Part shown: positions 1 to 64,000 of the stretch, in pieces
How positions within the stretch are numbered: position 1 is the stretch's first letter
Layout of the letters: each line of letters begins with the position of its first letter
DNA from: a virus
Lineage: Duplodnaviria > Heunggongvirae > Uroviricota > Caudoviricetes
Strand: one strand, 5' to 3'
Length of the DNA: 64,000 bases
Virus record (IMG/VR): IMGVR_UViG_3300050821_006962
Coordinates: 27,133 to 91,132 of that record
Translations under genes and position numbers: made by a program
Notes under the pieces: generated by a model
Told to the model about the DNA's origin: nothing
The model's input: the letters and a program-made list of their open reading frames with translations, nothing else
Database searches by the model: none

Positions 1-268
1 GCGTGGTCTCGGCATAAAGCGCGCGAGCCTTTGCAAGGCAAGACTGGTCGTACACGACTTCCTTCACGGCTTCCGGCTTCGGCTTTGAGCCCTGACGTAG
101 GCTCTCCAAATTCGAACCACCGTCCGAGGTTGTCTTCTCGGTCGCAGCCTGCGAATTACCCGGGGCCTTCAAACCGCCGTTGCCGCTCGGCTTCGAGCCG
201 TTGCGGAGCGTTGCTTCCGGACCTAGTGCTTCTGGCCCGGTCGTTCCCATCGTTGCTTGCTCACTCAT
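1..268 (-). CDS. hypothetical protein (C-terminally truncated by window edge), Gly/Pro/Ser-rich
   Basis: ATG at 268 preceded by AGGAG (revcomp of ctcct 275-279); open minus frame to position 1; the three overlapping + ORFs here are shadows of it. Confidence 0.5.
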   Translation of the reverse strand, partial: MSEQATMGTTGPEALGPEATLRNGSKPSGNGGLKAPGNSQAATEKTTSDGGSNLESLRQGSKPKPEAVKEVVYDQSCLAKARALYAETT

Positions 269-271
269 GAC

Positions 272-447
272 TTACTCCTGTTTCCTTGCTTCCCGAGCAA
301 CCGCGTACGGGGTCTTCTTGTGTACGTGCTCCGGGAGCGTATCAAACTTGCCTTTCGTCGCCTCATCCCACTCGTGCAGCCCTTTCTTGCCTAGAATTTC
401 CGGGTGCGCGTGTAGATAGCCCTGTTGGGCCTTGGACTCGAACGGCA
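272..447 (-). CDS. small hypothetical protein (58 aa)
   Basis: ATG 447 with AAGAGG RBS; stop TAA at 272-274; abuts the downstream start. Confidence 0.4.
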
Positions 448-744
448 TTAAGCCTCTTTTACTTCGTCGACGACGTGAATAACCTCATCGCCGCTTAGCA
501 CGCGCGCTTGGTTATTGGTCATCTTTTGTACTGCTTCTTCGATGTGGGCAAGGTGGTTCGTGAGAAGCGTTTGCATTCCGGCTTCCATCACGTCCATGTG
601 TTTCACCGTGCGATTAAAAAAGTGAGTGATTGCTTCATAAACCCCGCGCGCTTTCCACGACGCCGCGATAAGGGAGCCTACGATTGCAAAGTCTCTAACG
701 GATGATGAAATTTGCCCCAATGTTATGCTGGATGGGTCGAACAT
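448..744 (-). CDS. hypothetical protein
   Basis: ORF track 98 aa, start MFDPSS; tight packing with neighbours. Confidence 0.5.
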   Translation of the reverse strand: MFDPSSITLGQISSSVRDFAIVGSLIAASWKARGVYEAITHFFNRTVKHMDVMEAGMQTLLTNHLAHIEEAVQKMTNNQARVLSGDEVIHVVDEVKEA

Positions 745-878
745 GGGGTCCTTTAAAAATTTGTCGGGGCTATGACTCGACCTGCCGGGGATTTCACCCG
801 ATACCCGTGGTGGTCGCTTCTTGGAAGCGCCCCAGCCAACAGGGAAAAAGAAGGGGCGACTTGCGCCGCCCCAGAGGA

Positions 879-1484
879 TTACGACTCGATGGTGAACTGG
901 GTCAAGGATGCCTTGTTGGTTGCGTCCGTGGTTCCGAACGTTACGCCAACAACGAAGCCAAGCACTGCGCCTTGTGCCAACAACGGGTTACCCGCGTTGA
1001 AGTCCAAACCAGTTACGATGTTTGTAACAGTGGTCGGGGCAGTTACCGAGCCACGAATGAATGCTTCGTAGCTACCAATCAAAAGGCCGTTCGCGCCGTT
1101 GTTCGATGCGCCAACGAGTTCTACGTTCAAGCCCCACGGCTCTTGTGCGAAGAACGGGGTAATTGCGCCCGTGGTTGCAATCGAGGTGTAGGTCGGAGAT
1201 GCTACCGAGCCAGTCACCGCGTACAACTGAACAGTTACGGTACCCGATGGGTCGCCCGTGTCCGAGCCGAAGAAGCCGCTCGCCATCACGTTGAACTGCT
1301 GACCTTGGAACACGTTCTGCGCCGGAAGAAGCAATGCGCCTACCGGGCTGGTCGAAGACGGAGTCGAAGGTGCCACGCCGATGGACGGACCAATCGGACG
1401 AGGGAAATACTTAACTGTGGTTCCAAGGCCCCCGACTTTCGATGGGAACGCTCCGGATACCTGAAAATCCAATACATTACTCAT
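879..1484 (-). CDS. Gly/Thr/Ala/Ser-rich beta-type protein, possible virion fibre or secreted protein
   Basis: 201 aa ORF; RBS AAGGAAAAC upstream of the ATG at 1484; composition typical of phage fibre or adhesin domains. Confidence 0.6.
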   Translation of the reverse strand: MSNVLDFQVSGAFPSKVGGLGTTVKYFPRPIGPSIGVAPSTPSSTSPVGALLLPAQNVFQGQQFNVMASGFFGSDTGDPSGTVTVQLYAVTGSVASPTYTSIATTGAITPFFAQEPWGLNVELVGASNNGANGLLIGSYEAFIRGSVTAPTTVTNIVTGLDFNAGNPLLAQGAVLGFVVGVTFGTTDATNKASLTQFTIES

Positions 1485-1588
1485 TGTGTTTTCCTTATTT
1501 GTACGCCACCGAAACGGGAAACCGCCTCGGAGACGCTGTTTCAGAAATGCCGCCCTTAGACCGTACTGAGCGGATTGCTAGAAAATTT

Positions 1589-1885
1589 TTAGAAGTTACC
1601 TGCTTGAACGGGCGCGTTGTTTGCGTTCAACGCCGTGGGATTCAAATTAATGCCCGCGAAAGTTGCCGACCCATCGACTACTACTTGAACCGGGTGGTAA
1701 TAAACTTGGGCATTCAAAAACGCGCTGATGATGTAGGTGCCTGCCGCGAGACCCGCAATCGAATAATTTCCTGACGCGTCGCCGCCGCCAAAGCTAACCT
1801 GCTTCGTCAGAATGTTCAAGCACTGAACCTGCGCACCTAATGCTGCTGCGCCACCGACGTTACCGCTGATTGTTGAACCCGCCAT
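1589..1885 (-). CDS. Ig-like or carboxypeptidase-regulatory-like domain protein
   Basis: 98 aa; motif SGNYSIAGLAAGTYIISA; RBS GGAGATAAG. Confidence 0.55.
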   Translation of the reverse strand: MAGSTISGNVGGAAALGAQVQCLNILTKQVSFGGGDASGNYSIAGLAAGTYIISAFLNAQVYYHPVQVVVDGSATFAGINLNPTALNANNAPVQAGNF

Positions 1886-2003
1886 TTCTTATCTCCACAC
1901 CCAGCCACATGCTGGACAAACCTTGACCTCTCCTGATTTCTTTCTCAAGAGTAGTTTACAAACTGCACAAAGACGACTCCACATTGGGAGCCTCCCGCAG
2001 TTA

Positions 2004-2441
2004 TTAGCTGCCGTGCGAGACGCCTAGATAATCAAGCCAGTAGGAGATGTTGCCGCCGAGGTTGACGATTTGGAAGATGTCCGCTTGAGCGCCTTGGCCT
2101 ACTGAGGAGTTCCAGCGCCAAGCACTTGCGAACAGCTGAGCAGTCGAAGAGGAAGAGGTTCTGTCCCCGGCGTGGAAAACGCCTAGACGAGTACCGTTGG
2201 TGGGATTAACTGCGGGGTTGTGAACTACGCCGTTGGAGTCAACGTTCAAAGCCACGATTGGCGAGGGAGAATTCGGTGAGCCCGGTTCCGTTCCGGGTAC
2301 TGTGATTTGCAGCATGTCGAGGTTCTGACTCGCGATGCCGTTCGGTGTAACTTGAGGGAACGCGGTTATCAATGAAGCACCAAGAAATGTGCCGAGCACA
2401 TTATTCGGAACTCCGCCTGCCGTTGTAGTTGCTGCTGCCAT
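2004..2441 (-). CDS. Gly/Asn/Ser-rich hypothetical protein (possible structural)
   Basis: In-frame ATG at 2441 (MAAATTTAGG...) preceded by GGAGA; the longer ORF-track start at 2558 would overlap a tRNA. Confidence 0.6.
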   Translation of the reverse strand: MAAATTTAGGVPNNVLGTFLGASLITAFPQVTPNGIASQNLDMLQITVPGTEPGSPNSPSPIVALNVDSNGVVHNPAVNPTNGTRLGVFHAGDRTSSSSTAQLFASAWRWNSSVGQGAQADIFQIVNLGGNISYWLDYLGVSHGS

Positions 2442-2460
2442 GTTGTCTCCGTAAAATACA

Positions 2461-2483
2461 AAACCCCCTGAATGAGGGGGTTT
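2461..2483 (-). terminator. rho-independent terminator closing the tRNA operon
   Basis: Minus-strand RNA AAACCCCCU-CAUUC-AGGGGGUUU (9 bp stem) followed by UGUAUUUUAC; sits between the last tRNA and the RBS of the next CDS. Confidence 0.7.
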
Positions 2484-2498
2484 CGTTACAATGAATAT

Positions 2499-2573
2499 TG
2501 GTTGCGGCGGGTGGACTCGAACCACCATGAACGCTTTCAGAGAGCGCCATCCTGCCAATTGAATGACATCGCA
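2499..2573 (-). tRNA. tRNA-Gln(CUG)
   Basis: T-arm GGTGG-TTCGAGT-CCACC, anticodon loop CTCTGAA, U1-A72, encoded CCA; one A.C in the acceptor stem. Confidence 0.6.
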
Positions 2574-2672
2574 ACAGAAATAAATGTCGTCCCCACTGGG
2601 GCGATGGGGTCCCTTTTCCTTGGAGGGTCGCTACGCGTTTGCTTTCTCCAAGTACCAGACCGACGACAAGAT

Positions 2673-2748
2673 TGGTTGGGTAAGAAGGATTCGAACCTTC
2701 ACCTGAGTGATTCAAAGTCACCCGTTCTACCAGTTAAACTATCGCCCA
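2673..2748 (-). tRNA. tRNA-Gln(UUG)
   Basis: D arm GTTT-AACTGGTAG-AAC, anticodon loop CTTTGAA, T-arm GAAGG-TTCGAAT-CCTTC, CCA encoded. Confidence 0.6.
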
Positions 2749-2756
2749 ACAGAAAA

Positions 2757-2836
2757 TGGAAGCCTCGAACACGACGCAACGCGTATGACCTTTCGGTTAA
2801 ATGCCGAATGCTCTTATCGCTCTGAGCTACCGAGGC
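2757..2836 (-). tRNA. tRNA-like gene, possible Lys(UUU) pseudogene
   Basis: Classic GCCTCGG-TA-GCTC D-arm start and a perfect acceptor stem, but T-loop TTGCGTC, A33 and a 3' UUCCA; probably degenerate. Confidence 0.35.
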
Positions 2837-2845
2837 ACAGAAAAT

Positions 2846-2919
2846 TGGTCCCAAGTCGTGGAGTCGAACCACGCCTACCAGTGTTTCAAACTGGGGTGCT
2901 ACCCTCACACTCACAGGGG
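2846..2919 (-). tRNA. tRNA-Phe(GAA)
   Basis: Anticodon stem CCAGT/ACTGG with loop TTGAAAC; T-arm CGTGG-TTCGACT-CCACG; CCA. Confidence 0.55.
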
Positions 2920-2920
2920 A

Positions 2921-3005
2921 TGGAGGAAGAGAACAGAATCGAACTGTCGTCCTTTCAGACGGTCGGGTGTTCGAAACCCGTTGCGAGCCATTCGCACTGT
3001 CTTCC
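2921..3005 (-). tRNA. tRNA-Ser(CGA)
   Basis: Type II; anticodon loop TTCGAAC; long variable arm ACCGTCTGAAAGGACG; CCA. Confidence 0.65.
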
Positions 3006-3010
3006 GTAAA

Positions 3011-3099
3011 TGGCGGACTGGTAGACGAATCGAACGCCCCCGTATCTCTACGAGCCTCCGGGTTCAAACCGGATTGCACACCGTTGCGCGGTACCATCC
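3011..3099 (-). tRNA. tRNA-Ser(UGA)
   Basis: Type II; anticodon stem TCCGG/CCGGA with loop TTTGAAC; long variable arm. Confidence 0.6.
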
Positions 3100-3106
3100 A
3101 TAAACT

Positions 3107-3194
3107 TGGCGGATGATGTGAGATTCGAACTCACTCGGGCTTTCACCCGCTGGTTTAGCAAACCAGTACGACACTCCGGCTTCGCCGACCATCC
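3107..3194 (-). tRNA. tRNA-Ser(GCU)
   Basis: Type II; anticodon loop TTGCTAA; T-arm GTGAG-TTCGAAT-CTCAC; acceptor GGATGGT/ATCATCC. Confidence 0.65.
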
Positions 3195-3200
3195 GTAAAC

Positions 3201-3617
3201 TTAAACTCCTAGCATCTTGCTGAGCTGCGCGACGCGCGACTTGGCTCTTTCCAAATCCCCGCTCGCTGCTTTGAATCCGTGATTCGGCTGAAACCCGTTC
3301 AGCCACTTGCACATCAGCTTGCCCCACAGCTTGCCTTCTTGCTGCGCGCGCCAGCTGTGCGTTGAAATCGTTTCGTCCTGCTGGCCTCGAAGAATCGTAA
3401 CATTGAACCAGATATCGAACGCGACCAGCGCTCGATGAGGCCAACCTTCTTTAGATGCCGTCAACTCTTGCGCCGCGACCTGCTGTGCCCCGGCCCACGG
3501 CACATACAGCCCGCGATATTTGTTAATTACACCAAATATGGTGGATACCGCAATCAAGCCGAGAACCGCACCGCTGAAAATTTCGCCAGTCAGCAACAGC
3601 TTATGAAGTGCGTCCAT
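3201..3617 (-). CDS. small membrane protein (N-terminal TM helix)
   Basis: 138 aa ORF inside the tRNA array; AAGAGG RBS 5 nt upstream of the ATG at 3617. Confidence 0.5.
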   Translation of the reverse strand: MDALHKLLLTGEIFSGAVLGLIAVSTIFGVINKYRGLYVPWAGAQQVAAQELTASKEGWPHRALVAFDIWFNVTILRGQQDETISTHSWRAQQEGKLWGKLMCKWLNGFQPNHGFKAASGDLERAKSRVAQLSKMLGV

Positions 3618-3633
3618 CGGAGCCTCTTAAATT

Positions 3634-3706
3634 GGCAGGAAGCGTAGGAGTCGAACCCACTCTCTCCGGGTTGGAGCCGGATGTGCTACCGCAACACTTG
3701 CAACCT
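3634..3706 (-). tRNA. tRNA-Trp(CCA)
   Basis: Anticodon stem TCCGG/CCGGA with loop CTCCAAC; D stem GTGT/GCAC; CCA; two U.U in the acceptor stem. Confidence 0.55.
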
Positions 3707-3769
3707 GTAGAAAATCTGAGCTTCCTATTTCACCGCGTGGCTGGCCGTGTCACAGCCCTTTGGACTCAC

Positions 3770-3880
3770 GTTGAAATCACCCGCTCCCAGTGGGATTCGA
3801 ACTCACACGCGGACACGATGGACGAATGCTGTCTAGGTCAGCACGTACGGACTAAGCCGCCTTCGTATCTACCTCGTACT
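3770..3880 (-). pseudogene. degenerate tRNA-like element
   Basis: T-arm-like GTGAG-TTCGAAT-CCCAC and an anticodon-like hairpin TGCTG-ACCTAGA-CAGCA (would read CUA), but no matching 5' acceptor strand and no CCA. Confidence 0.25.
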
Positions 3881-3951
3881 AGATGCGCCTTGCCGTTCGG
3901 CGTCATGGTCCCTCGCGTTTTTCAGGCGCGAGAGAAAAGAATGGTGGATGA

Positions 3952-4030
3952 TGAGGGATTCGAACTCTCTATGGCCCAAGGGCCAACAGGGTTACAGCCT
4001 GCCGCGCCACTCCAACTGCGCCGCTCATCC
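3952..4030 (-). tRNA. tRNA-Tyr(GUA)
   Basis: Anticodon loop CTGTAAC; long variable arm TGGCCCTTGGGCCAT; CCA. Confidence 0.65.
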
Positions 4031-4035
4031 AAACT

Positions 4036-4109
4036 TGGAGCCTCGTCGAGGAATCGGACCCCGGCGTCCTCTTTACGAAAGAGGCGTCATACCACTAGAC
4101 CAACAAGGC
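4036..4109 (-). tRNA. tRNA-Thr(CGU)
   Basis: Anticodon stem CCTCT/AGAGG with loop TTCGTAA; T-loop TCCGATT; CCA. Confidence 0.6.
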
Positions 4110-4115
4110 AAAAAT

Positions 4116-4191
4116 TGGAGCACCGCATTCGATTCGAACGAATGTGACCGAGGTACAAGCTCGGTATACTGGACCGCTGTATGAGCAGTGC
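4116..4191 (-). tRNA. tRNA-Thr(UGU)
   Basis: D stem ATAC/GTAT; anticodon loop CTTGTAC; T-arm ATTCG-TTCGAAT-CGAAT. Confidence 0.6.
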
Positions 4192-4192
4192 A

Positions 4193-4266
4193 TGGAGCCG
4201 AAGGCAGGAATCGGACCTGCGCTTGTTCTTTACCAAAGAACTGTTCTACCACTATACTACATCGAC
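4193..4266 (-). tRNA. tRNA-Thr(GGU)
   Basis: Anticodon stem GTTCT/AGAAC with loop TTGGTAA; T-arm GCAGG-TCCGATT-CCTGC. Confidence 0.6.
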
Positions 4267-4275
4267 TCAGAAAAT

Positions 4276-4350
4276 TGGAGCGAAGTGCGGGAAGTCGAAC
4301 CCGCGCCTAGACGTTGGCAACGTCTCGTGCTACCATTATACCAACCTCGC
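4276..4350 (-). tRNA. tRNA-Gly(GCC)
   Basis: Anticodon stem AGACG/CGTCT with loop TTGCCAA; CCA. Confidence 0.6.
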
Positions 4351-4358
4351 CCTGAAAC

Positions 4359-4432
4359 TGGAGCGGCGTCACGGACTCGAACCGAGACGAAGAGTTTGGA
4401 AAACTCCAATGCTACCATTACATCAACACCGC
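4359..4432 (-). tRNA. tRNA-Gly(UCC)
   Basis: Anticodon stem GGAGT/ACTCT with loop TTTCCAA; D arm ATGT-AATGGTA-GCAT. Confidence 0.6.
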
Positions 4433-4440
4433 TCAAAACT

Positions 4441-4529
4441 TGGTTGCGCAGAAGGGATTCGAACCCTTGGTGTCCTTTCGGATTCCAGCTTATGAGACTG
4501 GCGACATCGGCCATCTAGTCGACCGCGCA
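4441..4529 (-). tRNA. tRNA-Met/Ile2(CAU) with a 16-nt variable arm
   Basis: Anticodon loop CTCATAA matches elongator Met; acceptor TGCGCGG/CTGCGCA; unusual 16-nt variable region AATCCGAAAGGACACC. Confidence 0.5.
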
Positions 4530-4538
4530 ACAGAAAAA

Positions 4539-4612
4539 TGGTTGACGAGGAGTGAATCGAACACTCTCTTATTCCTTATCAGAGAATCGTCCTGCCGTTA
4601 GACGACTCGTCA
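4539..4612 (-). tRNA. tRNA-Ile(GAU)
   Basis: Perfect acceptor TGACGAG/CTCGTCA; anticodon loop CTGATAA; T-arm GAGTG-TTCGATT-CACTC. Confidence 0.65.
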
Positions 4613-4621
4613 ACTGAAAAT

Positions 4622-4698
4622 TGGTGGACCATAAGGGACTCGAACCCTCATTATTCCTCGGTGCAAGCGAGGTGCCATCCCAATTAGGCGAACGGCCC
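4622..4698 (-). tRNA. tRNA-Ala(UGC)
   Basis: Anticodon stem CCTCG/CGAGG with loop CTTGCAC; the G3.U70 Ala identity pair is present. Confidence 0.65.
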
Positions 4699-4708
4699 AC
4701 AGTAAAAT

Positions 4709-4784
4709 TGGTACTCGCGGCGGGATTTCAACCCGCGTTCTCGCCTTGAAAGGGCGGCGTCCTAGAGCACTAGACGACATGAGC
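4709..4784 (-). tRNA. tRNA-Glu(UUC)
   Basis: Body closely resembles E. coli tRNA-Glu (TC-GTCTAG...CTAGGAC, GCCGCCCTTTCAAGGCG); T-loop TTGAAAT. Confidence 0.6.
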
Positions 4785-4854
4785 ACTGAAACTTCTTGCC
4801 GCCTCCTGTTATCCCGGCCCCTTTCGGACCCCGGGTTTCCTGAACGGCAAAACT

Positions 4855-4928
4855 TGGTAGCGATGGCGAGAATCGAACTCGCGCTACTTGGTTGAGAACC
4901 AAGCGACCTGCCACTAATCGACAACGCC
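4855..4928 (-). tRNA. tRNA-Glu(CUC) (tentative)
   Basis: Anticodon stem CTTGG/CCAAG with loop TTCTCAA; T-arm GCGAG-TTCGATT-CTCGC; CCA. Confidence 0.5.
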
Positions 4929-4930
4929 AT

Positions 4931-5005
4931 TGGTGCCTCGTGGTGGAATCGGACCACCGTCTCAAGTTTATAAGACTTGGGCCTTCGCCATTAGACGAAC
5001 GAGGA
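4931..5005 (-). tRNA. tRNA-Ile(UAU) (tentative)
   Basis: Anticodon stem CAAGT/ACTTG with loop CTTATAA; T-arm GGTGG-TCCGATT-CCACC. Confidence 0.5.
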
Positions 5006-5013
5006 ATAGAAAT

Positions 5014-5089
5014 TGGTACCCAATCAGAGAATCGAACTCTGCCAGCCTCTTTGTAGGAGAGGTTCATACGACCAGTTTGATAATCGGGT
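5014..5089 (-). tRNA. tRNA-Val(UAC)
   Basis: Anticodon stem CCTCT/AGAGG with loop CCTACAA; acceptor ACCCGAT/ATTGGGT. Confidence 0.55.
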
Positions 5090-5171
5090 AGAAAATTTGG
5101 TGACAGTATTGTGTACCGGGGGAATCACCGTGCCCGCCTCTTGCGTTTTTGCTATCGGCTGAGACTGCCGT

Positions 5172-5339
5172 TTATAAATTCGTTTTGTACCAACGCTGGC
5201 CCATCGAAGACCACTGATAAACAATCTTGCAATCTTCGCACTTCACGACAGTCTCGCGGTCGGGTTGAACTTTACCCTCGACATACTTTCCGCACTGACA
5301 CATCAGACCTACAGACCGTGATGTTTTGTGAAGGCTCAT
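5172..5339 (-). CDS. small Zn-ribbon protein (55 aa, CxC...CxxC)
   Basis: MSLHKTSRSVGLMCQCGKYVEG...KCEDCKIVYQW; shares CxCGK...YQW with the ORF at 6041-6181. Confidence 0.35.
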   Translation of the reverse strand: MSLHKTSRSVGLMCQCGKYVEGKVQPDRETVVKCEDCKIVYQWSSMGQRWYKTNL

Positions 5340-5344
5340 AAACT

Positions 5345-5420
5345 TGGTGCATCGCCGGGGACTTGAACCCCGACCTCAGCGCTTAAAAGGCGCGCCATCT
5401 GCCGCTCGATATCGCAATGC
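5345..5420 (-). tRNA. tRNA-Lys(UUU)
   Basis: Anticodon loop CTTTTAA; T-arm CGGGG-TTCAAGT-CCCCG; CCA. Confidence 0.6.
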
Positions 5421-5430
5421 ACTGAAAATT

Positions 5431-5506
5431 TGGTCGACCGCCTCGGACTTGAACCGAGACCGTGTTCCTTAAGAGGGAATCATTCTGCCACTCGAAATCG
5501 CAGTCG
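5431..5506 (-). tRNA. tRNA-Lys(CUU)
   Basis: Anticodon loop CTCTTAA; T-arm CTCGG-TTCAAGT-CCGAG; acceptor CGACTGC/GCGGTCG. Confidence 0.6.
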
Positions 5507-5514
5507 ACTGAATT

Positions 5515-5586
5515 TGGTTGCGCGATAGCCCGGGTTCTGTCTAGGACGAACATTCCTCTGAGCCAGCTACCCGACCTTCATCACGC
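5515..5586 (-). pseudogene. short tRNA-like element (no canonical T-loop)
   Basis: Good acceptor pairing GCGTGAT/ATCGCGC plus ACCA, but only 69 nt and no TTCGA loop. Confidence 0.25.
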
Positions 5587-5869
5587 TCAACAAGCGCTCC
5601 GGTCCTATTTGCTGTTGCATCCGTGTGGAGTGCCTTCGCTTGAATGACTCAGGTATCTACGCTAACATTTCTGCTGCTCTCGCTGAGTACGAAGCCTTAC
5701 CCGTCCGCTTACGCGGCCCGCAACTTCCACGGCACGATGTTGAGTTATGCCCGGAACTTCCTCCAGCGCTTGCGCGCCAGCGTTCGTCTACGCTACCAAA
5801 AAGTAGGCAGTCTTTCGTTGACGCCAGAACGATTCGGCATTTGTGTCTGAACTGTTTCGCCGACAAACT

Positions 5870-5944
5870 TGGAGAACCGGGTCAGAGTCAAACTGACCAA
5901 TAGCGGGTTTGCAATCCGCCGCCTAATCGATTGGCTTCCGATTC
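5870..5944 (-). tRNA. tRNA-Cys(GCA)
   Basis: Anticodon arm GCGGATTGCAAACCCGC, near-identical to the E. coli Cys arm; discriminator U; CCA. Confidence 0.65.
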
Positions 5945-5949
5945 AAACT

Positions 5950-6035
5950 TGGTGCGCGTCGAGGGAGTCGGACCCTCACACCCAAAGGGGTAGCGCGTTT
6001 TAAGTGCGCCGCGTATGCCATTCCGCCACACGCGC
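5950..6035 (-). tRNA. tRNA-Leu(UAA)
   Basis: Type II; anticodon loop CTTAAAA; T-arm GAGGG-TCCGACT-CCCTC; acceptor GCGCGTG/GACGCGC. Confidence 0.65.
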
Positions 6036-6040
6036 AAAGC

Positions 6041-6181
6041 TTACTTGATGACCTCTAGCCACTGATAGCGAGTTCCGCAAGAGCAAGACGCCCAAACTTT
6101 TCTCATGCGATAGCCTGAGATAAATTTCTTGATTCGTCTCTTTACTCGATTAAATTTTTTACCACAAACGCAGGTCATCAT
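6041..6181 (-). CDS. small Zn-ribbon protein (46 aa), paralog of 5172-5339
   Basis: MMTCVCGKKFNRVKRRIKKF...SCSCGTRYQW; internal start of the 97-aa ORF-track entry, whose longer version would overlap tRNAs. Confidence 0.4.
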   Translation of the reverse strand: MMTCVCGKKFNRVKRRIKKFISGYRMRKVWASCSCGTRYQWLEVIK

Positions 6182-6187
6182 AAAACT

Positions 6188-6271
6188 TGGTCGCCCACCA
6201 CGGAGTCGAACCGTGACGCCCGAAGGCACGGGGTTTTGAATCCCGCGCGTCTGCCAGTTCCGCCAGCAGGC
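6188..6271 (-). tRNA. tRNA-Leu(CAA)
   Basis: Type II; anticodon loop TTCAAAA; variable arm TGCCTTCGGGCGT; T-arm CACGG-TTCGACT-CCGTG. Confidence 0.65.
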
Positions 6272-6279
6272 GATAAAAC

Positions 6280-6355
6280 TTGGAGGGCCACCGGGGAGTC
6301 GAACCCCGCTCCTAGCGTTCGTAGCGCTATGCAATTTCCGATATACGAGCAGCCC
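6280..6355 (-). tRNA. tRNA-Arg(ACG)
   Basis: Anticodon stem TAGCG/CGCTA with loop CTACGAA; T-arm CGGGG-TTCGACT-CCCCG. Confidence 0.65.
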
Positions 6356-6445
6356 TCAGAAATCGGAATCGTGTTTGCTCTGAACCACAGAGATTACCGC
6401 GCCTTGCAGCCGAAGCTGGCGAAGGACTTGACGCGACACAAATAT

Positions 6446-6523
6446 TGGAACACTCGGAGAGATTCGAACTCTCTTTGGTACGGGTTAGAACGCCGTTGGG
6501 ATATCCAGTTTCCCGACGAGTGC
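6446..6523 (-). tRNA. tRNA-Arg(UCU)
   Basis: D arm GGGA-AACTGGATA-TCCC; anticodon TTCTAA; T-arm GAGAG-TTCGAAT-CTCTC. Confidence 0.6.
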
Positions 6524-6669
6524 TCAGAAATTTTCGGGGTGCTGACGTGCCCTTAGACCGGAACCTTTTACGCGGGTCCGCACGGAGTGTGTCGCGAATC
6601 ACTTACGCGCTGGCTTAGGCAAGAAGACAGTACTCGTCCGTTCTCTGGCTCACGGAAGCCTTTGCAAAT

Positions 6670-6783
6670 TTACAGCGCGATGATTCGCGCGATGATTGGA
6701 TACTTACGGCAAACCCACAGCAGCACAAAAGGCGCTGCGGATGTGAACGAGACCGCAATCAGATACTTCTCGAAGAAGGTCAT
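6670..6783 (-). CDS. 37-aa hydrophobic membrane peptide
   Basis: GGGAGG RBS 5 nt upstream of the ATG at 6783; MTFFEKYLIAVSFTSAAPFVLLWVCRKYPIIARIIAL. Confidence 0.4.
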   Translation of the reverse strand: MTFFEKYLIAVSFTSAAPFVLLWVCRKYPIIARIIAL

Positions 6784-6844
6784 GAGAACCTCCCTTCTTA
6801 AATTTGGGCCGAGATTACAGCTCGACCCGCTCTACATGCAAACT

Positions 6845-6929
6845 TGGTACCCCGCACAGGAGTCGAACCTGCACGACCGAAGTCACTGGTTCCTAAGACC
6901 AGCGCGTCTCCCAATTCCGCCAACAGGGC
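6845..6929 (-). tRNA. tRNA-Leu(UAG)
   Basis: Type II; anticodon stem CTGGT/ACCAG with loop CTTAGGA; variable arm TGACTTCGGTCGT. Confidence 0.6.
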
Positions 6930-6930
6930 A

Positions 6931-7020
6931 CTGAAAATCTGCCGAGCGTTCTACCATTAAACTACGTGCGAGCAAGCTCACACGGCGGGACTCGAACCCG
7001 CACCTCTCAGCTCATCTGCC
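6931..7020 (-). other. tRNA 3' half followed by a tRNA 5' half (permuted order) joined by a perfect acceptor hairpin
   Basis: Minus RNA reads ...CUGAG-AGGU-GCGGG-UUCGAGU-CCCGC-CGUGUGA-G-CUUGC-UCGCACG-UA-GUUU-AAUGGUAG-AAC-G-CUCGG-CAGAUUUUCAG. The acceptor strands CGUGUGA/UCGCACG pair 7/7; GGCAGAU is duplicated in both halves. Confidence 0.4.
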
Positions 7021-7030
7021 ACCCGAACAA

Positions 7031-7360
7031 ATTGGTGGACTTAATTTCCGGGCGGATTTTATCAGCGCGAGCCGCCGTCCCGCATAGGGCACCTTTAGTG
7101 CCGAGTCCTATTGCCCCAAACCAGCATGCGAGGCCCCGTCAGGGAGCTACCCCGATAGGTTGATGGACTCTGTCGCGACAACATCTCCGTGGTAGGCGTG
7201 CCTTGACGCCTCGTTCCCCTTCGCACTTTCGTGCTCCGGTGTCCGTTCGCTCCCTAGAGAGCCGCGACCTCGCGCGCCCGAAGGCTACAGCCCCGAAGGG
7301 CCTGCGCTGTCCGCGACCCTGCAAGGGTCCGTAGTGGATAACCGAACGGCTCCACAAAAT
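7031..7360 (-). ncRNA. 330-nt GC-rich structured non-coding segment ending ...GUCCACCA
   Basis: No credible ORF; at least 6 perfect hairpins (GGCAC-CTTTA-GTGCC, GACCCT-GCA-AGGGTC, GGCGT-GCCTT-GACGCC, CCCGAAGGG x2, palindrome TGTCGCGACA); sits inside the tRNA operon. Confidence 0.35.
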
Positions 7361-7439
7361 TGGTCGAGAAAGCTGGATTCGAACCAGCGTGCCCTCGCTT
7401 CCGAAGCGAGTGAGATAAGCCAAACTCCTCTATTTCTCG
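7361..7439 (-). tRNA. tRNA-Pro(CGG)
   Basis: Perfect acceptor CGAGAAA/TTTCTCG; anticodon stem CTCGC/GCGAG with loop TTCGGAA; T-arm GCTGG-TTCGAAT-CCAGC. Confidence 0.6.
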
Positions 7440-7449
7440 ACAGTAAAAT

Positions 7450-7537
7450 TGGCTGGGGCAACAGGACTCGAACCTGTAATGAGCGCTAGCTCTGCCTGAT
7501 TAACAGTCAGGTGCTGTACCAATTGAGCCACACCCCA
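7450..7537 (-). tRNA. tRNA-Asn(GUU) with a 17-nt variable arm
   Basis: Anticodon arm CCTGA-CTGTTAA-TCAGG is identical to the E. coli Asn loop; extra hairpin CAGAGCTAGCGCTCATT in the variable region; discriminator G. Confidence 0.5.
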
Positions 7538-7546
7538 GTAGAAAAA

Positions 7547-7621
7547 TGGCGGAGATAACGGGAATCGAACCCGTACTTCATCCGTGACAGGGACGTGTCG
7601 TTACCAACTGACCCTATCTCC
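7547..7621 (-). tRNA. tRNA-Asp(GUC)
   Basis: Perfect acceptor GGAGATA/TATCTCC; anticodon loop CTGTCAC; T-arm ACGGG-TTCGATT-CCCGT. Confidence 0.65.
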
Positions 7622-7630
7622 GCTGAAAAA

Positions 7631-7719
7631 TGGTCGAGATAGAAGGATTCGAACCTCCGGGGCGTTGCCGCACTGGTTTCCAAAACCAGACCGCTACCAA
7701 GCTACGGACCTATACCTCG
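7631..7719 (-). tRNA. tRNA-Pro(UGG) with an expanded D region and a 14-nt variable arm
   Basis: Aligns with E. coli Pro(UGG) (AGCTTGGTAGCG, CTGGT-TTTGGAA-ACCAG, GGAGG-TTCGAAT-CCTTC) but carries insertions. Confidence 0.45.
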
Positions 7720-7833
7720 ACAGAAAATGTATACATCGTAGCAAACGTTTCGAACCGGACGCTTTCGCCACAACGGCAGGCCACGCAATGTAGCCTATGG
7801 TGTTTCACCCTTACGGATGACTTTGACATAGAC

Positions 7834-8031
7834 TCAGCCCACGCTTCTCGCCGAATTAGGCTCGCGAACCTGTAGCGTCTTTTCGGCAATCAGCAAGTAA
7901 ACTTTCGCGCTTTCCTCGACGTCGCCACTTAAGGCTAGGTGGACTATCTGCACGGTACTGACCCGTCGCTGGGCCAAGAAAATTATTGGTTCATTCATAA
8001 GTCGGAAAGCCAGTCGCAGCGGATGCGCCAT
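7834..8031 (-). CDS. hypothetical protein (65 aa)
   Basis: ORF track only; weak RBS. Confidence 0.25.
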   Translation of the reverse strand: MAHPLRLAFRLMNEPIIFLAQRRVSTVQIVHLALSGDVEESAKVYLLIAEKTLQVREPNSARSVG

Positions 8032-8053
8032 ACATTACCGTCCCAGTGCCCCG

Positions 8054-8125
8054 GGAGCTGGTGGGAGTCGAACCCACTCTGCCGCTTTGGTGGACTGTGA
8101 ACCAGCCGACCGCCCCGTGTTCATC
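8054..8125 (-). other. tRNA-like 3' element resembling a tmRNA 3' end (no full cloverleaf)
   Basis: GUGGG-UUCGACU-CCCAC-CAGCUCC, compared with E. coli ssrA GCGGG-UUCAACU-CCCGC-CAGCUCC-ACCA. Only about 40 nt upstream is pairable and no CCA is encoded. Confidence 0.3.
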
Positions 8126-8157
8126 ATGCGGTGATGAGCCGCCCACGGTTTGAACTC

Positions 8158-8349
8158 TTAAACCTTTCTGTGCTCGATTGGCGTGAGGTCTAACGTCGTC
8201 TCCGCGCCGCACTCGCAAACATATCTGTTGCCGGGTCGTCTCCGAACCGGGTCCCCGCATTCGGGGCATGAAATCAGCCGGGGTGGTTGCCCGACTCCGT
8301 TCTTCGCCGGAATCCATATTTCCGTTTCGAACGTTTCCATTGAACCCAT
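8158..8349 (-). CDS. Zn-ribbon protein (CPECG...CECG)
   Basis: ...LISCPECGDPVRRRPGNRYVCECGAETTLD; ATG at 8349 or 8340 lies inside or just after the -10 box of promoter 8348-8376, so it is possibly leaderless. Confidence 0.5.
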   Translation of the reverse strand: MGSMETFETEIWIPAKNGVGQPPRLISCPECGDPVRRRPGNRYVCECGAETTLDLTPIEHRKV

Positions 8350-8376
8350 CCTACCACACTTTCGAAACCTTGTCAA
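8348..8376 (-). promoter_or_regulatory. sigma70-like promoter (TTGACA-17-TAGGAT)
   Basis: Minus strand TTGACA (8371-8376), 17-nt spacer, TAGGAT (8348-8353). Confidence 0.5.
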
Positions 8377-8464
8377 GCTTTATTTTCGGGGCAGCTTTGG
8401 CTCGTGCTAGCTGCCCCTTGGAGGTGCAACTAATGCAAGGTGATGCTACTGCGATTCGAGAACC

Positions 8465-8493
8465 AGTCTAGCACAGTTCTCGAAACTTGTCAA
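8465..8493 (-). promoter_or_regulatory. sigma70-like promoter (TTGACA-17-TAGACT)
   Basis: Same architecture; the flanking sequence TTTCGAgAACtTGTCAAG is repeated from 8348-8376. Confidence 0.45.
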
Positions 8494-8508
8494 GTACTAT
8501 TTTAAACT

Positions 8509-8585
8509 TGGGGTGAAGTACGGGGGTCGAACCCGTGCCGAGGGATTCACAGTCCCCCGTGCTACCTTTACACTAACGACACCAC
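8509..8585 (-). tRNA. tRNA-His(GUG)
   Basis: Anticodon loop CTGTGAA; extra 5' G (G-1) opposite discriminator C73 as expected for His; T-arm ACGGG-TTCGACC-CCCGT. Confidence 0.6.
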
Positions 8586-8680
8586 TGAAAATTTGGCGGT
8601 AATGGTCGCCACCCTCCGAGGCCGGAGATACATCTCCGTTTAAGTAGGGCTAATCGCTACCCTTCCTCGACCGTGGGTGA

Positions 8681-8709
8681 ATCCTACCACACTCGGCGGC
8701 GGATGTCAA
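8681..8709 (-). promoter_or_regulatory. promoter of the tRNA operon (TTGACA-17-TAGGAT)
   Basis: Minus strand TTGACA (8704-8709), 17 nt, TAGGAT (8681-8686); TSS about 8673; the leader contains hairpin CGGAGAUGUAUCUCCG before tRNA-His. Confidence 0.55.
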
Positions 8710-8715
8710 GAACTA

Positions 8716-8985
8716 TTACAGCTTGACGCCAATCTTCGCGATGAGCGCGTCAACCTTCGCTTCCAGCGCCTTCACGAGCGCGCTCTGGTCAAGAGTGGCA
8801 ACGAGTGCCTTCAACTTCACAATCTCGGCGGCAACGGTGCTCTCGATTGTGACAGCCTCAACCTTGGCTGCGGAGAATACCTTCTCGAACTCGGCCTTGA
8901 CATCGGTAACAGCGGCCTTTACTTCGCCTTCAACCTTGACGGCCTCAGCCTTTATGTCTGCTACAATCGTGGCTACTTCGCTCAT
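8716..8985 (-). CDS. alpha-helical repeat protein (Ala/Val/Lys/Glu-rich)
   Basis: Internal ATG (MSEVATIV...) with AAGGAAACG RBS; 89 aa. Confidence 0.5.
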   Translation of the reverse strand: MSEVATIVADIKAEAVKVEGEVKAAVTDVKAEFEKVFSAAKVEAVTIESTVAAEIVKLKALVATLDQSALVKALEAKVDALIAKIGVKL

Positions 8986-9023
8986 TTTCGTTTCCTTTTT
9001 CCAAAATTTTAACCAAGCGAACA

Positions 9024-9377
9024 TTAATTGTTCGGCCCGTGGGTCTTGTGCTTCTCTTCGTGCTCGTTAATCGGATAGCGGTTCAATCCGTTCTGTCGCT
9101 GCGCGCAACGCGCGTGGGTGCCCGTGTCTTCCTTCGCGGTCGTAACCTGCTGGACCGGAGGAGTCGCGCGACCGGGATAGCTCTGCCCGCCGACTTCCTT
9201 CTGCGTTTCCAAAATTCCCTGCTTCGCGCCGAAGCGAGGTTCTTTCTGGCGAGCTACGTCATTCGCCGCCGTGACCTTCGGGTCGCCGTATGTCGGCTTG
9301 TAGTCATCGGGGTCGCCGACCGCACCGTGCTGGAAAGGAACGCTGCTGTCGGGTGACTTCTTCTTTGTCTCTGCCAT
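9024..9377 (-). CDS. hypothetical protein
   Basis: 117-aa ORF, packed. Confidence 0.45.
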   Translation of the reverse strand: MAETKKKSPDSSVPFQHGAVGDPDDYKPTYGDPKVTAANDVARQKEPRFGAKQGILETQKEVGGQSYPGRATPPVQQVTTAKEDTGTHARCAQRQNGLNRYPINEHEEKHKTHGPNN

Positions 9378-9392
9378 GATACCTCTGCTCGA

Positions 9393-9746
9393 TTACTTCA
9401 AACTAATCTTTGCGGCCTTCAATCTCAAATAGTTGCGAACAGCGAAGAAGGTCTCGGTTGCGGCTAAGCTTCCCCAAAATACTTCTGGAGGGCCGAAGCC
9501 CCAGTTGGACATCGCTGCGCCGCCAATCAGGATGGCTACCGCTTGAGCGAAAAATGTGCCCGTCTGACCAATCTTGGAAAAGAACCAGCGGCTAACCGGA
9601 TTGGTTTCAATGAAGCCGTGCTCCAATCCAACCATCGTGGTGTAGCAGTCTCCCATGAAAGCTAGGAGGAATGCAAAAGCAGTTGCTGCAAGAATTCCTG
9701 TCTGACTACCGCTGATGGGTACGAACATTTTTACCTCACAAACCAA
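9393..9746 (-). CDS. membrane protein (3-4 TM helices)
   Basis: Hydrophobic 117-aa ORF. Confidence 0.5.
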   Translation of the reverse strand: MVCEVKMFVPISGSQTGILAATAFAFLLAFMGDCYTTMVGLEHGFIETNPVSRWFFSKIGQTGTFFAQAVAILIGGAAMSNWGFGPPEVFWGSLAATETFFAVRNYLRLKAAKISLK

Positions 9747-10000
9747 AGACCTACTGCCGTCAAAACTCCAGCGAGATACATCCCGAAGTCTAGCGGGCTA
9801 GAGCCTCGAACCAGTGGATTCTCGTGCTTCACATCGTACCAAAATTCTTTCACGGCGGCGAACGCTGTCATGCCGATTGCGGCGAACAGCAGCCAGTGCC
9901 ATCCCGCTCTTCCTATCTGACTGACTAGAAACGCGGCGGTGAAGAAGTGCGCGAACTGCGCGGCGACCTCGTAATCCATGGGCGATATCTGGTCAGCCAT
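9731..10000 (-). CDS. small membrane protein (holin-like topology)
   Basis: 89 aa with 2-3 TM segments. Confidence 0.45.
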   Translation of the reverse strand: MADQISPMDYEVAAQFAHFFTAAFLVSQIGRAGWHWLLFAAIGMTAFAAVKEFWYDVKHENPLVRGSSPLDFGMYLAGVLTAVGLWFVR

Positions 10001-10232
10001 CTATTTCCTTATTGCAGGTTATCGTCGTAATCACAATCGGCGGTGCTGGCTGGCCGCATTGGCGGCAGCGACCACATCCCGGACAAACGTCGGGAGCTGC
10101 TGGATACTGCGGATATTGCGGATACACAGTAGGAGCTGGATATACAGGCCATCCGTTGGGAATTGTGGGAGTCGGGACGTAGTAAAAGTAATTTGGGTCA
10201 ACTCCGATATTTCCGTTAGACCAGTTCTTCAT
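9993..10232 (-). CDS. Pro/Tyr-rich small protein with a CxxCxxCxxC cluster
   Basis: ORF track. Confidence 0.4.
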   Translation of the reverse strand: MKNWSNGNIGVDPNYFYYVPTPTIPNGWPVYPAPTVYPQYPQYPAAPDVCPGCGRCRQCGQPAPPIVITTITCNKEIDG

Positions 10233-10411
10233 TTGCGTCTGTGCTCCACTAATCTTCCGCCCGTCAAGCCTGCGGGGTCTTTGCCTCGCTTAATTGCTCT
10301 CATCGAGCTGCCCTTGAATTCGTAAGTGCGCTGCCCATCCGGGTTGTCGAACGTGACGTGCATCGTGTTGTTGTCGATTTGTTTCTTCTCGATGATGTTT
10401 TTCTTAGACAT
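10229..10411 (-). CDS. hypothetical small protein
   Basis: ORF track, overlaps neighbours by 4-8 nt. Confidence 0.35.
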   Translation of the reverse strand: MSKKNIIEKKQIDNNTMHVTFDNPDGQRTYEFKGSSMRAIKRGKDPAGLTGGRLVEHRRK

Positions 10412-10862
10412 CGTATTTAAAGAAATTTCTCTGGAGTCCTGTCGCCACTGGCAGACCGCGCATGCCTACGTTCTGTTGAGCTGCTGCGTTGCCGTAAGGC
10501 ATCAAGGTCAACTGAGGAAGAAACTCTTCCACTCGTCCAGTCATGCAGTCTGATTCGTTTATAGTCAGCGTGCATGACTCGCCCGGAGCTAGATAATAGG
10601 TCTTGCCTCGGTGGTCAACTTGCACGTCGCGGTTGCCCACGACCTTTAAATACATCTGACGGTTGTAGTCTCTCGGGTTCATCCCGATGCTGACTTGCAC
10701 GCCCATCTCGGTACAATAATTGTTGAACACGCGGTAAACGCGGTTCGCGTAATCCGTCAACTGTGGAATTCCCGGCGAGTGCTCCTGCGTTTGCGGGACG
10801 TACGCCTGCTTCTCTTCGAAGACTTCCGGCTTCGGCTTGCGCTTGAATTTAAGCTCCCACAT
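10404..10862 (-). CDS. hypothetical protein
   Basis: Internal ATG (MWELKF...) chosen because it is coupled to the upstream stop. Confidence 0.4.
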   Translation of the reverse strand: MWELKFKRKPKPEVFEEKQAYVPQTQEHSPGIPQLTDYANRVYRVFNNYCTEMGVQVSIGMNPRDYNRQMYLKVVGNRDVQVDHRGKTYYLAPGESCTLTINESDCMTGRVEEFLPQLTLMPYGNAAAQQNVGMRGLPVATGLQRNFFKYDV

Positions 10863-10863
10863 A

Positions 10864-11190
10864 TTAAAACCTGAAACCAAAACTGCGTGGATTGGAATCA
10901 AAAGTTGACTTGTGAAGTTTAGCCACGCTGAGTCCGGCACGATGTCCTAATTCAGCGGCTGCATTCTCAACTGCTTCGTCCATCGCGCTCGCGAGTGCGA
11001 AGTCAGAAAAGTTTACGTAGTTGGCGTACTCGCTGATGATAGCGTCCTTGCCCATCACATACGTCGTGTACGTCAAAGTCTTTGGTGCCACGCAAAGCGG
11101 TTCCAACGCCTTGAGCATGGTTGGGGCGACCACCGCTGCGGCAGTCCCTACCCCGAGCCATTTGAAAAATTTGCGGCGGTTGAGAATCAT
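10864..11190 (-). CDS. Tat-signal (RRKFFKWLGVGTAAAVV) secreted protein
   Basis: Twin-arginine motif followed by a hydrophobic stretch and AxA-like site. Confidence 0.5.
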   Translation of the reverse strand: MILNRRKFFKWLGVGTAAAVVAPTMLKALEPLCVAPKTLTYTTYVMGKDAIISEYANYVNFSDFALASAMDEAVENAAAELGHRAGLSVAKLHKSTFDSNPRSFGFRF

Positions 11191-11191
11191 C

Positions 11192-12049
11192 TTACGCCTT
11201 CTCTATAGCGTTGACGCAAGATTTCCAATCGCTGACTTTAATAATCAAATTCATTAAAGCGGAAATATCAACCACAAAGCCTGCTTGCTTTACGAACTCC
11301 GGGTTCTCCAACAGTTTCAAAATAAGAGAAAGAGAATCACGCAACGCTTCTTTAGCTGCGGCCTTTTCCAACTGCTCAAGACGGCGCTCCAGCTGTGCGG
11401 TCTCTTCAGTGCGGCGCGCAGTCGAGAGTGCGGCGAGACGAGCCTCGACTTCGTCAAGCTGGCTGTAAACGCCGGAAAGCTTCTTGTTGACCCACTCGTG
11501 GCCGACTGGCAATTCGGGTTTGAAGCCCGGTGCCGCACAAGCGGCGGGACGCATAAACTTCTTGGCGCGCTCCAATAGCTCGTTCTGGAATAATTCCAAA
11601 TTCTCGATGCGACGCAGCAAACGAACGTCCGCAGTCATCAAGCTTTCGACGTCGGTCTTTACAGCGCTGAACCCCTTATCGGTCGAGGCTGCCAATTTCT
11701 GCAACGATACAACGTTTGACTGGTCGCGAACCGTTTGACGCATCTCGCGGTCGTCGTTTTCTTTCTTGACCTGTGCAAGGCTCGCGGCGATTTGCTCGGA
11801 GCGCTGGAAAGCTTGGACACGGAAGTCTTCGACTGACTTGTGTGTATCCGCAAATTCTTTTAGAAGCGCTGCGTTAGCTCCCTTCTGGAAATCCAGCTTC
11901 GCATTCAAATCGGTGTAAGCGACTGCGAAAGTCTCGCGAAGAATGGAAAGTTCGTCCGCGTTCTCACGGGTCTGCTTGCGAACCTTGTGCAGACTCTTCT
12001 GCAAGCTCGATACTAGTCCCGTTAGGGATTTCAAAATTTCGCTGCTCAT
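11192..12049 (-). CDS. coiled-coil protein
   Basis: 285 aa, heptad-rich, Glu/Leu/Lys/Ala. Confidence 0.5.
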   Translation of the reverse strand: MSSEILKSLTGLVSSLQKSLHKVRKQTRENADELSILRETFAVAYTDLNAKLDFQKGANAALLKEFADTHKSVEDFRVQAFQRSEQIAASLAQVKKENDDREMRQTVRDQSNVVSLQKLAASTDKGFSAVKTDVESLMTADVRLLRRIENLELFQNELLERAKKFMRPAACAAPGFKPELPVGHEWVNKKLSGVYSQLDEVEARLAALSTARRTEETAQLERRLEQLEKAAAKEALRDSLSLILKLLENPEFVKQAGFVVDISALMNLIIKVSDWKSCVNAIEKA

Positions 12050-12058
12050 TGGGTACTC

Positions 12059-12760
12059 CTACTTTCCGCTTTTGCGGGATTGGGTCTTTCGAATCTTATA
12101 GCGTTTAGGTGCTGTGCGAGATATTCCCAGTTGGGCCTTTTGGCCCTCGGGTATTGCGATGCTGTCCTGCACAACGACGGTTGCTTGCAATACTTTCTTT
12201 GCGCGCTGACGCACGTAGCGGAACTTCAAGCCGCGCTCGATAATCGTATCTGGTGCCTCAATCGGGTCCGGGTGCGGAAGAACCGCGCCGAGGATTGGGT
12301 CTCCGGGTTTGATGCGCCCATCTTCCAGACCTCGCTGAATATAGGCCCAGAACAGGTCGCTCGATTCTTTGATGCACTGACGATACGCGTCCGTGTAGGT
12401 CGGCACCGGGCCGGGGTCTTTTCTGTTAGCGTACAACTCGGATGACGCCTTCGTGTTCGTGCTCGGCAGGTCGTACAGCTCGTTGAACGCGGCGGTCAGC
12501 TCTTTCTCGTCGGAGCGAATCTTCAAACCGCAGTTGTAAAGGCACTTGATTTCGGTCACGCCTGTCGGGAACGTGAAGATGCTTAGGTTGTAGTCCTTGC
12601 CGGGTCCCGCGAGGGAGCGCGGCGTGCGCCCGCCCTTCAAGTGGGTGCAGGGAAACCGAAGCTTGCTCTGGAAACGCTGGAGCACGCTCGCCAGCGTGTA
12701 CTTGCCGGGGGCGACCCTCTGCAACTGCTCGACTAGGAACTGCTCAACCGTTTGCGTCAT
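12059..12760 (-). CDS. hypothetical protein
   Basis: 233-aa ORF; last gene of the leftward block. Confidence 0.5.
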   Translation of the reverse strand: MTQTVEQFLVEQLQRVAPGKYTLASVLQRFQSKLRFPCTHLKGGRTPRSLAGPGKDYNLSIFTFPTGVTEIKCLYNCGLKIRSDEKELTAAFNELYDLPSTNTKASSELYANRKDPGPVPTYTDAYRQCIKESSDLFWAYIQRGLEDGRIKPGDPILGAVLPHPDPIEAPDTIIERGLKFRYVRQRAKKVLQATVVVQDSIAIPEGQKAQLGISRTAPKRYKIRKTQSRKSGK

Positions 12761-12884
12761 TGGGTCCTTCTTGTTCCGGCCAGCGGACGTTTATGTCCGG
12801 AGCCGGGATTGGATTTCAAACTTCTGGGCTAACTCGGTTTTATTCGGTAAACTCTGTTAGCGTGGGCCAGCCATAGTCTACCCT

Positions 12885-14092
12885 CCTCGGGGATGGGAAA
12901 ACTTTTTCCTCCGATATCGGAGGCACTTTTTGTCACTGTGACACTTTTTGTCTCCGATATCGCTATCGGGGTGTAACGTGACGCCGTAGCCGGATTGGCC
13001 GATTGCCACGAATGCGACCACCGTCCCACAAAGGGGCCTTGGGGCGCTCGCCACCCGGCAGGCTGCCGGGTCCTCGGTTTGGCCCCCGAATTGCTGGGGG
13101 AGCAAACGAATTGCCAAAGACTATCTTGTTGAAAACAAAGCTCTTAACGTTTCGCCCGAGGTTCGCTGCCAGCCTGCGCCGACAGGTCATTGCGCGTTGC
13201 GATTCCTTGCGGGAGGGTCGCGCCGAGCGCTTGCGGTTAATAGGGCATTAATCGCCAAACGCCGAGAAACAGTCTAAGCTGCTGATTCTACGGCATTTAG
13301 CGTTTGGCAAGCGGCTTGCTGGGGGAGCAAATTCGTTGCCAAACTTGAAATTCGTTGAAAATAAAGGACTTGCGCGATAATTTTGCGCTCATCGGAAACG
13401 GCTGGCAAACTACTCATCCCAACCGTCATTAGCTTGTGCGTTGTATCTCATTTGTTTTGTTCATGTTACAGCGAGTGTCGAGGCGTTGAAATTGGGTTGG
13501 CGCGATACGCGCCGTCACCTGACAAGGTCACTGAAGATATGACAAAAGAAGCGCGGTTAGGGTCGTGAGTTGGTTTGCATCTCGTAACTCGTTGATTCTA
13601 TTCAAAGCCAAGCTCGCGCTGCCCACACGTTGGCAAGTGCCCAAATATGGTCAGATTGGCGTCGAGGCCGTCACGCGGATTCTATCATACTATCATAAAA
13701 TATGCGAAAGGGAATTAAGTCGTTTAAATTGATGTGATTACGAGCGAAAAACAGCCGAAAACACGAGAGGTGTATACCCCTAGCGAGCCTTGGACCGATA
13801 TCGCTTCAATTGATACCGATATCGCAGGAAAAGATTTTCCTTATATATGATTTTTCATATAATTGAATTCACTTCATCGTAGAGAGGGAAAAAGTTTTCC
13901 TCCGATATCGCTAGCTGTTGGACCGATATCACTAAGTCGCGTCGTGGGGGGTACACTTTGCGAATTTTGACCTTAAAATGGCATCTAACTCTATCAATAT
14001 AAAGGACTTGATTCCAAAATGTGGATTTTATGATAGTTATGATAGTATGATAGCATTTTCCGCTTGACAGTGTGATATCGGTCTGTTACACT
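12885..14092. repeat. repeat-rich divergent control region (candidate origin or regulatory hub)
   Basis: Seven or more CCGATATCG boxes; 12-bp palindrome TCCGATATCGGA (12909-12920); direct repeats CACTTTTTGTC x2 flanking inverted repeat GTCAC-TG-GTGAC; two copies of a 60-bp repeat CTGGGGGAGCAAA...TTGCCAAA (13091-13150 and 13316-13375); inverted repeat CGCCAAACGC...GCGTTTGGC (13253-13310); TATCATA x2 (13682-13697) inverted relative to TATGATAG x3 (14030-14054). Confidence 0.6.
14065..14092 (+). promoter_or_regulatory. sigma70-like promoter with a GATATC box in the spacer
   Basis: TTGACA 14065-14070, 16-nt spacer gtgtGATATCggtctgt, TACACT 14087-14092; the ATG of the next gene lies 7 nt downstream (leaderless?). 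Confidence 0.5.
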
Positions 14093-14098
14093 GGTTGG

Positions 14099-14569
14099 AT
14101 GACTGAATCAACCATCTTGACAGCATTGGATGTGCGCAGCTGGCTGCGTCCTTGCGTCTACATCGCTCGCCTCGGCGACCGTGTCCAATACATCGGCCAA
14201 TCATCCCAAGGCATCCTGCGACCGCTGGACCCGCAACACCATGTTATATCCTTGCCAACATTCGAGTATGATACTCTGGAGATAATCTGGCTCGAATCAG
14301 AGGAGCAAGCTCTCGCTCTGGAAAGCGAGTTGATATTCAAACACTCTCCACCGTTCAACACTCGCGGCGTTGCGCCTCTGGACACAGCAGGCGACGCGTG
14401 TCGACCGTGTTTGTGGTTTGACCCAAGCAAGCGCGATTATGTTGTTCTCGCACGCCGCACTCCATTCGAAAAGCGAGGCGTGGAGATATTGCGCACCAAG
14501 GATAGAGCAGAGGCAAAGCAAAGGCTTCGCGACACGCTGAAAGCAGAGAATATAAAAGCGCGGTACTAG
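14099..14569 (+). CDS. GIY-YIG domain protein
   Basis: VYIARLGDRVQYIGQS...E...N motif pattern; 157 aa. Confidence 0.55.
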   Translation: MTESTILTALDVRSWLRPCVYIARLGDRVQYIGQSSQGILRPLDPQHHVISLPTFEYDTLEIIWLESEEQALALESELIFKHSPPFNTRGVAPLDTAGDACRPCLWFDPSKRDYVVLARRTPFEKRGVEILRTKDRAEAKQRLRDTLKAENIKARY

Positions 14570-14611
14570 TACGTTTTTCTTCTTGACATCATTCGCTCCA
14601 TATACGATACT
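14564..14611 (+). promoter_or_regulatory. early promoter cassette copy 1 (TACTAGTACGTTTTTCTTCTTGACA + GATACT)
   Basis: Palindrome GTACTAGTAC, T-tract, -35 TTGACA 14583-14588, 17 nt, -10 GATACT; the ATG at 14618 is 7 nt downstream. Confidence 0.55.
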
Positions 14612-14617
14612 CGTCGC

Positions 14618-16045
14618 ATGGACACCACACTCAAGACCTACCGCATCCCCGAGGCCAACCTATCCACCCTCCAGTCGCGCATGACGCAGTTGGCGCGCCG
14701 CTGCACCCGCATCAAGGTCGAAGCACCCAAGCTCACGGTCGGCGCGTTCGAGGACATCAAGTACCGCAACGAGGAAGGCTTCGACCGCGTGCGCCGCGTG
14801 TACACTGTCACCTTGGAATCGGCTGGACGTCCCAAGATAAACGGCTATGAATTCGCCGCCGTGATATCGCCTGTCACTGATGAAGATGGCAAGCTCATCG
14901 GCAACGTTATGCGCCGCGTCCCCGGATTCGAAGGCGATATCCCCACCAAGTTTCGCGAGGCCACTAATTACTGCGACCACTGCAAGGCAGCGCGTTATAG
15001 ACTGGAAACGTTTGTCATCCACAGCGACGCAGGCTTCCGGCAAATTGGCCGGAACTGCCTTGCAAATTATCTTGGACTCACCGACCCGAGCACGCTGGCT
15101 GCTATCGCGGAGATTTTGATTGACGCTGATGAGCTTGCTGAGATGTCAGAGCGCGAAGGCTTCGGCGGTGGCTCAGTAATGGAACGCATTCCTATGGATG
15201 ACGTGCTGACCGTAGCAGCCTCTGCAATCCGCTTGTATGGCTGGCTCTCGAACAAGAGCGCGCAAGAACACGGTAAGACCTCAACGTCTGGCCGCGTGCG
15301 CGAATGGATATTCGGAAATGCGAAAGACCGGGAGCGCTTCGAATTTCCGCTGGTCGCATCCGATGAAGACAAGACCCTCGCAGCCAACACCTACGAATGG
15401 CTGCAATCGCTCTCTATCCACACACAAGACGATTACCGATACAACCTCGCACTCCTCGCGCAGTCTGTATCAGTCAGCAGCAAGAACTTCGGCATCGCGG
15501 TCTCTGCCATCAATGCCTACAGCAAGGAAAGGGAATTTGAGATTCGCCGCAATGCCCGCATCGAGTCTGACAGCAAGTCAAACTTCATCGGCACAATCGG
15601 CGAGCGCATCACTTTGGAAAACACCACAGTGCTGTATCACACCACGTTCGAATCACAGTTTGGCGTCTCCCACTTCTACAAGATGAAGTCCGGCGACAAT
15701 ATCATCGTGTACTTCGCCTCGACCGAGATGTTTGAGCAGGGCGAGGTCATCCCACAAATGACCGCACGCGTGAAGAACCACGAGAACCGCGTGGATAAGT
15801 ACAACCCGGAAGGCGTGAAGCAGACCATTATCACGCGCGCCACGCTGCCCAAGCCTCCCAAGGCCCCGCTGACACCGGAGCAGAAGACAGCCAAGAAGGC
15901 CGCTGCGAAGCTTCGCCGCATCGCTAAGACTCTGCCGCACATTGCGGAGGATATCAGGCTCGGCAAAGGCGACAATGACGATTACACCGCTTGGAATATC
16001 GTGGTCGACTTGGAATGGCAGATTAAGAGGGAGAATAAGCTATGA
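14618..16045 (+). CDS. large early hypothetical protein (475 aa)
   Basis: Long ORF with no recognisable motifs; first long gene of the early operon. Confidence 0.6.
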   Translation: MDTTLKTYRIPEANLSTLQSRMTQLARRCTRIKVEAPKLTVGAFEDIKYRNEEGFDRVRRVYTVTLESAGRPKINGYEFAAVISPVTDEDGKLIGNVMRRVPGFEGDIPTKFREATNYCDHCKAARYRLETFVIHSDAGFRQIGRNCLANYLGLTDPSTLAAIAEILIDADELAEMSEREGFGGGSVMERIPMDDVLTVAASAIRLYGWLSNKSAQEHGKTSTSGRVREWIFGNAKDRERFEFPLVASDEDKTLAANTYEWLQSLSIHTQDDYRYNLALLAQSVSVSSKNFGIAVSAINAYSKEREFEIRRNARIESDSKSNFIGTIGERITLENTTVLYHTTFESQFGVSHFYKMKSGDNIIVYFASTEMFEQGEVIPQMTARVKNHENRVDKYNPEGVKQTIITRATLPKPPKAPLTPEQKTAKKAAAKLRRIAKTLPHIAEDIRLGKGDNDDYTAWNIVVDLEWQIKRENKL

Positions 16046-16254
16046 CATATCGCAATCCTTATACCGTGTTCGAATCGATTCACGGTGAGTACAATCCGGA
16101 CAAGCCGCACGACCCGCCGTTCAGCGTATGGATGAGAGAGCAGAAGCAGAAATATCTCACGCTCTTCCCGGACGCGGCGCAGAACCAGATATACGGCCAT
16201 TTCTTTAACGCCGAGCTGGAGAAATTCTTTCGATGGATTTCGGAGAATCTATAA
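16042..16254 (+). CDS. hypothetical protein
   Basis: ATGA overlap with the upstream stop. Confidence 0.45.
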   Translation: MTYRNPYTVFESIHGEYNPDKPHDPPFSVWMREQKQKYLTLFPDAAQNQIYGHFFNAELEKFFRWISENL

Positions 16255-16451
16255 TGGCATACGAAGCACTCAAGAAGTGGGCTGACGATTACACCGCATG
16301 GCTGCATAAGATGGCAGCACAGCGCAAAGCCTGTCTCGCGTGTGAGCAAGATGCGTATCTCTCCGACCCTAACACAGACTTGGATGCCGCAATGATGGGC
16401 ACGCGCTGTGACCCGCACGGCGGACCATATTGCAAGAAGGTGAAAGCATAG
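16254..16451 (+). CDS. hypothetical protein
   Basis: ATG overlaps the upstream TAA. Confidence 0.4.
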   Translation: MAYEALKKWADDYTAWLHKMAAQRKACLACEQDAYLSDPNTDLDAAMMGTRCDPHGGPYCKKVKA

Positions 16452-16500
16452 TATTAGTACGTTTTTGTTGTTGACACCTATTCCGGATTTTGGGACACTA
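16449..16500 (+). promoter_or_regulatory. early promoter cassette copy 2
   Basis: TAGTATTAGTACGTTTTTGTTGTTGACA, 17 nt, GACACT. Confidence 0.5.
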
Positions 16501-16515
16501 AGAGTGGAGGTAGTC

Positions 16516-16722
16516 ATGAGCTACCAGTGGGACGAAGTAAAGCAGCAAGCGGTTCGAGTGCCTTACGATACTGACCGCGTGGTAGACGAAGCTTGCGTTT
16601 GCGGGCATTATCTCAGCGAGCACAAATCCCGAGGTCTCTGCGAGTATTGCAAGAGCGACTGCAAGGCATTTCGTTTCGTGGCTTTCATCTTAGCTAGCGA
16701 CGTCGAACCTGCAAAACAATGA
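16516..16722 (+). CDS. Cys-rich small protein
   Basis: GGAGG RBS; CVCGHYLSEH...CEYCKSDC. Confidence 0.5.
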   Translation: MSYQWDEVKQQAVRVPYDTDRVVDEACVCGHYLSEHKSRGLCEYCKSDCKAFRFVAFILASDVEPAKQ

Positions 16723-16868
16723 CACCTCTCCTCATCCGTCTCGCCCCCGAGCTATTAACGCGTTTACGCGCGCTAGCGGATGAGAAGGGTGTATCGGTCG
16801 CGTGCATCATACGCAGCATACTGGAAGATTGGTTTCGAAAGGCCGAAGATGCAAAAGTTAAGAGTTAA
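16719..16868 (+). CDS. ribbon-helix-helix (CopG/Arc/ParD-like) DNA-binding protein, 49 aa
   Basis: PELLTRLRALADEKGVSVACIIRSILEDWF is a classic RHH pattern; ATGA-coupled; below the ORF-track size cut-off. Confidence 0.5.
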   Translation: MTPLLIRLAPELLTRLRALADEKGVSVACIIRSILEDWFRKAEDAKVKS

Positions 16869-17274
16869 GCGTTTGTTAGAAAACATAGAGCGTATTCCCC
16901 ACGTTTTCCACACAGGTAATTGTGGCAGAAGCAATCGCGGTCGCTTAAAACTACCTTTGGAAATAGAAAAGCAAATCGCGGAGCGCCGACACAGGGGAGA
17001 AACCCTTAGCTCTCTGTCAAAAGAATTCGGCGTAACGGACGGAGCTATTATCGATATCTATAGAAGGCGCTGCCCAGACTGGAGGGCCTTTCAGTTACCT
17101 GCAAAAGAGGTAAGGAAAAATCACGAAGCGACCACAGCGCGCTTACTTCTTGAATTTGGAAAAATTCCCTCGTTCTCCGTTCTGAAAGAAATGGGATTGT
17201 TGTCATATTATAACTATTATAAAGCTCTAATAAGAGGAGGAAACAATGAGCGTCAAAATGCGTCAAATGGTTGA
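16849..17274 (+). CDS. HTH DNA-binding protein
   Basis: ETLSSLSKEFGVTDGAIIDIYRRR helix-turn-helix; overlaps the RHH gene end. Confidence 0.45.
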   Translation: MQKLRVKRLLENIERIPHVFHTGNCGRSNRGRLKLPLEIEKQIAERRHRGETLSSLSKEFGVTDGAIIDIYRRRCPDWRAFQLPAKEVRKNHEATTARLLLEFGKIPSFSVLKEMGLLSYYNYYKALIRGGNNERQNASNG

Positions 17275-17593
17275 GAAGGAAATTTACACTAAGGTCATCG
17301 ATGTATTGCTCGACAAGGGATTTTATCTCTCTGTCGACAACGGCGATAACAGCGGCAATGATTATGAAATATACCACAGCCGCGACCGCAAAGACATTTT
17401 GAAAGCGATGTACCTTTGCGACGAGGACCGTCTGTATGTTCACAAACCGTTTAAGAATCAGCCGTTCGCGTGGGTCTACTTCGTGTACGGCAATGATGGC
17501 TGGGACGTCATCAATGACTACACGGTTAACTTGGAGAAGTATATCGGCGACGGCACTGAAGTAGACAAGGTCGTTAAGAAGTACGAGGACTAA
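17246..17593 (+). CDS. hypothetical protein
   Basis: AGGAGG RBS. Confidence 0.55.
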   Translation: MSVKMRQMVEKEIYTKVIDVLLDKGFYLSVDNGDNSGNDYEIYHSRDRKDILKAMYLCDEDRLYVHKPFKNQPFAWVYFVYGNDGWDVINDYTVNLEKYIGDGTEVDKVVKKYED

Positions 17594-17784
17594 TGAAGCT
17601 CCTCGCAAAAATAGGCCACGCCTTGCATATCGCGCTTCTCAGCGTGCTGTTGAGCGCGTTTATCCTCGGCGTGGTCCTGATGCTGGCGATGCTCGTACAA
17701 AGCCGCGTCGAGGCATACAAGCGGTGGAGCACCGACACGCCACCACCCGCAGTCAAGATTGAGCAAGACAACGAACAGTACTAG
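17593..17784 (+). CDS. small membrane protein
   Basis: ATGA-coupled; two TM helices. Confidence 0.5.
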   Translation: MKLLAKIGHALHIALLSVLLSAFILGVVLMLAMLVQSRVEAYKRWSTDTPPPAVKIEQDNEQY

Positions 17785-17830
17785 TACGTTTTTGTTCTTG
17801 ACGCGGTCCTCGGGCTGTGAGAGAATTTGA
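17779..17830 (+). promoter_or_regulatory. early promoter cassette copy 3
   Basis: TACTAGTACGTTTTTGTTCTTGACG, 17 nt, GAGAAT. Confidence 0.5.
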
Positions 17831-17844
17831 GCATGGAGGCAGTT

Positions 17845-18162
17845 ATGAAATACGACGTCAAGCGCATCCAGCAAGCAGTCTCGGAAGCAATCGCGCACTC
17901 TCAGCAGTTCGCGAGCCACGACGATGGCGGCACCTGTAACTTCGATGCGTGCATCCTGTACGTTCCCGGGATGCGCAAGTCTACCGCCGACTCGATTCAA
18001 GGCACCTCGCTCTTCACCTCCGGCTGGCACGGTCGCAGCCTGCATATCGGCGGCACGCTAGGACAAGGCGCGCGTCGCACCAAGATGGCTGAGGCGCAAC
18101 GGGATTTTCTCAAGGCCAATTACCCCGACATCAACATCGGGATGTATTACCAGATGGACTAA
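17845..18162 (+). CDS. hypothetical protein
   Basis: GGAGG RBS. Confidence 0.5.
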   Translation: MKYDVKRIQQAVSEAIAHSQQFASHDDGGTCNFDACILYVPGMRKSTADSIQGTSLFTSGWHGRSLHIGGTLGQGARRTKMAEAQRDFLKANYPDINIGMYYQMD

Positions 18163-18163
18163 C

Positions 18164-18379
18164 ATGACCGACTTATTCACATTCGCCAACACCGAGCAAG
18201 GCCGGGAGCTTCGCACGCACGTTGCGAATATTTACTTTCTTGCTGGCCGTACGGTGCGTGAATTCGAGGAAGACTTCACGGACGGCGATATGACCACGCG
18301 CGTGCTACGCTTGGAAGTAAGCGGCAAGCGCAAAGGCGAGGGTCAGATAGCCGCTGATATGAAACGGAGAAAAGCATGA
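18164..18379 (+). CDS. hypothetical protein
   Basis: ORF track. Confidence 0.45.
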   Translation: MTDLFTFANTEQGRELRTHVANIYFLAGRTVREFEEDFTDGDMTTRVLRLEVSGKRKGEGQIAADMKRRKA

Positions 18380-18666
18380 CACTCTGCACTCAATGCAATG
18401 CACAGATTCCTACACTGGACCGCCGCCAACGACGTGTAAATTCAGAACTGCACCAACTAGGGCTGACATATCACAAATTTCTCCCGGTCGCATCGGTCGA
18501 CTCCGCATTGCGCGCAAACGGATTTGCAGAAACATCATGCTGGGCATTTCAGCCGGGTCACGGCGTGGTCCGCATCCACGAGGAGGTTGGCGATGGCAAG
18601 TGGCTCACGCTGCACGCGTACAAGATGGCAAGCGGTAACTGGGAAGTTGTCGCATACGTCAATTAA
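18376..18666 (+). CDS. hypothetical protein
   Basis: ATGA-coupled. Confidence 0.45.
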   Translation: MTLCTQCNAQIPTLDRRQRRVNSELHQLGLTYHKFLPVASVDSALRANGFAETSCWAFQPGHGVVRIHEEVGDGKWLTLHAYKMASGNWEVVAYVN

Positions 18667-18759
18667 GCGCGTGGTTCACCGAGTAGTAGAGTATCTGGTG
18701 CTGTCCGCTGTTAATCTGGTCGGACTGCTCTGGCTGATATACCGCATGAGGAAGAAACG

Positions 18760-18954
18760 ATGACCCTGATTGTACCCACGGCATACCGCCGCAACGCGTT
18801 CCGGGAGCGCAACGAGAAGCTTAACACGACCGCATCCGATGCGGCAGAGGTCACACTGACCTGTCTGCGATGCTTCCGGCCCGCGAGTATAGGCACGCGC
18901 TGCGATGATTGCAGGATGGCGCGCGTGAAAGCGAACGCGGGGAGGAAGCGCTAG
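18760..18954 (+). CDS. Zn-ribbon small protein (CxxC...CxxC)
   Basis: ORF track. Confidence 0.45.
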   Translation: MTLIVPTAYRRNAFRERNEKLNTTASDAAEVTLTCLRCFRPASIGTRCDDCRMARVKANAGRKR

Positions 18955-19003
18955 TACTAGTACGTTTTTGTTGTTGACAAGATTCGGAGGCCATGAGACA
19001 CTC
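18952..19003 (+). promoter_or_regulatory. early promoter cassette copy 4
   Basis: TAGTACTAGTACGTTTTTGTTGTTGACA, 17 nt, GACACT. Confidence 0.5.
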
Positions 19004-19020
19004 TACTCATGGAGGCAACA

Positions 19021-19323
19021 ATGAAAGTCAAAGCACTGAATCAACTGGCGACCGAGATGGTAGGCGATGGCAAAAAGCAAAACGTCTTTTTCGTGACCAA
19101 GGAAGGCAACGTCGTGCTGATTGCCCTCGACTTCAATCTGGCCTATCACACGTGGCAAGGTCTTGCTTTTAGCCACATCGAAAGCGCACTGGAAGACCGC
19201 GCGACGGGCATCATCGCATCTGCGGGCATGGAGCCTCAGTACGATGAGAAGACCGATGATTTTACTGGTCCAGAGCGCTGGGAAGTGCGCGACGATTCCC
19301 GCACCTTCGGGTTCAGGAGCTAA
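19021..19323 (+). CDS. hypothetical protein
   Basis: GGAGG RBS. Confidence 0.5.
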   Translation: MKVKALNQLATEMVGDGKKQNVFFVTKEGNVVLIALDFNLAYHTWQGLAFSHIESALEDRATGIIASAGMEPQYDEKTDDFTGPERWEVRDDSRTFGFRS

Positions 19324-19325
19324 AT

Positions 19326-19787
19326 ATGGACCTCTCTGCCGCACACTCGCTCATCTGGAAAGCGATGCTCGACCACAAGCTGTTTGACCTCGGCTGGTCC
19401 TTCGAATGGGACCACGCAAAGACTCGCAGCGGCCAATGCCGCTTCGCAGACCGCACGATTAGCATGTCCAAACATTATGCGATAATGGAGGAGGAATCCG
19501 AAATTCGCGATACCATCCTGCACGAAATTGCGCATGTGCTAGTCGGCCCCGGACATCATCACGATTACGTATGGAGACTCAAGGCCCGCGAAATTGGCGC
19601 GAAGCCTCTGCGATGCTCCCAGAGCGAGAAGCGGGTCCCCGGTAACTACATCGGCAAGTGCGCGGGCTGTGGCGTGGAAGTACATCGGTACAAGAAGCCG
19701 CGCATGCTGAACGTCCCCGGCTGGTATCAGCACACAGCATGCAAGCGCATGGGCAAAGAATCAAAAATTGAATGGACGGTAAAATAG
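19326..19787 (+). CDS. SprT-like Zn metallopeptidase-domain protein
   Basis: HEIAH (HExxH) plus a C-terminal CxxC...Cxx zinc ribbon. Confidence 0.55.
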   Translation: MDLSAAHSLIWKAMLDHKLFDLGWSFEWDHAKTRSGQCRFADRTISMSKHYAIMEEESEIRDTILHEIAHVLVGPGHHHDYVWRLKAREIGAKPLRCSQSEKRVPGNYIGKCAGCGVEVHRYKKPRMLNVPGWYQHTACKRMGKESKIEWTVK

Positions 19788-19835
19788 TACTAGTACGTTT
19801 TTGTTCTTGACACCCGGAGCGAATCGCGGTACAGT
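19785..19835 (+). promoter_or_regulatory. early promoter cassette copy 5
   Basis: TAGTACTAGTACGTTTTTGTTCTTGACA, 17 nt, TACAGT. Confidence 0.5.
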
Positions 19836-19856
19836 TAAAGCATGGAGGACGTGATG

Positions 19857-20126
19857 AAGGTTCAAGTAAATCGCAACTACATCTACTACCCCAACCTGCT
19901 CGACCGAATCGATGCGCGCACGAATCTGCTCCCCGGCACGGTGGTCCGAGTCGTGAATTTTCACGGATGCCCCCGGGCCAACACGATGAACCACGCGCAC
20001 GTTGCGGACAAGAACGGCATCTTCATCGGTCTCGTTCACACTAACTCGCTGCACGCAATGAGTGATGCTCCACTGGTCATCGATGCTATCAAGCGCGACA
20101 TCGCGCAGAAAGCGGTGCAGTCATGA
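19857..20126 (+). CDS. hypothetical protein
   Basis: GGAGG RBS. Confidence 0.5.
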   Translation, partial: KVQVNRNYIYYPNLLDRIDARTNLLPGTVVRVVNFHGCPRANTMNHAHVADKNGIFIGLVHTNSLHAMSDAPLVIDAIKRDIAQKAVQS

Positions 20127-20320
20127 TGGGAGCAAACTACAAGAGCAAGAAGGATTTGAAGGCCGCTGTTGGGCAGGCTCTGCGTTACGAGGAGACCTCG
20201 TTCTTCGGCCCCGAGTACAAAGAGAATGGGACCTTTTGCGTGGTCGGCCCCAGCCCCACCCAGCGCAAGTGGTTCGCATCCGTGACCATGCAGAATGGTC
20301 TGATTGCAAAGGTGTCGTGA
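20123..20320 (+). CDS. hypothetical protein
   Basis: coupled. Confidence 0.4.
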   Translation: MMGANYKSKKDLKAAVGQALRYEETSFFGPEYKENGTFCVVGPSPTQRKWFASVTMQNGLIAKVS

Positions 20321-20598
20321 TGAATAAGCCATCAGGCTTGCTGTACAACAGAGCAGTGAGCGCTGCCTGCGATGCGTCTAACCGTTTCGTGAAGCTGCCA
20401 GATGCGCATCGCGAGCTTATCAGTGACGCTACGCTTGCGCTGTACCTGAAATTCCCTGACAAGACTGAGGAGGAGTATCACCTCGCGGTCTCTAGGCTCG
20501 TAACGGCGGTGCGCAGCCACAAAGAAGGTAATCAGCGTATTTGGACCTTGAAGGTACCAGAGCTTGGACAGCGATTCGTCCGCGTGGTGCCAGCATGA
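20320..20598 (+). CDS. hypothetical protein
   Basis: TGATG overlap. Confidence 0.4.
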   Translation: MNKPSGLLYNRAVSAACDASNRFVKLPDAHRELISDATLALYLKFPDKTEEEYHLAVSRLVTAVRSHKEGNQRIWTLKVPELGQRFVRVVPA

Positions 20599-20867
20599 GC
20601 GAACACTACATAGCGCTGTCTGGTATGCACGGCTGCCTGCCGGACCATTGCGAAGTTTTCGAAACCCGGGCAGAGGCGATTGCAGACCTGACAAGCCTGT
20701 TCGAACTGGGTCGCATCCATGAAACCCGCCTGCGGGAAAACGGCTATCTGGAACTGGAAGTCAGCCTGATTGAGGCCGCGCAAGGTGATTGCTTCGGCGC
20801 AGATTATTGTGAAATTAGAGCTTGCAATTGCGCCACGCCTGCGGTACACTCTGACAGTGGAGACTAA
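20595..20867 (+). CDS. hypothetical protein
   Basis: ATGA overlap. Confidence 0.4.
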   Translation: MSEHYIALSGMHGCLPDHCEVFETRAEAIADLTSLFELGRIHETRLRENGYLELEVSLIEAAQGDCFGADYCEIRACNCATPAVHSDSGD

Positions 20868-20868
20868 C

Positions 20869-21027
20869 ATGACAGTCGGCGAGCGCTACCAAGTACGTGC
20901 AAAAATTTCGATGCTCTTCCGGGAGGCGAATCTTTTCGAAGACCGCCAGACCGAGGAGGGTCGCGTGAAGGCCCGGGAGCTTCGTCAGCAAGCGGACGCG
21001 ATGAACGAGGAACTGCGGAGGAAGTAA
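20869..21027 (+). CDS. small coiled-coil protein
   Basis: coupled. Confidence 0.35.
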   Translation: MTVGERYQVRAKISMLFREANLFEDRQTEEGRVKARELRQQADAMNEELRRK

Positions 21028-21185
21028 TGACAGGCCAGCAAATTAAGGCGCTAGCGTTTACTCGCGAGAAGCGAAAGCACCAAACGAGTCCCAGCACCCG
21101 TTTGAAGGTCGACCGCAAGCGCGCACGATTGAGGAAGCGAACTATTGAGCGCCATTTTGTGCTCAAACAGAAGGGGAGCCAATGA
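21027..21185 (+). CDS. small basic protein (52 aa)
   Basis: TAATG and ATGA overlaps at both ends; below the ORF-track cut-off. Confidence 0.35.
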   Translation: MTGQQIKALAFTREKRKHQTSPSTRLKVDRKRARLRKRTIERHFVLKQKGSQ

Positions 21186-21388
21186 GAGGCAGCGAGCAGC
21201 TGACAAAAGAGATTCGAGACGCGGCAGTGACTTATGAGCGCGTCGTAAAGAATTTCCCCAGCGAGTATCTTCTCAGCTGCGGCCACTACGGCGTAGGGAC
21301 GGAGCGCAATCCTGCGCACCTCGGGCAGGTTCGCTACTGCCAGCAATGCACAGAGGCAAAGCTTCGAGAGACAGGCGACATCAAGTGA
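21182..21388 (+). CDS. Cys-containing small protein
   Basis: ORF track. Confidence 0.45.
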   Translation: MRGSEQLTKEIRDAAVTYERVVKNFPSEYLLSCGHYGVGTERNPAHLGQVRYCQQCTEAKLRETGDIK

Positions 21389-21487
21389 TTGAACGCCGCC
21401 AACTACCGCGACCGAAACCCGGCAGCACGCTTCGCCGGATTTACGATATCACGTTCGCTCAAATCAGGAAGACGGAGGCAAAGCAGA

Positions 21488-21796
21488 ATGAGCAGACTCG
21501 AAAGAGCAATTGAAATTCTGGAAGCGCTGAATGACTTCTTTCAAGAGCATGACGGGCAGGTGGTGCTCTACTCGGACGCGCAACTGCTCGACGGCGACAT
21601 CACAATCAAGGACGCCATCGCCGATTGTCTAGTTCAAGGCGACGCGATACTGGCGAATAAGATTGTTCCCCGCAGCCAGCGCCGCCGACTTAACACCTAC
21701 ATGGGCCGGACCTCCGGCTGGATTGGCAAACGAAAGATTCGCTACTTCGATAGTCAGGAGGAGGCGAACGCATGGTTGAATTCATCGGAGCAGTAA
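21488..21796 (+). CDS. hypothetical protein
   Basis: GGAGG RBS before MSRLERAIEIL. Confidence 0.45.
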   Translation: MSRLERAIEILEALNDFFQEHDGQVVLYSDAQLLDGDITIKDAIADCLVQGDAILANKIVPRSQRRRLNTYMGRTSGWIGKRKIRYFDSQEEANAWLNSSEQ

Positions 21797-21888
21797 GTTT
21801 AGTGGCTGGACTATTTGTTCTCGGTATGTGCTGGCGGTACCGACCTCGCTAATGTGAGGCGGAAAACTCATTCAGGAGGAATTAGGCA

Positions 21889-22434
21889 ATGACTACCTTT
21901 TACAAGAACACGGAAGTGGTTGTACTGGAAGCAAGCGCGAGCCTTTCGAAGGTCCGCTTAGTTGGACAGGAAGATTACCAAGCGGTATGGGTACCGAATC
22001 GGTTACTCGAACAGCGTGAAGTGAAACCCACAACGAAGGTTCTGGCCGTGTGTTCTACTTCGCCCGAGGTCGTTTCGCGATTCCTCGAATCAACGAAGTT
22101 TGCAGATGTCCCCGCCGTGACCGTGGAGCAGGCTCTGGTGCCCTTCGTGAAGCGCCTGCGCATCCTTCACGCTCCCAAGGCCTCGACGTACCTGCAAGAG
22201 CAGGCATCGAAGCAAGGCGTTATCCTCGACCCGCGTACGCGTCCCATCAATGTGGGCGAGAACAGCAAGGGCATGCGCAGCGCGGCAGCGGAGATTGAAT
22301 TCTCCAAAGACACGCCGACCAACATCTTGCCCAACGGCTACCGTGTGCGTCCCAACGGTCGCTACCGCGTGAACAGCCTCGCGGTCGCATTCGCACTGCT
22401 CAAGGCCGGAGCGAAGCAGACCGCGTTCGCCTAG
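21889..22434 (+). CDS. hypothetical protein
   Basis: AGGAGG RBS. Confidence 0.55.
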   Translation: MTTFYKNTEVVVLEASASLSKVRLVGQEDYQAVWVPNRLLEQREVKPTTKVLAVCSTSPEVVSRFLESTKFADVPAVTVEQALVPFVKRLRILHAPKASTYLQEQASKQGVILDPRTRPINVGENSKGMRSAAAEIEFSKDTPTNILPNGYRVRPNGRYRVNSLAVAFALLKAGAKQTAFA

Positions 22435-22483
22435 TACTGGTACGTTTTTGTTGTTGACAGCGTACCGAATCGATGTTAGGATG
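22432..22483 (+). promoter_or_regulatory. early promoter cassette copy 6
   Basis: TAGTACTGGTACGTTTTTGTTGTTGACA, 17 nt, TAGGAT. Confidence 0.5.
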
Positions 22484-22539
22484 TACCCAGAGTCGGACAC
22501 CTTAACCAGCCTGCGACAAGTGGCGGCTGGACGACGCTA

Positions 22540-22830
22540 AGGGAACTTATCAGGCGCGTCGGTGGATGTGGCGAGCAACGCGCGGACTCATCATCTGTCG
22601 CGGCCTCGTACCCGGTAGGCTGATTACCCCGGGTGGTTCGAATCCCACCCGACTCAACTTTTTGCGAGAGGCACTCGGTGCTCCTCGCAGTATGCAGCCC
22701 CAACGTGGCTTCCGAGGCCCTCAGCGCCGAAAGTGCTGGACAAGGCAGGCGGGTAAAGTCACTAGGCGGTAAGGTCGCGACTGAAACCGAAGGGTAACTG
22801 CATACTGCTGGGCGCATCGCGGAGGAACTA
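22540..22830 (+). other. structured leader containing a T-arm-like element (GGGTGG-TTCGAATC-CCACCC)
   Basis: A 290-nt non-coding stretch between promoter copy 6 and the first ORF; 6-bp stem with 8-nt TTCGAATC loop at 22631-22650, followed by hairpin GCGAGAGG...CCTCGC. Confidence 0.3.
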
Positions 22831-22920
22831 ATGGGCGGCTGGGTTATCTTCTGGGTAGTATTTCTCCTCACGGCATTGTCTGTGCTCGACATGGGACGCA
22901 AACGCGGGAGGCACGAATGA
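22831..22920 (+). CDS. 29-aa membrane peptide
   Basis: GGAGG RBS; MGGWVIFWVVFLLTALSVLD. Confidence 0.3.
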   Translation: MGGWVIFWVVFLLTALSVLDMGRKRGRHE

Positions 22921-23087
22921 GCGCGGAGTGGACACTGGAACCGAAGACGTGCGCCTTCTGCAAGAAAGAGCCCGACAACGGGTACGCGCTGCCAGACAAA
23001 GAAGGCAAGTGGCAGCCCGCGTGTTGGCCTTGCACCAAGAAGCGTTTGAAGACTTTACAAGAGGAGGACCCCGCACAAGGGTTTTGA
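22917..23087 (+). CDS. Zn-ribbon small protein
   Basis: CAFC...CWPC; ATGA-coupled. Confidence 0.35.
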   Translation: MSAEWTLEPKTCAFCKKEPDNGYALPDKEGKWQPACWPCTKKRLKTLQEEDPAQGF

Positions 23088-23089
23088 AT

Positions 23090-23242
23090 ATGAGCAAAAC
23101 GTGGAAAGAAGACTACAGCAAGAGACCAGCTAAGAACGCGCCAGAGAAGCCACAGAGCACGATTGCGCGCCTTTCGATGGCGGAGGCCGACCGCGAGATT
23201 CGCGAGGCCCTACGGGCTCCGCAGGAGGCCGCACGTGCTTAA
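23090..23242 (+). CDS. hypothetical small protein
   Basis: in-frame part of the ORF-track entry. Confidence 0.35.
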   Translation: MSKTWKEDYSKRPAKNAPEKPQSTIARLSMAEADREIREALRAPQEAARA

Positions 23243-23389
23243 ACTACGCTCGCCACAGACCGCGCATCAAATTTTCTGGGAGCACGATAACTGCCCCCTC
23301 GTCTATGAATACGACCCCGCCGATGATGGCCCCGAATGCCAGATTATCAAGGCTATTCTAGCGTCTCACCCTGACCTTCGGAGCGCGGA

Positions 23390-23665
23390 ATGAAGCTAAT
23401 CCGCATCGAAGGACCCGCTGTCACGCTGACCTGTTACACCTGCCCTGCTACGGGTGTGGCAGGTTCTGAGCCGTACACAAACGCGTCAAGAGGCGAGGAG
23501 TGTATGCCGGAGGACTGGTATCGTGCAGATGGATGCTTGAACGTTTACTGCTCCCCATGCGCCGCGAAGCTTGTCCAGCAAGATGAGGCCCGAAGCGTGA
23601 ATCAGTTTTTCAGCGACACGGCGGGCAACGAGATTCTGCCAAGTATTTTACCGGACGAGCAATAA
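23390..23665 (+). CDS. Cys-rich protein
   Basis: ORF track. Confidence 0.45.
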   Translation: MKLIRIEGPAVTLTCYTCPATGVAGSEPYTNASRGEECMPEDWYRADGCLNVYCSPCAAKLVQQDEARSVNQFFSDTAGNEILPSILPDEQ

Positions 23666-23747
23666 ATTTATTTTTCATATAGGAGCCTTTTTGGTTTCTA
23701 GGAAAGCCAAATTCTGAACAAGCCACGACCCCTTTCATGCTCCCGAT

Positions 23748-24200
23748 GTGAAAGAAGAACAGAAAGAAAGGGCCAGAGCCAAACGCCTCTGGGATAACTA
23801 CAAGCTGACCATCGCGCAGTACGACGCAATCCTTGCGTATCAAGGCGGCGTTTGTTACGGCTGTCACCAAGCGGAGCCTGTAAAGGGTCGCCGTCTGTCT
23901 GTTGACCACGACCATGAGACGGGCGAGGTTCGCGGGCTGCTGTGTTCCCGCTGCAATCCGATTATCGGTAAGCTGGAGAACGCGTACAAGCGATACGGAC
24001 TCGGAAAGGTTACAGGTCTCACCGTGCTCATACTAGCCACTCGAATTGCGGAATATTTGCTGGTGCATCCGGCCAGCCGCGCGCTCGGCGCGCCGCATTT
24101 TGGATACCCGGGCCGGACGGGCACCAAGGCCCATCGAGCCCGCCTGCGACGTGAGAGGAAACTCACGACCCCAACCGCAGTTCCTTCACGAGGTAAATAA
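23748..24200 (+). CDS. endonuclease VII-like Holliday-junction resolvase (T4 gp49 family)
   Basis: CYGCHQ...LSVDHDHETGEVRGLLCSRCN matches the Endo VII Zn and catalytic motifs; GTG start. Confidence 0.6.
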   Translation: MKEEQKERARAKRLWDNYKLTIAQYDAILAYQGGVCYGCHQAEPVKGRRLSVDHDHETGEVRGLLCSRCNPIIGKLENAYKRYGLGKVTGLTVLILATRIAEYLLVHPASRALGAPHFGYPGRTGTKAHRARLRRERKLTTPTAVPSRGK

Positions 24201-24931
24201 TGGCAACCACACCCACTGCGGTAACGGCCACCACGACCACGACGCATCCAATCACTCACTGGATAAATGTCGTCAAAGCTCACGAAAAGCTCATAATCAC
24301 AGTGATTATCGCTTTCGTCCTCTGGCACTACGGCAACAAGGCATACGATGCGTACGGCAAGCATCTCGACGCCCAAGTCAAAACAGACAACGCGCAAATC
24401 GCACAAATCGAAAGGCAGAACGAGCAGAACGCAATCACTCTTCAACAGCTAGCGGTCACAGTGGCCGCGCAAGCGAAAATAGATGACGCGAAGATTGCAG
24501 TCGCGAAGCAGACCATCATTGTAAAACAGCAGGCGGACGCAGCTCTGCCGCTGCCCGAGTTATCCAAGCACTGGGCTGACATGCTCTCATTACAGCCTGC
24601 TGCCATCACGCCACAACCGAACGGCACCGTTGCAGTTACGACGGACGCCGCACACGCCACAGTCAACGAACTTGAAAAGGTAGGACCTCTCACAGACCAG
24701 CTTGCTGCGACACAAGACCAGCTCAAGGGCTGCACCGTTCTTAGCGCACAAAAAGACACTACCATCACCGGGCTGCAAGCAGATGTTGTTGCGAAGGACA
24801 AAAAGATTGGCGACGATGCGAAGCAGGCGAAGCATGATATACGCGCTGCGTATCGGCGCGGACTCAAGCACGGACTCATCATCGGCGTACCCGTTGGAAT
24901 CGCTCTAACAATTGCGGCAATAATCCACTAA
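24200..24931 (+). CDS. membrane-anchored coiled-coil protein
   Basis: TM segments near both termini. Confidence 0.5.
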   Translation: MATTPTAVTATTTTTHPITHWINVVKAHEKLIITVIIAFVLWHYGNKAYDAYGKHLDAQVKTDNAQIAQIERQNEQNAITLQQLAVTVAAQAKIDDAKIAVAKQTIIVKQQADAALPLPELSKHWADMLSLQPAAITPQPNGTVAVTTDAAHATVNELEKVGPLTDQLAATQDQLKGCTVLSAQKDTTITGLQADVVAKDKKIGDDAKQAKHDIRAAYRRGLKHGLIIGVPVGIALTIAAIIH

Positions 24932-24940
24932 GAGGAAAAC

Positions 24941-26581
24941 ATGAAGATATCTTCAGAAGAAGTGTCGGCAGCGTTCGACCGTAACAGCGGCAACATCCGC
25001 GCGACCGCGAAAGAGCTGGGCATCGCCCGTTCCTCGGTGCGTCGCCACTTGACGCCGCTCGGCAAGATGAAGAAACCGCTCGCCGGAGGTACGAAGCTCG
25101 GCACCAAGACCAAAGCGGCGAAGCTGCCGACCTCGGGCGGCGTAAAACGATTCATCGTCACCTCTGCGCAGAATAACACGCACGTTCACAAAGAGCTGCT
25201 CGCGAATCTGGAAGCGCTCGCGGATTTTTACAGCGCTGAGATTATCGTCGGGACCTACACCTACAATCAGAACCACTACGGTCAACTCAGCGTGAAGAAA
25301 GGCACGGATAAGCGCGCCGAGAAAGAGCTGTGGTATGACCCGGCCATCGAGAAGTACATCCGCGATGAGCGTATCGAGCTTGGCAAGGGTCTTGTGTGGT
25401 GCGGTGAGTACAACGCTCTGCCGACCAACGTGAACCCGCTCGCCGGACTGGAATCTTACACGGGCCGCAAGAGCGCCATCTTCCCGCACGCCAAGCTCGC
25501 TATGCGCAGCATCGCAACGATGCAGGGCGAGGGTGTGAAGCTGAACTACACCACGGGCACCGTGACCCAGCGCAACTACATTCAGAAGCGCGAAGGCGTC
25601 ATCGCCGAGTTTCATCACATCTACGGCGCGCTGCTCGTCGAGGTGAACTCGAAGGGCAACTGGTGGGTGCGTCAGCTGAATCAGGACGAGGGCACCGGGA
25701 CGCTGCAAGATTTGAACGTGCTCGTGAAGGACGGCGTGGTTCAACAAGGGGAAGCGCGCGTTGAAGCCATTACGTATGGCGACTTGCACGGCGTCTTTGC
25801 GGATGAGGATGTTGTTGCAGCCTCGCTGGATATGCGTGACGCGCTGGTGCCGAAGTATCAGTTCCTGCACGACATCATGGAGGGCGCGGCGGTCAATCCG
25901 CACCAGCGCAAGTACAACACGAATCATGAGAAGTTCCACACGTGGCTGCGCGGCTACCACAAGCTCGACAACGAGCTGGTCGACACGGTGAAGCTGTTGA
26001 ACCGCTACCACCGCAGCGACATCGAGACCTTTGTTGTCGATTCGAATCACGATGACGCGTGGATTAAGAAGTGGCTGCGTGAGTACGATTATCGCAAGGA
26101 CCCGCCGAACACCGAAATCTTTTTGAATCTGCAATCGTATCTGTACGGCCAGATTCGCAACGGCGTCACCGACGAGGAGTCTCGCGCTCGCACCGCAAAG
26201 CCGAAGTTTGTGCGCGACGTGAACGTGCTCGAATACGCGCTGAAAGAAGTTGGCGGCTTCACCGCTCCGTTCTACTTCTTGAAGGCCGACGAGTCGTGCT
26301 TGAGCTGCAATCGCAAGATTGAAAACGGCATGCACGGTCACCTCGGCCCCTCGGGCAAGTTTGGCAGCCCCGCAGAGCTGTCGAAGATGGGACGCAAGGC
26401 CAACACGGCCCACACCCACTCGACGGGCATCTGGAACGGGCTGTACGTCGCGGGCACCAGCTCGAAGCTGCGCTGGGATTACACGAAGGGTCCGTCGAAC
26501 TGGACGCACTCGCACATCGTGACGTACCCGAACGGTAAACGTACCATCGTGACTATATACGATGGGAAGTGGAGAGCATAA
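24941..26581 (+). CDS. N-terminal HTH plus calcineurin-like metallophosphoesterase protein
   Basis: Fis/NtrC-like HTH (NIRATAKELGIARSSVRRHL); GDLHG...SNHD phosphoesterase motifs. Confidence 0.55.
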   Translation: MKISSEEVSAAFDRNSGNIRATAKELGIARSSVRRHLTPLGKMKKPLAGGTKLGTKTKAAKLPTSGGVKRFIVTSAQNNTHVHKELLANLEALADFYSAEIIVGTYTYNQNHYGQLSVKKGTDKRAEKELWYDPAIEKYIRDERIELGKGLVWCGEYNALPTNVNPLAGLESYTGRKSAIFPHAKLAMRSIATMQGEGVKLNYTTGTVTQRNYIQKREGVIAEFHHIYGALLVEVNSKGNWWVRQLNQDEGTGTLQDLNVLVKDGVVQQGEARVEAITYGDLHGVFADEDVVAASLDMRDALVPKYQFLHDIMEGAAVNPHQRKYNTNHEKFHTWLRGYHKLDNELVDTVKLLNRYHRSDIETFVVDSNHDDAWIKKWLREYDYRKDPPNTEIFLNLQSYLYGQIRNGVTDEESRARTAKPKFVRDVNVLEYALKEVGGFTAPFYFLKADESCLSCNRKIENGMHGHLGPSGKFGSPAELSKMGRKANTAHTHSTGIWNGLYVAGTSSKLRWDYTKGPSNWTHSHIVTYPNGKRTIVTIYDGKWRA

Positions 26582-27336
26582 TGAATGTTACGATTGACGG
26601 ACGCGAGGTGGGTACGCAAACATGTTCGAAGTGTCACGGAGATTTGACTCCTCTTCAGCGCAGACTTGCGTATTCTTGTCCAGATTATTGCTGGAACTGC
26701 AATCAAGAGTATCGTACAGAGAAAATGGCATCGGTTCTGGAGACGAGGGACGAAGCAAATAGAAGAATTCTCGGTGGAAAAGGAAGCGCTAATAAGAGTG
26801 CAGCGCATGTAGCGAAACTTCTTGGAAAGACTGAAGAGTGGGTTAAATCCGAACAAGAAAAATTGAAAGCCGAGATAAAGGCTCAATCTGGCAAAGCCCA
26901 GACCTTGACACAGGCAGCCGTGGTGAAGCAACGAGTACCGTTCGATGATTCCAGCGAGAACCTTGAACGAATCGCAAACCACGTTGTGGTCCCTCGCGGC
27001 CCCGGAGAGAATCGCACACCTACTGGACCTCGTAAGCCGTCAGTTTTTCGCGAGCGCACGGAATACCAAGAACCCGCCAACGAGTATGCTCGCTCGAAGG
27101 GTTTGTTTGTGGCAGTAATGGACCGCGATGGTTTTCCTGACAATCTTTATCTTATTCCCGGGAATCCTATCCCATTCGGCGTGGAGTGGAAAGCAGAGGG
27201 AGAGGAGCCGTCGCCTAAGCAGGCGCAGAGAGTTTTGAAACTTCGCGAATGGTGGGATGTGCGTGTGCTCGACAATCTTGAAACTTTCGAGACTTTGGTA
27301 GACACATTCATATCCCAGCAGAAGGTGGTCGCATGA
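26581..27336 (+). CDS. hypothetical protein with an N-terminal Zn finger
   Basis: CSKCHG...CPDYCWNC. Confidence 0.5.
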   Translation: MNVTIDGREVGTQTCSKCHGDLTPLQRRLAYSCPDYCWNCNQEYRTEKMASVLETRDEANRRILGGKGSANKSAAHVAKLLGKTEEWVKSEQEKLKAEIKAQSGKAQTLTQAAVVKQRVPFDDSSENLERIANHVVVPRGPGENRTPTGPRKPSVFRERTEYQEPANEYARSKGLFVAVMDRDGFPDNLYLIPGNPIPFGVEWKAEGEEPSPKQAQRVLKLREWWDVRVLDNLETFETLVDTFISQQKVVA

Positions 27337-27542
27337 AGCTAGTCGGCGCAGAATCAACCGAACGCAAACCACGCAAGGTGCAGCCACCGAAGCGCGTCAT
27401 CTACTTCACAGGCTCTCTCGCCTGCCAGCGCTGCCCGGTCGAGTGGGCCGTGGTCGACCTGAATCCGGAGCACAAGGTCGTAAAGTGTCCGAAGTGCGGA
27501 GAACCAAACGATATCCGAGAGGCAATCAAGAGGGCCTTATGA
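27333..27542 (+). CDS. Zn-ribbon protein
   Basis: CQRC...CPKCG. Confidence 0.5.
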   Translation: MKLVGAESTERKPRKVQPPKRVIYFTGSLACQRCPVEWAVVDLNPEHKVVKCPKCGEPNDIREAIKRAL

Positions 27543-28102
27543 AATTGAAGCTCATGATTCTTGGCTACGCGCGACACGGCAAAGATACGGTCGCTGAGAT
27601 TCTGCGTGACAATCTCGGGCTGAAATTCATGTCTTCCTCTTTCGCTGCTGCTGAGAGAGTGATGGTCCCGTTCCTCGCAACAAAAGGAATAATCTATAAG
27701 AGTCTTGATGAGTGTTACGCCGACCGCGTCAATCACCGCCAAGACTGGTACGAACAAATCAAGGCGTTCAACACGCCGGACGGCGCGCGACTGGCTCGGG
27801 AGATTTACAAAAACAACGACGTCTATGTTGGTATGCGCAATCACGAAGAGCTGGAGGCGGTACGCAAAGAGGGACTGTATAACTACAGCATCTGGGTGGA
27901 CCGCAGCAAGCACATTGCTCCCGAGTCGTCGGCATCTTGCTCGGTTACACCAGAGATGGCAAACTACATCATAGATAACAACGGGACGCTGGAACAGCTC
28001 AAGACAAACACGCTGGCCTTGTACTGGAATCTTATCAGCTTGGAGTACGCAGGGAAGCTGCGCTTTTATCAGTATGAAGCGAGTCAGAAAGGACACGAGT
28101 GA
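27539..28102 (+). CDS. deoxynucleoside monophosphate kinase (T4 gp1-like)
   Basis: MKLKLMILGYARHGKDTVAE resembles the T4 dNMP kinase N-terminus MKLIFLSGVKRSGKDT. Confidence 0.55.
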   Translation: MKLKLMILGYARHGKDTVAEILRDNLGLKFMSSSFAAAERVMVPFLATKGIIYKSLDECYADRVNHRQDWYEQIKAFNTPDGARLAREIYKNNDVYVGMRNHEELEAVRKEGLYNYSIWVDRSKHIAPESSASCSVTPEMANYIIDNNGTLEQLKTNTLALYWNLISLEYAGKLRFYQYEASQKGHE

Positions 28103-28650
28103 GCAACGCCACGATTCTCACGGCCAGTGGTTTGACGTTCGATATTCTTGATACTACACCAGAAATGGTGTGCATCGATGATATCGCGCACGCTCTCAGT
28201 CAAGGCAATCGATTTACTGGGCACACTAAGTTTCCTTACCCGGTGAGCCAGCACAGCAGACTGGGGAGCTACATAATTCCACAAGTTTATGCGCTCCGCT
28301 TCCTTTTGCACGACGCGAGCGAAGCGTACTTAGGTGATATGAATCGACCATTAAAGCACTTCACCCCGGCGGGCATCGAGTACCGAAAGGTCGAGAACCG
28401 AATTCAGGAAATCATTTATAGCAAGTTTGGGTTGCACGGAGAAGACCCGGAAATAATCCACGACATCGATAATCAGATGCTCTACGCGGAGAAGGCTCAA
28501 ATTATGGCACCAACCGAGTGGAGAAACCAGTGGAGCAAGGACAAAAAGGCAGCCGATGTAAAGATTTTGGAGACGACGTTCCGGGTGAACAAAGCACTGT
28601 TCCTCGACCGCTTCTACAATATTCTTTACTACGGCGGACCTCAACTTTAG
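28099..28650 (+). CDS. HD-domain 5'-deoxynucleotidase (YfbR-like)
   Basis: H...HD...D motif (LLHDASEAYLGD). Confidence 0.55.
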   Translation: MSNATILTASGLTFDILDTTPEMVCIDDIAHALSQGNRFTGHTKFPYPVSQHSRLGSYIIPQVYALRFLLHDASEAYLGDMNRPLKHFTPAGIEYRKVENRIQEIIYSKFGLHGEDPEIIHDIDNQMLYAEKAQIMAPTEWRNQWSKDKKAADVKILETTFRVNKALFLDRFYNILYYGGPQL

Positions 28651-28659
28651 GAGAAAACA

Positions 28660-29010
28660 ATGATTAAGGACGCAACGATTCGTACCATCGCGTGTGACGG
28701 ACCCGCATGCGAGAAGCAGGTCATCTTCGAGCAAGGTGACAAGAGCGTGTTTGAGAAGCCGGAGAACGAGTGGCTCAAAAACAGCCGCATCGTCAGCACC
28801 AATGATGGCCGCGTGCTCGCGTACTGCTCCGACACCTGCGAGGTGAACAGCATCACCGCAGGCAAGCACAACGTTCAAGAGCAGCCGAAGATTGAACACA
28901 ACGCGAACCCCGCAGCCATCGCGCTCGCGGCGCAAGCAGCAGCTCGCGCTCGTCAGGCCGACCAAGCTCTTCGCGACGGAAAGGGCGGCATTCAGGTCGC
29001 GCCCCGGTAA
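28660..29010 (+). CDS. hypothetical protein
   Basis: ORF track. Confidence 0.45.
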   Translation: MIKDATIRTIACDGPACEKQVIFEQGDKSVFEKPENEWLKNSRIVSTNDGRVLAYCSDTCEVNSITAGKHNVQEQPKIEHNANPAAIALAAQAAARARQADQALRDGKGGIQVAPR

Positions 29011-29360
29011 TGCAAACCCTGATTCGATTTAACGGGCACGTCAATCACAAGGGACGCGGAGACGGTCTCCCTGAGACTATCTACGCGTTCCGAGTTTTGC
29101 AAGACCCTGATGCGGAACTCATAAACAAGGTTATTGAGCACCAGATTAACACTTTTACGAGCAGACAGATGATGTTTGTTCAACGGAACCAGAACGAGAT
29201 GGTTGATTTGTATTCGAATCTCACAAGTCAAATGGCCGTCCCGTTTCACAATCTGGCCTGCATCGACACAGACGTGATACCAATGGTGGGCGAACTGAGC
29301 ACCGCAGATGAAAGCGGTAAGGAACTTCTACCGAACGGCGAGGAGCCAGTGAAGCAATGA
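29010..29360 (+). CDS. hypothetical protein
   Basis: ORF track. Confidence 0.45.
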   Translation: MQTLIRFNGHVNHKGRGDGLPETIYAFRVLQDPDAELINKVIEHQINTFTSRQMMFVQRNQNEMVDLYSNLTSQMAVPFHNLACIDTDVIPMVGELSTADESGKELLPNGEEPVKQ

Positions 29361-30079
29361 TAGTCCTCGGTTTCGATTTGGAGAGCACTGGCCTCGATAA
29401 GGTTAATGACCGCCCAATCGAGGCCGCGATGGCGCTATGGACCACGAAGTTCAACCGCAGCTTGGACACGCGGGCCATTCTCATTCAGTCGGACGGTGTC
29501 AAAGTCACCGATGAGATTACCGAGATTACGGGAATCAACCAGAGCATGGTCGACAAGTTCGGCTACACGCCGGAAGAAGCTTACGACGAGATGATGTACT
29601 TCGTGGAGCGCGCGGAGGCCTTGGTCGCCTTCAACGGCAAGCGCTTCGATGTGCCGATGTGCCAGCAGTGGGCGAAGCGGCTCGGCAAGCAATTCCCAGA
29701 CAAGCTCGTCATTGACCCGTTCACGGACCTCCCGATGCGCGGTCAAGAGCAGATTACGATGTGCGCCAAGATGGGCTTCTGCTACGATGCGCACGAGGCC
29801 GGGGCGGACGTTGGCGCGATGCTCCGCTTGATGGGCAAGTTTGACTTCAATATTGTCTTGACAAGAGCGCAGAGTCCTGTTATAGTAGTACGCTCACTTC
29901 AAGGCCGCAACGAGAACGACAAAGCAAAGAAACACAAGTTTCGCTGGAACCCCGACCGTAAAATTTGGTGGAAGGCCATCAAGCAGATGGACGTGGACGA
30001 GCTTGCTAAAGCAGTCAACGGGGAATTCAGGATGGAAATTCTAGACCTCCAACCGGAGGATTTGGAAGACCCGCAGTAA
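29357..30079 (+). CDS. DnaQ-like DEDD 3'-5' exonuclease
   Basis: Exo I GFDLESTGL; Exo III YDAHEAGADV. Confidence 0.6.
   Translation: MIVLGFDLESTGLDKVNDRPIEAAMALWTTKFNRSLDTRAILIQSDGVKVTDEITEITGINQSMVDKFGYTPEEAYDEMMYFVERAEALVAFNGKRFDVPMCQQWAKRLGKQFPDKLVIDPFTDLPMRGQEQITMCAKMGFCYDAHEAGADVGAMLRLMGKFDFNIVLTRAQSPVIVVRSLQGRNENDKAKKHKFRWNPDRKIWWKAIKQMDVDELAKAVNGEFRMEILDLQPEDLEDPQ
29858..29886 (+). promoter_or_regulatory. internal sigma70-like promoter (TTGACA-17-TATAGT)
   Basis: Lies inside the exonuclease gene; would drive the gene at 30111. Confidence 0.4.
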
Positions 30080-30110
30080 ACTCAAAGCGCACAGCGCATA
30101 GGAGAAACAA

Positions 30111-30752
30111 ATGAACATTGGACAAGGAAAGGTATTTGAAAAGGCAGTAGGCGGTTCGTACCTCGGCACAATCATCGATGTTGTTGACATGCCGAATCAA
30201 ACCTCGACTATCAATGGCGTACTCACAACCGTTGACCGCGTTCGAATTCAGTGGGTCCTTTCCCACATCAACGGCGCGCCTTATCTCGATAAGGAAAACC
30301 AGCCGATGACGGTGGTTGCGATGCCGACTGCAAAAATGGCACCAAAATCGAAGCTGTATAAACTGCTGGTCCAAATCTTGAATGCTGCACCTCCGCTCAT
30401 CACGAGCACGGAAGACCTCGCGCGCTTGCTTCTCGGTCGCTCGAATCAACTCTTCCTTACTCAGGAGCCGAGCACCAAGGTCGCGGGCGAATTCTATACC
30501 AATGTCGCCGGGATTGCTCCGCTGCCTCCGGGCGTAGCAGGCCCTCAGGCTCCCGCTGGCTTCGTTCGTCAGCAGAACCGTCCGAAGACGCAGGCAGGTC
30601 TTCAAGGCCAGCCCGTGCAGACGTACGCCGCGCCGCAGACTCAGCAGTTTGCTCCGCCTCCGGCGAACAACGTGTCGTTCGCTCCCGTGCCTCAACCGGG
30701 TGCTCCCATAGCGCCGCAGGCAGGCAAGCCAACGGGTAACGAAGCGTTCTAG
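30111..30752 (+). CDS. hypothetical protein with a Pro/Gln-rich C-terminal tail (possible ssDNA-binding protein)
   Basis: Position between the exonuclease and primase genes; low-complexity tail like SSB linkers but no DDIPF-type tip. Confidence 0.4.
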   Translation: MNIGQGKVFEKAVGGSYLGTIIDVVDMPNQTSTINGVLTTVDRVRIQWVLSHINGAPYLDKENQPMTVVAMPTAKMAPKSKLYKLLVQILNAAPPLITSTEDLARLLLGRSNQLFLTQEPSTKVAGEFYTNVAGIAPLPPGVAGPQAPAGFVRQQNRPKTQAGLQGQPVQTYAAPQTQQFAPPPANNVSFAPVPQPGAPIAPQAGKPTGNEAF

Positions 30753-30791
30753 TTTCCCTCGAAACCTGAAAGCCGAGGGAGATAACAAGGC

Positions 30792-30822
30792 TTGACGCCC
30801 ACGCCAGAGCGCGTGGTATAAT
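30792..30822 (+). promoter_or_regulatory. promoter TTGACG-19-TATAAT with operator-like inverted repeat CCACGC-N7-GCGTGG in the spacer
   Basis: Upstream of the primase gene. Confidence 0.45.
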
Positions 30823-30837
30823 TCGAATCGAGGGCAA

Positions 30838-32880
30838 ATGAGTTTTTTAGATATAGCTAAGCCATTAGCTTTGATGGGCGTCCCGATGACGCCCGTGCGA
30901 CCGGGCACAAAGAGAGCCTTCCTTCCGGACTTCCCCACGACTGCGACCACCGACCTTGCGCAAATAACTGCGTGGGATATTCAACATCCGGACTGTAATG
31001 CTGCGTGCGTCGCTCGTGCGGAGCAAGGCGGAGTCTGGTTCTTCGAGGTTGACTCGCCGGATGTAATCCCCCGCTTGGAGAAGCAGACGGGGCAGACAAT
31101 GCCGAACACCTTTAAGGTGCGCAGCCGTCCCGGGCGCGGCCACTTTTATTTCCGTCACACGCCGCGCTCGATGGCGATGGGCAACATTTCACAGACGTAT
31201 GTTATCGGGCAAGATTGGTCTGTTCGCACGAATCGCGAGTATGTCGTCGCTCCCGGGAGTATCCATCCGGAAACGAAGCAGCCGTATACCGCGCTCAGCT
31301 GGGATACGCCGATTGTGGAAGCTCCCGATTGGCTCATCGATTGGCTGCTCGACCAAAAAATTCAAAAGACGGCTACTATCACAGGGAAGACAGAAGCGCC
31401 GCGTAATGAGCGCGGGTTAGTGCCGCACGGAAGCATTCACGGCTACCTTCTTACGGAAGCCGGACGCCTCCGCAACATGGGGCTGGGTGAAGAGGCCATC
31501 CGTGTCGCGCTTCGCGAACTGGTAGAGAAGAACTGCCAGCCGCCCATCGACTGGAACAAAGTTGATGCGATGGCGAAGTCCATCTGCAACTTTCCCGCAG
31601 GCGAGAATACAACTCTCGTCATGAATCAGGTCCCGACTCAGACAGCGGCAGAAGAGCCGGAAGAAGAGCTGAGCTTTGAGACCATCGAATATCCGGTGTT
31701 CCCGCATTGGGTCATGGAGGGCACCAGCATCTACGAAGGCTTCGCGAAGCCGTACTGCGATAAGAATTCGCGCATCGATTACTTCATGTGGGCACCCGCC
31801 GCCGCAATGATGATGAATTACCTCGGCACCAAGGTTACCGTGCCGTACTCATCGTGGAAGCCGAGCTTTTACATCGTGCTCATCGGCAAGCGCGGCAGCA
31901 CCAACAAGTCGTCTTCGATGAAAGATGGAATGCGCTATCTCGAACTCGCGAACGTGCTCACTCACTACTCGAAGGGGCTGAAGAATTCGGACGGCAAGGC
32001 GGTCGTGTGGGAGGCCGGGTCAGCAGAGGGCCTTGGCACCGACATGATGCGCATCAACTGCACGGGCGTCATTCTGTTCTACGACGAACTCTCGGCGCTC
32101 ATCTCCAAGGCCCGCATCGAGAACAGCAGCCTTTATAGCGCGATGCTAAAGATGTACGAGTCCGCGCCATTCTCCAACTCCGTGAAGTCGAAGAGAGACG
32201 CGTTCGACATCAAGGAGGGAAGCTACTGCGCGACGCTTATCACCGCAACGACAGATAAAAAATTCATGGAGCTGTGGTCTCAACTCGCCGGGGAAGACAC
32301 CGGGCTGAACGACCGCTTCACGTGGATATTAGAGCCAAGAGAGCTGCCGAAGAAGAGACTGGAGCACGTCGTCAACTATGCGGAAGCCGCCCTCGTGACT
32401 CGGAAGCTTATCGATAAGGCCGTTGAGAAGCGCACCTACCAGTTCTTCGACAAGACCCCGCTGATGAAGACGCTGGAGATGTACGACAACCGAGCCGCAG
32501 GTCGCGCGGAGAAGTGGGCGCTCTATTTCGCTATCGACTTGGGCCTGCCCGAGATTGATGAAGACTGCGTGGAGCGCGGCATCGAGATGGTGAAGTACGA
32601 GTATGCGGTGAAGGACTATCTGGAGGTCTTCGAGGCCAAGAACGACGAGTCTGCGATTCAGCAAGGCACGCTTCGGCTGCTCCGCAAAAATGGCGGCGTG
32701 ATGGAGAAGAATACCCTGATTCGCGCGCTGAATTATAACAAGTACGGGCTCTCGGTCTGGAACAAGGCGTACTACCAACTGGTCAACTGCGGTTTCGTTG
32801 TCGAGGAGGGCAAGGGCTGCAAAGGCAGCCCGAAGATGGTTCGCATGATTCGCGATATGAAGGGCGGCGAGGATGATTGA
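30838..32880 (+). CDS. bifunctional primase-polymerase (Prim-Pol) / P4-D5-type helicase
   Basis: N-terminal Prim-Pol-like region; Walker A GKRGSTNKSS. Confidence 0.6.
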   Translation: MSFLDIAKPLALMGVPMTPVRPGTKRAFLPDFPTTATTDLAQITAWDIQHPDCNAACVARAEQGGVWFFEVDSPDVIPRLEKQTGQTMPNTFKVRSRPGRGHFYFRHTPRSMAMGNISQTYVIGQDWSVRTNREYVVAPGSIHPETKQPYTALSWDTPIVEAPDWLIDWLLDQKIQKTATITGKTEAPRNERGLVPHGSIHGYLLTEAGRLRNMGLGEEAIRVALRELVEKNCQPPIDWNKVDAMAKSICNFPAGENTTLVMNQVPTQTAAEEPEEELSFETIEYPVFPHWVMEGTSIYEGFAKPYCDKNSRIDYFMWAPAAAMMMNYLGTKVTVPYSSWKPSFYIVLIGKRGSTNKSSSMKDGMRYLELANVLTHYSKGLKNSDGKAVVWEAGSAEGLGTDMMRINCTGVILFYDELSALISKARIENSSLYSAMLKMYESAPFSNSVKSKRDAFDIKEGSYCATLITATTDKKFMELWSQLAGEDTGLNDRFTWILEPRELPKKRLEHVVNYAEAALVTRKLIDKAVEKRTYQFFDKTPLMKTLEMYDNRAAGRAEKWALYFAIDLGLPEIDEDCVERGIEMVKYEYAVKDYLEVFEAKNDESAIQQGTLRLLRKNGGVMEKNTLIRALNYNKYGLSVWNKAYYQLVNCGFVVEEGKGCKGSPKMVRMIRDMKGGEDD

Positions 32881-34102
32881 GTGTCTCATAGACTACGAAT
32901 CGCGCTCTCCGGTTGCGCCTTCCGACGTAGGACTGCACAATTATATCTTTCACCCGGAGACCGAGCCTCTGTTTCTCTGGTACAACATCGACAACATCGG
33001 GTACGAGTGCTGGCGCATCTGGGAAGATGACGCCTTCAAAGCTCGCGATTGGAAGAACATTTGCGTTCCTCAAGCTCTGGATGAGGCGATGCACGACCCC
33101 GAGGTTCGCTTCGTTGCTTTCAACTCAGGCTTCGAGAGATATATGAATCGCAAACTCGGCTGGGAGGTTCCGGCCAGCCGTTTCATCGACCCGCAGGTCG
33201 GCGGTCGCTATCTATCTCTTCCCGCAAGCTTGGAAGTGCAAGCCGATGTTCTTGGGCTGCCTCCGAGTCTCACCAAGGACAAACGCGGCGGCGAACTGAT
33301 TAAACTTTTCTCCGAGAAGGTTATCAAGAAGGCCACGAAGAAAAATCCCGCGCAAGAATATTACAACGACTGGAACAGTCACCCGAAAGAGTGGCAGGAG
33401 TTCCTCGATTACGGCAAGCAGGACGTGGTCGCGGAAGGCGAGTTGCTTCGCAGAATGCGAATTCTCCGTGCGCTCCCTCTTCCTCCGTTCGAGCAGCGCC
33501 TCTGGCTCTTTGACCAGAAGGTGAACGACCGAGGCATGCCCGTCGACCTCAATTTCGTAAAGAAGATGTACGCGCTCGCCATCCGCGCCAAGAAGGAAGC
33601 GAAAGAGGCGTTCGAGAAGATGACAGGCGTGTTGAACGCCAACTCGCCCGCGCAGATTAAGAAGTGGGCCGCAACCCAAGGCTACCCGTACCCATCGCTC
33701 GGCAAGGATGTTGTCGCGTCCGCGCTGAAGGACCCCAATTTGAAACTCACAGAGCTTTGCCGCACTGCGCTCAATATGCGCGCCGAAGCCGCGAGCACCA
33801 GCTACCAGAAGCTCCGCAAAATTCTACTGGCGGTCTCGCCGGACGGCATGCTTCGAAACCAATTTATCTTCATGGGTTCTAGCCGCTGCGGTCGCTGGTC
33901 CGGGAACGCGGTCCAGCTCCACAATATGGCGCGCCCGCTGCCGCCGAACAAGCTGAACGGCTATGACTTCGAAAAGCAAAGCGTTGTGAGAGAAGCTCGC
34001 GCGATGATTTACGCGGAAGACTACGATGGAATCAAGGCCAAGTATGGTAGCGTGCTTCTCGTTGTGAAGAGTCTGATTCGCACGGTGTTCGTGGCACCAT
34101 GA
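32873..34102 (+). CDS. DNA polymerase I family A, N-terminal piece (exo, thumb and pre-motif A)
   Basis: ...FIFMGSSRCGRWSGNAVQLHNM corresponds to RLSSSDPNLQNIP; stops just before motif A. Confidence 0.6.
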   Translation: MIECLIDYESRSPVAPSDVGLHNYIFHPETEPLFLWYNIDNIGYECWRIWEDDAFKARDWKNICVPQALDEAMHDPEVRFVAFNSGFERYMNRKLGWEVPASRFIDPQVGGRYLSLPASLEVQADVLGLPPSLTKDKRGGELIKLFSEKVIKKATKKNPAQEYYNDWNSHPKEWQEFLDYGKQDVVAEGELLRRMRILRALPLPPFEQRLWLFDQKVNDRGMPVDLNFVKKMYALAIRAKKEAKEAFEKMTGVLNANSPAQIKKWAATQGYPYPSLGKDVVASALKDPNLKLTELCRTALNMRAEAASTSYQKLRKILLAVSPDGMLRNQFIFMGSSRCGRWSGNAVQLHNMARPLPPNKLNGYDFEKQSVVREARAMIYAEDYDGIKAKYGSVLLVVKSLIRTVFVAP

Positions 34103-34260
34103 ACGAAATCGTCTACATCGGATGGAAGTGCAACGAGATTCTGATTTACTGGAACGGCGAATATTGGCGCTGGACTCGTTCACCTATGACAAAAGATGAC
34201 CCGCCCCATGTGTTTGAGAAGTTGACCGATGAGTACAAAGAGGGATGGAACCTGCGATGA
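34099..34260 (+). CDS. 53-codon ORF inserted between the polymerase pieces
   Basis: ATGA overlaps at both junctions; MNEIVYIGWKCNEILIYWNGEYWRWTRSPMTKDDPPHVFEKLTDEYKEGWNLR. Confidence 0.4.
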   Translation: MNEIVYIGWKCNEILIYWNGEYWRWTRSPMTKDDPPHVFEKLTDEYKEGWNLR

Positions 34261-35372
34261 GCACACGACTGAACGTTTGCGATTTGAACGCCATAGAAAC
34301 CCGAGTGGGGGGTTGGCTCGCGGGCTGCACCGACTTGATGAACGTGTTCATACCGTACACAGACGCGAAGGGAAATTTCTGGCGCAACGGTCGGGACCCG
34401 TACATCGCGTTCGCGGCGAAGATGTACGGTACGACCTACGAGGCTCTTTGGAACGACTACATCGGGCTGAACGGCCCGGAGCGCAAGGCGGAAGCAAAGA
34501 GGAAGCGCCAGATTGCGAAGCCGGGTGTGCTCGGCGCTATCTATCGTCTGTCCGGCGGCCTTCTCATGTACGTGTTCAAGTGTACCTGTCGCAAGACCGA
34601 ATGGTACGCGCAAGCGGCGACCGCGCAGTGCGGCAACTGCGGAGCAGTGTGTGAACCGCAGTACACGAAGAAGACCGGGCTGTGGGATTACGCGGACAAG
34701 ATGGGCGTCGAGATGTCGCAGGAGCAGGCGCACGAGGTGGTGCGAATTTTCCGCGACTCGTATCCGGAAATCTGTGACCCGAAGGTCGGCATCTGGAAGC
34801 AGCTAGAGGTCGCGGTCGCAGACGTCATGCATCCGCACCACCCGCAGACGGTTCGCACCATCGGCCCGGGCGGCTGCGTTGTAATCGACCGCATCAATTT
34901 CATCGACTCGCAAGGAAACGAAGAGCGCAAGCCGATGATGCGCATGCGGCTGCCGAGCGGTCGCTACTTACACTACTTGGATGCACGGCTCGAATCGACC
35001 AAGATGCCGTGGAAGGGACAGGACGAAGATGGAGAAGAAATTGATGTCTACCGAGACAGCCTCATTTATGCCGGAACCAACCAGAAGACCAAGCAGTGGG
35101 ACGTTTGGGTCTCAACACACGGCGGTAAACTGTTCGAAAACTTGGTGCAAGGAATTGCCCGAGACATCTTGGCCGTCAAGCTTCTTGAGTTTGAAGAGCG
35201 AGAGCTTCCCGTTGTCGGACACGTACATGACGAGGGAATCTGTCTTGTGGAGAATGATATCTTATCGCCTACTGTACACGATATGGTCGAGATAATGAGC
35301 AAGGAAGTCAGCTGGGCACCCGGATTACTTCTAGGAGCAGACGGATATGAAGACCCCTATTATCACAAATGA
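34257..35372 (+). CDS. DNA polymerase I family A, C-terminal piece (motifs A, B, C)
   Basis: Motif A DLNAIETRV; motif B RQIAKPGVLGAIYRLSGG; motif C VGHVHDEGI. Confidence 0.65.
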   Translation: MSTRLNVCDLNAIETRVGGWLAGCTDLMNVFIPYTDAKGNFWRNGRDPYIAFAAKMYGTTYEALWNDYIGLNGPERKAEAKRKRQIAKPGVLGAIYRLSGGLLMYVFKCTCRKTEWYAQAATAQCGNCGAVCEPQYTKKTGLWDYADKMGVEMSQEQAHEVVRIFRDSYPEICDPKVGIWKQLEVAVADVMHPHHPQTVRTIGPGGCVVIDRINFIDSQGNEERKPMMRMRLPSGRYLHYLDARLESTKMPWKGQDEDGEEIDVYRDSLIYAGTNQKTKQWDVWVSTHGGKLFENLVQGIARDILAVKLLEFEERELPVVGHVHDEGICLVENDILSPTVHDMVEIMSKEVSWAPGLLLGADGYEDPYYHK

Positions 35373-35559
35373 AAAATATGTGCCGATGTTTACGTGGGTA
35401 TGTGTATGTGGCAATCGTTTTCGTTGGCCGATAGAGAATTTGGCTTGCTCACCGATGGGCATAAGCGATTGTCTGCGCTGCAACTTGAAAGACGGCGACG
35501 AGGTGCCTATTAAAACGTGCCGCTGTAAACCAGAGCTTGACAAACTAAAAGAAGTGTGA
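35347..35559 (+). CDS. Cys-rich small protein
   Basis: ORF track. Confidence 0.4.
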   Translation: MKTPIITNEKYVPMFTWVCVCGNRFRWPIENLACSPMGISDCLRCNLKDGDEVPIKTCRCKPELDKLKEV

Positions 35560-35571
35560 TATGCTCTTAAA

Positions 35572-35859
35572 ATGAAGATAACGCGAATCATTCTGACCGC
35601 TCTGTTCATCCTGCTCTTCTACGCAGCTGTTGCCGCGCTGGCAAATCAGACCCAGCCGGACGGGAAGCGCGTGAAGCAGATTCAACTCGCGTTGGTGAAG
35701 CACGGATACCCGGCTGGGAAGAGCTGGCCGGAAACGCAGGACATTCTGAGGAGCATCGCGAAGCAGCATCACTGGCAGATGCATCACGCGCCGGACGCTC
35801 GCGTTCTGATTCTTCTCGACCTTGGCAACAAGTATTCGGACCCAGACGTAACAAAATAG
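35572..35859 (+). CDS. signal-peptide or TM protein
   Basis: N-terminal hydrophobic segment. Confidence 0.45.
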   Translation: MKITRIILTALFILLFYAAVAALANQTQPDGKRVKQIQLALVKHGYPAGKSWPETQDILRSIAKQHHWQMHHAPDARVLILLDLGNKYSDPDVTK

Positions 35860-35867
35860 GAGAACTT

Positions 35868-37136
35868 ATGGCGAAGAAAAATCTAGTAATCAAGCATGAC
35901 CTTTCAAAGCTGAGCGCGGAAGAGCTGACGCAGTATTTGCGCGACGTCAGCGAATTTATCGGGCTGGACCCGGATTTGAACGGTCTCGATACCATCTGGA
36001 TGGACAACGAGAACGGACCCGGTCGCTCGTTGGTAGTTTACGCGCGTCGCGGTACCGCCGAGATTCTGCGCGAGTCTAACAAGATTGAAGTCTCCTCGCT
36101 GACGCACGAAAAAGTCAATGACAGTATCGTCTTTACTGCGACAGGTAAAAACGGCGAAGGACGACAGGAGATTGCGACAGGCTCCAAGAGCATCGGCGGG
36201 CTGACAGGCAAGCCGTTTGACAATGCCATCATGACCGCGAGCACGCGCGCCCTCCGTCGCCTCACGATGCAGTTCACCAAGCTCGGCATCCTAGATGAAA
36301 GTGAAATTGAGGCTGTTCACAATACTGCGCCGAACCCGGCAGCCGGAGCGGAACTCGCAGGCAGCCCGGTCGTGATTCCGCCCGCGCCAGCGGTCGTGAA
36401 TAATCTGCCCGGTCGCGATATCACCGCGCCTCAAATAGCAGTGGTTCCGAACTCCCATACGTATCACCACACCCCCGACATCGCAGAGGTTTACGCGGAA
36501 GGCAAGGCCTCGCTCGCGGCAATGCCGACTCCAACATCGGCAAAAACATCGGCAATCGAGCAGCCTGCTGCGCCCGTAACCCCAGCGCCTGCACCAGTTG
36601 CGGCGGTTCCGGAAGCGGCAAAAGAAGCGGCACCAGCACCCCCTGTGCGCCGTCCGCGCGCTCGCAAGAATACGGTCTCGATGGACGTAGAGCCAGAGGT
36701 GGTCAATACGCCCGCCCCAGCGGCCCCTGTTTCCTATCCTAGCAGCTCGATGGCAGCGGTAGCGGCATCGATACCTCCAGCCCCTCCGGTCGCGCCACAG
36801 CCCGCCCCAGCGCCAGCAGCGGCCCCTGTAGCCGTACCCGTAACGGGTACAAGCGTACCCAATCAGGGTACGGACTTCCCGGGTAAACCGACCGAGGCTC
36901 AGATGGCCGATTATCGGAAGCGTGTCTCCGTCTACACGAACGAGCTGCCATCATCGGAGAACATGGGCAGCGTTCAAAAAATGCGCGCTTTCATCACTAA
37001 GATGTCCGGCACTCCGCCGCAGACGATGACCACCGACCAGTGGGAAGAGATGCTCTCGTGGTTCGAGAGCTTTGTGGAGCGCAACAAGGTCAAGGGGCTG
37101 GTCACGTACATCAACGACTCGCTGGGGGTGAAATAA
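35868..37136 (+). CDS. hypothetical protein with a long Pro/Ala-rich linker
   Basis: Globular N- and C-terminal domains separated by about 150 aa of PAPA-type repeats. Confidence 0.5.
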   Translation: MAKKNLVIKHDLSKLSAEELTQYLRDVSEFIGLDPDLNGLDTIWMDNENGPGRSLVVYARRGTAEILRESNKIEVSSLTHEKVNDSIVFTATGKNGEGRQEIATGSKSIGGLTGKPFDNAIMTASTRALRRLTMQFTKLGILDESEIEAVHNTAPNPAAGAELAGSPVVIPPAPAVVNNLPGRDITAPQIAVVPNSHTYHHTPDIAEVYAEGKASLAAMPTPTSAKTSAIEQPAAPVTPAPAPVAAVPEAAKEAAPAPPVRRPRARKNTVSMDVEPEVVNTPAPAAPVSYPSSSMAAVAASIPPAPPVAPQPAPAPAAAPVAVPVTGTSVPNQGTDFPGKPTEAQMADYRKRVSVYTNELPSSENMGSVQKMRAFITKMSGTPPQTMTTDQWEEMLSWFESFVERNKVKGLVTYINDSLGVK

Positions 37137-37780
37137 TGATTCACTACTGGGAATGCGACCGCTGCACCCATCAATGGCAATCGAGCTGCATGGGCGCAAT
37201 GATGATGGACAAAAAAGAAAGCGAGCATCACAGCCGCCATCTATCTAGCGGCTTGTGTGAGGATTGTTTTGAACAGCTAGAAGCCGAACAAATTTCCGGT
37301 CTCACGCTGTTCGAGCTATTCTTTTATCTGAGCAAGAAGTCAGATAATTACGGTGCCAGTAAGACGTGGAAGGTGTTTAACGAAGGCACTCCTGAAAGTC
37401 CGTGGTACAATCACCAGAAATTTTCCGGTATGTGCCACGAGTACATTGGTGCTACCTACAACGAAGACGGGAGCGAAAAAACTCCTAGCAACTTTACGTG
37501 GGGTGAAACCGCAGAGCACAAACAGCTACGAGAAATCACAGGCGAGATTGAGGAGATTTATAAACAGATTATCTCCTCACAACGAACGCCGAAACGTATT
37601 GAGTTAGATGAGTGGCAAAAAACTCAGAGAGGTTTCTTCTTTTTCGGACCCCAGCCACGTCCCGAAGATTTTGTAGGAGACCTGCCGGGAAAACAGCGTC
37701 TCGAAATTTTGTTCGGCCTTGACCCGGTGTCAGGCAACATCATTGCACCGACAATAGTCGCCAATGACGGAACTAAGTGA
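37136..37780 (+). CDS. Zn-ribbon-containing hypothetical protein
   Basis: CDRC...CEDC; TAATG overlap. Confidence 0.5.
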   Translation: MIHYWECDRCTHQWQSSCMGAMMMDKKESEHHSRHLSSGLCEDCFEQLEAEQISGLTLFELFFYLSKKSDNYGASKTWKVFNEGTPESPWYNHQKFSGMCHEYIGATYNEDGSEKTPSNFTWGETAEHKQLREITGEIEEIYKQIISSQRTPKRIELDEWQKTQRGFFFFGPQPRPEDFVGDLPGKQRLEILFGLDPVSGNIIAPTIVANDGTK

Positions 37781-39408
37781 CCGTCCAGCTAAATCCCGAC
37801 CAAGAACTCGCGGCCAATTTCGTAGAGGGGGATGCGGTGGTAATCGCAGGCCCCGGCGCGGGAAAGACCCGCGTGCTGGTGGAGCGATATCTCCGCATGA
37901 GAATGCGAGGCATCCCCGACCGCGATATCCTGAATCTCACGTTCACCAATGCCGCCGCGACCGAAATGGTGGAGCGCGTCGGCCTCTTGAATTCGGCAGA
38001 AGTCTTCCGTACCTTTCACAGTTTCTGCCTCCAATTGCTCAAGCAGGAGCGTACTTACCTGCCGTTCCCAACTTGTCCTGCAATCATCCCGGTGCGAGGG
38101 GAGCAGTACTTGCTGATGAAGGACCTGCTCAAGACCTATCAAGGCATCAGGTCTTACCACGCGCTCAACGACCTCATTGGGGAGTGGAAGGCCGGGAACA
38201 TGAGTCCGGAGCAGGTGTTGGAGGAGCAGTATACGCAAGGCGAAGGCTATTTTTACGCGCTCGCATACCGCGATTACGAAACGAAACAAAGAGAACAGGG
38301 CTGGCTCGACTTCGATAATCTAGTGAAAGAGACCGTCAAACTTTTGGAGGCGAACGATGGCGTTAGAGAACGAAACAAAAGAAAGTACATCGCTGTCGAC
38401 GAGTGCCAAGACACTGACATCACCCAGTTCCAACTTTTGCGATTGCTTTATGGCGGAAATATTTTTGTCGTCGGGGACGAGAATCAGCTTATCTACGAAT
38501 GGAGAAGTGCGAAGCGTGGCAATCTCTCCAATTTCGCCAAAACTTTCTCCGGAGCAAAAACACTTTATCTTGGACAAAATTACCGAAGCACTGGACTACT
38601 TGTCAAATTCCTCAAGTCCATCCTCCCGGTAGACAATGGCCTCGCCTCGCACCTAGTCTCGATGCGTCCGGAAGGCGTCGCACCTCGTTTCATCAGCTAT
38701 ATGACTGAAGACATCGAGGCCAATGAGGTCTTGAATGACATCTATAACCGGGGCATCGTAGACGATGCGGCGATTCTAGCGCGCACCAACCGCCAGCTCC
38801 AACTTATTCAGCGCCGCGCGATGAGCCGCAACATCAAGGCCGAAATCCTCGGCAAGAAAAACGTGTGGCAGGAGAACGAGGTCAAGCACCTAATCGAACT
38901 CACGAAAGAGCAGATTACGGACCCGCGTCCTGCCGCCACCGTGATGACCTCGCTGATTAAGGAACACAACCTCGTCTACCGCTATGGGAACACGAAGGGC
39001 GGAATGGACAAGGACCCCATCGAGAATTTGAACGACATCGTTCGCATGGCAGGCCGGAAGAGCAAGTCGACCGGACAGCCGCTGACCATTGTCCAATTCC
39101 TAGAGTGGCTCCGCAAGATTACCCACATGCGCCACACCAAGACCGAACCTATCCTGACGCTCTCAACGGTTCACCAAGCTAAGGGCCGCGAGTGGAAGTA
39201 CGTCTACGTGGTCGGCGCGAATCAGGGCACGATGCCACATAAAGATGGCGAGCTGCTGGAGGAGCACCGAATCTTTTTCGTGGCCTGCTCTCGCGCGGCG
39301 GATGAGCTGCAAATTAGTTTCAACAAGAACAGGAGTCAATTTTTGAACGACTTCGTAGAAGATATCGAAGTCTTCGGAGAGGAAGATGAGCGAACACAGG
39401 ACGTATAG
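37777..39408 (+). CDS. UvrD/PcrA-like SF1 DNA helicase
   Basis: Walker A AGPGAGKT plus downstream SF1 motifs. Confidence 0.65.
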   Translation: MTVQLNPDQELAANFVEGDAVVIAGPGAGKTRVLVERYLRMRMRGIPDRDILNLTFTNAAATEMVERVGLLNSAEVFRTFHSFCLQLLKQERTYLPFPTCPAIIPVRGEQYLLMKDLLKTYQGIRSYHALNDLIGEWKAGNMSPEQVLEEQYTQGEGYFYALAYRDYETKQREQGWLDFDNLVKETVKLLEANDGVRERNKRKYIAVDECQDTDITQFQLLRLLYGGNIFVVGDENQLIYEWRSAKRGNLSNFAKTFSGAKTLYLGQNYRSTGLLVKFLKSILPVDNGLASHLVSMRPEGVAPRFISYMTEDIEANEVLNDIYNRGIVDDAAILARTNRQLQLIQRRAMSRNIKAEILGKKNVWQENEVKHLIELTKEQITDPRPAATVMTSLIKEHNLVYRYGNTKGGMDKDPIENLNDIVRMAGRKSKSTGQPLTIVQFLEWLRKITHMRHTKTEPILTLSTVHQAKGREWKYVYVVGANQGTMPHKDGELLEEHRIFFVACSRAADELQISFNKNRSQFLNDFVEDIEVFGEEDERTQDV

Positions 39409-39411
39409 ATA

Positions 39412-40617
39412 ATGGCCTTCCTTTATATCAACGCCAAGGGGCAGGCTTGGAAGAAGCACTCGTATTCTGCGGGCAACACGTTCGACCAGTGCCCGCTCAA
39501 GTACAAGCTGCAAAAGATTCACGGCTGGAAAGAGAAGAACACAAAGGCGCGCTTCGAATTCGGCAAGGCCTTCGAGGCCGCGATTCAGTTCTATCACGAG
39601 AACCGAGGCGACCGCGATGCGGCTATAAAGCACTTCGTTTCGCTGTGGCAGCCGTACGCGGATAACAAGCTGTTGCAGTACACGAAGGCCGAGAAAGACT
39701 GGGCGCAGTGCTTGCGCATCGGCACCGACTGGATGAAGCTGTATGCGATTCGTCAGCCGAGTTTGCCGATTCCGCTTGGTGGACAAACTGTATTTCAAAG
39801 AGAATACGCCAAAGAGGTATTCCCGGGAGACCCAAATTATGGCGAAATCGAAGATGCTGGCAAGCTTGACATCGTGGCTTTCGTGGAGCCTGACCATCCC
39901 ATGCTCCCTAAGCTCATCTGGAAGCCCGAGTACGGAGCTTTCCGCCCTGTCATCGTCGACATTAAGACAGCCGGAGCTGACTTCCCCGAAGCCTATGGAA
40001 TCGCGGCCTTTGATACCCAGCTCCGTCGGTACTCGTGGCTATCAGGTATTCGGGACGTGGCCCTTCTCTGGTTTGTAAAGAAGGGGCTGACGATTCAGAA
40101 GGGCTACTCTGTAACTCTCTTGGAGAATTCGGGAGCGATGGTAGCAGGACAGGAAGCGGTCATCGCGCTGGTGGAAGATGAGGGAATCTGGCTGCTTCCG
40201 AACGACTTCATGGTCGAGGAGATGGAGCGAGCGCAAGGCAAGAAGGCCGACACAGGCAAGACAGAGCAGACGAAGATTGCTAAAGAGCGTCGCGATTTGT
40301 GGCTGAGAACGAATGGAACCTTCGTGAAGGAAGACGCGATTACGAAGCAGCGCATGCAGTTCAACGCTGGTTTCGTGACCGTAGAATCTGCGGAGGATGC
40401 AGGAAAAATTGCGCAAAGACAAATCATCAACATTGTGAACGCGCAGCGCACCGGGAACTACGAAAACACTTTCGGTGTCCGCTATCCACACGATGACAGA
40501 AGCGACCCGTACTTCCGCGCCTTCGTTCTAAGAGAGCCGGGATTTTTGGAAGCTAACTTTACAAAGTCCGACGAAGATATCGACTTGTTCGAGGACGACA
40601 GCGAGGCGGAAATATGA
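39412..40617 (+). CDS. PD-(D/E)xK family nuclease (RecB/Cas4-like exonuclease)
   Basis: GKLDIVAF...VIVDIKTAG. Confidence 0.5.
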   Translation: MAFLYINAKGQAWKKHSYSAGNTFDQCPLKYKLQKIHGWKEKNTKARFEFGKAFEAAIQFYHENRGDRDAAIKHFVSLWQPYADNKLLQYTKAEKDWAQCLRIGTDWMKLYAIRQPSLPIPLGGQTVFQREYAKEVFPGDPNYGEIEDAGKLDIVAFVEPDHPMLPKLIWKPEYGAFRPVIVDIKTAGADFPEAYGIAAFDTQLRRYSWLSGIRDVALLWFVKKGLTIQKGYSVTLLENSGAMVAGQEAVIALVEDEGIWLLPNDFMVEEMERAQGKKADTGKTEQTKIAKERRDLWLRTNGTFVKEDAITKQRMQFNAGFVTVESAEDAGKIAQRQIINIVNAQRTGNYENTFGVRYPHDDRSDPYFRAFVLREPGFLEANFTKSDEDIDLFEDDSEAEI

Positions 40618-40778
40618 GAGTGATTAGGAAACCGGATACAACAAACGAGAATCCCGAATACTGGGAGAAGGTCCTCGAATCTCACGGGCTGGGCATTAGG
40701 CAGCTCGGATTGCAGGAGGAGCCGGAAGAGACCGACAACGCCACTTTGGAGGAAGCGGATGGACAAACTGACTCGTAG
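40614..40778 (+). CDS. acidic small protein
   Basis: ATGA-coupled; 54 aa. Confidence 0.25.
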   Translation: MRVIRKPDTTNENPEYWEKVLESHGLGIRQLGLQEEPEETDNATLEEADGQTDS

Positions 40779-41163
40779 AAAAGATATGGCGAAGTTACGC
40801 CTCCGTATGGATGGTGATGATAGCTTCATGAGTTCTCATCAAATTAAGAAGATTCGCACCCGGGAGCGTGAAATTCCTGCGTGGACATTGAACGACAAAG
40901 AGGTGCAAAAGGTTATCACGCGGTCGTTCCCCAACTGGCGCACCCGCCGAGCAGACGCGCAGCGCGCGGGCCGCTGGATTCGAATTATTCACCTTTACTA
41001 CCGCATGCAGCTGTCGAATTCGCAGGTCGCAAAAGAACTGGAGATGAACCTCAATGCGCTGAAGATGGCCTTGAAAGGCATCCGCCGGGTTGCTCGCGGG
41101 CAGCGCTTTGATAACCGAGGACGCCTCGGCGCAAGACCGCAAGGAAGACCCAAAAGAGCCTAA
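40759..41163 (+). CDS. HTH protein, sigma-70 region-4-like (candidate late transcription regulator)
   Basis: MQLSNSQVAKELEMNLNALKMALKGIRR. Confidence 0.4.
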   Translation: MDKLTRRKDMAKLRLRMDGDDSFMSSHQIKKIRTREREIPAWTLNDKEVQKVITRSFPNWRTRRADAQRAGRWIRIIHLYYRMQLSNSQVAKELEMNLNALKMALKGIRRVARGQRFDNRGRLGARPQGRPKRA

Positions 41164-41208
41164 TCCACGACCCCTCCCCTACTCCCTTGGAGGGAAGCCG
41201 GGAGACCT

Positions 41209-41781
41209 ATGAGAGAGTCACGAGTCCACCACTGCATATCGCAAGAGATGGTAGCGCAGGGACTGGAAGAACCACCAGCAAAAAAGTGCAAGTGCCGCGA
41301 AAAGATTGACTATAAGAGGGCCGACGCGAAGGTCAAGGCCGGAGAGGCCCGCTGGGTGGTAACCGCCCGGGAACGAGGGACCCGCGAGGTAGTCTGCTCG
41401 CTCTGCAAGGGCGAGGAAGCCGTCAAAAATTGCGCTCAGTGCGCAGGCTCCGGCAAGCAGACCGAAGCCGCCGTGTGGGATACCTACAACTACGACATCG
41501 TTCTGGTGTCGCAAGCATCCGCAGATTTGAAAGAGAAGAAGTATCGTCCTGCGCTCGCGATGAAGACACCCCGCGTGGCGACCATCGAAAGCGAGCATAT
41601 CGAGCGCGCCTACGTGGAGGGCAACAAGGATGCCGCTGCGCGAATCGAGGAGTACGGGATGCTGATTTTGGAAGCGAGGACCTTCATCGGCAAGGACAAG
41701 ATTTTTGCTATCAAGCCGGAGCCGCTGGATGACCCGAAGACGGGTACAGGCCGAACTTATGATTTTGGGAGAGCTATATGA
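41209..41781 (+). CDS. Cys-rich hypothetical protein
   Basis: ORF track. Confidence 0.5.
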   Translation: MRESRVHHCISQEMVAQGLEEPPAKKCKCREKIDYKRADAKVKAGEARWVVTARERGTREVVCSLCKGEEAVKNCAQCAGSGKQTEAAVWDTYNYDIVLVSQASADLKEKKYRPALAMKTPRVATIESEHIERAYVEGNKDAAARIEEYGMLILEARTFIGKDKIFAIKPEPLDDPKTGTGRTYDFGRAI

Positions 41782-42377
41782 TTAAGATGAACCTTCTTTC
41801 GCCGGAACAGCAGAAGCTGACCGCCGCTCTTCTCGCTTTCCAAGACTCTCAGTACAACCGCTCGTTCTCGGAGCGTCACCCGGAACTCGGCAAGATGATT
41901 AACTGCCCCATCTGCTTGGAGCGTCACCGCGCGAACGAGCGCGGCTGCGGACAGGTCTTCACGTATCGCGTGGGTGATTATGAACTCTTCCGCGAAGACG
42001 AGAAGGGCGAGCTTGTGCCAGCGTATCGTACCGCCGTTCAGCCGGACGAGAAGCCAACACCGCGACAAATAATCGGTGCGGTAGCCTTTAAAAAGAAGCG
42101 CTTCAATCCTCATCCATCTAAGGTCAAGCTTCTCTTCATTCAGCGCACCCGTGAAGCTTTTCAAAATTACGGCTTCTATTTGCTGGACGAAAAATCAGAC
42201 AAGTTTAAGGCACTCACGCTGGCGGTTCAAGAGTTGGTCAAGAAGGACTTTCAAGAGGACTTGCAGCGCGCTCGCGTGCTAGCCGCACGGAAGATTCGCC
42301 GAGACCGCGAGTTCAGCGACCGAGCAATCCGCCGCACCCAAGGCCAGTCTCGTCGCATTAATCGAGGGCTAGCGTGA
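41778..42377 (+). CDS. hypothetical protein
   Basis: ORF track. Confidence 0.5.
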   Translation: MIKMNLLSPEQQKLTAALLAFQDSQYNRSFSERHPELGKMINCPICLERHRANERGCGQVFTYRVGDYELFREDEKGELVPAYRTAVQPDEKPTPRQIIGAVAFKKKRFNPHPSKVKLLFIQRTREAFQNYGFYLLDEKSDKFKALTLAVQELVKKDFQEDLQRARVLAARKIRRDREFSDRAIRRTQGQSRRINRGLA

Positions 42378-42688
42378 TTATTGTATCTTGCTCTCAAACG
42401 CCGCAAGAAGGTGAGCCACACTATCATCTTTTCGCGAAGCCGGAGAACTACACGCTGCCGACGAAGAATTCAGATGATTGCATTTGCGGTGGCGGTAAGC
42501 CGGGAGCGACCGGACGCACGTTGATTGCAAACTGCCCGTGCTGCGACGGCATTCAAGGCTTGGTGCAGGAGGCGTGTCCGAAAGGCGTCGACTGCCCTAA
42601 TAAAGCATACATCCCGATGCGAGTGACGCTACCACCGGACACCAAGATGAGGCTTCGATACATCGACACTGTGGAACCTATATGCTAA
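42374..42688 (+). CDS. Cys-rich small protein
   Basis: ORF track. Confidence 0.45.
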   Translation: MIIVSCSQTPQEGEPHYHLFAKPENYTLPTKNSDDCICGGGKPGATGRTLIANCPCCDGIQGLVQEACPKGVDCPNKAYIPMRVTLPPDTKMRLRYIDTVEPIC

Positions 42689-43434
42689 GCGACATCACAA
42701 TCGTCATCCCGACCTTCCACCGCCGAGGTTACTTGAAAGAGTGCTTCCGCGCTCTGGGAGAGAATCTGCCCGAGTGCTCGGTGGTAGTGGCACAAGATGA
42801 CGGCGGCGACTGCACTTATGAGCATAATACGTACTGGACGAAGCTGCCGTACGACTCCGGGCTGACGATGAAGCGCAACTGGGCGGTCAAACTGGTTGAA
42901 ACGAAGTACACACTGATGGGATGCGATGACTTCGACTTCTCCACGCCGGAAGCGCGAAAGACCGTTGATAACATGGACAGCGTACTAACCGTGTTTAAAC
43001 ATGTTGACGTAGTCGCTGGCAGAGTCAATGAGCGTCCTTACGAGGGCTATCTCGAATACGTTCCCGGCGAGTACATTAGAGAACACATGCTCGGCAGTCG
43101 GGGGGTTCCGTGGCTGATGGACCCGGTGTGGCGAGTTGATATCGCCGCAAATTTTTTCCTTGCTCGCACAGAAGTGCTCCGAGAGATACCGTGGGATGAG
43201 AGCATTCGACCCATCGGTGGAGAACACGTAGATTGGTTTCTTGACTTGAAGGCGGCGAACAAGCACGTTGTACTTTTACCCGGTGCGAACATCAACACGC
43301 AGCCGTACGACCCGGCCAAGCAGGACCCGAGGTATAAGGAATTTCGTCGTCGCGCGCTCACGACCGGGCATGCGCTGATGAAGCAGAAGCGGAACATTAA
43401 GAAGTACATCGATTTCAACGGAGGAATATCATGA
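42682..43434 (+). CDS. glycosyltransferase family 2
   Basis: IVIPTFHR...DD...; GT-A N-terminal signature. Confidence 0.55.
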   Translation: MLSDITIVIPTFHRRGYLKECFRALGENLPECSVVVAQDDGGDCTYEHNTYWTKLPYDSGLTMKRNWAVKLVETKYTLMGCDDFDFSTPEARKTVDNMDSVLTVFKHVDVVAGRVNERPYEGYLEYVPGEYIREHMLGSRGVPWLMDPVWRVDIAANFFLARTEVLREIPWDESIRPIGGEHVDWFLDLKAANKHVVLLPGANINTQPYDPAKQDPRYKEFRRRALTTGHALMKQKRNIKKYIDFNGGIS

Positions 43435-43628
43435 AAGTTAAGAAACAGAAGGAACCAAAGCCGATTACGATTGGCTCGGTAGTTCAACTGAAAAGTGGCG
43501 GACCCTTTATGACTGTAGTCGCTGCCGTCTCCACATCGCAAGTTATCTTGACAGTGCTGTGGGCTGGCAACGATGGCCGCATTCAGAAGGCCGACATCGC
43601 CATCCAAGCGCTGCGACTGGTGAAGTGA
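43431..43628 (+). CDS. small hypothetical protein
   Basis: ORF track. Confidence 0.4.
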   Translation: MKVKKQKEPKPITIGSVVQLKSGGPFMTVVAAVSTSQVILTVLWAGNDGRIQKADIAIQALRLVK

Positions 43629-44593
43629 TGGACCTCATACTTTATCACAATGCGTGTCCGGACGGCTGGTGCGCCGCCTACATCTGCAAGCTCAAATATC
43701 CAGAAGCGCAACTGATTCCGCTTAATCACGGACTAGGCGAAGAGGCACTTGATAGTCTCTTCGAAGGTTGCCGCAATAAAGATGTTATCATGGTCGACTA
43801 TTCGCTCCGCACCCGAGAGTTGAACGAGCGGCTGAATTCGGTCGCAAAGTCGTTCCGTATCCTCGACCACCACAAGACCGCGCAAGCCGCGCTGGCTGGC
43901 GCATCGTATGCGACCTTCGACATGAAGCGTTCTGGCGCGGGCCTCGCGTGGGATTATCTCTTCGGAAAAGATTCCCCGGAGATGGCTGATGCCACAGATT
44001 CAGTGAAGGAATATCGTCCGTGGTGGGTCGATTACACAGAAGACCAAGACCTTTGGAACTGGACGCTCGAAGACAGTCAAGAAATCAATGCATACTTAAT
44101 GGTTCAGCCTCGCACCGTTGAAGTATGGAATGAAATTGCAAAAGACCCGGGCGGCAAAGCATCGGCCAGAGCAAAAGGTGTTGGTGTTCGTCAGTACATC
44201 GAATACTACACCCGCTCCGTGGTCGCGGAAGTGCAAGAAGGGCTGTTCGCGTTCTCTTGCGTAAATGATTTCAAGCAGCTTCGCATCGCGGTTCTCAACA
44301 TTCCGTACGCCGGGGTGAGTGAAGCAGGCAACGCGCTCTGCAAAGCGGGCTACCCGGTCGCGCTGCTCTGGTTCGAGCGCGGCGACGGTATGACCACGTT
44401 CTCGCTTCGCGGCGACGGCTCCGTGGATGTGAGTGCAATCGCTAAGTCGTTCGGCGGCGGAGGCCACAACAACGCGGCAGGCTTTCAGCTCAGCGTTGAC
44501 GCAGGTCGAGAACTGGTGGATAGAATCCTTGGACGAGCAAACGCAAAGGCATTTTCCGAAGCTTTAGTAAGCCCGGGAGGCTGCATCAAGTGA
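43628..44593 (+). CDS. DHH-family phosphoesterase (RecJ/NrnA-like)
   Basis: DHH motif RILDHHKT; GGGH-like distal motif. Confidence 0.5.
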   Translation: MDLILYHNACPDGWCAAYICKLKYPEAQLIPLNHGLGEEALDSLFEGCRNKDVIMVDYSLRTRELNERLNSVAKSFRILDHHKTAQAALAGASYATFDMKRSGAGLAWDYLFGKDSPEMADATDSVKEYRPWWVDYTEDQDLWNWTLEDSQEINAYLMVQPRTVEVWNEIAKDPGGKASARAKGVGVRQYIEYYTRSVVAEVQEGLFAFSCVNDFKQLRIAVLNIPYAGVSEAGNALCKAGYPVALLWFERGDGMTTFSLRGDGSVDVSAIAKSFGGGGHNNAAGFQLSVDAGRELVDRILGRANAKAFSEALVSPGGCIK

Positions 44594-45303
44594 GTCAATT
44601 ACTGATTGCTGTTAAAAGTTGCAGAGCTGACCTCGACCGAGGCTGTCACAACGTGATTCGCGCCACGTGGGGCCAGCAGTTCCGTGGGCGCGCCATCGTG
44701 CGGTTCTTCGTGGGTCACACCGCCGACAAATACTTTATGGCGCATCCGGGCGCAAAGGCTCGCACGCTACAAAGCGACGAGGTTGAGATAGACGCGGCGG
44801 ACGACTACGACTCGCTGCCGCACAAGACTCGCGCCATCTGTCACTGGGCGACCGGGAAGAACATCGAGAATATCTTTCTCTGCGACAACGACACGTACGT
44901 TTACCCGCAAAAGTTGTTGACGTGCGGATATAACCGCTACGATTACGCGGGCAAGATTAGCAAGCCGCTCGGGGAGACGTTTGCTTATGATGCGGTCGAC
45001 CGGAGAGGCGTGACCACCCACATGGAGAACTGCTACCCGTGGGCCAGCGGCGGATACGGCTACTTCCTTTCTCGCGATGCCGCATTTTTGATTGCCGATT
45101 CGTATCCGAAGGGCTGGGCGGAAGACCTCTGGGTCGGCCAAGTTCTCGGAAAGGAAATTGCACAAGGCAGCATGCACGGCCTCGACCTGCCAGCGGGCAG
45201 CTATTCGCGGCACTTCCCGGCGCACCAGTACGGACAAGGCTACAGCCCAGAGCTAAAGTGGATGGAGCTGATGCACGCGGCCAATCAGGTGGTGAACGGA
45301 TGA
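44590..45303 (+). CDS. DxD-motif glycosyltransferase (GT31 or Fringe-like)
   Basis: LCDNDTYV. Confidence 0.45.
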   Translation: MSQLLIAVKSCRADLDRGCHNVIRATWGQQFRGRAIVRFFVGHTADKYFMAHPGAKARTLQSDEVEIDAADDYDSLPHKTRAICHWATGKNIENIFLCDNDTYVYPQKLLTCGYNRYDYAGKISKPLGETFAYDAVDRRGVTTHMENCYPWASGGYGYFLSRDAAFLIADSYPKGWAEDLWVGQVLGKEIAQGSMHGLDLPAGSYSRHFPAHQYGQGYSPELKWMELMHAANQVVNG

Positions 45304-45995
45304 AGACCGCGCTACTAGTTATCGCAACGGGCGAGAAGTATCACCAGTATGTGAACCCGCTGCTCGAATCGGCCCGTGAGTTCTTCGTGGAGCACGATGC
45401 GTGGGTGTGGACCGACAGCCTCGCGGCAGCAAGCCAAATCGACGCGAAGTTCGTGCTGACGAAAGAGCCACTCGGGTATCCTAACGAGACTCTTTATAGA
45501 TATCACACTATTTTGCAGCAGCGCTCGCTTCTAGCAAAATATGACTACCTGTTCTATCTCGATGTGGACATGCGGCTGGTCGCGCCTGTGGGCAAGGAAA
45601 TTTTTTCTAACAATATCACGGCCTGCCTTCACCCCGGCTACGTAAACGAGGTCGGCAGTCCGGAGCGTAGACCGGAATCGATGGCCGCAATTTCGTACAA
45701 CGCAAAGAACAAATATTTTTGCGGCGGCTTCAACGGTGGATTTTCCGGCGCGTTCCTCGGAATGGCAGCGGAGCTGGCGTGGTGCATCGACAAAGATACG
45801 GAGAAAGGCGTCTTGGCTGTCTGGCACGACGAAAGCCATCTGAATCGGTACCTGTACGACCATCCACCTTCAAAGATTCTGGACCCGAGTTACTGCTACC
45901 CGGAGGGCGCGGGCGACCACTATCTGAACAAGTGGCGCGCGGCGGGCATCAACCCAACGCCGAAGATTCTGGCGCTTACGAAGGCAGGGCGATGA
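45300..45995 (+). CDS. DxD-motif glycosyltransferase
   Basis: YLDVDMRLV; ATGA-coupled. Confidence 0.45.
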   Translation: MKTALLVIATGEKYHQYVNPLLESAREFFVEHDAWVWTDSLAAASQIDAKFVLTKEPLGYPNETLYRYHTILQQRSLLAKYDYLFYLDVDMRLVAPVGKEIFSNNITACLHPGYVNEVGSPERRPESMAAISYNAKNKYFCGGFNGGFSGAFLGMAAELAWCIDKDTEKGVLAVWHDESHLNRYLYDHPPSKILDPSYCYPEGAGDHYLNKWRAAGINPTPKILALTKAGR

Positions 45996-46657
45996 AGGTT
46001 AGTATCGTAATTCCGTGCTACAATATGCGCGTGTACGTCGGCGAGGCGATTCAGTCCGCGCTGGCGCAGTCGTACCGGGACTTCGAGGTCGTGGTGGTGG
46101 ATGATGGGTCTACCGACGGCTCTCTCGGCGAAATCGAGAACTATCCGGTTAAGATTGTCAACAAGCAGAACGGCGGGCTGGCATCTGCCCGCAACGCAGG
46201 CATCGGGTTTTCCACGGGTGAGCTGATTCTGCCACTGGACGCCGACGACAAGATTGACCCGCACTATCTGATGAAGACGGTGCCGCTGATGTCAAGCGCG
46301 GTCGGTGTGGTCTCGACAGACATGCAGTACTTCGGAACACACACAGACCGACTGCGCCCGACGCACACGACGTTGCAGCAGGTTGTTCAGTACAACGGAA
46401 TGCCTGTATGCTCTCTGATTCGCAAGAAGGCGATTCTGGAAGCAGGCGGCTACAAAAGCATCATGAACGAGGGCTGCGAGGACTGGGAGCTGTGGGTCTC
46501 GATATTGAAGCGCGGCTGGAAGGTCGCGGTCGTGAACGAGCCGCTGTTCTTCTACCGTCGCAAGCCCGTCTCGATGGTCTCGACGATGAACCGAGGAAGG
46601 ATGATTGAAGTGATGAAGACCTTGCACCCAGAACTGAATTGGAGCGGAGTGAGATGA
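45992..46657 (+). CDS. glycosyltransferase family 2
   Basis: IVIPCYN...DDGSTD...DADD. Confidence 0.6.
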   Translation: MKVSIVIPCYNMRVYVGEAIQSALAQSYRDFEVVVVDDGSTDGSLGEIENYPVKIVNKQNGGLASARNAGIGFSTGELILPLDADDKIDPHYLMKTVPLMSSAVGVVSTDMQYFGTHTDRLRPTHTTLQQVVQYNGMPVCSLIRKKAILEAGGYKSIMNEGCEDWELWVSILKRGWKVAVVNEPLFFYRRKPVSMVSTMNRGRMIEVMKTLHPELNWSGVR

Positions 46658-47427
46658 TTACCATACAACTGCTAGGCGGACACGGCAACCAGCTATTCCA
46701 GTGGGCCTTCGGAATGGCGCAGGCGAAGCGGCTCGGCGTGAAGCTACAGCTGAACACGAGCAAGCTCGGCGGCAACCGTCCGTACACGTTGAACCAGTGG
46801 ACGGCGGAGAAGTCGGACGTGCCTTATCAGGTTGAGCCGACCGTGCGGGAGCAAGGCATGCCGTACAACCCGGCGCTCGCGAACAGCATCAAGAACGGCG
46901 ACGTGATTCAAGGCTACTGGCAGACCGAGAAATATTTCCAAGGCATCGAGCAAGAGCTTCTGGCCCTCCGTCCCCGAGTCACCAGCAATGCACTGTTGGA
47001 GAACATCTTCAACACTATGCAGCCTGTCGCGGTTCATGTTCGCCGAGGCGACTACACGAGAGAGCCGCACGCAAGCTTCCACGGTAATCTTGGACTGGAT
47101 TATTACAACAACGCTTTCAATTACATCATCGAGCGAATTCCGCGTCCGACGTTTTTTATATTCAGCGACGACCCGCAGTGGTGTCGGGAGCACTTTACTA
47201 GCGAGGGTCGCCGTTCGGTTGTAATTGTTGAGCCAACCGAAGAGGCATCAGATATCCAAGCGATGTCTCTCTGCAAGCACAACATCATCGCCAACTCGTC
47301 GTTCAGCTGGTGGGGCGCGTACCTCGGAAAGAGAGGGGACCGCGTGGTTGTGGCACCGAAGAATTGGTTTCAATCGAAGGACGAAGACTCTCGGGACATC
47401 GTCCCGGAAAGATGGGTGAGGATATGA
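46654..47427 (+). CDS. alpha-1,2-fucosyltransferase-like (GT11)
   Basis: GGHGNQLFQWAFG, compared with GT11 motif I GGLGNQMFQYA. Confidence 0.5.
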   Translation: MITIQLLGGHGNQLFQWAFGMAQAKRLGVKLQLNTSKLGGNRPYTLNQWTAEKSDVPYQVEPTVREQGMPYNPALANSIKNGDVIQGYWQTEKYFQGIEQELLALRPRVTSNALLENIFNTMQPVAVHVRRGDYTREPHASFHGNLGLDYYNNAFNYIIERIPRPTFFIFSDDPQWCREHFTSEGRRSVVIVEPTEEASDIQAMSLCKHNIIANSSFSWWGAYLGKRGDRVVVAPKNWFQSKDEDSRDIVPERWVRI

Positions 47428-48377
47428 TTGATTTGAACACGTGCAACTTTGTTGTGTACGGCTTCCGCAACAGCTACAACACGTTCGGCCACATTCAGGA
47501 AGCGTGGTACCGCGCGCTGCAATACAAGTTCCCCGACCGGAAGGTCAGCTGGGTCGACGAGATGAACGTGGAAGACGCGGACTTCTCAAACGCTGTGGTG
47601 ATGACCGTCAACGTGGCGAACTTGGTGAAGATGCCGAAGCGCAAGGACGCCTTTTACATCATCCACAATCTGGACGAGACCACCAAGGCAGCCTTCGGCG
47701 GCGACCTGCGTCAGTACTCAGTGATGAACTACGGCATGTACACGAGCACGACCAAGCTGGGACAGGATGACATCGAGGTCGGTTTCGAGACCTATCTGTC
47801 TCTGCAAGGTCACGAGGCGTACACCACCACGATACTCCGCTGGGGCACCGACCTGTTCCCTCACGAGATTGAGGCCAACAAGCCGACCCAAGTTTTTGAC
47901 GAGAGCAAGACAGACGTTAATTTCGTAGGCACGATTTATCACAACGTCCACGACCCGTTCGCGAAGGCCTGCCGGGAGAACGGAATCAAGTTCAACGCTA
48001 TCGGCGGCTTCACGGGCACCGCGCCCGTATCCATCGCGGAGAACGTCCGGCTGGTGCGCGAGTCCTACATGGCTCCTGCTATAGGCGACGTTTACCACGC
48101 GAAGGTCGGTTACATCCCGTGCCGCACCTACAAGAACATTTCGTACGGTCGTTTGCCGCTGACCAACAATAGATACGCGCAGGAGTTCTTCAAAGGTCGG
48201 CTCATCTTCAACGAGGATACATATCAGCTCTTTTACGACGCGAAGAAGGCTTTGCGCGAATACAAGCTCGCGGACCTTCACCAGCTGATGGACGAGGTCG
48301 CGGCCAACCACACGTATCTCACCAAAGTGGACAGTCTGCTGAAAGCGGTCAAACTGACGCAGGAGGCACGCGGATGA
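47424..48377 (+). CDS. hypothetical protein, possible GT-B glycosyltransferase
   Basis: Position in the cluster; weak pattern similarity to T4 beta-glucosyltransferase (DVNFVGTIY...FNAIGGF). Confidence 0.3.
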   Translation: MIDLNTCNFVVYGFRNSYNTFGHIQEAWYRALQYKFPDRKVSWVDEMNVEDADFSNAVVMTVNVANLVKMPKRKDAFYIIHNLDETTKAAFGGDLRQYSVMNYGMYTSTTKLGQDDIEVGFETYLSLQGHEAYTTTILRWGTDLFPHEIEANKPTQVFDESKTDVNFVGTIYHNVHDPFAKACRENGIKFNAIGGFTGTAPVSIAENVRLVRESYMAPAIGDVYHAKVGYIPCRTYKNISYGRLPLTNNRYAQEFFKGRLIFNEDTYQLFYDAKKALREYKLADLHQLMDEVAANHTYLTKVDSLLKAVKLTQEARG

Positions 48378-49213
48378 AGATTCTAGTCCTCGGCTCCGGG
48401 GGTATGCTCGGGCACAAGATGCTCGAACGCTTAAAGCTTCATCATCCCTACGTAGAAGGGGTGTCGAGAAAGAATTTCAAAACCGCAACCAAGGCAAACT
48501 TTGATGCCACTGACAGTGGTAAAGTGATGCAAGTTTTCAACTACTATAAACCGGACGTGGTTGTGAACTGTCTCGGGGTCATCAAGCAAAGAACATCACA
48601 AGGTATGCAGAGCGTGAACGCGCTTCTCCCGCATTTTTTAAGCCGCCAATGTGAGGAGCGGGGCGCATACCTGATTCATTTCAGCAGCGACTGCGTGTTC
48701 TCCGGAAAGAAGGGGATGTACACGGAGAAGGATGCGCCGGACGCCGAAGACCTGTACGGTCTCACGAAAGCGGTGGGAGAAATTACTGATTCGAAGAACA
48801 CGCTGACGCTCCGCACATCAATCGTCGGGCGCGAGCGAGCGAATTATCTGGGTCTGCTCGAATGGTTCCTTCGACAAACGGGCGAAATTCAAGGTCATGA
48901 GAATGCCATCTTCTCAGGAGTCACAACCGAGTGGCTGTCAAGTCTAGTCGCGGAGCTGATATATTGGCCCAAGAGGCTTTCAGGATTGTACAATGTCGCG
49001 ACCGAGCCAGTTTCAAAGTTCGAGCTGCTTAAAATTTTCCAAAGGACTTATAATAAGCAGGGTGTTACTATCATCCCGGTTTCGGAACCGCGATGTGACC
49101 GAAGCCTAGACCCAACAAAGTTTAAACACGATACACTGATATCGATTCCGAGCATTGAGCACATGGTCGAAGGTCAGCGAAATTTGGACAAAGGGAGCGG
49201 ATATGCTATTTGA
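48374..49213 (+). CDS. dTDP-4-dehydrorhamnose reductase (RmlD)-like NAD(P) sugar reductase
   Basis: MKILVLGSGGMLG Rossmann N-terminus; RmlD-like length. Confidence 0.5.
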   Translation: MKILVLGSGGMLGHKMLERLKLHHPYVEGVSRKNFKTATKANFDATDSGKVMQVFNYYKPDVVVNCLGVIKQRTSQGMQSVNALLPHFLSRQCEERGAYLIHFSSDCVFSGKKGMYTEKDAPDAEDLYGLTKAVGEITDSKNTLTLRTSIVGRERANYLGLLEWFLRQTGEIQGHENAIFSGVTTEWLSSLVAELIYWPKRLSGLYNVATEPVSKFELLKIFQRTYNKQGVTIIPVSEPRCDRSLDPTKFKHDTLISIPSIEHMVEGQRNLDKGSGYAI

Positions 49214-50201
49214 CGGAAAGAACATCTTAATCACGGGTGGCACAGGCTCTCTCGGCAGCACGCTGGTGCGTCGACTCCTGTCTGGCGAGAAGGGCACGCC
49301 CGCGAACATCCTTATCCTCTCTCGCGACGAGGCCAAGCAATCGGATTTGAAACAGAAGTTGGATAACAAATCTGAGACCAAGGTTCATTTTCAGATTGGC
49401 GACGTCCGCAACCTCGCCTCCGTCGAGACCGCGATAAAGGGTATGCACATCGTATTCAATGCCGCCGCGTTGAAGCAGGTTCCCTCCTGCGAGTATTTTC
49501 CTTACGAGGCAGTCCAGACCAATATCATCGGAGCAGAGAACATCGTCCGCGCCATCGAGCAGCAGACGACGCGCCCGTTCCCCGTCCAGACAGTAGTCGG
49601 CATTTCTACAGACAAGGCCTGTAAGCCCGTGAACGTGATGGGCATGACAAAGGCGATACAGGAGCGCATCTTCCTCGGAGCGGCGGAACGCTGTCCGATG
49701 ACAAATTTTGTGTGCGTGCGGTACGGTAATGTGCTGGCCTCGCGCGGCTCCGTGATTCCGCTCTTCAAAGAGCAGATTAAGCGCGGCGGGCCTGTAACGG
49801 TCACCACGAATGAGATGACTCGATTTTTGCTGACCTTGGACCAAGCCGTAGACACGGTCTTCGCAGCGGTCGAGGGCGGGCAAAATGGGGAGACCTACAT
49901 CCCACTTATTCCATCGGCGCGCGTGATGGATGTGGCCCACCAGCTCATCGGATGCCGCGATATCAAAATCAAAGAGACTGGCATCCGCCCGGGAGAGAAG
50001 ATTCACGAAATTCTTGTCAGCGAAGAAGAGGTTTCGAGAACCATTCATCGTGGTAGCTACTACGTAATTAAATCGGTGCTTGAAAAACAATCCGGCTATC
50101 AGGCTAGAATGGATGAATTCAGCTCTAAGGACGTCGTAATGGGTTACGACGCCTTGGAAGACTTGCTATGGACCAACGGCTTTATGGAGAGTCATGCTTA
50201 A
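49203..50201 (+). CDS. UDP-sugar 4,6-dehydratase (CapD/PseB/FlaA1-like)
   Basis: ILITGGTGSLG ... typical polysaccharide-biosynthesis CapD family. Confidence 0.55.
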   Translation: MLFDGKNILITGGTGSLGSTLVRRLLSGEKGTPANILILSRDEAKQSDLKQKLDNKSETKVHFQIGDVRNLASVETAIKGMHIVFNAAALKQVPSCEYFPYEAVQTNIIGAENIVRAIEQQTTRPFPVQTVVGISTDKACKPVNVMGMTKAIQERIFLGAAERCPMTNFVCVRYGNVLASRGSVIPLFKEQIKRGGPVTVTTNEMTRFLLTLDQAVDTVFAAVEGGQNGETYIPLIPSARVMDVAHQLIGCRDIKIKETGIRPGEKIHEILVSEEEVSRTIHRGSYYVIKSVLEKQSGYQARMDEFSSKDVVMGYDALEDLLWTNGFMESHA

Positions 50202-50988
50202 AATATTCAGCTTTGGTTCCAATCGTCCGGACTTCATCGGTCTGCAACTGCGCTCGTTCCAGCGCCATCTGAAAGAGGACTTCGAGTTCGTAGTCTTCAA
50301 CAATGCGACCTACGACAACGGTGCGGGCGGAAACTACAACGGCCTCCACGAGCAGGCCAAGGCGCTCGGCATCCGGATGATTGATGTCGTGAAGGACCCC
50401 GGATTGGCGGAGCGCTGCCAGAAGATTGAGCTGAGCTGCCCGCTGTTTAATCCTCAAGGCTTGTATTCGAACGCCAACGTGGCGCACGCGTACGCGCTCT
50501 GCTGGGCGTGGGAGAACCACATCTCGAAAGAGCGCCAGCCGATTGCCATCTTCGACTCGGATGTCTTTCTGGTTGAGCCAGTGAGCCTGACCGAGATGAT
50601 GCTCCCTCACGTGATGCTCAACGTCCCGGACGGCAAGACTCACCAGCAAGACGGGCGCGTCTTCCGCTACATGTGGCCGACGTTCGTCGTGATGGATATG
50701 GCGCGGCTGCCGGACCCGGAAACCATGAACTGGTGGTGCGGCAGGGTGGAGAACACGCCCGTCGACGTGGGCGGGCAGACCTATCACTACTTCCAAGCGC
50801 ACCCGGACTTGGATGTTATTTCGGCTCGGAAGCTTCACCACACCGAGTTCAGCACCGATGAATTCTACTTGACAAAGGGCGACCAGTGTGCTACAGTACT
50901 ACACTACCGCTCCGGCAGCAACTGGGACCACCGCAGCCGAGAGTTCCACCAACAGAAAACCGAATGGCTGAAAGCGAGGATTGGATGA
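50194..50988 (+). CDS. hypothetical protein (possible glycosyltransferase, FDSDVF)
   Basis: ORF track. Confidence 0.35.
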   Translation: MLKIFSFGSNRPDFIGLQLRSFQRHLKEDFEFVVFNNATYDNGAGGNYNGLHEQAKALGIRMIDVVKDPGLAERCQKIELSCPLFNPQGLYSNANVAHAYALCWAWENHISKERQPIAIFDSDVFLVEPVSLTEMMLPHVMLNVPDGKTHQQDGRVFRYMWPTFVVMDMARLPDPETMNWWCGRVENTPVDVGGQTYHYFQAHPDLDVISARKLHHTEFSTDEFYLTKGDQCATVLHYRSGSNWDHRSREFHQQKTEWLKARIG

Positions 50989-51623
50989 GCGAAAAGATGT
51001 CCTTTGAAAACGCCCCCGGCTGCCACAGTGGGTCTCGGCTGGACGAGTTTTGCGCCATCATGCTTAACTTCAAGCACGGCGGCACCTACGTCGACATCGG
51101 CTCGGCGCATTCCAAGTTCCACAATAACTCGCACTTCCTCGACACGAAGCTCGGGTGGACCGGGTTATGCATCGAACTCGATAGTCAGTACAACAGCAGC
51201 TACACCGACCGGATAGGCTGCACGTATGTCAACGGTGATGCGACAAAGCTGGACTACGCCGAAGCGTTCAAGATGCTGGGAATGCCGAGGTCGATAGATT
51301 TCTTATCTCTCGATGTGGACGTGCTGGATTTGGAAGTCGCCAAGCTGGTGCTCAACACCGACTATCGCTTCAAGGTCATCGGCATCGAGCACGACGCGTA
51401 TCAGCACGGCGACCTGTATCGCGCGCCTCAAAGAGAATTTCTTTTGAGCAAGGGGTACGCGTTGGTTTGCTCCGACGTCTTTGTGCGCCATCCGGATTTC
51501 ATAAACTGCCCGTTCGAAGACTGGTACTTGGACCCGCAGCAGTTCGACAGCGACGTGATAGCGAAGGTGGAAAGCGATGCGTGCTATCCGGAAGATATTA
51601 TAGCGAGGCTAAATGGCCGTTAA
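50985..51623 (+). CDS. FkbM-family SAM-dependent methyltransferase
   Basis: GGTYVDIGSAHS. Confidence 0.5.
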   Translation: MSEKMSFENAPGCHSGSRLDEFCAIMLNFKHGGTYVDIGSAHSKFHNNSHFLDTKLGWTGLCIELDSQYNSSYTDRIGCTYVNGDATKLDYAEAFKMLGMPRSIDFLSLDVDVLDLEVAKLVLNTDYRFKVIGIEHDAYQHGDLYRAPQREFLLSKGYALVCSDVFVRHPDFINCPFEDWYLDPQQFDSDVIAKVESDACYPEDIIARLNGR

Positions 51624-52149
51624 GAAATCTTGGAGTCAGGTCGGTCAGGACTTATTTGCGCTGGAAAACTCAGGCGGAAATCAGACGTTCTTGGATATCG
51701 GGTGCATGGAGCCGTTCAGAGATAACAACACTTACATTTTAGACCGCGCAGGCTGGAAGGGTCTAGCGGTCGATTTTGAAAATTTGTTCATATCGACTTG
51801 GAATCAGTACCGAGCATGCCCCGCTATTTGTGCGAACGCGCTGAACGTTGATTGGCGTCACGAGCTTACGTCGCGCGGCTTACCGCTCGAAATTGGCTAC
51901 CTGTCTTTGGATTTATACGGCGAGGAGCTGGACGTGTTACACAATCTTGTGGCGGCGGGCGTTTCATTTCGCTGCGCCACTGTGGAGCACGACAGCATGG
52001 GCATCAAACTGGACCGCCGAGACGCGATTCGAGAGTTCATGCTTTCGCAGGGATACACGCTCGCGGTACCGGACGTGCTATCTCCGTCTTGCGTTATAAA
52101 TGAAGTAGAAGTAGGCAAGAGACCTTTTGAGGATTGGTGGACACGATGA
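51613..52149 (+). CDS. FkbM-family methyltransferase (second copy)
   Basis: GQDLF...FLDIGC. Confidence 0.5.
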   Translation: MAVKKSWSQVGQDLFALENSGGNQTFLDIGCMEPFRDNNTYILDRAGWKGLAVDFENLFISTWNQYRACPAICANALNVDWRHELTSRGLPLEIGYLSLDLYGEELDVLHNLVAAGVSFRCATVEHDSMGIKLDRRDAIREFMLSQGYTLAVPDVLSPSCVINEVEVGKRPFEDWWTR

Positions 52150-53132
52150 GCGGAAAAATAGGAATTTTTCTACCGGGGCTGAACGGCGACATTATGAGCG
52201 CGATGTCGGTGCTCAAATACAAAGACACGCTGTGGCCCGGGAAGGAAGTGGTTTGGTTCTGCGGAGAGCGATTCCGCGAGGTGTTGAACCACAACGATGC
52301 GATAGCCGAAGTTCGGCACTGGCCGGAAGGCTGGAAGCTGCCAGAGCGCTGCGTGTTGGAGAATCAGAGGATAGCCTCGGGCGAGTCCAAAGATTTGCCG
52401 TGGGCCGACTTTAGCATCTTGCTGGACAGCGAGAACCGTCTAAATGCCCGCAAGCATGAGTTTGAATCGACCAAAGATTTGGACGAAGGTTTCTTTCCCA
52501 CGCCTTGGATGATGAGTCTCGAACAGCGGCACGGGATTGATTATCCTAACATATCGCGAAAGGTGTTCCGCGCCGACTCGTCGTGGGAGTGGCACCCGTA
52601 TCTCGGATTTCTGGATGAGGAGCGCGAGGCGGTGAGAGCGTTCGCCGCTACGTTCCCGCACCCGAAGACGGTGATGCTGGAGACCAATTTCACGTCCGGC
52701 AAATCGCACTGGGACGATGACCTGACCCGGCAGACGATGGCGCTGTGCCGCCAGAAGCTCGGCAAGTGCAACTTCATTTTCGCGTGCGCGGGCGATTACT
52801 CACGATTCACCGACGATGCGGGCGTGCTTAACTGCAACAACTTCACGGTGAGACAGACCGCGCTCGTCAACAACTACGCCGATTTGTTCATCGGGATATC
52901 CAGCGGCATTTCGGTAGCGACCAGCTGTTGGGGTAACAAACCTACTCCGAAGCTGCAATACTGCGGCTCGTTCATTATGAGCACGTACTCGCTGGCGAAC
53001 GGGCCGATGGAGCTGGTGGTCGCTGACCCTCCGGGCCAGAACCCGCCGGAGCACGAGCGCCGCTTCCCGCCGAAGGCGAATCACCGCGCGGAGTACATAA
53101 GCAGACTGACCAGCATGCTGGGGAATCTATGA
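52134..53132 (+). CDS. GT9-like (heptosyltransferase-fold) glycosyltransferase
   Basis: C-terminal LFIGISSGISVATSC, compared with the GT9 motif DSGxxHLA. Confidence 0.4.
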   Translation: MVDTMSGKIGIFLPGLNGDIMSAMSVLKYKDTLWPGKEVVWFCGERFREVLNHNDAIAEVRHWPEGWKLPERCVLENQRIASGESKDLPWADFSILLDSENRLNARKHEFESTKDLDEGFFPTPWMMSLEQRHGIDYPNISRKVFRADSSWEWHPYLGFLDEEREAVRAFAATFPHPKTVMLETNFTSGKSHWDDDLTRQTMALCRQKLGKCNFIFACAGDYSRFTDDAGVLNCNNFTVRQTALVNNYADLFIGISSGISVATSCWGNKPTPKLQYCGSFIMSTYSLANGPMELVVADPPGQNPPEHERRFPPKANHRAEYISRLTSMLGNL

Positions 53133-53362
53133 AGATTACGGTAGGAAACCTGATTGACCAGCTGACCATCGCCAACATCCGAATCTGGATGGCGGAGGAT
53201 ATAAAGAGGAAGCCGGACGCTACCGACAAGCAGATTGCGGATGCGACCCGAGTGACCAACGTCGCCAACCAACAGCGGAACGACCTGATTCAGGCGATAG
53301 ACGAGGAGCTGGGCCAAAAATCCTACAAACAGGGAACGACGAAAATATATGGTAAAGATTAA
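53129..53362 (+). CDS. hypothetical protein
   Basis: ORF track. Confidence 0.4.
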   Translation: MKITVGNLIDQLTIANIRIWMAEDIKRKPDATDKQIADATRVTNVANQQRNDLIQAIDEELGQKSYKQGTTKIYGKD

Positions 53363-54554
53363 CAAGTGCCGAATCTGCGGTAACACGAATCTCCTCTGCG
53401 TACTTGATTTGGGCGAGCAAGTGCTCACAGGCGTATTCCCTAAGACAAGGGACGCCAAGATTACGAAGGGGCCGCTGCGCTTGGTAAAGTGCATCGGCAT
53501 GTGCGGTTTGCTGCAACTGGAACACTCGTACGACTCTTCTGAGATGTACGGAGAGAATTACGGGTATCGTTCCGGTTTGAACCCGAGCATGGTAGCCCAC
53601 CTGCAAGCAAAGGTCGCAAGAATTTTGAAGCAGACCCACCTGCTCCCGGGCGACATCGTCGTAGATATCGGCAGCAACGACGGGACCACGCTGCGAGCTT
53701 ATCCGGCCTTCCTGACTCGTATGGGCTTTGACCCGGCGGGTGCCAAGTTCGCCGAGTATTATCCGGAAGGCGTTCAGCTGGTCTCTGATTTCTTTTCCGC
53801 TGAGCTGCTGAAAAAGTACGGCAGAAGGAAGGTATCCGTTATCACGTCCTTCTCCATGTTCTACGACTTAGAAGACCCTACTCGCTTTATGAGGGATATC
53901 TACGAGGTCTTGGCTGATGATGGGATATGGGTGTTCGAACAAAGCTACATGCCTTCTATGCTGCAAACAGGCTCTTACGATACCGTCTGTCACGAGCATC
54001 TGGAATTCTACGCCTTAAAACAAATCGCGTGGATGGCAGACTTGGTCGGGTTCGTAATTCGTGATGTCGAACTCAATGACGTGAACGGCGGCAGTATTTC
54101 GGTCACTCTTTCCAAATACGGAAAAGAATCCGAGATGGTAAAAATACTTCTTGATAAAGAAGGGGAAGCCGGATATAATTATTTTGAACCCTTCTTATCC
54201 TTCGCAAAAAGAGCGGAGGAATCGAAGCTCGCCTTGCTCGCCTTTTTGCGCGATGCTCAACAGAATAACAAGACGGTGATGGCGCTCGGCGCGTCCACCA
54301 AGGGCAACGTCCTGCTCCAGTACTGCGGGCTGACCGAAAAAGATATCTCTTGCATCGGAGAGGTCAACTGTGATAAGGTAGGTTCTTATACGCCCGGTAC
54401 CGGGATACCAATCGTTTCGGAGGCCGAGGTGCTCGCCGCGAAGCCGGACTTCCTGATTGTCCTGCCGTGGCATTTCAAGAAGTTCTTTTTGGAGAACTGG
54501 AAGTACGCGAACCAAAATTTGATTTTTCCTTTACCTAAATTGGAGACTACATGA
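53349..54554 (+). CDS. C-methyltransferase-type SAM methyltransferase with an N-terminal Zn ribbon
   Basis: CRICGN...C...CGLLQ Zn domain plus [12 protein letters not shown] motif; architecture of sugar C-methyltransferases. Confidence 0.5.
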
Positions 54555-55579
54555 AAGCGCTGATTACAGGAATATCCGGGCAAGACGGCAGCTACCTCGC
54601 GGAGCTTCTGCTCTCCAAGGGCTACGAGGTTCACGGCGTGCTGCGTCGCGCTTCCAGCATTAACACGGAGCGCATCAAGCACATCCTGCCGGACCTGCAC
54701 ACCCACCTCGGTGACCTGTCCGATAGCCAATCAATTGAAAATGTTTTCGCGAAGCATACATTCGAAGAAGTCTATAATTTGGGAGCACAGAGCGACGTAC
54801 GCGCCAGCTTTGATGTTCCAGAGTACACAGGCGATGTCACCGGGCTAGGCGCGCTGCGACTCTTGGAGCTGTGCCGCGCGCACCGCAGCAAGTTTTACCA
54901 AGCGAGCAGCTCGGAACTATTCGGGAAGGCGCTGGAGACTCCGCAGTCCGAGAAGACTCCGTTCTATCCTCGCAGCCCTTACGGAGTCGCAAAGCAGTAC
55001 GCGTTCTGGTCGACCGTGAACTACCGCGAGAGCTATGACATGTTCGCGTGCAACGGTATCCTCTTCAACCACGAGAGTCCTCGCCGTGGCACTGGGTTCG
55101 TGACCCAGAAGATTACAAAGGCAGCGGTGAATATTTATCGAAAGAAACAGCTAGAACTGCGTTTGGGCAATTTGGATGCGCGCCGCGATTGGGGATATGC
55201 CAAGGATTACGTGGAAGGAATGTGGATGATGATGCAGCAGCCGAAGCCGGATGACTTCGTGCTCGCGACCGGGGAGACCCACTCCATCCGTGAATTTCTC
55301 GATGAGGCCTTTGACTATCTTCACATCGACTGGCATCAGCACGTCGCGATAGACCCGGAGCTTTATCGCCCTGCCGAAGTTGACCTGCTGCTCGGCGATG
55401 CATCGAAAGCGAAGCGCGTGCTCGGCTGGGAGCCGAAGGTGAAATTCAAGGAACTGGTCCGACTGATGGTGGATGCAGAACTATTCGGAGAAAGGCAGTT
55501 TTGTTCTTATTGTGGCGCAGGCACAGGTAGATTTCGACGATTCGGGGAAGGGACTTGTCCCAAGTGTGAAAAACAATGA
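54551..55579 (+). CDS. gmd: GDP-mannose 4,6-dehydratase
   Basis: [29 protein letters not shown] is the canonical Gmd N-terminus. Confidence 0.7.
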
Positions 55580-56205
55580 ACTTTTACCTCATTTCCGACA
55601 CGCACTTCAAGCATGACGCAATGAAGACATACTGCGTACGCCCATCGAATTTTACGGAGCTGACACATAAAAATGTCATGAATACCGTGACCGAGAAGGA
55701 CACCCTGATTCACCTCGGCGATGTCGGCATCGGCAAGCACGACGCGTGGGAGTGGATAATCCGCGAATGGCCCTGCCGTAAGATTCTAATTCGAGGCAAC
55801 CACGACCGCAATCACTCGTGCTCGTGGTGGATGGAGCACGGCTTCGATTTTGCGTGCGATTCTATGGTCTTCCGCAAGGTGCTGCTCACGCATGAGCCAG
55901 CAAATGCGGTCATCAAATCGGATGGACATCGTCCATACGGCTCTCTTGACGCTGGTCTGCCAGAAGGTTGTGAATTGAATGTGCATGGTCACCTCCACAA
56001 TATTTGGGATGGATTTCATCGTCCAGAACGAATCGAACGAGACAAGGAATTGCTCGGTATCGATTTTACGAAGCGATTGAAACACTCATGGCAGCGTCTT
56101 TTCGCACTCGAATACACCAGCTACGCGCCCGTTGAGTTTAACAAGTTCATTTCACATCCGGAACGATATCAGGCGACCGGGCCAAAAACACATGCCGGAA
56201 TATAA
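55576..56205 (+). CDS. calcineurin-like metallophosphoesterase
   Basis: ISDTHF...GDVG...GNHD. Confidence 0.55.
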
Positions 56206-56365
56206 ACGCGCCCAAGGAATAATTGAACGTCGCTGCGACGAGTGTAAAGAAGAAAACGGCATTCAGCCCGGACAGCGAAAACGAGTAAGATGTTCCTGCT
56301 GTAAAAAGCTTCTTTGTCGTAAATGTCATACGAAACATACGGAGATAGAAAATGGCGGACTTTAG
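56192..56365 (+). CDS. Zn-ribbon mini-protein
   Basis: CDEC...CSCC...CRKCH. Confidence 0.35.
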   Translation: MPEYKRAQGIIERRCDECKEENGIQPGQRKRVRCSCCKKLLCRKCHTKHTEIENGGL

Positions 56366-56867
56366 AACAGCAGTGAACATCACGATGGACGCGAACCACG
56401 AAGGCGGCTACCAGTGTTTGCGCGGCGACAAAGGCAACTGGACCGGAGGCGAGGTCGGCGTGGGGGAGTTGAAGGGCACGAAGTACGGTATCAGCGCCCG
56501 CGAGTTCCCCAACGAGGATATCGTGAATCTTACGATGGACCGGGCTGCGGAGCTTTACCGGGAAGGCTACTGGAAGCCCCTCTACAGCCAGATTAATGAC
56601 CAGCAACTGGCTAACAAACTCTTTGACCTCGGCGTCTTATTTGGCGTCAATACCGCCGTGAAGATGCTGCAAATCACGATGGAGAATAAAATCGCAATCG
56701 TGTCGGACGGCGTCTTCGGACCCAACACGCTCGCGACGCTGAATCAGCTGGAGAATCTTCTCCCGGCTTACAAGGCCGCCTTCTTGAATCATGTGATGAA
56801 TGTGGTTAACAACAACCCCGGAGAAGCGCAGTTTCTGAGCGACTGGGTCCGCAGGATTAATTCGTGA
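56352..56867 (+). CDS. GH108-family lysozyme (endolysin)
   Basis: EGGY...KGNWTGG...GTKYGI GH108 signature plus a C-terminal PG-binding-like region. Confidence 0.6.
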   Translation: MADFRTAVNITMDANHEGGYQCLRGDKGNWTGGEVGVGELKGTKYGISAREFPNEDIVNLTMDRAAELYREGYWKPLYSQINDQQLANKLFDLGVLFGVNTAVKMLQITMENKIAIVSDGVFGPNTLATLNQLENLLPAYKAAFLNHVMNVVNNNPGEAQFLSDWVRRINS

Positions 56868-57229
56868 CTTGGATTATGCCAGAATGGGTTCCGGGATTGA
56901 AGCACCCGATGACGCCTCGCACGGTCTTCATGAACTGCTACGAGATAGACAAGGTGCGCCGAGTCTTGATGGCGCGCTGCAAAATCTGCGGCCACACAGT
57001 CTCCAAGGACGAGAAGGCAGTCAAAGAGCTGATGTATCGCTGCGACAAGAGCACATTCTGCGGGTGTGGAGAGTTCAAGACCCATCAGGTTTGTAGTCTC
57101 TGTTACGACATGTTTCACGCTTTGTACGCGAACTACTTAATGAAGAATCGCAACTACTTCAAAGACATGGATGATAAGCGGCGCGCAGAGTGGGAAGGAT
57201 ACAAAAAGAGGGAAAATGGCACAACATAA
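56864..57229 (+). CDS. Cys-rich hypothetical protein
   Basis: ORF track. Confidence 0.45.
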   Translation: MTWIMPEWVPGLKHPMTPRTVFMNCYEIDKVRRVLMARCKICGHTVSKDEKAVKELMYRCDKSTFCGCGEFKTHQVCSLCYDMFHALYANYLMKNRNYFKDMDDKRRAEWEGYKKRENGTT

Positions 57230-57449
57230 GCTATCAACGGCTGTCTTCGCACAAGGCTGGCTGGAAGGCCAGTTCGAAACTATGGTCGCTCGCAGCGCAG
57301 AAAAAGCGGACGAAGACCCGACCGTTCACTTGGTCGCTACTCAGGTTCTGGAACAGTGGAACATCGTGAGCAACGCGTTTGACCAGCTCGTAAAAGAGAA
57401 CGCGGAGCTGGAGCGCCGTCTCGCGCTGGTGAAAGCCGCAGTACTCTGA
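57216..57449 (+). CDS. hypothetical protein
   Basis: AGAGGG RBS. Confidence 0.4.
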   Translation: MAQHKLSTAVFAQGWLEGQFETMVARSAEKADEDPTVHLVATQVLEQWNIVSNAFDQLVKENAELERRLALVKAAVL

Positions 57450-57742
57450 TGTCGTCTCCGTCCGAATGGTATAGCCGAGCTTATGCCAAGGAATGGACTC
57501 AGTGTGCTCGAAAACAGCTCATAACTAGCAAGGAAGAGGCAAATGTTCGAGCGCGAGCGATGCAAGAAAAGTATCGACAAGTTTTTAATTCTTACCAGTG
57601 TCCCTTTTGCGGCGGCTTTCACGTGGGCAGAATAGGCCCCGCTAAGGAAAAAAGATATCTACAAAATAGAGTTAAACAGCTCAACAACGCTTTCCAAATT
57701 TTGACTCCACGCTGGATGGAAGACTGGACTAGGGTACTGTGA
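57449..57742 (+). CDS. hypothetical protein (CPFCGG)
   Basis: ORF track. Confidence 0.45.
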   Translation: MSSPSEWYSRAYAKEWTQCARKQLITSKEEANVRARAMQEKYRQVFNSYQCPFCGGFHVGRIGPAKEKRYLQNRVKQLNNAFQILTPRWMEDWTRVL

Positions 57743-58287
57743 ACCTCCGCTGGGACGCGACCTTCCGCAGATTTATCGCGGAGTTCTCCTCTGATTTCCA
57801 AGGGGACCTTGCTGCCGTCAAGGCCGCAGGGTTCAAGCCGGATACCTCCACGGGCGCATGGGTCTGGTGGACCGGGAAGGCCGCGCCGCTCACCAAACTC
57901 CGCGAGAATCGTCCCGCCAGCGGGCTGACTATCACTCCGGAGGCCCGGGAGCAGTACACGCCGCTCGCCGCAATGGAAGCGAAGAACGCCGAGATAAAAA
58001 CCGCCGCCGCAAAGGCCAACAAAGAACTCAAGAAGACGCTCGGTCTGGTGGAGGCGAAGACTCCGCTCGTGATTCCTGAGAAAGGCTACATCGACGCATC
58101 TGACCTCCCGCCTCTGCCACCCTCCGAAAATCCCTACGTTCGTCCTCCCGAAGACCCCACCGCCCCCAGATGCTGCATCTGTAAAGCGCTCATAGAAATG
58201 TTCTTGTATGGGGACGATGAGCCTCGCCCGGTCGCCTGCTTATACTGCCAGAAAAAAGTGCTTGACAATGTCACAGAGGTATGTTAG
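57739..58287 (+). CDS. hypothetical protein
   Basis: ORF track. Confidence 0.5.
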   Translation: MNLRWDATFRRFIAEFSSDFQGDLAAVKAAGFKPDTSTGAWVWWTGKAAPLTKLRENRPASGLTITPEAREQYTPLAAMEAKNAEIKTAAAKANKELKKTLGLVEAKTPLVIPEKGYIDASDLPPLPPSENPYVRPPEDPTAPRCCICKALIEMFLYGDDEPRPVACLYCQKKVLDNVTEVC

Positions 58288-58290
58288 TCT
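58262..58290 (+). promoter_or_regulatory. promoter TTGACA-17-TAGTCT
   Basis: Followed by the shared leader CTTCATGAAAGGTAGG. Confidence 0.5.
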
Positions 58291-58312
58291 CTTCATGAAA
58301 GGTAGGTGCGTT

Positions 58313-58546
58313 ATGGAAAAATTTATCGCAGCGGCGATGGTTGTAGTTATTGCGTTGGCTCTCTTGTTTGGATTGGCCCTTCTTATGGCTTATCCCACCA
58401 TGTGGAGCGTGAACTATTTGTTCAGCGCGCAGCTTCTCTTTTTCGTGTTCGGCACCGCCAAGATTGGCTTTTGGCAAGCGTTTGTGCTTAACATGTTTTT
58501 CGGCATCGCGTTCAATCAGAACTCTAGCTCATCGAAATCGAAATAG
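58313..58546 (+). CDS. holin-like membrane protein (2 TM helices)
   Basis: AAAGGTAGG RBS; MEKFIAAAMVVVIALALLFGLALLMAYP... Confidence 0.45.
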   Translation: MEKFIAAAMVVVIALALLFGLALLMAYPTMWSVNYLFSAQLLFFVFGTAKIGFWQAFVLNMFFGIAFNQNSSSSKSK

Positions 58547-58548
58547 TT

Positions 58549-58577
58549 CTTGACAGGGTTTTGAAAGCGTGTTAGCA
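58549..58577 (+). promoter_or_regulatory. promoter TTGACA-17-TAGCAT
   Basis: Same leader ATTCATGAAAGGTAGG as the preceding promoter. Confidence 0.5.
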
Positions 58578-58599
58578 TATTCATGAAAGGTAGGGAACT

Positions 58600-58929
58600 G
58601 TGGACATTCATGCGGTCGCAGAGAAGTATCTGCAAGACATCCAGAGCGGAAAGGTCGTCTTTTACGAGCGTGACCATAAGCCGGAGCTGATGCACGCTCA
58701 TAAGCTCGCGCCGGAGCGCGTCGTGGTCGTGAGAGAAGAAGCTCCCCACTACTTGGCGGGCGTTAAGCCGTCCGGTCGTGTGGTCTGGACCCACTGCATG
58801 AGGCTCGCAGCATCTTACAATCATCCGTCGGCGGCGCTCGGCTCCGTGCTGGAGCGGATGGACGTTTATCAGATTCCGGTCGACACGATGCCCGCGTGCT
58901 GGTTCTCGAATCACCAGCATGGCTCATAA
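58600..58929 (+). CDS. hypothetical protein
   Basis: GTG start after AAAGGTAGGG. Confidence 0.45.
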   Translation: MDIHAVAEKYLQDIQSGKVVFYERDHKPELMHAHKLAPERVVVVREEAPHYLAGVKPSGRVVWTHCMRLAASYNHPSAALGSVLERMDVYQIPVDTMPACWFSNHQHGS

Positions 58930-59107
58930 CTGCCGATTACAGGGCAAGAACGGGGAGCTGCTCTACATCTGCTCTCGATGCGGCGAGTGCTACGTTTGCA
59001 AGCACAAGGCGGTTCACTTCACGGAGGAAGACGTCTGGCGGTGGAAGCGGAAGAACGGGAAGTATGAGGAAGTCATCTGTGATGGTCGGCTGAGAAGTGG
59101 CAGTTAA
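58919..59107 (+). CDS. Zn-ribbon mini-protein
   Basis: CSRCGECYVC. Confidence 0.4.
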   Translation: MAHNCRLQGKNGELLYICSRCGECYVCKHKAVHFTEEDVWRWKRKNGKYEEVICDGRLRSGS

Positions 59108-59132
59108 GGCGCTGTTAACTGACAGGAGACTT

Positions 59133-59312
59133 ATGGCACTCACCCCTTGGCAAAAGGCATTTGGAAGAGATTTTCCGGGCGCACCAAACGACAACAGAAC
59201 TCCGGAACAAAAATCTACTGATTTTATTCTAGCTATTCAAAGATGCCCGGATTGTTCTGAAAAGTACGGTTTGTGTGGTTTTCACGAAGAACAAAAGCCA
59301 GTTGGCAGTTAA
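59133..59312 (+). CDS. small Cys-containing protein
   Basis: AGGAGA RBS. Confidence 0.4.
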   Translation: MALTPWQKAFGRDFPGAPNDNRTPEQKSTDFILAIQRCPDCSEKYGLCGFHEEQKPVGS

Positions 59313-59338
59313 GGTATATTAAATGACAGGAGGAAGTC

Positions 59339-59683
59339 ATGAGCGAATTTGTTCAAAATTTTTCCAGCGTGGATGACATCGTCGACAGCTATGGAGGCAC
59401 CTCGCAAGAAGATTTGAGCGGTGCAATCATCCACCTCGCGTGGTACGGCTACGGGAGCTATAACGGCAGCAGCCTCGTGGTCTACGAAAAGGAAGGCAAG
59501 CTGTTCGAGGTCAACGGTTCGCACTGTTCTTGTCACGGACTGGAAGAACAGTGGCAGCCGGAAGAGACCACGCTCGCCGCGCTCGCGATGCGTGATATCA
59601 GCGATGGCGAGTACGATGGGAGCGGCGAAGCTCAAAAAGTTTTGGCAGCTTTTATTGCATCCAAATCAGGAGGTGTAAATTGA
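59339..59683 (+). CDS. hypothetical protein
   Basis: AGGAGG RBS. Confidence 0.5.
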   Translation: MSEFVQNFSSVDDIVDSYGGTSQEDLSGAIIHLAWYGYGSYNGSSLVVYEKEGKLFEVNGSHCSCHGLEEQWQPEETTLAALAMRDISDGEYDGSGEAQKVLAAFIASKSGGVN

Positions 59684-60018
59684 AACCGCAAAAGAAGGCT
59701 CCGGCTCTCACGCCGGAACAGCAGGCCGAAATCCTCGCCACAAAACAGAAGGCGCAGGAAGAGGCTCAGAAGGAACGGGAGCGCGTCGAGCTGTACGGCA
59801 AGTCCGTACAGAAGATGTCGCACCGTCAGTTGAGCGCGGAGCTGCGGAAGACGATTCGCCGGGAGCACACGGGTCGGCCTCCCCAGCCGCAAGCCGGGTT
59901 GACCATTTTGTACGCCTCGATTCTTTCCACGATTCTGGACAGCACCAGAACCAGCATGGACAAGCCTCGTCCGGACCAGATTAACCCGAACGGGCGGCTG
60001 TACGCCTATCCACGCTAA
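59680..60018 (+). CDS. hypothetical protein
   Basis: coupled. Confidence 0.45.
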   Translation: MKPQKKAPALTPEQQAEILATKQKAQEEAQKERERVELYGKSVQKMSHRQLSAELRKTIRREHTGRPPQPQAGLTILYASILSTILDSTRTSMDKPRPDQINPNGRLYAYPR

Positions 60019-60101
60019 TGTGGGAGCTGCTCTGCCCCCAGCACGGTATCCCGGCCTTCCTTATGTGGGCCGTGTTGGGCGGCGACCCGCAAATTTTGTG
60101 C

Positions 60102-60130
60102 TTGACATTTCAAATCTATCGTGATAAGGT
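60102..60130 (+). promoter_or_regulatory. promoter TTGACA-17-TAAGGT
   Basis: Upstream of 60155. Confidence 0.45.
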
Positions 60131-60154
60131 GACTTCGTTAATCAGGAGGATTGC

Positions 60155-60400
60155 ATGAGCGTGGCACAAGATTTGTTTCTCGGTCTGGTCGGCTCGGTCG
60201 AAGCAGGCATCTTGACACCAGAAGAGGCGGTGACCGAACTCGCCGAGTTGAAGCAGGAGTACGGTTTCTATTCGGAGTACACGCTCGAAGACTTCCAACG
60301 GCTTCGAACAAATTATCTCTCCAAGCTGGAATCGGAGGAAGATAACGATTATTACGAAGACGATTTCAGATACGACGAGGATGAAGAGGACGACGAATGA
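60155..60400 (+). CDS. acidic small protein
   Basis: AGGAGG RBS. Confidence 0.5.
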   Translation: MSVAQDLFLGLVGSVEAGILTPEEAVTELAELKQEYGFYSEYTLEDFQRLRTNYLSKLESEEDNDYYEDDFRYDEDEEDDE

Positions 60401-61704
60401 GCTTGCCAAACGAAAAGATGGTCGGGAAGAATTACAACGTGATTGTCCCTGAAACTGGTGTGCCAATCAAAATTTGGAACAAGCACGTTAAGGTTGAGGA
60501 ACAAGCAATTCAACAGCTGAAAGACGTGGCTTCTATGTCTTTTGTGAAGCCTTATGTCGCAGCAATGAGTGATTGCCACTGGGGTATGGGCGCGACGGTC
60601 GGCTCCGTTATCCCGACGGTGGGCGCTGTGATGCCCGCTGCGGTCGGCGTGGATATCGGCTGCGGGATGATGGCTGTCCGCACAAATCTCAAATGGCGAC
60701 AAGCAGCTCCCGAAGACGGAATTTTCGAGATATACGATTACAAGCGCATGTTCGAGGCAATCTCGAAGGCGGTACCGCACGGTCGCACCGACAACGGCGG
60801 CGCGAGAGATATCGGCGGCTGGGGTACGGTCCCGACTGACATCGCAGGAATATGGGAGAAAGAATTCGCCGCGCCTTACGATGAGCTTTGTCGGAAGCAC
60901 CCGGGCGCGTTATCGAAGAATGCGGAGCGCCATCTCGGCACACTCGGCACCGGGAACCACTTCATCGAGGTCTGCACCGAAATCGACAACCCGGACTCTA
61001 ACCTTTGGGTGGTCATCCACTCCGGCTCTCGCGGACTGGGCAATCGCATCGGCACATATTTCACCAAGCTGGCCGGAGACCTTTGCAAGACGTGGGGCGT
61101 CCAGCTCCCGAACAAGGACCTCGGGTATCTCCCGGTCGGCACCAGTCAGTACGACGATTACATCACGGCGATTACGCTGGCGCAGAAGTTTGCGTGGCAC
61201 AATCGCATCATCATGATGGAGCGCGTGCTGAAAGCTATCGGTGCAGAGCAGGATGGTAACGAGCAAATTGACGGCTTCAATGTCACTCCCTCGATTATCC
61301 ACATGCACCATAACTATATGACACAGATTTGCTTCGGCGGTCTTGACATCAACCTGACTCGCAAGGGCGCGGTCGACGCGAGCCACGGCAATTGGGTCAT
61401 CATCCCCGGTTCGATGGGCGCGAAGACCTACATCGCTCGCGGGCTGGGCAACAAGGAATCGTTCTGCTCTTGCTCCCACGGCGCAGGCCGCGCAATGAGC
61501 CGAACGCAGGCTTTGAAGACGTTCACGGTCGGGGACCACGAGGCGGCAACGGCAGGCGTGTACTGCGACAAGACACGCGCCGTGCTCGACGAAACGCCAG
61601 CCGCGTACAAAGACATCGATGCGGTGATGGAATCGCAGCGCGACCTAGTTGAGCCCGTTTTGAAAATCAAGCAGTTGGTATGTGTCAAAGGATTGAGCGA
61701 TTAA
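60397..61704 (+). CDS. rtcB: RtcB RNA 3'-phosphate/5'-OH ligase
   Basis: SHGAGRAMSR and His-rich metal-binding motifs; RtcB-like length. Confidence 0.65.
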   Translation: MSLPNEKMVGKNYNVIVPETGVPIKIWNKHVKVEEQAIQQLKDVASMSFVKPYVAAMSDCHWGMGATVGSVIPTVGAVMPAAVGVDIGCGMMAVRTNLKWRQAAPEDGIFEIYDYKRMFEAISKAVPHGRTDNGGARDIGGWGTVPTDIAGIWEKEFAAPYDELCRKHPGALSKNAERHLGTLGTGNHFIEVCTEIDNPDSNLWVVIHSGSRGLGNRIGTYFTKLAGDLCKTWGVQLPNKDLGYLPVGTSQYDDYITAITLAQKFAWHNRIIMMERVLKAIGAEQDGNEQIDGFNVTPSIIHMHHNYMTQICFGGLDINLTRKGAVDASHGNWVIIPGSMGAKTYIARGLGNKESFCSCSHGAGRAMSRTQALKTFTVGDHEAATAGVYCDKTRAVLDETPAAYKDIDAVMESQRDLVEPVLKIKQLVCVKGLSD

Positions 61705-61931
61705 TGAATCACTGTCGACACTGCGGAGCGCCTGTAGATATCGACACGTTTGTGTGCGACCCCTGCTATCTGGTCGCGACCGCTCCGTTCGAATTTCCTG
61801 AACAGGATGCTGTGAAGAGTTCCACATCTGTGATGAAAGCCGGAGTCTGTCAGACCTGCGGCTGCAAAATGGATGGCGTAAAGGGTGGCGGTAAGATTGG
61901 ATGTACCTGCGTCTGTCACAAAGGCGCATAA
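61704..61931 (+). CDS. Cys-rich mini-protein
   Basis: TAATG overlap. Confidence 0.4.
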   Translation: MNHCRHCGAPVDIDTFVCDPCYLVATAPFEFPEQDAVKSSTSVMKAGVCQTCGCKMDGVKGGGKIGCTCVCHKGA

Positions 61932-61951
61932 TTTCAAATCAGGAGGAATCT

Positions 61952-62983
61952 ATGGGAGTGATTTTGTTCTTGCTGTTCTTGGTTTCGCTGCTCGGCGGCA
62001 TCACTATCTCCGTCGTGCAGAGCTTTAAAGCATCGGAAAAGGCGGGCGACAATGTTGTGGTCAAACCGATTCCGGCGCTCATCAGCTTGGTCCCTGCGCT
62101 GGTATTCTTCTCGCTGTTCTTAGGCCTCGTCTCGGTTGACGCGGGTTCGGTCGGCGTGGTGAAGACGGGCGGAAAAGCGGTCGGCACGTTGCAGCCCGGT
62201 TATCACTTCGTTCATCCAATCATCGACACGGTCACCGAGGTCCCGGTCCAGACCCGCATCGTCAAGGTCTCGGAGCCTGCCTCGTCCAAGGACTTGCAGA
62301 TTGTGAACACCGAGGTGACGCTCGCTTACCACGTCGACAACCAGCACGCGATGGACATCTTGGTTCAATTGAACAACGACGCGGAGAACCGCGTTATCGT
62401 TCCGGCCATCTTGGAGTCCATCAAGGCGGAGACGGCTCAGTATGACGTTCAACAGCTCGTCACCCAGCGCGCCAAGGTTCGCGACGGCATCGAGGAGCGC
62501 GTCAAGGCTCGTTTGCTGCCTTACTTCATCGCGGCGGAAACCACGTCCATCACCAACTTCGCCTTCTCTCAGCAGTACGAGGCATCTATCGAGGCGAAGC
62601 AGGTCGCGGAACAGAACGCCGAGAAGGCCAAGAACGACCTGAACCGTATCAAGGTCGAGGCCGAGCAGGTCGCGGCAAAGGCGGATGGAGAGGCGCAAGC
62701 TCAGATTGCCAACGCTAAGGGTTCTGCCGAGTCCCAGCTCATCGTGGCTCGCGCAAAGGCCGAGGCTCAGCGCTTGCAGGTTACCAACATCACCCCGGAA
62801 CTGCTTCAAATGCGTACCATTGAATTGATGAACGAGAAGTGGGACGGCCAACTGCCGTCGATGGTCGTGGGCAGTTCGAACGGGATGGTTCCGATGTTCG
62901 ATGTGATGGCCGCGCGAAACAAGTCTCAAGAAATTCGCAACGCCCGCATCGAAGAGAAGCAGAAGCAACAGGACCCGCAGTGA
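61952..62983 (+). CDS. SPFH/band-7 (HflK/C or stomatin-like) membrane protein
   Basis: N-terminal TM helix plus SPFH core and coiled-coil tail; AGGAGG RBS. Confidence 0.55.
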   Translation: MGVILFLLFLVSLLGGITISVVQSFKASEKAGDNVVVKPIPALISLVPALVFFSLFLGLVSVDAGSVGVVKTGGKAVGTLQPGYHFVHPIIDTVTEVPVQTRIVKVSEPASSKDLQIVNTEVTLAYHVDNQHAMDILVQLNNDAENRVIVPAILESIKAETAQYDVQQLVTQRAKVRDGIEERVKARLLPYFIAAETTSITNFAFSQQYEASIEAKQVAEQNAEKAKNDLNRIKVEAEQVAAKADGEAQAQIANAKGSAESQLIVARAKAEAQRLQVTNITPELLQMRTIELMNEKWDGQLPSMVVGSSNGMVPMFDVMAARNKSQEIRNARIEEKQKQQDPQ

Positions 62984-63177
62984 AAAATCTTTACCTCGTA
63001 ACTCTGTCTTGTGTCCGTCATTACGGCAACGGCCACTTCGAACGCGATACAGAGCCAGCAATGAAGGTCGTTGCAGCAAACGGCGATGAGGCTGTGGAGA
63101 AGGCGAAAAAGAGAGTTGGTGAATCATCGAAGCCTGCGCTGGAAGGTTTGCAATTGATGGTATCAGGAGTCGAGTGA
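62980..63177 (+). CDS. hypothetical protein
   Basis: GTG start, coupled. Confidence 0.35.
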   Translation: MKNLYLVTLSCVRHYGNGHFERDTEPAMKVVAANGDEAVEKAKKRVGESSKPALEGLQLMVSGVE

Positions 63178-63347
63178 TGTCCAACATCGCAAAGAAATAT
63201 CTCGTCGTGGGCGGTGTGGTCGTGGAAGCCGTCAAGTCAGAGGGAGGCGGCTTCTACGAACTCACTGTGGTCGAGACAGGCGATAAGCAGCGGTACCTCG
63301 CCGACGTTTTCGAAGAGGTAGCAAAACCAGTGGAGGAGAAGTCATGA
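63177..63347 (+). CDS. hypothetical small protein
   Basis: TGATG overlap. Confidence 0.35.
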   Translation: MSNIAKKYLVVGGVVVEAVKSEGGGFYELTVVETGDKQRYLADVFEEVAKPVEEKS

Positions 63348-63523
63348 GCAAGAGTTCACAAAACGCGTGGTGGAACGGATTTTTCAGCGTGGTAGATTTG
63401 GTGATTCTTGGCTTCCTCTTTCGAGGCGTCTGGATTCATGACTTCGATACCATCGCAATTTCTTTTCTGTTCGGTATTCTCGGTTTCATCTTTTGGTTTA
63501 TAACGCTGGCGGGCATTGAATGA
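63344..63523 (+). CDS. 59-aa membrane protein
   Basis: ATGA overlaps both sides. Confidence 0.4.
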   Translation: MSKSSQNAWWNGFFSVVDLVILGFLFRGVWIHDFDTIAISFLFGILGFIFWFITLAGIE

Positions 63524-63816
63524 TTGTCGCATACCAACCCGGCGGCAGCGTGAAGGACGCGCGCGTGGTGTTGAAGCCCACGGAGACGCTGCCGAACCGT
63601 TACAACACCAAGCAGACGGTCGTGTACCGGGAGCAGGAGGGCGGAGGACCTTGGCTGCTGGTGAAGACGAAGTTCCAAGTGCTGCCCCAAGATTCGCCGA
63701 TACTGACCCAGCCTGAGATTCCTGAAACCCAAATTTTGCCCTTGACAAATCCGGAAGACCCTGCTACACTGTTCGAGCATCAAGACATCATTAGAATGGA
63801 AGAGGAGGAGAAATGA
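63520..63816 (+). CDS. hypothetical protein
   Basis: ORF track; carries internal promoter TTGACA-17-TACACT at 63742-63770. Confidence 0.45.
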   Translation: MIVAYQPGGSVKDARVVLKPTETLPNRYNTKQTVVYREQEGGGPWLLVKTKFQVLPQDSPILTQPEIPETQILPLTNPEDPATLFEHQDIIRMEEEEK

Positions 63817-64000
63817 AAAAGCAATACGTAGGAATCGTGAGGGACCACAGCATGTCGATTAAAAGCGCGGGCCTTATCAACGCCGCGATGTTCGACTACA
63901 ACATCTTGATTAGCAGCTTGAAGGCTGCTTCGGAGAAGGAAGATATCGATACCATCGTCTCGACCGTGAAGTGCGGCGTCGGATGGAATGGCATCGTGGA
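63813..64000 (+). CDS. hypothetical protein (3' truncated by window end)
   Basis: GAGGAG RBS. Confidence 0.4.
   Translation, partial: MKKQYVGIVRDHSMSIKSAGLINAAMFDYNILISSLKAASEKEDIDTIVSTVKCGVGWNGIV

Follow-up and report, generated by a model that had tools for sequence, protein, structure and literature searches.

A phage tRNA array contains a conserved RNase P RNA that may process the array's own tRNA precursors

Phage tRNA loci acting as anti-defence genes have been documented (PMC13096335), and the RNase P-like RNA of camelpox was at one time suggested to serve as a decoy (PMC3001073). In our literature search, no publication describing an RNase P RNA encoded by a phage was found. Here, we describe a tRNA array in a 64,000-nt stretch of a Caudoviricetes genome (positions 27,133 to 91,132 of IMG/VR record IMGVR_UViG_3300050821_006962; hereafter, the window). 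One gap of this array is occupied by an RNase P RNA (RPR) with a reduced specificity domain. All features below are on the minus strand unless indicated otherwise.

The RPR (5510–5801, about 290 nt) was assigned to bacterial class A based on its match to the Rfam model RF00010. The match covers the full model at 102 bits (E = 5e-31), which is only 2 bits over the Rfam gathering score, and most RPRs of close relatives fall just under that score (91.6–98.7 bits). Helices P1–P12 and P15–P17, including the P4 and P6 pseudoknots, are present in the window RPR, which lacks P13, P14, and P18; no P13 or P14 occurs in the family, and most members have no P18 either. No variation is seen in the catalytic core or in the GGU of L15 that binds CCA; the invariant elements are the P4 bulged U, GCAA in J5/15, CGGGU in L15, AGAnGnAUG, and ACnnAA. 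The specificity domain is without the usual J11/12 consensus and, since P13/P14 are missing as well, may recognize the T-loop less well.

A family-specific motif search revealed RPR homologues in 28 IMG/VR viral contigs, always within same-strand tRNA arrays, and these homologues occupy the same arrays of related phage contigs of about 100 kb. All tRNAs lie on the RPR strand, and in 12 of 23 contigs a tRNA begins 3–11 nt past the RPR. In an alignment of eight sequences, pairing is kept in 94.7% of cells and compensatory changes occur at 43 of the 77 pairs, with a covariation score of 0.523 vs. about 0.075 when the partners were slid. For 25 distinct sequences, whose mean column identity is only 45%, 92.7% of cells pair, compensatory changes are seen in 51 of 72 pairs (both pseudoknots included), and the score is 0.557 vs. 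about 0.08, a value reached by none of 500 shuffles. Pairing in P4 reaches 99.5% of cells, and covariation of P6 is seen in all lineages. The RPR signature motif matched a single entry among 185,579 species genomes, and the matching contig is a mis-binned phage with the same phage-type array.

The array (2464–8709) contains 33 tRNA genes with 33 distinct anticodons, covering all 20 amino acids. The initial annotation had described an operon of about 33 genes with one promoter and a terminator; the gene number, the isotype list, the TTGACA-17-TAGGAT promoter, and the terminator were all recovered, but there are three promoters, not one. These are near-identical, σ70-like, and located at the 5′ end of the array (starting at 8709, 8493, and 8376): P1 (8681–8709; TTGACA-17-TAGGAT, 10/12 matches, TG upstream of the −10 hexamer), P2 (8465–8493; TTGACA-17-TAGACT), and P3 (8348–8376; TTGACA-17-TAGGAT). 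A 98-nt leader with hairpins (8583–8680; 3′ end ..GCCAAAUUUUC) leads from P1 to tRNA-His and had no match in the relatives. The single intrinsic terminator at the 3′ end (2464–2479) consists of the hairpin CCCCCTCATTCAGGGGG and the T-run TTTTGTATTT. The spacing of 1–10 nt claimed previously holds within sub-clusters, where gaps are 1–11 nt, whereas 13 gaps of 70–789 nt break up the array.

ARAGORN called 29 of the tRNA genes between 2499 and 8582. In the direction of transcription, these are tRNA-His(GUG) (8509–8582; encoded G−1 and C73), Pro(UGG) (7631–7719; 89 nt, class-II-like long variable arm), Asp(GUC) (7547–7621), Asn(GUU) (7450–7537; 88 nt, long variable arm), Pro(CGG) (7361–7439), Leu(UAG) (6845–6929), Arg(UCU) (6446–6523), Arg(ACG) (6281–6355), Leu(CAA) (6188–6272), Leu(UAA) (5950–6035), Lys(UUU) (5345–5420), Val(UAC) (5014–5089), Ile(UAU) (4931–5005), Glu(CUC) (4855–4928), Glu(UUC) (4709–4784), Ala(UGC) (4622–4698), Ile(GAU) (4539–4612), the array's sole CAU tRNA (4441–4529; 89 nt, long variable arm), which could be Met or Ile2, Gly(UCC) (4359–4432), Gly(GCC) (4276–4350), Thr(GGU) (4193–4266), Thr(UGU) (4116–4191), Thr(CGU) (4036–4109), Tyr(GUA) (3942–4030; class II, bacterial type), Trp(CCA) (3633–3706), Ser(GCU) (3107–3194), Phe(GAA) (2846–2917), Gln(UUG) (2673–2748), and Gln(CUG) (2499–2573), the last gene. 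Four further genes bring the total to 33. Cys(GCA) (5870–5944; 38.2 bits) and Lys(CUU) (5431–5505; 27.2 bits) matched the Rfam tRNA model; the former has a syntenic Cys gene in relatives, and the latter begins 6 nt past the 3′ strand of RPR helix P1. Ser(UGA) (3011–3099; 26.6 bits) and Ser(CGA) (2921–3005; 28.3 bits) gave sub-threshold matches to the tRNA-Sec model and were read by hand; relatives have Ser-UGA beside Ser-GCU, and contig L017 has Ser-CGA at the same place. ARAGORN calls all four in the arrays of relatives, in which the gene order is similar.

The gaps hold further elements. Five small ORFs encode a 60-aa zinc ribbon (8158–8340; CPECG..CECG) conserved in L027 and L028, a 37-aa hydrophobic peptide (6670–6783) preceded by the strong ribosome-binding site AAGGGAGG, a 46-aa basic zinc ribbon (6041–6181), a 55-aa zinc ribbon (5172–5339), and a 138-aa protein with an N-terminal hydrophobic helix (3201–3617), which matched no Pfam family and has tblastn matches in L015, L022/L023, L032, and L034. 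Conserved non-coding blocks are found at 7905–7997 (about 96% identical to L028, there just upstream of tRNA-Pro), at 7720–7910 (common to L017 and L021, its 3′ end being the leader of tRNA-Pro, UUUUCUGU), at 7036–7183 (structured, with a covarying hairpin, syntenic in L018 and L026, and part of a 338-nt GC-rich spacer), and in the Tyr–Trp interval at 3770–3907 (about 95% identical to its counterpart at this position in L018, ending with a T-arm-like hairpin). The segment 6930–7022 is a permuted tRNA-like module (T-arm, loop-closed acceptor stem, D-arm) that weakly matches the YrlA (Y RNA-like) model, at 32.7 bits against a gathering score of 69. A spacer at 2749–2845, not called by ARAGORN or the Rfam search, reads by hand as a degenerate tRNA with acceptor stem, D-arm, and UUU anticodon arm but without a T-loop consensus, and the structured spacer at 2574–2672 has a closing stem (GUCGUC...GACGAC) conserved in L015. 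The initial annotation passed over the RPR gene, the small ORFs, the YrlA-like tRNA mimic, and several conserved non-coding blocks; the array's own RPR, overlooked in this way, is the strongest evidence on processing.

As first noted, every gene encodes its CCA end (33/33), and the same is true for 460 of 464 tRNAs in 19 contigs of relatives. The accompanying claim of an AUUUUC trailer after every gene is not borne out: the array's minus strand contains only 12 exact copies of ATTTTC (1.9/kb vs. 0.21/kb elsewhere), and the trailer instead follows a U-rich consensus, with A at +1 (79%), U or G at +2, and U at +3 to +5 (79–93%). The 5′ leader is as conserved as the trailer, with C at −4, U/A at −3, a purine (G/A) at −2, and U at −1; at this last position, U accounts for 62% and G for just 2–7%. 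Spacers are typically 8–10 nt, short and unstructured, with the consensus CCA-AUUUUC(U/A)(G/A)U. Reading the spacer as a processing signal thus seems reasonable, provided that it is seen as bipartite (U-rich trailer plus C-W-R-U leader) and not as a uniform AUUUUC.

The locus is phage-encoded: PHROG and Pfam matches include an A1-like DNA transfer protein, a split DNA polymerase, a prim-pol, endonuclease VII, and a GH108 endolysin, and the relatives are IMG/VR contigs of about 100 kb. With strict wobble, the tRNA set can decode 85.7% of phage codon occurrences; the figure rises to 99.5% if whole four-codon boxes are read by U34. Because the set is non-redundant and nearly complete, full replacement or independence, the role suggested at the outset, fits better than simple codon-bias compensation. 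The RtcB RNA ligase (60397–61704, plus strand) is genuine (PF01139, E = 8.6e-106), whereas its proposed link to tRNA repair is conjecture, because the gene lies 52 kb from the array, on the opposite strand and in a different module.

We propose that 2464–8709 is a phage tRNA production unit and consider it probable, judging from sequence, that its RPR matures the 5′ ends of the tRNA precursors encoded by the phage itself, probably together with a host protein subunit. The three tandem promoters would yield long transcripts, ending at the one terminator and containing the 33 CCA-bearing tRNAs, the small ORFs, small structured RNAs, and the RPR with its canonical catalytic domain and reduced specificity domain. 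Searches of the 64-kb window turned up neither an RNase P protein gene nor any family of RNase P proteins, and the partner is therefore assumed to be host RnpA. The RPR–RnpA complex would cut phage precursors at each tRNA 5′ end, with the invariant L15 GGU pairing with the encoded CCA and the invariant J5/15 adenosines facing position −1, which is mostly U. A cut at the 5′ end of Lys-CUU, which lies 6 nt downstream, would set the 3′ end of the RPR as well. The U-rich trailers may be trimmed to CCA by host RNase E and/or 3′ exonucleases. RNase E prefers A/U-rich sites, and we infer its involvement solely from the resemblance of the trailers to this preference. The catalytic activity of the RPR, its protein partner, and the order of cleavage are likewise inferred, whereas the genes and motifs, the RPR fold, and its conservation among phages are shown by the data above.

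Other readings of the RPR were weighed against this one. The RPR could mainly capture host RnpA, starving the maturation of host tRNA, 4.5S RNA, and tmRNA (shut-off) or redirecting the holoenzyme to phage substrates. With no phage rnpA detected, an RPR that uses a protein at all has to compete for that of the host; its regions near P2–P4 and J18/2, which we take to be protein-binding regions, are conserved, and the reduced specificity domain could shift substrate preference. If the RPR were purely a decoy, it would have no need of the invariant nucleotides of the catalytic core, the GGU that binds CCA, P6, or P15–P17, all kept by covariation, and the location of the RPR inside tRNA arrays, beside its substrates, points to processing, which makes this reading unlikely. 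We give still less credence to an RPR acting without any protein or with an unrecognized phage cofactor, making tRNA maturation host-independent, e.g., in hosts with divergent or protein-only RNase P. The array does encode small zinc ribbons, one of them very basic and containing NRVKRRIKKF, which in our view resembles the RNR motif of RnpA, and the specificity domain is remodeled, as in lineages with changed protein partners; archaeal type A RNase P RNA also lacks P13/P14/P18. However, neither the basic 46-aa ORF nor the 55-aa one is conserved in the related loci compared, the conserved 60-aa and 138-aa ORFs show no RNA-binding signature, the window holds no detectable RNase P protein family, and an unsystematic look at relatives revealed no conserved ORF adjoining the RPR.

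The array might also be only a codon-supply or anti-defence tRNA set that replaces losses to anticodon nucleases, with repair by RtcB, the spacer motif being merely an RNase E site and the RPR incidental. The complete, non-redundant set of 33 anticodons with its high permissive-wobble coverage, the presence of RtcB, and several tRNAs whose unusual long variable arms could help them escape nucleases fit this idea, which is compatible with the processing reading in that it concerns the purpose of the tRNAs and not their production. As a full account we hold it improbable: RtcB is remote and in another module, neither an anticodon-nuclease target nor a defence system was identified, and the upkeep of the RPR by selection in at least 25 lineages is left unexplained. 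Finally, the RPR could be a non-functional passenger, i.e., a decaying host rnpB fragment acquired along with tRNA genes or a product of faulty assembly or binning, in line with its score at the Rfam threshold and its truncated specificity domain. Many canonical rnpB matches in IMG/VR do lie at contig ends, without tRNAs, and look like host flanks. Pseudogenes, however, do not covary, and the pairing and compensatory changes described above come from an alignment not made of near-identical copies; moreover, the RPR has a fixed same-strand position within arrays, and its signature is absent from 185,578 of the 185,579 cellular species genomes. The covariation effectively refutes the passenger reading, to which we assign a very small probability.

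Processing of the array's own precursors by the RPR can also be set beside described systems. A contact between A248 and N−1 has been described, as has a share of about 60% U at −1 in E. coli (PMC6582537), and the phage leaders have U as the commonest −1 nucleotide. A point against the proposal is that phage RNase P RNAs do not generally go together with encoded CCA: in high-GC viral arrays with canonical RNase P RNAs, it is mostly missing.

The minus strand of the tRNA array carries, at 5510–5801, a gene for RNase P RNA (RPR). The sequence matches the bacterial class A model of Rfam (RF00010) over model positions 1–367 with 102 bits (E 4.8e-31), which places it within the family, right at the threshold set by the gathering score of 100 bits. 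Two related contigs score above this threshold (L024, 111.8 bits; L021, 101 bits) and four further relatives fall slightly under it, at 91.6–98.7 bits. Helices P1–P12 and P15–P17 are present, including the pseudoknots P4 and P6, and the catalytic core contains the P4 pseudoknot, its bulged U, and the CR-I and CR-V sequences. Little or no variation is seen in the bulged U, in ACnnAA (ACAGAA, the 3′ strand of P4), and in GAGGAA, and J5/15 GCAA, L15 CGGGU, and J18/2 AGAnGnAUG are invariant. In E. coli M1 numbering, we take the bulged U to be the equivalent of U69, GCAA of J5/15 to hold that of A248, and GGU of L15 to be that of G292/G293/U294; the GGU within CGGGU corresponds to the site that pairs with the tRNA 3′-CCA in E. 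coli. The P15–P16–P17 arm with its L15 GGU loop, together with P6, distinguishes class A from class B, and the phage RNA has this arm, the GGU loop, and the P6 pseudoknot involving L17.

The class A secondary structure, with both pseudoknots, was written onto RPR alignments of 442 and 516 columns, and the pairs were counted. For eight sequences, 94.7% of the alignment cells were paired and 43 of 77 pairs showed compensatory changes, giving a covariation score of 0.523, compared with approximately 0.07 when the partners were slid by 1 to 3 columns. For 25 distinct sequences, with a column identity averaging 45%, pairing held in 92.7% of the cells, 51 of 72 pairs were compensatory, and the score of 0.557 (versus 0.08) was reached by none of 500 shuffles. 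P4 accounts for eight of these pairs, five of them compensatory, with 99.5% of cells paired in the set of 25. Its first three pairs read AGU/GCU in the window versus AAG/CUU in E. coli, which is a compensated change. Every cell is paired in P2, P8, P9, and P15 (100%), compared with 93% in P16 and 89% in P17, and P6, formed by L17 with J5/7, covaries in every lineage (CAACA/UGUUG, UAGACA/UGUCUA, UAUAC/GUAUA, and UAAGUA/UACUUA).

Across the family, RPR lengths range from 263 to 352 nt. Beyond P11, the RNAs have 8 to 94 nt that form a single variable hairpin and then a conserved CAUUCRA. There is no P13, no P14, and no J11/12 consensus of the usual kind; the J11/12–J12/13 modules of the specificity domain are likewise absent, and the Rfam alignment deletes the consensus segments ACAGAAA and GUGAAA. 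At the P18 site the window has 0 nt and most relatives also lack P18, inserts at this position being found only in L024, L028, L041, and L044. By this inventory of helices, a canonical catalytic domain is combined with a reduced specificity domain.

A profile search detected the RPR in every related array that covers its region. The family-specific motif GTGGAAGNTGCNNGNNNNGNAANNNNNCGGGTAA, which spans P8–P9–P10, matches 28 viral contigs in IMG/VR, each of which has an RPR homologue; these are full-length except for two to three loci that end early or align with the profile over its 3′ two-thirds alone. In 185,579 species genomes of bacteria and archaea, the motif occurs in a single contig. The RPR is a gene conserved among phages. 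The sole cellular match (CABMCB010000038.1, here L057) is a 36.6-kb contig of a metagenome-assembled genome labeled “uncultured archaeon isolate LFW-28,” and it has an RPR of the phage type and an array of 19 tRNAs that includes bacterial-type features. Because this array is of the phage type, L057 is most likely a mis-binned phage contig. Searches of 50,697 GenBank phage records gave no match to the array (megablast) or the RPR (blastn). An exact 16-mer of the P4 strand of the window was also used as a query against IMG/VR; its 14 loci were set aside as chance matches, none of them with a match to any Rfam family.

The canonical P4 strand, GAGGAAAGTCCGGGC, has 83 loci in IMG/VR, many of which are probably host flanks, because they lack nearby tRNAs or resemble enterobacterial rnpB (the bacterial RNase P RNA gene). 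Seventeen lie in dense tRNA arrays, and in 13 of these we found a canonical class A RPR (108–300 bits) in a dense same-strand array, often 0 to 6 nt from tRNAs on one or both sides. Nine of the 13 come from contigs of 100 to 463 kb that are putatively viral, and one (L112) is a 207-nt mini form scoring 118 bits. Those with a GC content of about 0.55 encode CCA, as does the window, and those with a GC content of 0.61 to 0.69 mostly do not. Phage RPRs thus do not always go together with encoded CCA, and the idea of a strict co-adaptation between encoded CCA and the L15 GGU was dropped. A further canonical match, at 111–119 kb of Microcystis phage MaAM05 (MW495066.1), was rejected as a phage RPR; its neighbors are fabI, engB, mtgA, and glyS, and the region looks like bacterial chromosomal DNA.

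The initial annotation had described an operon of about 33 tRNA genes, and this count holds. ARAGORN predicts 29 tRNAs in the window, all on the minus strand at 2499–8582, and four more are backed by Rfam or synteny: Rfam adds Cys-GCA (38.2 bits) and, below threshold, Lys-CUU (27.2 bits), and two class II tRNAs with subthreshold Rfam matches are read as Ser-UGA and Ser-CGA. All four are called by ARAGORN in related contigs with a similar gene order. The 33 genes share the minus strand, reproduce exactly the isotypes listed before, and encode CCA at the 3′ end without exception (33/33). A consensus scan recovered both the promoter (8709–8681) and the terminator (2479–2464) proposed for the operon and added two near-identical minus-strand promoters at 8493–8465 and 8376–8348; a scan for strong minus-strand terminators within the array found none. 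The close spacing described before (1–10 nt) applies inside subclusters, where genes are 1 to 11 nt apart, but not across the array, which has 13 gaps of 70 to 789 nt. With many supported genes placed closely on a single strand of a phage genome, the locus is a phage polycistronic tRNA array.

No two of the 33 anticodons are alike, and together they serve 20 of 20 amino acids. Under strict wobble rules, they read 50 of 61 sense codons, which make up 85.7% of all codons used in 53 phage ORFs. Allowing U34 to read an entire family box raises this to 60 codons (99.5% of occurrences) and leaves only CGG unread. The nonredundant anticodons and this codon coverage support a near-complete replacement set and, with it, the earlier suggestion of independence from host codon usage. 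RtcB (60397–61704), which had been linked to the array through tRNA repair, is a genuine gene that lies far from the array in a different module; it may still serve such repair. In bacteria, a long variable arm is normally restricted to Leu, Ser, and Tyr (and Sec) tRNAs. Class II–like long variable arms, with stem-loops of 3 to 4 bp, were observed in three minus-strand tRNAs of 88 to 89 nt, namely tRNA(CAU) at 4441–4529, tRNA-Asn(GUU) at 7450–7537, and tRNA-Pro(UGG) at 7631–7719. Eight relatives also have long-arm tRNAs, with lengths of 87 to 90 nt for Met/CAU, 86 to 88 for Asn, 88 to 89 for Pro-UGG, 89 to 95 for Ile-UAU, and 83 to 85 for Thr-UGU.

The spacers between tRNAs follow a consensus. 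A uniform AUUUUC trailer had been proposed; a U-rich consensus after CCA is indeed present, but its uniformity is not, as the exact ATTTTC occurs only 12 times in the array (a ninefold enrichment over the rest of the strand). The trailer profile is A (79%), then U or G, then U-U-U (79–93%). Upstream of the tRNAs, the leader profile is C at −4, U/A at −3, G/A at −2, and U at −1, where G is nearly excluded. The identical spacer profile was found across 460 tRNAs of 19 related contigs, in which 460 of 464 called tRNAs encode CCA. A contact between A248 of RNase P RNA and N(−1) has been described (PMC6582537).

That the array belongs to a phage and not to a host genomic island is borne out by phage-type proteins in the window and by related viral contigs with the same array. 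The window encodes an A1-like DNA transfer protein that shares about 45% identity with its counterparts in alphaproteobacterial and cyanobacterial siphophages, as well as a split family A DNA polymerase, a prim-pol, a UvrD helicase, an endonuclease VII, a GH108 endolysin, and RtcB. Searches with proteins encoded on either side of the array recover IMG/VR contigs of 97 to 109 kb, which have the same array in the same place. At about 45000–56200 (plus strand), we also observed a sugar-nucleotide and glycosyltransferase gene cluster (Polysacc_synt_2, RmlD-like, and epimerase domains, glycosyltransferases of families 11 and 6, and a C-methyltransferase), which may serve modification of DNA or of surface glycans.

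In every contig examined, the RPR lies on the strand that carries all tRNAs. For 12 of 23 contigs, a tRNA starts 3 to 11 nt past the 3′ strand of P1 (6 nt in the window, where the tRNA is Lys-CUU), and in five contigs a tRNA ends 0 to 6 nt ahead of P1. With the shared strand and junctions of 0 to 11 nt, the RPR is positioned in the precursor as though it were another tRNA. The protein partner was searched for in the 64-kb window, approximately 40 kb of the genome lying outside it. Tblastn with RnpA (the bacterial RNase P protein subunit) of E. coli, B. subtilis, and T. maritima, using approximate query sequences, found nothing in the window, and 103 translations (about 95 distinct window ORFs) gave no Pfam match to Ribonuclease_P, Rpp/Pop, or TROVE. 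Since no RnpA was found in the window, the simplest inference is that the RPR would use the RnpA protein of the host.

RNase E prefers RN↓WUU, a pattern into which CCA-A↓UUUU would fit. The phage RPR and host RnpA would form a holoenzyme that cuts long precursors at tRNA 5′ ends, making use of CCA–L15 and N(−1)–J5/15 contacts; a cut by RNase P at the next tRNA would also create the 3′ end of the RPR, and the U-rich trailers could be removed by RNase E–type cuts just past CCA and/or by 3′ exonucleases. Closely spaced E. coli tRNAs are reported to be separable by RNase P alone (PMC4176162). Our tentative proposal, which we think has a rather low chance of being right in full, is that these large phages possess a self-contained tRNA factory: the RPR would be cotranscribed with the tRNA precursor, release itself at the flanking tRNA junctions, and capture host RnpA, so that phage tRNAs would be matured preferentially and host tRNA maturation would be starved. 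In that case no catalytic RNase P encoded by a virus would precede the RPR, which would also be a natural class A ribozyme of minimal form, without P13, P14, and P18.

Rival readings of the RPR stand beside the proposed tRNA processing by phage RPR and host RnpA. The gene might be a dead passenger in the array, a reading that is excluded by the covariation across the RPR family. In a second reading, the RPR would be a decoy that traps the RNase P protein; in a third, it would act without the host protein, either as a protein-independent enzyme or with a cofactor of the phage.

The gaps contain five small ORFs; relatives retain two of these, which encode a zinc ribbon of 60 aa and a protein of 138 aa. 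Three zinc-ribbon ORFs lie between tRNA genes at 8158–8340, 6041–6181, and 5172–5339, all on the minus strand. The 46-aa product of the ORF at 6041–6181 is very basic and contains NRVKRRIKKF, a stretch that brings to mind the RNR motif found in RnpA of bacteria; it has no Pfam match and is not conserved in the related loci compared.

At 6930–7022 (minus strand) lies a permuted tRNA-like module, flanked by a direct repeat GGCAGAU, that consists of a T-arm, a 7-bp acceptor-like stem closed by CUUG, and a D-arm. It resembles YrlA (RF02553) in its T-arm, closed acceptor stem, and D-arm, and scores 32.7 bits (gathering score, 69), with the tRNA-like module alone aligning. An identity as YrlA was rejected: a convincing terminal stem for Ro binding is missing, what aligns as its 3′ strand is in fact the beginning of tRNA-Leu, the window has no Rsr/TROVE gene, and four relatives have no YrlA-like match. 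The window does encode RtcB (60397–61704), which accompanies rsr/yrlA in Salmonella. A degenerate tRNA-like sequence lies at 2749–2845 (minus strand). It combines an acceptor stem of 7 bp with a D-arm and a UUU anticodon arm carrying A33, has UUCCA at its end, and shows no consensus T-loop; this could be a tRNA-Lys that has decayed or is unconventional.

At least six noncoding minus-strand blocks are kept in one to three relatives (3770–3907, 7905–7997, 7720–7910, 7036–7183, 2574–2672, and 3715–3768), two of them about 95 to 96% identical to a relative. Each is bounded by the U-rich spacer motif and none is assignable to a known RNA family; they may represent small RNAs or mobile modules. Readings of the 338-nt GC-rich spacer 7023–7360 and the 440-nt spacer 7720–8160 as tmRNA or group I intron had no Rfam or ARAGORN support (MFE z −0.97 and +0.56, respectively), and neither program called a tmRNA in the window. 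ARAGORN “tmRNA” calls in three relatives (L018 5076–5373 and L019/L020 123–420; tag AADASGSNGAF*) are false positives, because they start in the 3′ part of the RPR and cross both Lys tRNAs.

RNase P RNA is, to our knowledge, a ribozyme present throughout cellular life, and it serves as a marker for genomes of cells. The literature searched, which lay mostly outside subscription journals, covered RNase P reviews, RNase P gene finders, mycobacterial tRNA and noncoding RNA genomics, tRNA engineering, and megaphages; it contained no report of a phage-encoded RNase P RNA or of a phage tRNA array that co-encodes a processing ribozyme. In a megaphage report, Rfam gave only tRNAs and tmRNA. We rate the phage RPR as a member of a known family of ribozymes that occupies a new genetic setting and has a reduced architecture. 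It would add a tRNA 5′-processing enzyme to the translation-related functions of phages, and some 25 natural minimal class A variants (263–352 nt, without P13/P14 and mostly without P18) bear on what is needed of the specificity domain. For synthetic biology, phage arrays would offer compact self-processing tRNA-array cassettes. Routine annotation misses phage RPRs because most members fall just under the Rfam gathering threshold. RNase P RNA matches in viral bins are not necessarily contamination, and one “archaeal” contig is most likely of this phage type.

The only viral “RNase P–like RNA” in the literature searched is the transcript of camelpox virus, an orthopoxvirus, which has a loose similarity in secondary structure and does not cleave pre-tRNA in vitro (PMC3001073); the phage RPR, in contrast, has a full class A core supported by covariation. 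With E. coli M1 RNA and RF00010 it shares P1–P12, P15–P17, both pseudoknots, and the conserved core, but it is virus-encoded, placed in a tRNA array, often abutting tRNAs, and shorter (about 290 nt versus about 377 nt). Archaeal type A RPRs lack P13, P14, and P18, and type T of Pyrobaculum lacks nearly the whole specificity domain, reductions that are compatible with function; the reduced form of the phage RPR resembles archaeal type A. Those RNAs, however, are cellular and need four or five archaeal proteins, whereas the phage RPR best matches the bacterial class A model and the window has no Rpp-type proteins. Compared with the arrays of T4/T5, mycobacteriophages, and huge phages, the window is alike in its same-strand polycistronic organization, many tRNAs, short spacers, and large, lytic-looking genome, and differs in its complete nonredundant set of 33 anticodons, CCA in all genes, conserved spacer consensus, and co-encoded processing ribozyme.

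Follow-up and report, generated by a model that had tools for sequence, protein, structure and literature searches.

A probable YrlA-type tRNA mimic within the tRNA array of a phage

Positions 6931 to 7020 of the window, the 64-kb stretch of phage DNA analysed here, probably encode on the minus strand one continuous RNA domain of YrlA ('Y RNA-like') type that is tRNA-shaped and does not decode, and not two fragments of a tRNA. Chen et al. (2014; PMC4201824) defined YrlA RNAs as tRNA mimics bound by Ro60 and described them from over 250 bacteria and from 22 phages. The acceptor stem of these RNAs is closed and the anticodon loop is absent (PMC4201824; Wang et al., 2018, doi 10.1101/312249, who reported the YrlA structure), and the genes described so far are found no more than 4 kb from rsr. 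The module in the window is of a known kind; what is unusual is its position in a tRNA operon, the lack of a Ro60-like gene in the available sequence and its apparent fusion to a conserved RNA. It has the permuted tRNA architecture, is conserved in relatives with covarying stems and is devoid of decoding features, and there is no Ro60 gene in the window. The case is of wider relevance in that YrlA mimics have so far been defined by adjacency to a Ro60 gene, which the copy described here does not have in the available sequence.

The phage character of the window is apparent from PHROG matches and from genes for a primase-polymerase, a UvrD helicase and an RtcB ligase, together with a cluster of sugar-modification genes. 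An array of 29 tRNA genes, every one of which encodes its CCA, runs along the minus strand from 8582 to 2499 and also contains an RNase P RNA (5510-5799; Rfam match). The RtcB ligase (60397-61704; Pfam) is the sole RNA-repair enzyme among the window ORFs scanned, and neither a tRNA-splicing endonuclease nor a CCA-adding enzyme was found by Pfam among the longest window ORFs down to about 100 aa. Searches of INPHARED by megablast and blastn, using the region and 24 kb of the window, gave generic tRNA-Leu and tRNA-Pro matches only, with no close relative.

Parts and fold of the module

Read from 7020 to 6930 on the minus strand, the sequence is GGCAGAUGAG-CUGAG-AGGU-GCGGG-UUCGAGU-CCCGC-CGUGUGA-G-CUUGC-UCGCACG-UA-GUUU-AAUGGUA-GAAC-G-CUCGG-CAGAUUUUCAGU, and the hand transcription on which the original prediction was based proved to be correct when checked against it. 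Between 7010 and 6942 the elements follow one another as closing stem, variable loop, T arm, closed acceptor hairpin, D arm and closing stem (Table 1). The order that had been proposed, a tRNA 3' half, a short linker and a 5' half, is seen on direct reading, as is the pairing of the acceptor strands at seven of seven positions with one G.U pair (3:70); the stem would extend to 8 bp if G6977 pairs with C6972. A 6-nt loop closes this stem and CCA is absent from the module. The anticodon-stem strands CUGAG and CUCGG are complementary at all five positions, as predicted. A D arm had also been identified and is present, but the earlier division of its sequence is better replaced by GUUU/AAUGGUA/GAAC, which gives a D stem of 4 bp including U13.G22.

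Table 1. Features of the tRNA-Pro to tRNA-Leu interval, in minus-strand order
Feature	Positions	Strand	Basis or remarks
tRNA-Pro(CGG)	7361..7439	(-)	upstream neighbour, syntenic anchor
Variable G+C-rich 5' extension of the RNA unit	7192..7360	(-)	starts past the AUUUU spacer downstream of the tRNA-Pro(CGG) CCA
Conserved structured RNA core, no Rfam family	7030..7191	(-)	directly 5' of the module; nhmmer and covariance model
5' flank motif GGCAGAUGAG	7011..7020	(-)	direct reading; Rfam alignment to YrlA 5' strand cggCgaAUGC
Closing stem, 5' strand, CUGAG	7006..7010	(-)	place of anticodon-stem nt 39-43; 5/5 pairs with 6946-6942
Variable loop AGGU, 4 nt, without V stem-loop	7002..7005	(-)	direct reading
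T arm GCGGG-UUCGAGU-CCCGC	6985..7001	(-)	direct reading, Rfam alignment, MFE fold
Closed acceptor-like hairpin	6965..6984	(-)	CGUGUGA (66-72), G73, loop CUUGC, UCGCACG (1-7)
U8, A9 and D arm GUUU-AAUGGUA-GAAC	6948..6964	(-)	direct reading, Rfam alignment, MFE fold
G26 and closing stem, 3' strand, CUCGG	6942..6947	(-)	place of nt 27-31
CAG and AUUUUCAGU	6930..6941	(-)	generic inter-tRNA spacer/tRNA-Leu leader, outside any tRNA loop
tRNA-Leu(UAG)	6845..6929	(-)	downstream neighbour, syntenic anchor; starts at 6929

The nucleotides that make tertiary contacts in tRNA are all in place (U8-A14, A15-U48, G18/G19 with U55/C56, U54-A58, G53-C61 and G26-A44). ARAGORN recognises a tRNA body once the two halves are un-permuted and bridged by a filler loop of any kind. 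The permuted cloverleaf is reproduced by the MFE fold with ordinary stability (z = -1.35); the z-scores of the tested folds were only -0.6 to -1.6 and, as is usual for tRNA-like RNAs, were uninformative, so that thermodynamic stability was dropped as evidence. Closure of the acceptor hairpin is a recurrent feature: among viral-contig matches to a pattern running from T loop to D arm, 28 of 118 loci have closed acceptor hairpins with seven of seven pairs, against an expectation of approximately 0.1%.

The original prediction drew attention to a duplication of GGCAGAU at the open ends of the halves. The two copies exist (7020-7014 and 6943-6937), but they are incidental and do not constitute the signature of a junction. 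A 7-mer direct repeat is found in 20% of shuffled sequences, the 3' copy is missing in the relatives L132 and L187, and the second copy is made up of the GG of the closing stem, CAG and the start of the generic leader AUUUUCAGU; the form A(U/G)UUU(U)C(U/A)GU is shared by the leaders of most tRNAs in the array. The GG of the first copy pairs with an upstream CC in a hairpin at 7038-7019 (CCACC, 7038-7034, with GGUGG, 7023-7019), and CAGAUGAG is a conserved linker, relatives having CAGAWGAG and the viral YrlA-like RNA at locus L067 having GCAGAUG. A terminal helix closing the whole unit, ACAGAGAG with UUUUCUGU, was discounted because UUUUCUGU is a generic tRNA leader across the array.

Relationship to YrlA and conservation in related phages

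Besides tRNA and RNase P, YrlA (RF02553) is the only Rfam family that matches the tRNA array. The match spans the whole model (1-114) at 6922-7022 on the minus strand and scores 32.7 bits (E = 5.7e-4 in 12 kb; E = 2.5e-5 when 521 nt were searched), below the Rfam gathering threshold of 69 bits. For calibration, viral contigs were scanned with a pattern and loci adjoining TROVE or DUF2828/DUF7788 genes were rescored on the YrlA model. Nine viral YrlA-like RNAs adjoining TROVE or DUF2828 genes scored 30.8-43.9 bits; those next to TROVE genes (L058, L060, L104 and L113 among them) covered this same range, and those adjoining DUF2828/DUF7788 genes (L022, L056) fell at 34-37 bits. Since these Ro60-adjacent viral examples score equally low, the score of the window module is typical for phage members. 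In the Rfam alignment the outer stem borrows GCC from tRNA-Leu.

As in YrlA, a T arm, a closed acceptor-like stem-loop and a D arm succeed one another within an enclosing flank stem, the nucleotides behind tRNA tertiary interactions, the Levitt pair 15-48 among them, are conserved, and both anticodon loop and CCA are lacking. In having 7 bp, the acceptor stem agrees with that of M. smegmatis YrlA. The layout had been held to be known only from a few algae and archaea; this is incorrect, as the YrlA RNAs of bacteria and phages are defined by this very layout (PMC4201824), and the resemblance of YrlA tRNA mimics to circularly permuted tRNAs has already been described in the literature. There are also differences. 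The 5' strand of the window module is GGCAGAUG, which has two mismatches to the GNCGAAN0-1G published for the 5' strand of the Ro60-binding stem (L187 has GGCGGAAG, with one mismatch); comparable variants of this strand in viral YrlA-like RNAs include GCAGAUG in L067, GCAGAGAAC in L058 and GCGCAGGC in L021, L098 and L104. Where YrlA has a V stem-loop beginning with YUAY, the module has the 4-nt variable loop AGGU. A variant of this kind, without the V arm and with five of five closing-stem pairs, also occurs beside a TROVE gene (L113), beside a DUF2828 gene (L056) and in the tRNA arrays of unrelated phages (the L012/L071 group, L027 and L097). Further departures from YrlA are the location of the module inside a tRNA operon, its apparent fusion to a conserved core RNA some 160 nt long with a variable 5' extension, and its replacement by other hairpins in close relatives of the window phage.

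A further difference is that no same-strand Ro60/TROVE gene lies within about 4 kb of the module, nor is there one anywhere in the 64 kb. Custom profiles for TROVE and DUF2828 gave no match at E <= 10 in window ORFs 60 aa or longer, Pfam found neither domain among the longest window ORFs down to about 100 aa, and neither was present in approximately 275 kb of partly redundant sequence from the loci of relatives. A Ro60-type partner, if there is any, must be encoded outside the 64-kb window or by the host.

The comparison with homologous arrays in related phages that had been suggested was carried out with relatives reached through metagenomic homologues of a 475-aa protein (14618-16045) and a conserved motif. 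No orthologue was found when viral contigs were searched for the exact pattern of the module, nor with the neighbouring 285-aa protein as query. The interval from tRNA-Pro to tRNA-Leu(UAG) was recovered on six contigs: the window, L126 (also present as L134 and L182), L132, L187, L238 and L254. The module occupies the same site, between the two tRNA genes, in the window, L132 and L187, in which it matches Rfam YrlA with 36.9 bits (L132) and 23.9 bits (L187), even though the marker protein of the module-bearing contigs is only 58-67% identical to that of the window. Two further contigs with 71-78% marker identity, L119 and L124, have rearranged arrays and no YrlA match in the fetched parts.

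The module is kept in these two relatives with compensatory changes. All five pairs of the closing stem are retained (CUGAG/CUCGG in the window, CCGGU/ACCGG in L132 and ACCGG/CCGGU in L187), with two-sided changes at four of the five pairs and a one-sided change at the fifth. One pair of the T stem has changed on both sides (GUGGG/CCCAC in L132), and in the D stem (GCUC/GAGC in L132, GCUU/GAGC in L187) one pair shows a two-sided and another a one-sided change. The Levitt pair A15/U48 is preserved in both relatives. Five acceptor pairs have double-sided changes among the orthologues, although this stem also varies in form: that of L187 is a different 7-bp stem with a UUCG cap, U3.G70, no linker and no discriminator base, and that of L132 is degenerate, with four of seven pairs. 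The flanks of the module differ in L132 and L187. Elsewhere the module is missing altogether, L126 and L238 having unrelated hairpins in its place and L254 a minimal RNA of 198 nt, which implies that the upstream RNA can do without the module.

The upstream RNA and the combined unit

The core directly upstream of the module (7191-7030) is present on all six contigs, with covariance-model scores of 87-150 bits and detection by nhmmer as well, and contains three hairpins with compensatory changes. The adjoining 5' extension is absent from the minimal version in L254. For the 330-nt RNA upstream of the module as a whole there was no Rfam match at E <= 10, which disposed of a group I intron, a hammerhead or another ribozyme as candidates; a hammerhead was also rejected on the grounds that CAGAUGAG differs from CUGAUGAG at an essential U and varies among relatives. 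A small peptide encoded by the conserved block CCUCGC..GCUGGU was likewise set aside on inspection, frame lengths being different and no start codon conserved.

Standard spacers bound the whole unit and none separates the core from the module. With spacers only at the ends of the unit, and no promoter-like or terminator-like site between 7719 and 6845, core and module most likely constitute one processed unit of approximately 410-420 nt (about 7354-6942), of which the module is a swappable 3' domain. The link to an adjacent structured stretch of 330 nt that had been suspected is thus borne out as a single, spacer-bounded unit conserved in relatives, but its description as a separate insert is not. 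In being a tRNA-shaped 3' element of a longer RNA, with ends that RNase P would define, the module is reminiscent of mascRNA from MALAT1 and of its MEN-beta counterpart (discussed in doi 10.1101/312249). These differ in having the non-permuted order, with RNase P cutting 5' of the element, whereas in the window RNA the cut would fall inside the acceptor loop of the module.

Competing explanations and possible function

The arrangement of the halves could be taken at face value as a true circularly permuted tRNA gene. To give a decoding tRNA, the ends of its transcript would have to be ligated, phage RtcB being one candidate, and RNase P together with a 3' processing enzyme would open the acceptor loop. 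Genes of this kind are found in several algae and in Thermofilum, those of Cyanidioschyzon merolae having reportedly been described by Soma and colleagues in 2007. The likeness is considerable, since the 3' half lies upstream of the 5' half, the acceptor strands are complementary and joined by a short linker, and the anticodon-stem strands are at the outer ends; the halves moreover add up to a full tRNA body in which no tertiary-contact nucleotide is missing and which ARAGORN accepts once un-permuted, and the phage encodes both an RtcB ligase and its own RNase P RNA. No join gives a canonical 7-nt loop with U33 and a purine at 37 through a conserved processing junction, the join at the shared CAGAU yielding the 8-nt loop CAGAUGAG, and in contrast to the algal and Thermofilum genes there is no bulge-helix-bulge junction, no conserved isoacceptor identity and no tRNA-splicing endonuclease detected by Pfam in the window ORFs scanned. 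RtcB acts on ends bearing a 3'-phosphate or cyclic phosphate, neither of which is produced by RNase P cleavage. The absence of a U33 loop, the lack of conservation of the flanks in L132 and L187 (the 3' flank being a generic tRNA leader), the lack of an encoded CCA, unlike all 29 tRNAs of the array, the acceptor stems of L132 (four of seven pairs) and L187 (closed by a tetraloop without a discriminator) and the replacement or loss of the module in L126, L238 and L254 together mean that it is not a decoding tRNA. What stands of the original prediction is accordingly the permuted order of the halves and not a gene that yields a functional tRNA, an outcome that we regard as highly improbable. Equally hard to credit is a non-functional scar, left when recombination or a mobile element split a tRNA gene, or when a gene was duplicated in tandem and then truncated. 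The tRNA arrays of this phage group are heavily rearranged, HNH genes occur in those of relatives, and tandem tRNAs for the same isoacceptor can imitate complementary acceptor strands (as in L074 and L031); yet the linker has neither the CCA nor the spacer expected from a tandem pair, no window tRNA is closely paralogous to either half, and modules built alike are found in unrelated phages and beside Ro60 genes. The proposal of a scar is rejected because of the compensatory changes in the stems of relatives, which preserve all four helices of a module that stays at the same site at 58-67% marker identity.

There are two further readings. In one, the upstream RNA would be a separate device resembling the S-domain of RNase P, binding tRNA elbows and complementing the phage RNase P RNA, with the module as a pseudo-substrate or docking partner. 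The phage RNase P RNA and its orthologues are indeed gapped over the Rfam columns CR-II, P12, CR-III, P13 and P14, and the upstream RNA of L254 and L126 contains UGCAACAGAGAG(A)AAA, which is identical at 15 of 16 positions to E. coli rnpB nt 125-141 and is matched in score by none of 300 shuffles; rnpB 230-245 and 310-334 also give weaker, colinear matches. A review has suggested that interdigitated T-loops may be redeployed by viral RNAs for binding tRNA-like structures (PMC4919913). This reading is nonetheless very unlikely, given that a covariance model of the upstream-RNA core failed to detect E. coli rnpB even when the filters were switched off (best E >= 0.16, on the wrong strand or outside the gene), that the upstream RNA has no Rfam RNase P match and no significant similarity to phage rnpB genes, that the window keeps only ACAGAG of the CR-II-like motif, that the GCUGGUWW block lies in a hairpin loop and not in a CR-III-like junction, and that the other colinear rnpB matches are individually at chance level. 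The other reading, a two-piece, tmRNA-like alanine acceptor, has almost no probability. Two-piece (permuted) tmRNA genes occur in alpha-proteobacteria and cyanobacteria and, reasoning from known tmRNA architecture, the layout of the module is that of a tmRNA permuted at the P2a/PK1 junction: the T arm and the 3' strand of the acceptor precede its 5' strand, and the window copy has G3.U70. This pair is, however, confined to the window, L187 having U3.G70 and no linker and L132 a degenerate stem, and three relatives are without the module. In contrast to a tmRNA, the element combines a complete D arm with an analogue of the anticodon stem and is devoid of a pseudoknot signature or, on inspection, of a conserved tag-like reading frame, and neither ARAGORN nor any of the Rfam tmRNA models detects it in native or un-permuted order.

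For the preferred YrlA-type domain, a plausible course of events can be sketched by analogy with characterised YrlA RNAs. M. smegmatis YrlA, with its 7-bp acceptor stem, has been shown to be cut by RNase P and to receive a CCA tail (PMC4201824). The window module would be co-transcribed with the phage tRNA operon, would fold into the tRNA L-shape and would be handled by factors that recognise tRNA. Because it has a full 7-bp acceptor stem, like the M. smegmatis RNA, RNase P probably cuts its acceptor loop 5' of U6971, and cleavage at the 5' end of tRNA-Leu(UAG) would define the 3' end of the unit. After trimming of the upstream end created by the cut, and perhaps addition of CCA to it, what remains would be a tRNA-like body, nicked yet held together by its base pairs, that would provide the attached RNA with a nuclease-resistant, protein-recruiting end. 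The degenerate acceptor of L132 and the tetraloop of L187 mean that RNase P cleavage cannot be a conserved feature. The substitution of other stable hairpins for the module in relatives fits the role of a modular end domain.

The mimic has no Ro60 gene in the available sequence, lies in a phage tRNA operon, is apparently joined to a second conserved structured RNA and occurs in a phage group with its own reduced RNase P RNA; if confirmed, this combination would tie the role of the mimic to tRNA processing and not only to Ro60. It is conceivable, although unlikely, that the 410-420-nt unit is a new phage RNA that exploits tRNA shape, for instance as a trans-acting, elbow-binding partner of an S-domain-deficient RNase P RNA; were this so, Ro60-independent YrlA-like mimics might more broadly be regular cargo of phage tRNA arrays. 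By way of annotation, 'split' or 'permuted' tRNA halves in phage arrays should be treated with caution, as they are usually such mimics or tandem tRNAs. Since the mimic is present in some relatives, replaced by unrelated hairpins in others and absent from one with the minimal 198-nt RNA, this phage group would, if the findings are confirmed, offer a compact natural system in which to test such a role.

RNase P RNA and a conserved structured RNA

The tRNA array encodes a bacterial class A RNase P RNA, which scores 102 bits against an Rfam gathering score of 100. The columns of the Rfam alignment for CR-II, P12, CR-III, P13 and P14 are gaps, and the S-domain of this phage-encoded RNA is therefore strongly reduced. 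Relatives keep the gene (66-102 bits), and no description of such a phage RNA turned up in a literature search.

Directly 5' of the YrlA-type module, between tRNA-Pro and tRNA-Leu(UAG), is a conserved structured RNA with no family in Rfam that is also present in related phage contigs. Its sequence blocks include GGGUAGCUCCC, CCUCGCnnGCUGGUwwGGGGCA and CGCCCGGAwUUAAG, and these are accompanied by a covarying GGCGG/CCGCC hairpin. In L254 and L126 this RNA includes a stretch that matches RNase P CR-II at 15/16 positions. Perfect palindromes that vary in sequence (UGUCGCGACA, GUUGCAAC, GUUCUAGAAC) sit immediately 5' of its ACAGAG motif.

Features of the window and of other viral contigs
Feature	Contig	Position	Strand
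tRNA array	window	2499-8582	-
RNase P RNA	window	5510-5799	-
RNase P RNA	L238; L132; L126	8429-8729; 1541-1842; 3228-3487
Upstream structured RNA	window	7030-7360	-
Upstream structured RNA	L254; L126; L187	1436-1633; 4989-5463; 772-1367
Upstream structured RNA	L238; L132	9559-10234; 2812-3450
Palindrome 5' of ACAGAG	window	7170-7185	-
Palindrome 5' of ACAGAG	L126, L254, L187	equivalent site
tRNA-like matches	window	5435-5505; 5873-5944; 2925-3005; 3015-3099	-
Orphan T arms in array	window	5442-5458; 3023-3039; 2964-2980; 2932-2948
~37-aa ORF	window	6670-6783	-
Non-coding gap	window	8157-7720
Second orphan T arm and acceptor hairpin	window	8040-8100	-
60-aa zinc-ribbon ORF	window	8158-8340	-
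Promoter-like sites	window	8493-8465; 8376-8348
108-aa ORF	window	7991-8317
RtcB	window	60397-61704	+
In-array modules	L071 (likewise L012, L040, L059, L112)	7912-8130
In-array modules	L027	6195-6320
DUF2828/DUF7788 proteins	L022; L053; L056	12250-13680; 3722-5158; 224-1606

Other elements of the tRNA array

CCA is encoded in all 29 array tRNAs, and a stereotyped spacer, A(U/G)UUU(U)C(U/A)GU, comes before most of them. Insertions at the variable region or close to it make several of them unusually long: 89 nt for Met, 88 nt for Asn, 89 nt for Pro(UGG) and 79 nt for Pro(CGG). Further matches that ARAGORN did not call (tRNA, 27 and 38 bits; weak tRNA-Sec-like, 28 and 27 bits) are found together with orphan T arms, and additional non-canonical tRNA-like RNAs may be present in the array. 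Between tRNA-Leu(UAG) and tRNA-Arg(UCU), a small ORF of hydrophobic sequence has a strong Shine-Dalgarno site, AAGGGAGG.

A second orphan T arm, GUGGG-UUCGACU-CCCAC, lies inside a non-coding gap. After it comes CAGCUCC-C-GGGGCACUG, which forms a closed acceptor hairpin of the tmRNA/tRNA-Ala-like kind; the site lacks a D arm. ARAGORN reports a permuted tmRNA at this position only when its threshold is relaxed to 80%, and the tag peptide is implausible. The real gene nearby is likely the zinc-ribbon ORF (CPECG...CECG), which has promoter-like sites upstream; the mechanically listed 108-aa ORF, which overlaps the orphan T arm, is probably not.

RtcB, related modules and candidate protein partners

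RtcB RNA ligase (Pfam E = 8.6e-106) is encoded about 53 kb from the module, with no Ro60-like gene adjacent. Permuted tRNA-like modules also occur inside the tRNA arrays of unrelated large phage contigs, and no TROVE gene was found in the fetched flanks of these in-array modules. The L071 module has a YrlA score of 41.9 bits, and two more lone T arms with a repeated motif, CCGGAAAA, flank it; L027 has two modules in tandem. In some viral contigs, YrlA-like RNAs adjoin DUF2828 and DUF7788 proteins rather than TROVE, and the L056 protein also has a weak vWA match. These proteins may constitute a divergent Ro60-like partner family.

Follow-up and report, generated by a model that had tools for sequence, protein, structure and literature searches.

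A structured RNA of approximately 140 to 150 nucleotides, encoded within the tRNA arrays of uncultivated phages, constitutes a new RNA family with a small, distinct fold and without a match in Rfam 15. The core fold and its conservation are well supported, and self-complementary loops within the core suggest that the RNA associates with itself. The core was delineated within a segment (positions 7031-7360) of a 64,000-nucleotide stretch of phage DNA (hereafter ‘the window’), which an initial annotation had described as a structured, non-coding RNA of approximately 330 nucleotides that lies inside a tRNA operon and ends in a tRNA-like CCA terminus. A real structured RNA is indeed present; as a single unit of that length the proposal does not stand, because only the 3' 150 nucleotides or so are common to all relatives. 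The segment is a composite of modules rather than one evolutionary unit, and the CCA does not mark a terminus that relatives conserve, since both the 5' domain and a downstream module are optional and the corresponding hairpin loops of related phages lack CCA.

The locus and its conserved core

There are 29 tRNA genes in the window, all on the minus strand and spanning positions 2499-8582, and the segment is located amid them on that same strand, between genes for tRNA-Pro(CGG) at 7361-7439 and tRNA-Leu(UAG) at 6845-6929, both of which are complete. In the minus-strand sense, the segment opens with the spacer AUUUUG, directly after the CCA of tRNA-Pro, and closes with ...AAGUCCACCA-AUUUG at 7041-7029. 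Because predicted sigma-70-like promoters with extended -10 elements are found upstream of the array (8348-8709), and a terminator-like hairpin is found 3' of its last tRNA (2464-2479), the core is most likely transcribed together with the tRNAs. A gene for RtcB (355 bits) is likewise present in the phage. Comparison with 50,697 isolated phages for close DNA relatives returned matches to tRNAs only; a neighbouring protein of 285 amino acids, itself without a record, retrieved no relatives from IMG/VR; and searches of the neighbouring open reading frames against PHROGs and Pfam gave almost no matches.

Every sequence feature originally claimed for the segment (hairpins, a palindrome, repeated stems and an encoded CCA) can be found there, on the minus strand. 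Its richness in G+C was borne out by a value of 0.64 over positions 7051-7350, which is the maximum of the first 12 kilobases and compares with approximately 0.53 in the surroundings; the 10-base-pair palindrome TGTCGCGACA was found at 7171-7180; and the repeated stems correspond to two CCCGAAGG-type UUCG hairpins at 7276-7303. The reported likeness of the CCA and AUUUG trailer to those of the flanking tRNAs is also real, because an encoded CCA, with A(U/G)UUU after it, stands at the end of 29 of 29 tRNAs in the window. The non-coding character of the segment was similarly upheld: it contains only short, overlapping open reading frames, and no frame that might represent a hidden protein gene is open across the conserved part in all members. 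Folding energy alone is weak evidence for a structured RNA (z = -2.0 for the minus strand, with 2 of 100 shuffled sequences folding equally well, and z = +0.4 for the plus strand); the beyond-chance structure of the 3' 150 nucleotides comes from covariation across relatives.

A RecT-like protein encoded 7 kilobases from the segment led to two IMG/VR contigs, in one of which (L001) the interval from tRNA-Pro(CGG) to tRNA-Leu(UAG) is syntenic with that of the window and harbors blocks in common with the segment. Patterns derived from those shared blocks were run over IMG/VR, JGI metagenomes and GTDB genomes, and were supplemented by a covariance model (R1) that gives 147.7 bits (E 1e-45) for the window and 55-166 bits for 14 further contigs. 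L154, the sixteenth member, came from a pattern that placed no requirement on the P3 loop; its P3 stem is altered to CCCAG/CUGGG and its loop reads CUAGCUA, with the fold retained. The core is found in 16 distinct phage or metagenome contigs, all from uncultivated phages (the window, L001, L006, L013, L016, L070, L109, L135, L138, L139, L140, L142, L149, L150, L151 and L154), and lies within a tRNA array in every one of the 16. In most members it is positioned just 5' of tRNA-Leu(UAG): its end is 8-16 nucleotides from that gene in L006, L013, L070, L140, L150 and L154, and is separated from it by 50-300 nucleotides of other modules in the window, L001, L016, L138, L142 and L149, and no tRNA-Leu is located 3' of the core in L109, L135 and L139. 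An AUUU-type spacer also follows the core in relatives. Open reading frames resembling homing endonucleases are inserted in related arrays, for example directly upstream of the core in L070.

Several other searches were less productive. An exact 25-mer from the 5' domain found no match, and no copy of the core was found in the 21 kilobases examined of L002, which is related to the phage at the protein level. L134 and L136 were rejected as chance or partial matches because they matched a pattern and not the covariance model. The pattern AAGCGCG..CGCGCGNTGAT was too GC-palindromic, such that the matches listed were mostly unrelated GC-rich phages; L070, L122, L109 and L124 were also among the matches listed.

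The elements of the core are as follows, together with the separate RNase P RNA gene of the same array:

~7048-7186, minus strand: conserved core of ~140-150 nucleotides, present in all members (covariance-model match 7038-7186)
7103-7170, minus strand: three-way junction in which P2 encloses P3 and P4, supported by covariation
7164-7170 with 7103-7109, minus strand: P2 (7 pairs, 5 compensatory, 100% of cells paired)
7140-7154, minus strand: P3, with loop UAGCU (9 pairs, 5 compensatory)
7113-7134, minus strand: P4 (5 pairs, 3 compensatory)
7088-7102, minus strand: P5, hairpin GGCAC-UAAAG-GUGCC, abutting the 3' strand of P2 (6 pairs, 4 compensatory, 97.6% paired)
7051-7083, minus strand: H-type pseudoknot, formed by S1, S2 and the A-rich L3
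7079-7083 with 7067-7071, minus strand: pseudoknot stem S1 (5 pairs, 2 compensatory)
7072-7076 (within the S1 loop) with 7051-7055, minus strand: pseudoknot stem S2 (seven complementary versions)
7056-7066, minus strand: pseudoknot loop L3, A-rich, GCUGAUAAAAU
5510-5799: class A RNase P RNA, a separate gene (Rfam match, 102 bits)

Comparison of the core across related phages revealed compensatory changes at 19 of its 32 pairs. In the corresponding 15-sequence alignment, which was fitted to the model and so favours the model's structure, 95.4% of cells are paired versus 79% after shuffling; none of 500 shuffles reaches any observed pairing measure, and a control in which partners were slid by 1-3 columns gave 32-58% paired. 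The pseudoknot stem S2 is particularly variable, occurring as GGCGG/CCGCC, GGCGA/UCGCC, GGUGG/CCACC, GGGGGC/GCUCCU, GGAGCA/UGCUCC, AGGGAC/GUCCCU and CCCGG/CCGGG. Approximately 30 cells of the alignment are G-U pairs (one P4 pair is U-G in 12 of 15 sequences), and they mark out the tRNA-sense strand as folded, because those cells would be A-C mismatches on the other. The unpaired nucleotides ACAGA, UAGCU and UGAUAAA are invariant in the core; for ACAGA and for the P3 loop (GGGTAGCTCCC) that invariance is partly an effect of ascertainment, since most search patterns fixed both strings; L070, L109 and L154 were found without the GGGTAGCTCCC requirement. A further closing helix (CAAC/GUUG), proposed by RNAalifold, was rejected on the basis of mismatches in at least four members.

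A scan of the window against Rfam 15 at gathering thresholds identified its tRNAs and the RNase P RNA listed above, and a permissive scan (E<=10) of positions 6900-7480 assigned no known family to 7031-7360, with all tmRNA, RNase P and intron families included. Across 12 related loci, no family was matched at E<=5 or at E<=0.001. The earlier suggestion of a novel phage small RNA processed together with the tRNAs was supported insofar as a structured RNA without an Rfam match occupies a slot in the operon; its processing is suggested by that position.

Variable modules around the core

The remainder of the segment, and the sequence that immediately follows it, consists of modules whose distribution among members differs from that of the core:

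7189-7355, minus strand: 5' accessory domain of ~165 nucleotides, lineage-specific and shared with few relatives
7334-7355, minus strand: H1, hairpin GUGGA-GCC-GUUC-GGU-UA-UCCAC, the first element past the AUUUUG spacer (read from the sequence)
7315-7330, 7287-7303, 7276-7285 and 7223-7234, minus strand: putative GC-rich hairpins capped by UUCG or GAAA (read from the sequence)
7241-7247, minus strand: AACGGAC, part of the accessory domain
7189-7216, minus strand: GAACGAGGCG-loop-CGCCUACCAC, part of the accessory domain
7019-7038, minus strand: hairpin CCACC-AAUUUGUUCG-GGUGG, which includes the string ‘GUCCACCA-AUUUG’ and whose stem covaries
6930-7022, minus strand: YrlA-like tRNA mimic, outside the segment (T-arm, closed acceptor-like stem and D-arm)
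6985-7001, 6966-6983 and 6948-6963, minus strand: T-arm, closed acceptor-like stem and D-arm, respectively, of that mimic

The accessory domain is present in 5 of the 16 members (the window, L138, in which it is nearly identical, L001, L150 and L149, in which the end of the contig cuts the domain) and is absent from L006, L016, L142, L013, L070, L151 and L154. H1 is found additionally in L138, L001, L150 and L140, the last of which keeps H1 only and preserves its pairing with different sequences (GAUGGA/UCCAUC and ACC/GGU). A variable insert of 0-110 nucleotides separates the accessory domain from the core. An acceptor-like pairing of the 5' GUGGA with a 3' UCCAC was considered and rejected on both of its strands: GUGGA pairs within H1, as the changes in L140 support, and UCCAC is part of the covarying downstream hairpin.

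That hairpin also bears upon the proposed tRNA-like 3' terminus, a claim that was not sustained. The string GUCCACCA-AUUUGUUCG-GGUGG corresponds to the hairpin that opens the YrlA-like module, such that the GUCCACCA end (in particular, its CCACC) supplies the 5' half of a covarying helix and is not conserved in relatives, where the stem reads CCAGC/GCUGG (L138 and L149) or CUCGC/GCGAG (L001 and L142) and the loops are without CCA. In the window phage itself, cleavage inside the loop of this hairpin may nonetheless occur, given the resemblance of its sequence to a tRNA trailer.

Phages are known to encode YrlA RNAs. The module that follows the segment here matches the Rfam YrlA model at 6922-7022 with 32.7 bits and an E value of 2.8e-5, under the gathering score of 69, in an alignment whose basal stem extends into tRNA-Leu; apart from this match, the permissive scan gave nothing else of note. 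Not every member has the module, and L138 and L142 each have it twice. A permuted tmRNA was rejected as an identity for it, as the distance to tRNA-Leu leaves no space for a coding piece and none is reported by ARAGORN. The order of modules that is characteristic of YrlA, a bacterial Y RNA (T-arm, acceptor-like stem with its loop, then D-arm), can be read in the sequence of this neighbour and not in the core (PMC4201824). YrlA is a partner of Ro60 (PMC4201824), and no Ro60/TROVE domain was found among the 20 largest open reading frames of the window, past which the phage genome extends.

Self-complementary sites and their possible function

Two sites on the minus strand, along with the loop of P3, are self-complementary:

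7120-7129, minus strand: P4 loop, consisting of the palindromic hexamer GCAUGC (7124-7129) followed by UGGU (7120-7123)
7171-7180, minus strand: 5' palindrome UGUCGCGACA, immediately 5' of P2 (relatives have GUUGCAAC or GUUGUACAAC)

In 13 of 13 members of the main clade, the P4 loop opens with a palindrome of six nucleotides, for which six different sequences occur (GUCGAC, GUGCAC, GCAUGC, GCUAGC, GCGCGC and CCUAGG). Double changes are found at all three symmetric column pairs of the hexamer, and its two central, adjacent columns alternate among AU, CG, GC and UA; because adjacent bases cannot pair within one chain, covariation at these positions suggests symmetric pairing between molecules. 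The same pattern of palindrome covariation was the argument put forward by Kretsch et al. for symmetric kissing loops in OLE (L9.3) and GOLLD (L21a), and the intermolecular kissing loops of both RNAs were seen directly by cryo-EM (PMC12286853). No second copy of any P4 hexamer recurs elsewhere in the loci, and self-pairing is favoured on that account, a hetero-partner elsewhere in the array having been sought and not found. The P4 kissing loop is not universal, since an ordinary hairpin replaces the palindromic loop in the clade of L109, L135 and L139, where the rest of the fold is kept.

The 5' palindrome, with a length of 8-12 nucleotides (often 10-12) and a predicted self-duplex energy of -9.7 to -16.5 kcal/mol, retains its self-complementarity through a double change of U-A to C-G and a central insertion of UA; with only three versions, the number of independent changes behind it is small. 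A further palindrome, AGCU, lies in the P3 loop and becomes UAGCUA in L154.

Taken as a whole, these sequence comparisons make it reasonably probable that the core is cut out with the tRNAs and pairs with its own copies as a dimer or a larger assembly. To judge from its position, it would be transcribed within a tRNA operon of approximately 6 kilobases, and would be released in the same way as its neighbours, by an RNase P cut at the 5' end of the tRNA that follows and by cleavage or trimming within the AUUU-type spacers, one of which comes after each module of the array, tRNA or otherwise. Copies would then contact one another through symmetric kissing of the palindromic P4 loops, as palindrome covariation implies, through an intermolecular duplex of 8-12 base pairs formed by the 5' palindrome (which could stack on P2 of both partners), and possibly through the AGCU of the P3 loop, the outcome being a symmetric dimer or a larger assembly. 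As to a cellular role, a guess that is offered with low confidence is that the RNA might participate in the handling or protection of the phage tRNA pool during infection; this role is favoured on account of the RtcB, the RNase P RNA and the tRNA mimic that are encoded by the same phage.

T-box RNAs and the L15 region of RNase P capture tRNA 3' ends. A more ambitious and rather doubtful extension of the same reading would treat the core as a compact counterpart of ROOL and GOLLD, combined with the capture of tRNA 3' ends and with an anti-defence RNA kit. The 5' palindrome, the AGCU of P3 and the P4 hexamer would lie on different two-fold axes and produce a closed multimer; the conserved UGGU beside the kissing loop, which is complementary to ACCA, the 3' end of 17 of the 29 phage tRNAs, would serve to capture such ends; and the core, the reduced RNase P RNA, the YrlA-like mimic and RtcB would together form an RNA-centred kit that sustains the supply of tRNA against host defences that target tRNAs.

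Many structured bacterial RNAs act as ribonucleoproteins, and the core might correspondingly be a monomer that serves a protein of the phage or the host as scaffold or decoy, with its palindromes representing the site of a dimeric protein or being incidental. The resemblance of the neighbouring module to YrlA, with its Ro60 partner (PMC4201824), the presence of RtcB and the persistence of the rest of the fold in the L109 clade, which is without the palindromic loop, are all consistent with such a role; it nevertheless appears unlikely, as the six P4 hexamers are unrelated to one another and share self-complementarity as their sole common trait, where a protein site would have kept its sequence, and as the neighbours of the core are tRNAs, with no protein gene consistently beside it and no Ro60/TROVE domain in the 20 large open reading frames scanned in the window. 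The short distance from the core to tRNA-Leu(UAG) in the six members with spacings of 8-16 nucleotides, and the possession by the phage of its own reduced RNase P RNA, might instead point to a cis-acting leader for the maturation of that tRNA, for example one that guides or delays RNase P or RNase E, and not to a free-standing RNA. That role is improbable, given the intervening modules in six members and the missing tRNA-Leu in three; moreover, gene order in the array is generally conserved, and the adjacency may be synteny. An action at the level of DNA (for example as an operator, as a site for replication or packaging, or as the target of a homing endonuclease) would find some precedent in the palindromes, which are typical of protein-binding DNA sites, and in the homing-endonuclease-like reading frames of related arrays such as that of L070; it is hardly credible, however, for an element that is always sense-oriented within tRNA transcription units, whose palindromes change sequence freely, whose helices contain many G-U pairs that are workable on one strand only, and whose pseudoknot covaries in a manner that is meaningless in duplex DNA.

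Self-cleaving HDV-like ‘theta’ ribozymes occur in phage tRNA regions, and the compact pseudoknotted fold of the core, with its invariant unpaired ACAGA, UAGCU and UGAUAAA, might be read as a new self-cleaving ribozyme that cuts the polycistronic tRNA precursor. This is very unlikely: no Rfam ribozyme family matches; an HDV-like architecture (‘theta’ included), which is a nested double pseudoknot of P1, P1.1, P2 and P3/L3 with a catalytic C in J4/2, fails because 0 nucleotides separate S2-5' from S1-3', such that P3/L3 cannot exist and P1.1 is likewise lacking; the pistol arrangement is absent when the sequence is read against its known topology, which does not fit the pseudoknot; and the sequence gives no basis for placing a site of cleavage. 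An identity as a divergent form of tmRNA, of RNase P RNA or of an intron, each of which had been offered in the initial annotation, is extremely improbable in spite of the pseudoknots and, in the window phage, the CCA with a tRNA-type trailer. The tmRNA option failed in that ARAGORN reports no tmRNA in the window and no tag frame, no Rfam tmRNA model matches at E<=10, no T-arm lies upstream of GUCCACCA, no frame is conserved across members, and the CCA itself is not conserved. An intron is argued against by the lack of any group I or group II match and by the intact tRNA genes on both flanks. For RNase P, a local likeness over 16 nucleotides to J11/12 of the E. coli RNA (GUGCAACAGAGAGCAAAC versus GUUGCAACAGAGAGUCAAAC in the core), and the occurrence of CGGGUAGCU in the phage's own RNase P RNA, might be taken as support; however, the RNase P RNA of the phage is a separate gene, no model of the RNase P clan matches positions 6900-7480 at E<=10, and the family model R1 finds nothing in E. 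coli rnpB. The resemblances to J11/12 and L15 are short likenesses only (GCAACAGAGAG..CAAAC and CGGGUAGCU), and the core's nucleotides sit in the covarying helices P2 and P3 and not in T-loops or an internal loop. The double T-loop module that binds the tRNA elbow, as found in RNase P J11/12-J12/13, the T-box Stem I apex and the L1 stalk, consists of two unpaired T-loops with the signature AGNNA ... UGNNA (PMC3664808). This signature is not displayed by the core, because its AGAGA nucleotides form Watson-Crick pairs with the 3' strand of P2 and covary with it, and a split RNase P S-domain or elbow binder of that kind was rejected; at the fifth position of AGAGA the window has U and L070 has G, and UGGUA is found in eight members and UGGUU in the window and L150.

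Comparison with known RNAs

The core belongs to a known kind, that is, stable structured RNAs encoded within phage tRNA islands. The species 1 and 2 RNAs of phage T4 have been a puzzle for decades. Those small, stable RNAs (rnaC and rnaD, of 139 and 119 nucleotides) resemble the core in that they are encoded amid the tRNA genes of a phage and in the same sense as the tRNAs (NC_000866), and rnaC differs in having a T-arm-like 3' end, which the core does not possess; model R1, applied to the T4 tRNA region with filters off, gave no more than 4.5 bits on the correct strand and revealed no homology to rnaC or rnaD.

ROOL and GOLLD were recently shown to build RNA-only cages. Like the core, they are phage-encoded, often within or next to tRNA islands, and pseudoknotted. 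They form homo-oligomers through kissing loops, for which the covariation of loop palindromes served as evidence (PMC12286853). They differ in size (approximately 580 and more than 800 nucleotides, versus 140-150 for the core) and in that oligomerisation of the core is inferred only, and their Rfam covariance models found no match in the segment at E<=10, nor in the 12 related loci. The likeness to OLE lies in its L9.3 loop, where a symmetric loop-loop contact is accompanied by switching of the palindrome among self-complementary versions, of which AGCU is one (PMC12286853); AGCU is also the core of the P3 loop here. OLE is otherwise a bacterial RNA of approximately 600 nucleotides that acts with proteins at the membrane, is not phage-borne and displays no homology to the core.

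The family described here is a far smaller RNA (~150 nucleotides) from the same niche as ROOL and GOLLD, and its signatures of self-pairing are of the type from which quaternary contacts of OLE and GOLLD had been predicted correctly. Being small and easy to synthesise, mutate and image, the core could serve as a tractable model for self-assembling phage RNAs encoded beside tRNAs, and the occurrence of a reduced RNase P RNA and of tRNA mimics in the same arrays suggests that this group of phages has a wider and as yet unexplored repertoire of RNA tools.

RNase P RNA within the phage tRNA arrays

A class A-like RNase P RNA was found within the tRNA array of the window, and corresponding RNAs, scoring 66-98 bits, were recovered from related contigs that carry the conserved structured RNA (the 'core'):

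Class A-like RNase P RNAs
Window, 5510-5799, minus strand, 102 bits
L001, 3228-3487
L006, 5996-6304
L013, 5797-6123
L070, 6248-6561
L140, 1674-1954
L149, 1441-1765
L151, 1222-1559
L142, 8485-8598 (cut)

The phage RNA adjoins a tRNA-Lys gene, is flanked on its opposite side by tRNA-Cys or tRNA-Leu, and is short (approximately 290 nucleotides): its specificity domain retains only P10/11 and one long hairpin, and the J11/12-J12/13 module, P13 and P14 are absent. ARAGORN reported a 'tmRNA' (tag AADASGSNGAF) in three relatives (L006, 5794-6091; L070, 6046-6343; L122, 9449-9746); these calls, which overlap part of the RNase P RNA as well as two tRNA-Lys genes, are almost certainly false positives. 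One of the contigs listed, L151 (CABMCB010000038.1), is filed as 'uncultured archaeon isolate LFW-28'; it bears a phage-type tRNA array, the RNase P RNA and the core, as in other members, and is probably a phage contig that was mistakenly binned.

Transcription and gene content of the arrays

The predicted promoters and terminator-like hairpin listed here together outline a tRNA transcription unit of approximately 6 kb, and several further elements were located within the arrays or elsewhere in the window:

Additional features
Window 8348-8709, minus strand, three sigma-70-like promoters with extended -10 (TTGACA-17-TAGGAT/TAGACT), upstream of the tRNA array
Window 2464-2479, minus strand, terminator-like hairpin directly after the last tRNA
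Window 6783-6670, minus strand, 37-codon ORF with a GGGAGG ribosome-binding site, between tRNA-Leu(UAG) and tRNA-Arg(UCU)
L006 7779-7886, minus strand, unannotated slot in tRNA array
L109 about 545-705, plus strand, unannotated slot in tRNA array
L135 about 6165-6270, plus strand, unannotated slot in tRNA array
Window 60397-61704, plus strand, gene for an RtcB RNA ligase (355 bits to Pfam PF01139)

The short ORF encodes a hydrophobic peptide, MTFFEKYLIAVSFTSAAPFVLLWVCRKYPIIARIIAL. The three slots, each approximately 100-160 nucleotides long and sharing the terminal motif ...GA(G/A)AGGCCCAAA(U/C)UUU, are probably additional small RNAs of unassigned kind. The presence of RtcB is in keeping with a theme of supplying and repairing tRNAs; the scan of 20 large window ORFs revealed no Ro60/TROVE protein.

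Elements bordering the core

In L070 (about 7750-8240, minus strand), a coding-looking insert, also carried by L122, lies between tRNA-Asn and the core, a placement that sets the 5' boundary of the core at its palindrome. The insert contains a DHNH...C..C-type motif and may encode an HNH/EndoVII-like homing endonuclease. The lineage-specific 5' accessory domain ends in CGCCUACCAC (window 7189-7198, minus strand), of which the UACCA is complementary to the UGGUA of the relatives' P4 loop (window position 7119-7123, minus strand) and exactly matches the 3' termini of several phage tRNAs; it could mimic, in cis, the 3' end of a tRNA.

A tRNA-like element was also identified nearby:

YrlA-like module
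Window 6930-7022, minus strand, YrlA-like tRNA mimic made up of a T-arm, a UU-capped acceptor-like stem of 8 bp and a D-arm
Window 7019-7038, minus strand, hairpin ahead of the module

The module scores 32.7 bits, under the Rfam threshold. It lies downstream of the core in L138 and L142, in two tandem copies each, and is optional, the unit 'UUAAGUC-hairpin-GGCRGAAGAG-T-arm...' not being present in every relative; its appearance is that of an RNA module that is mobile or undergoes duplication.
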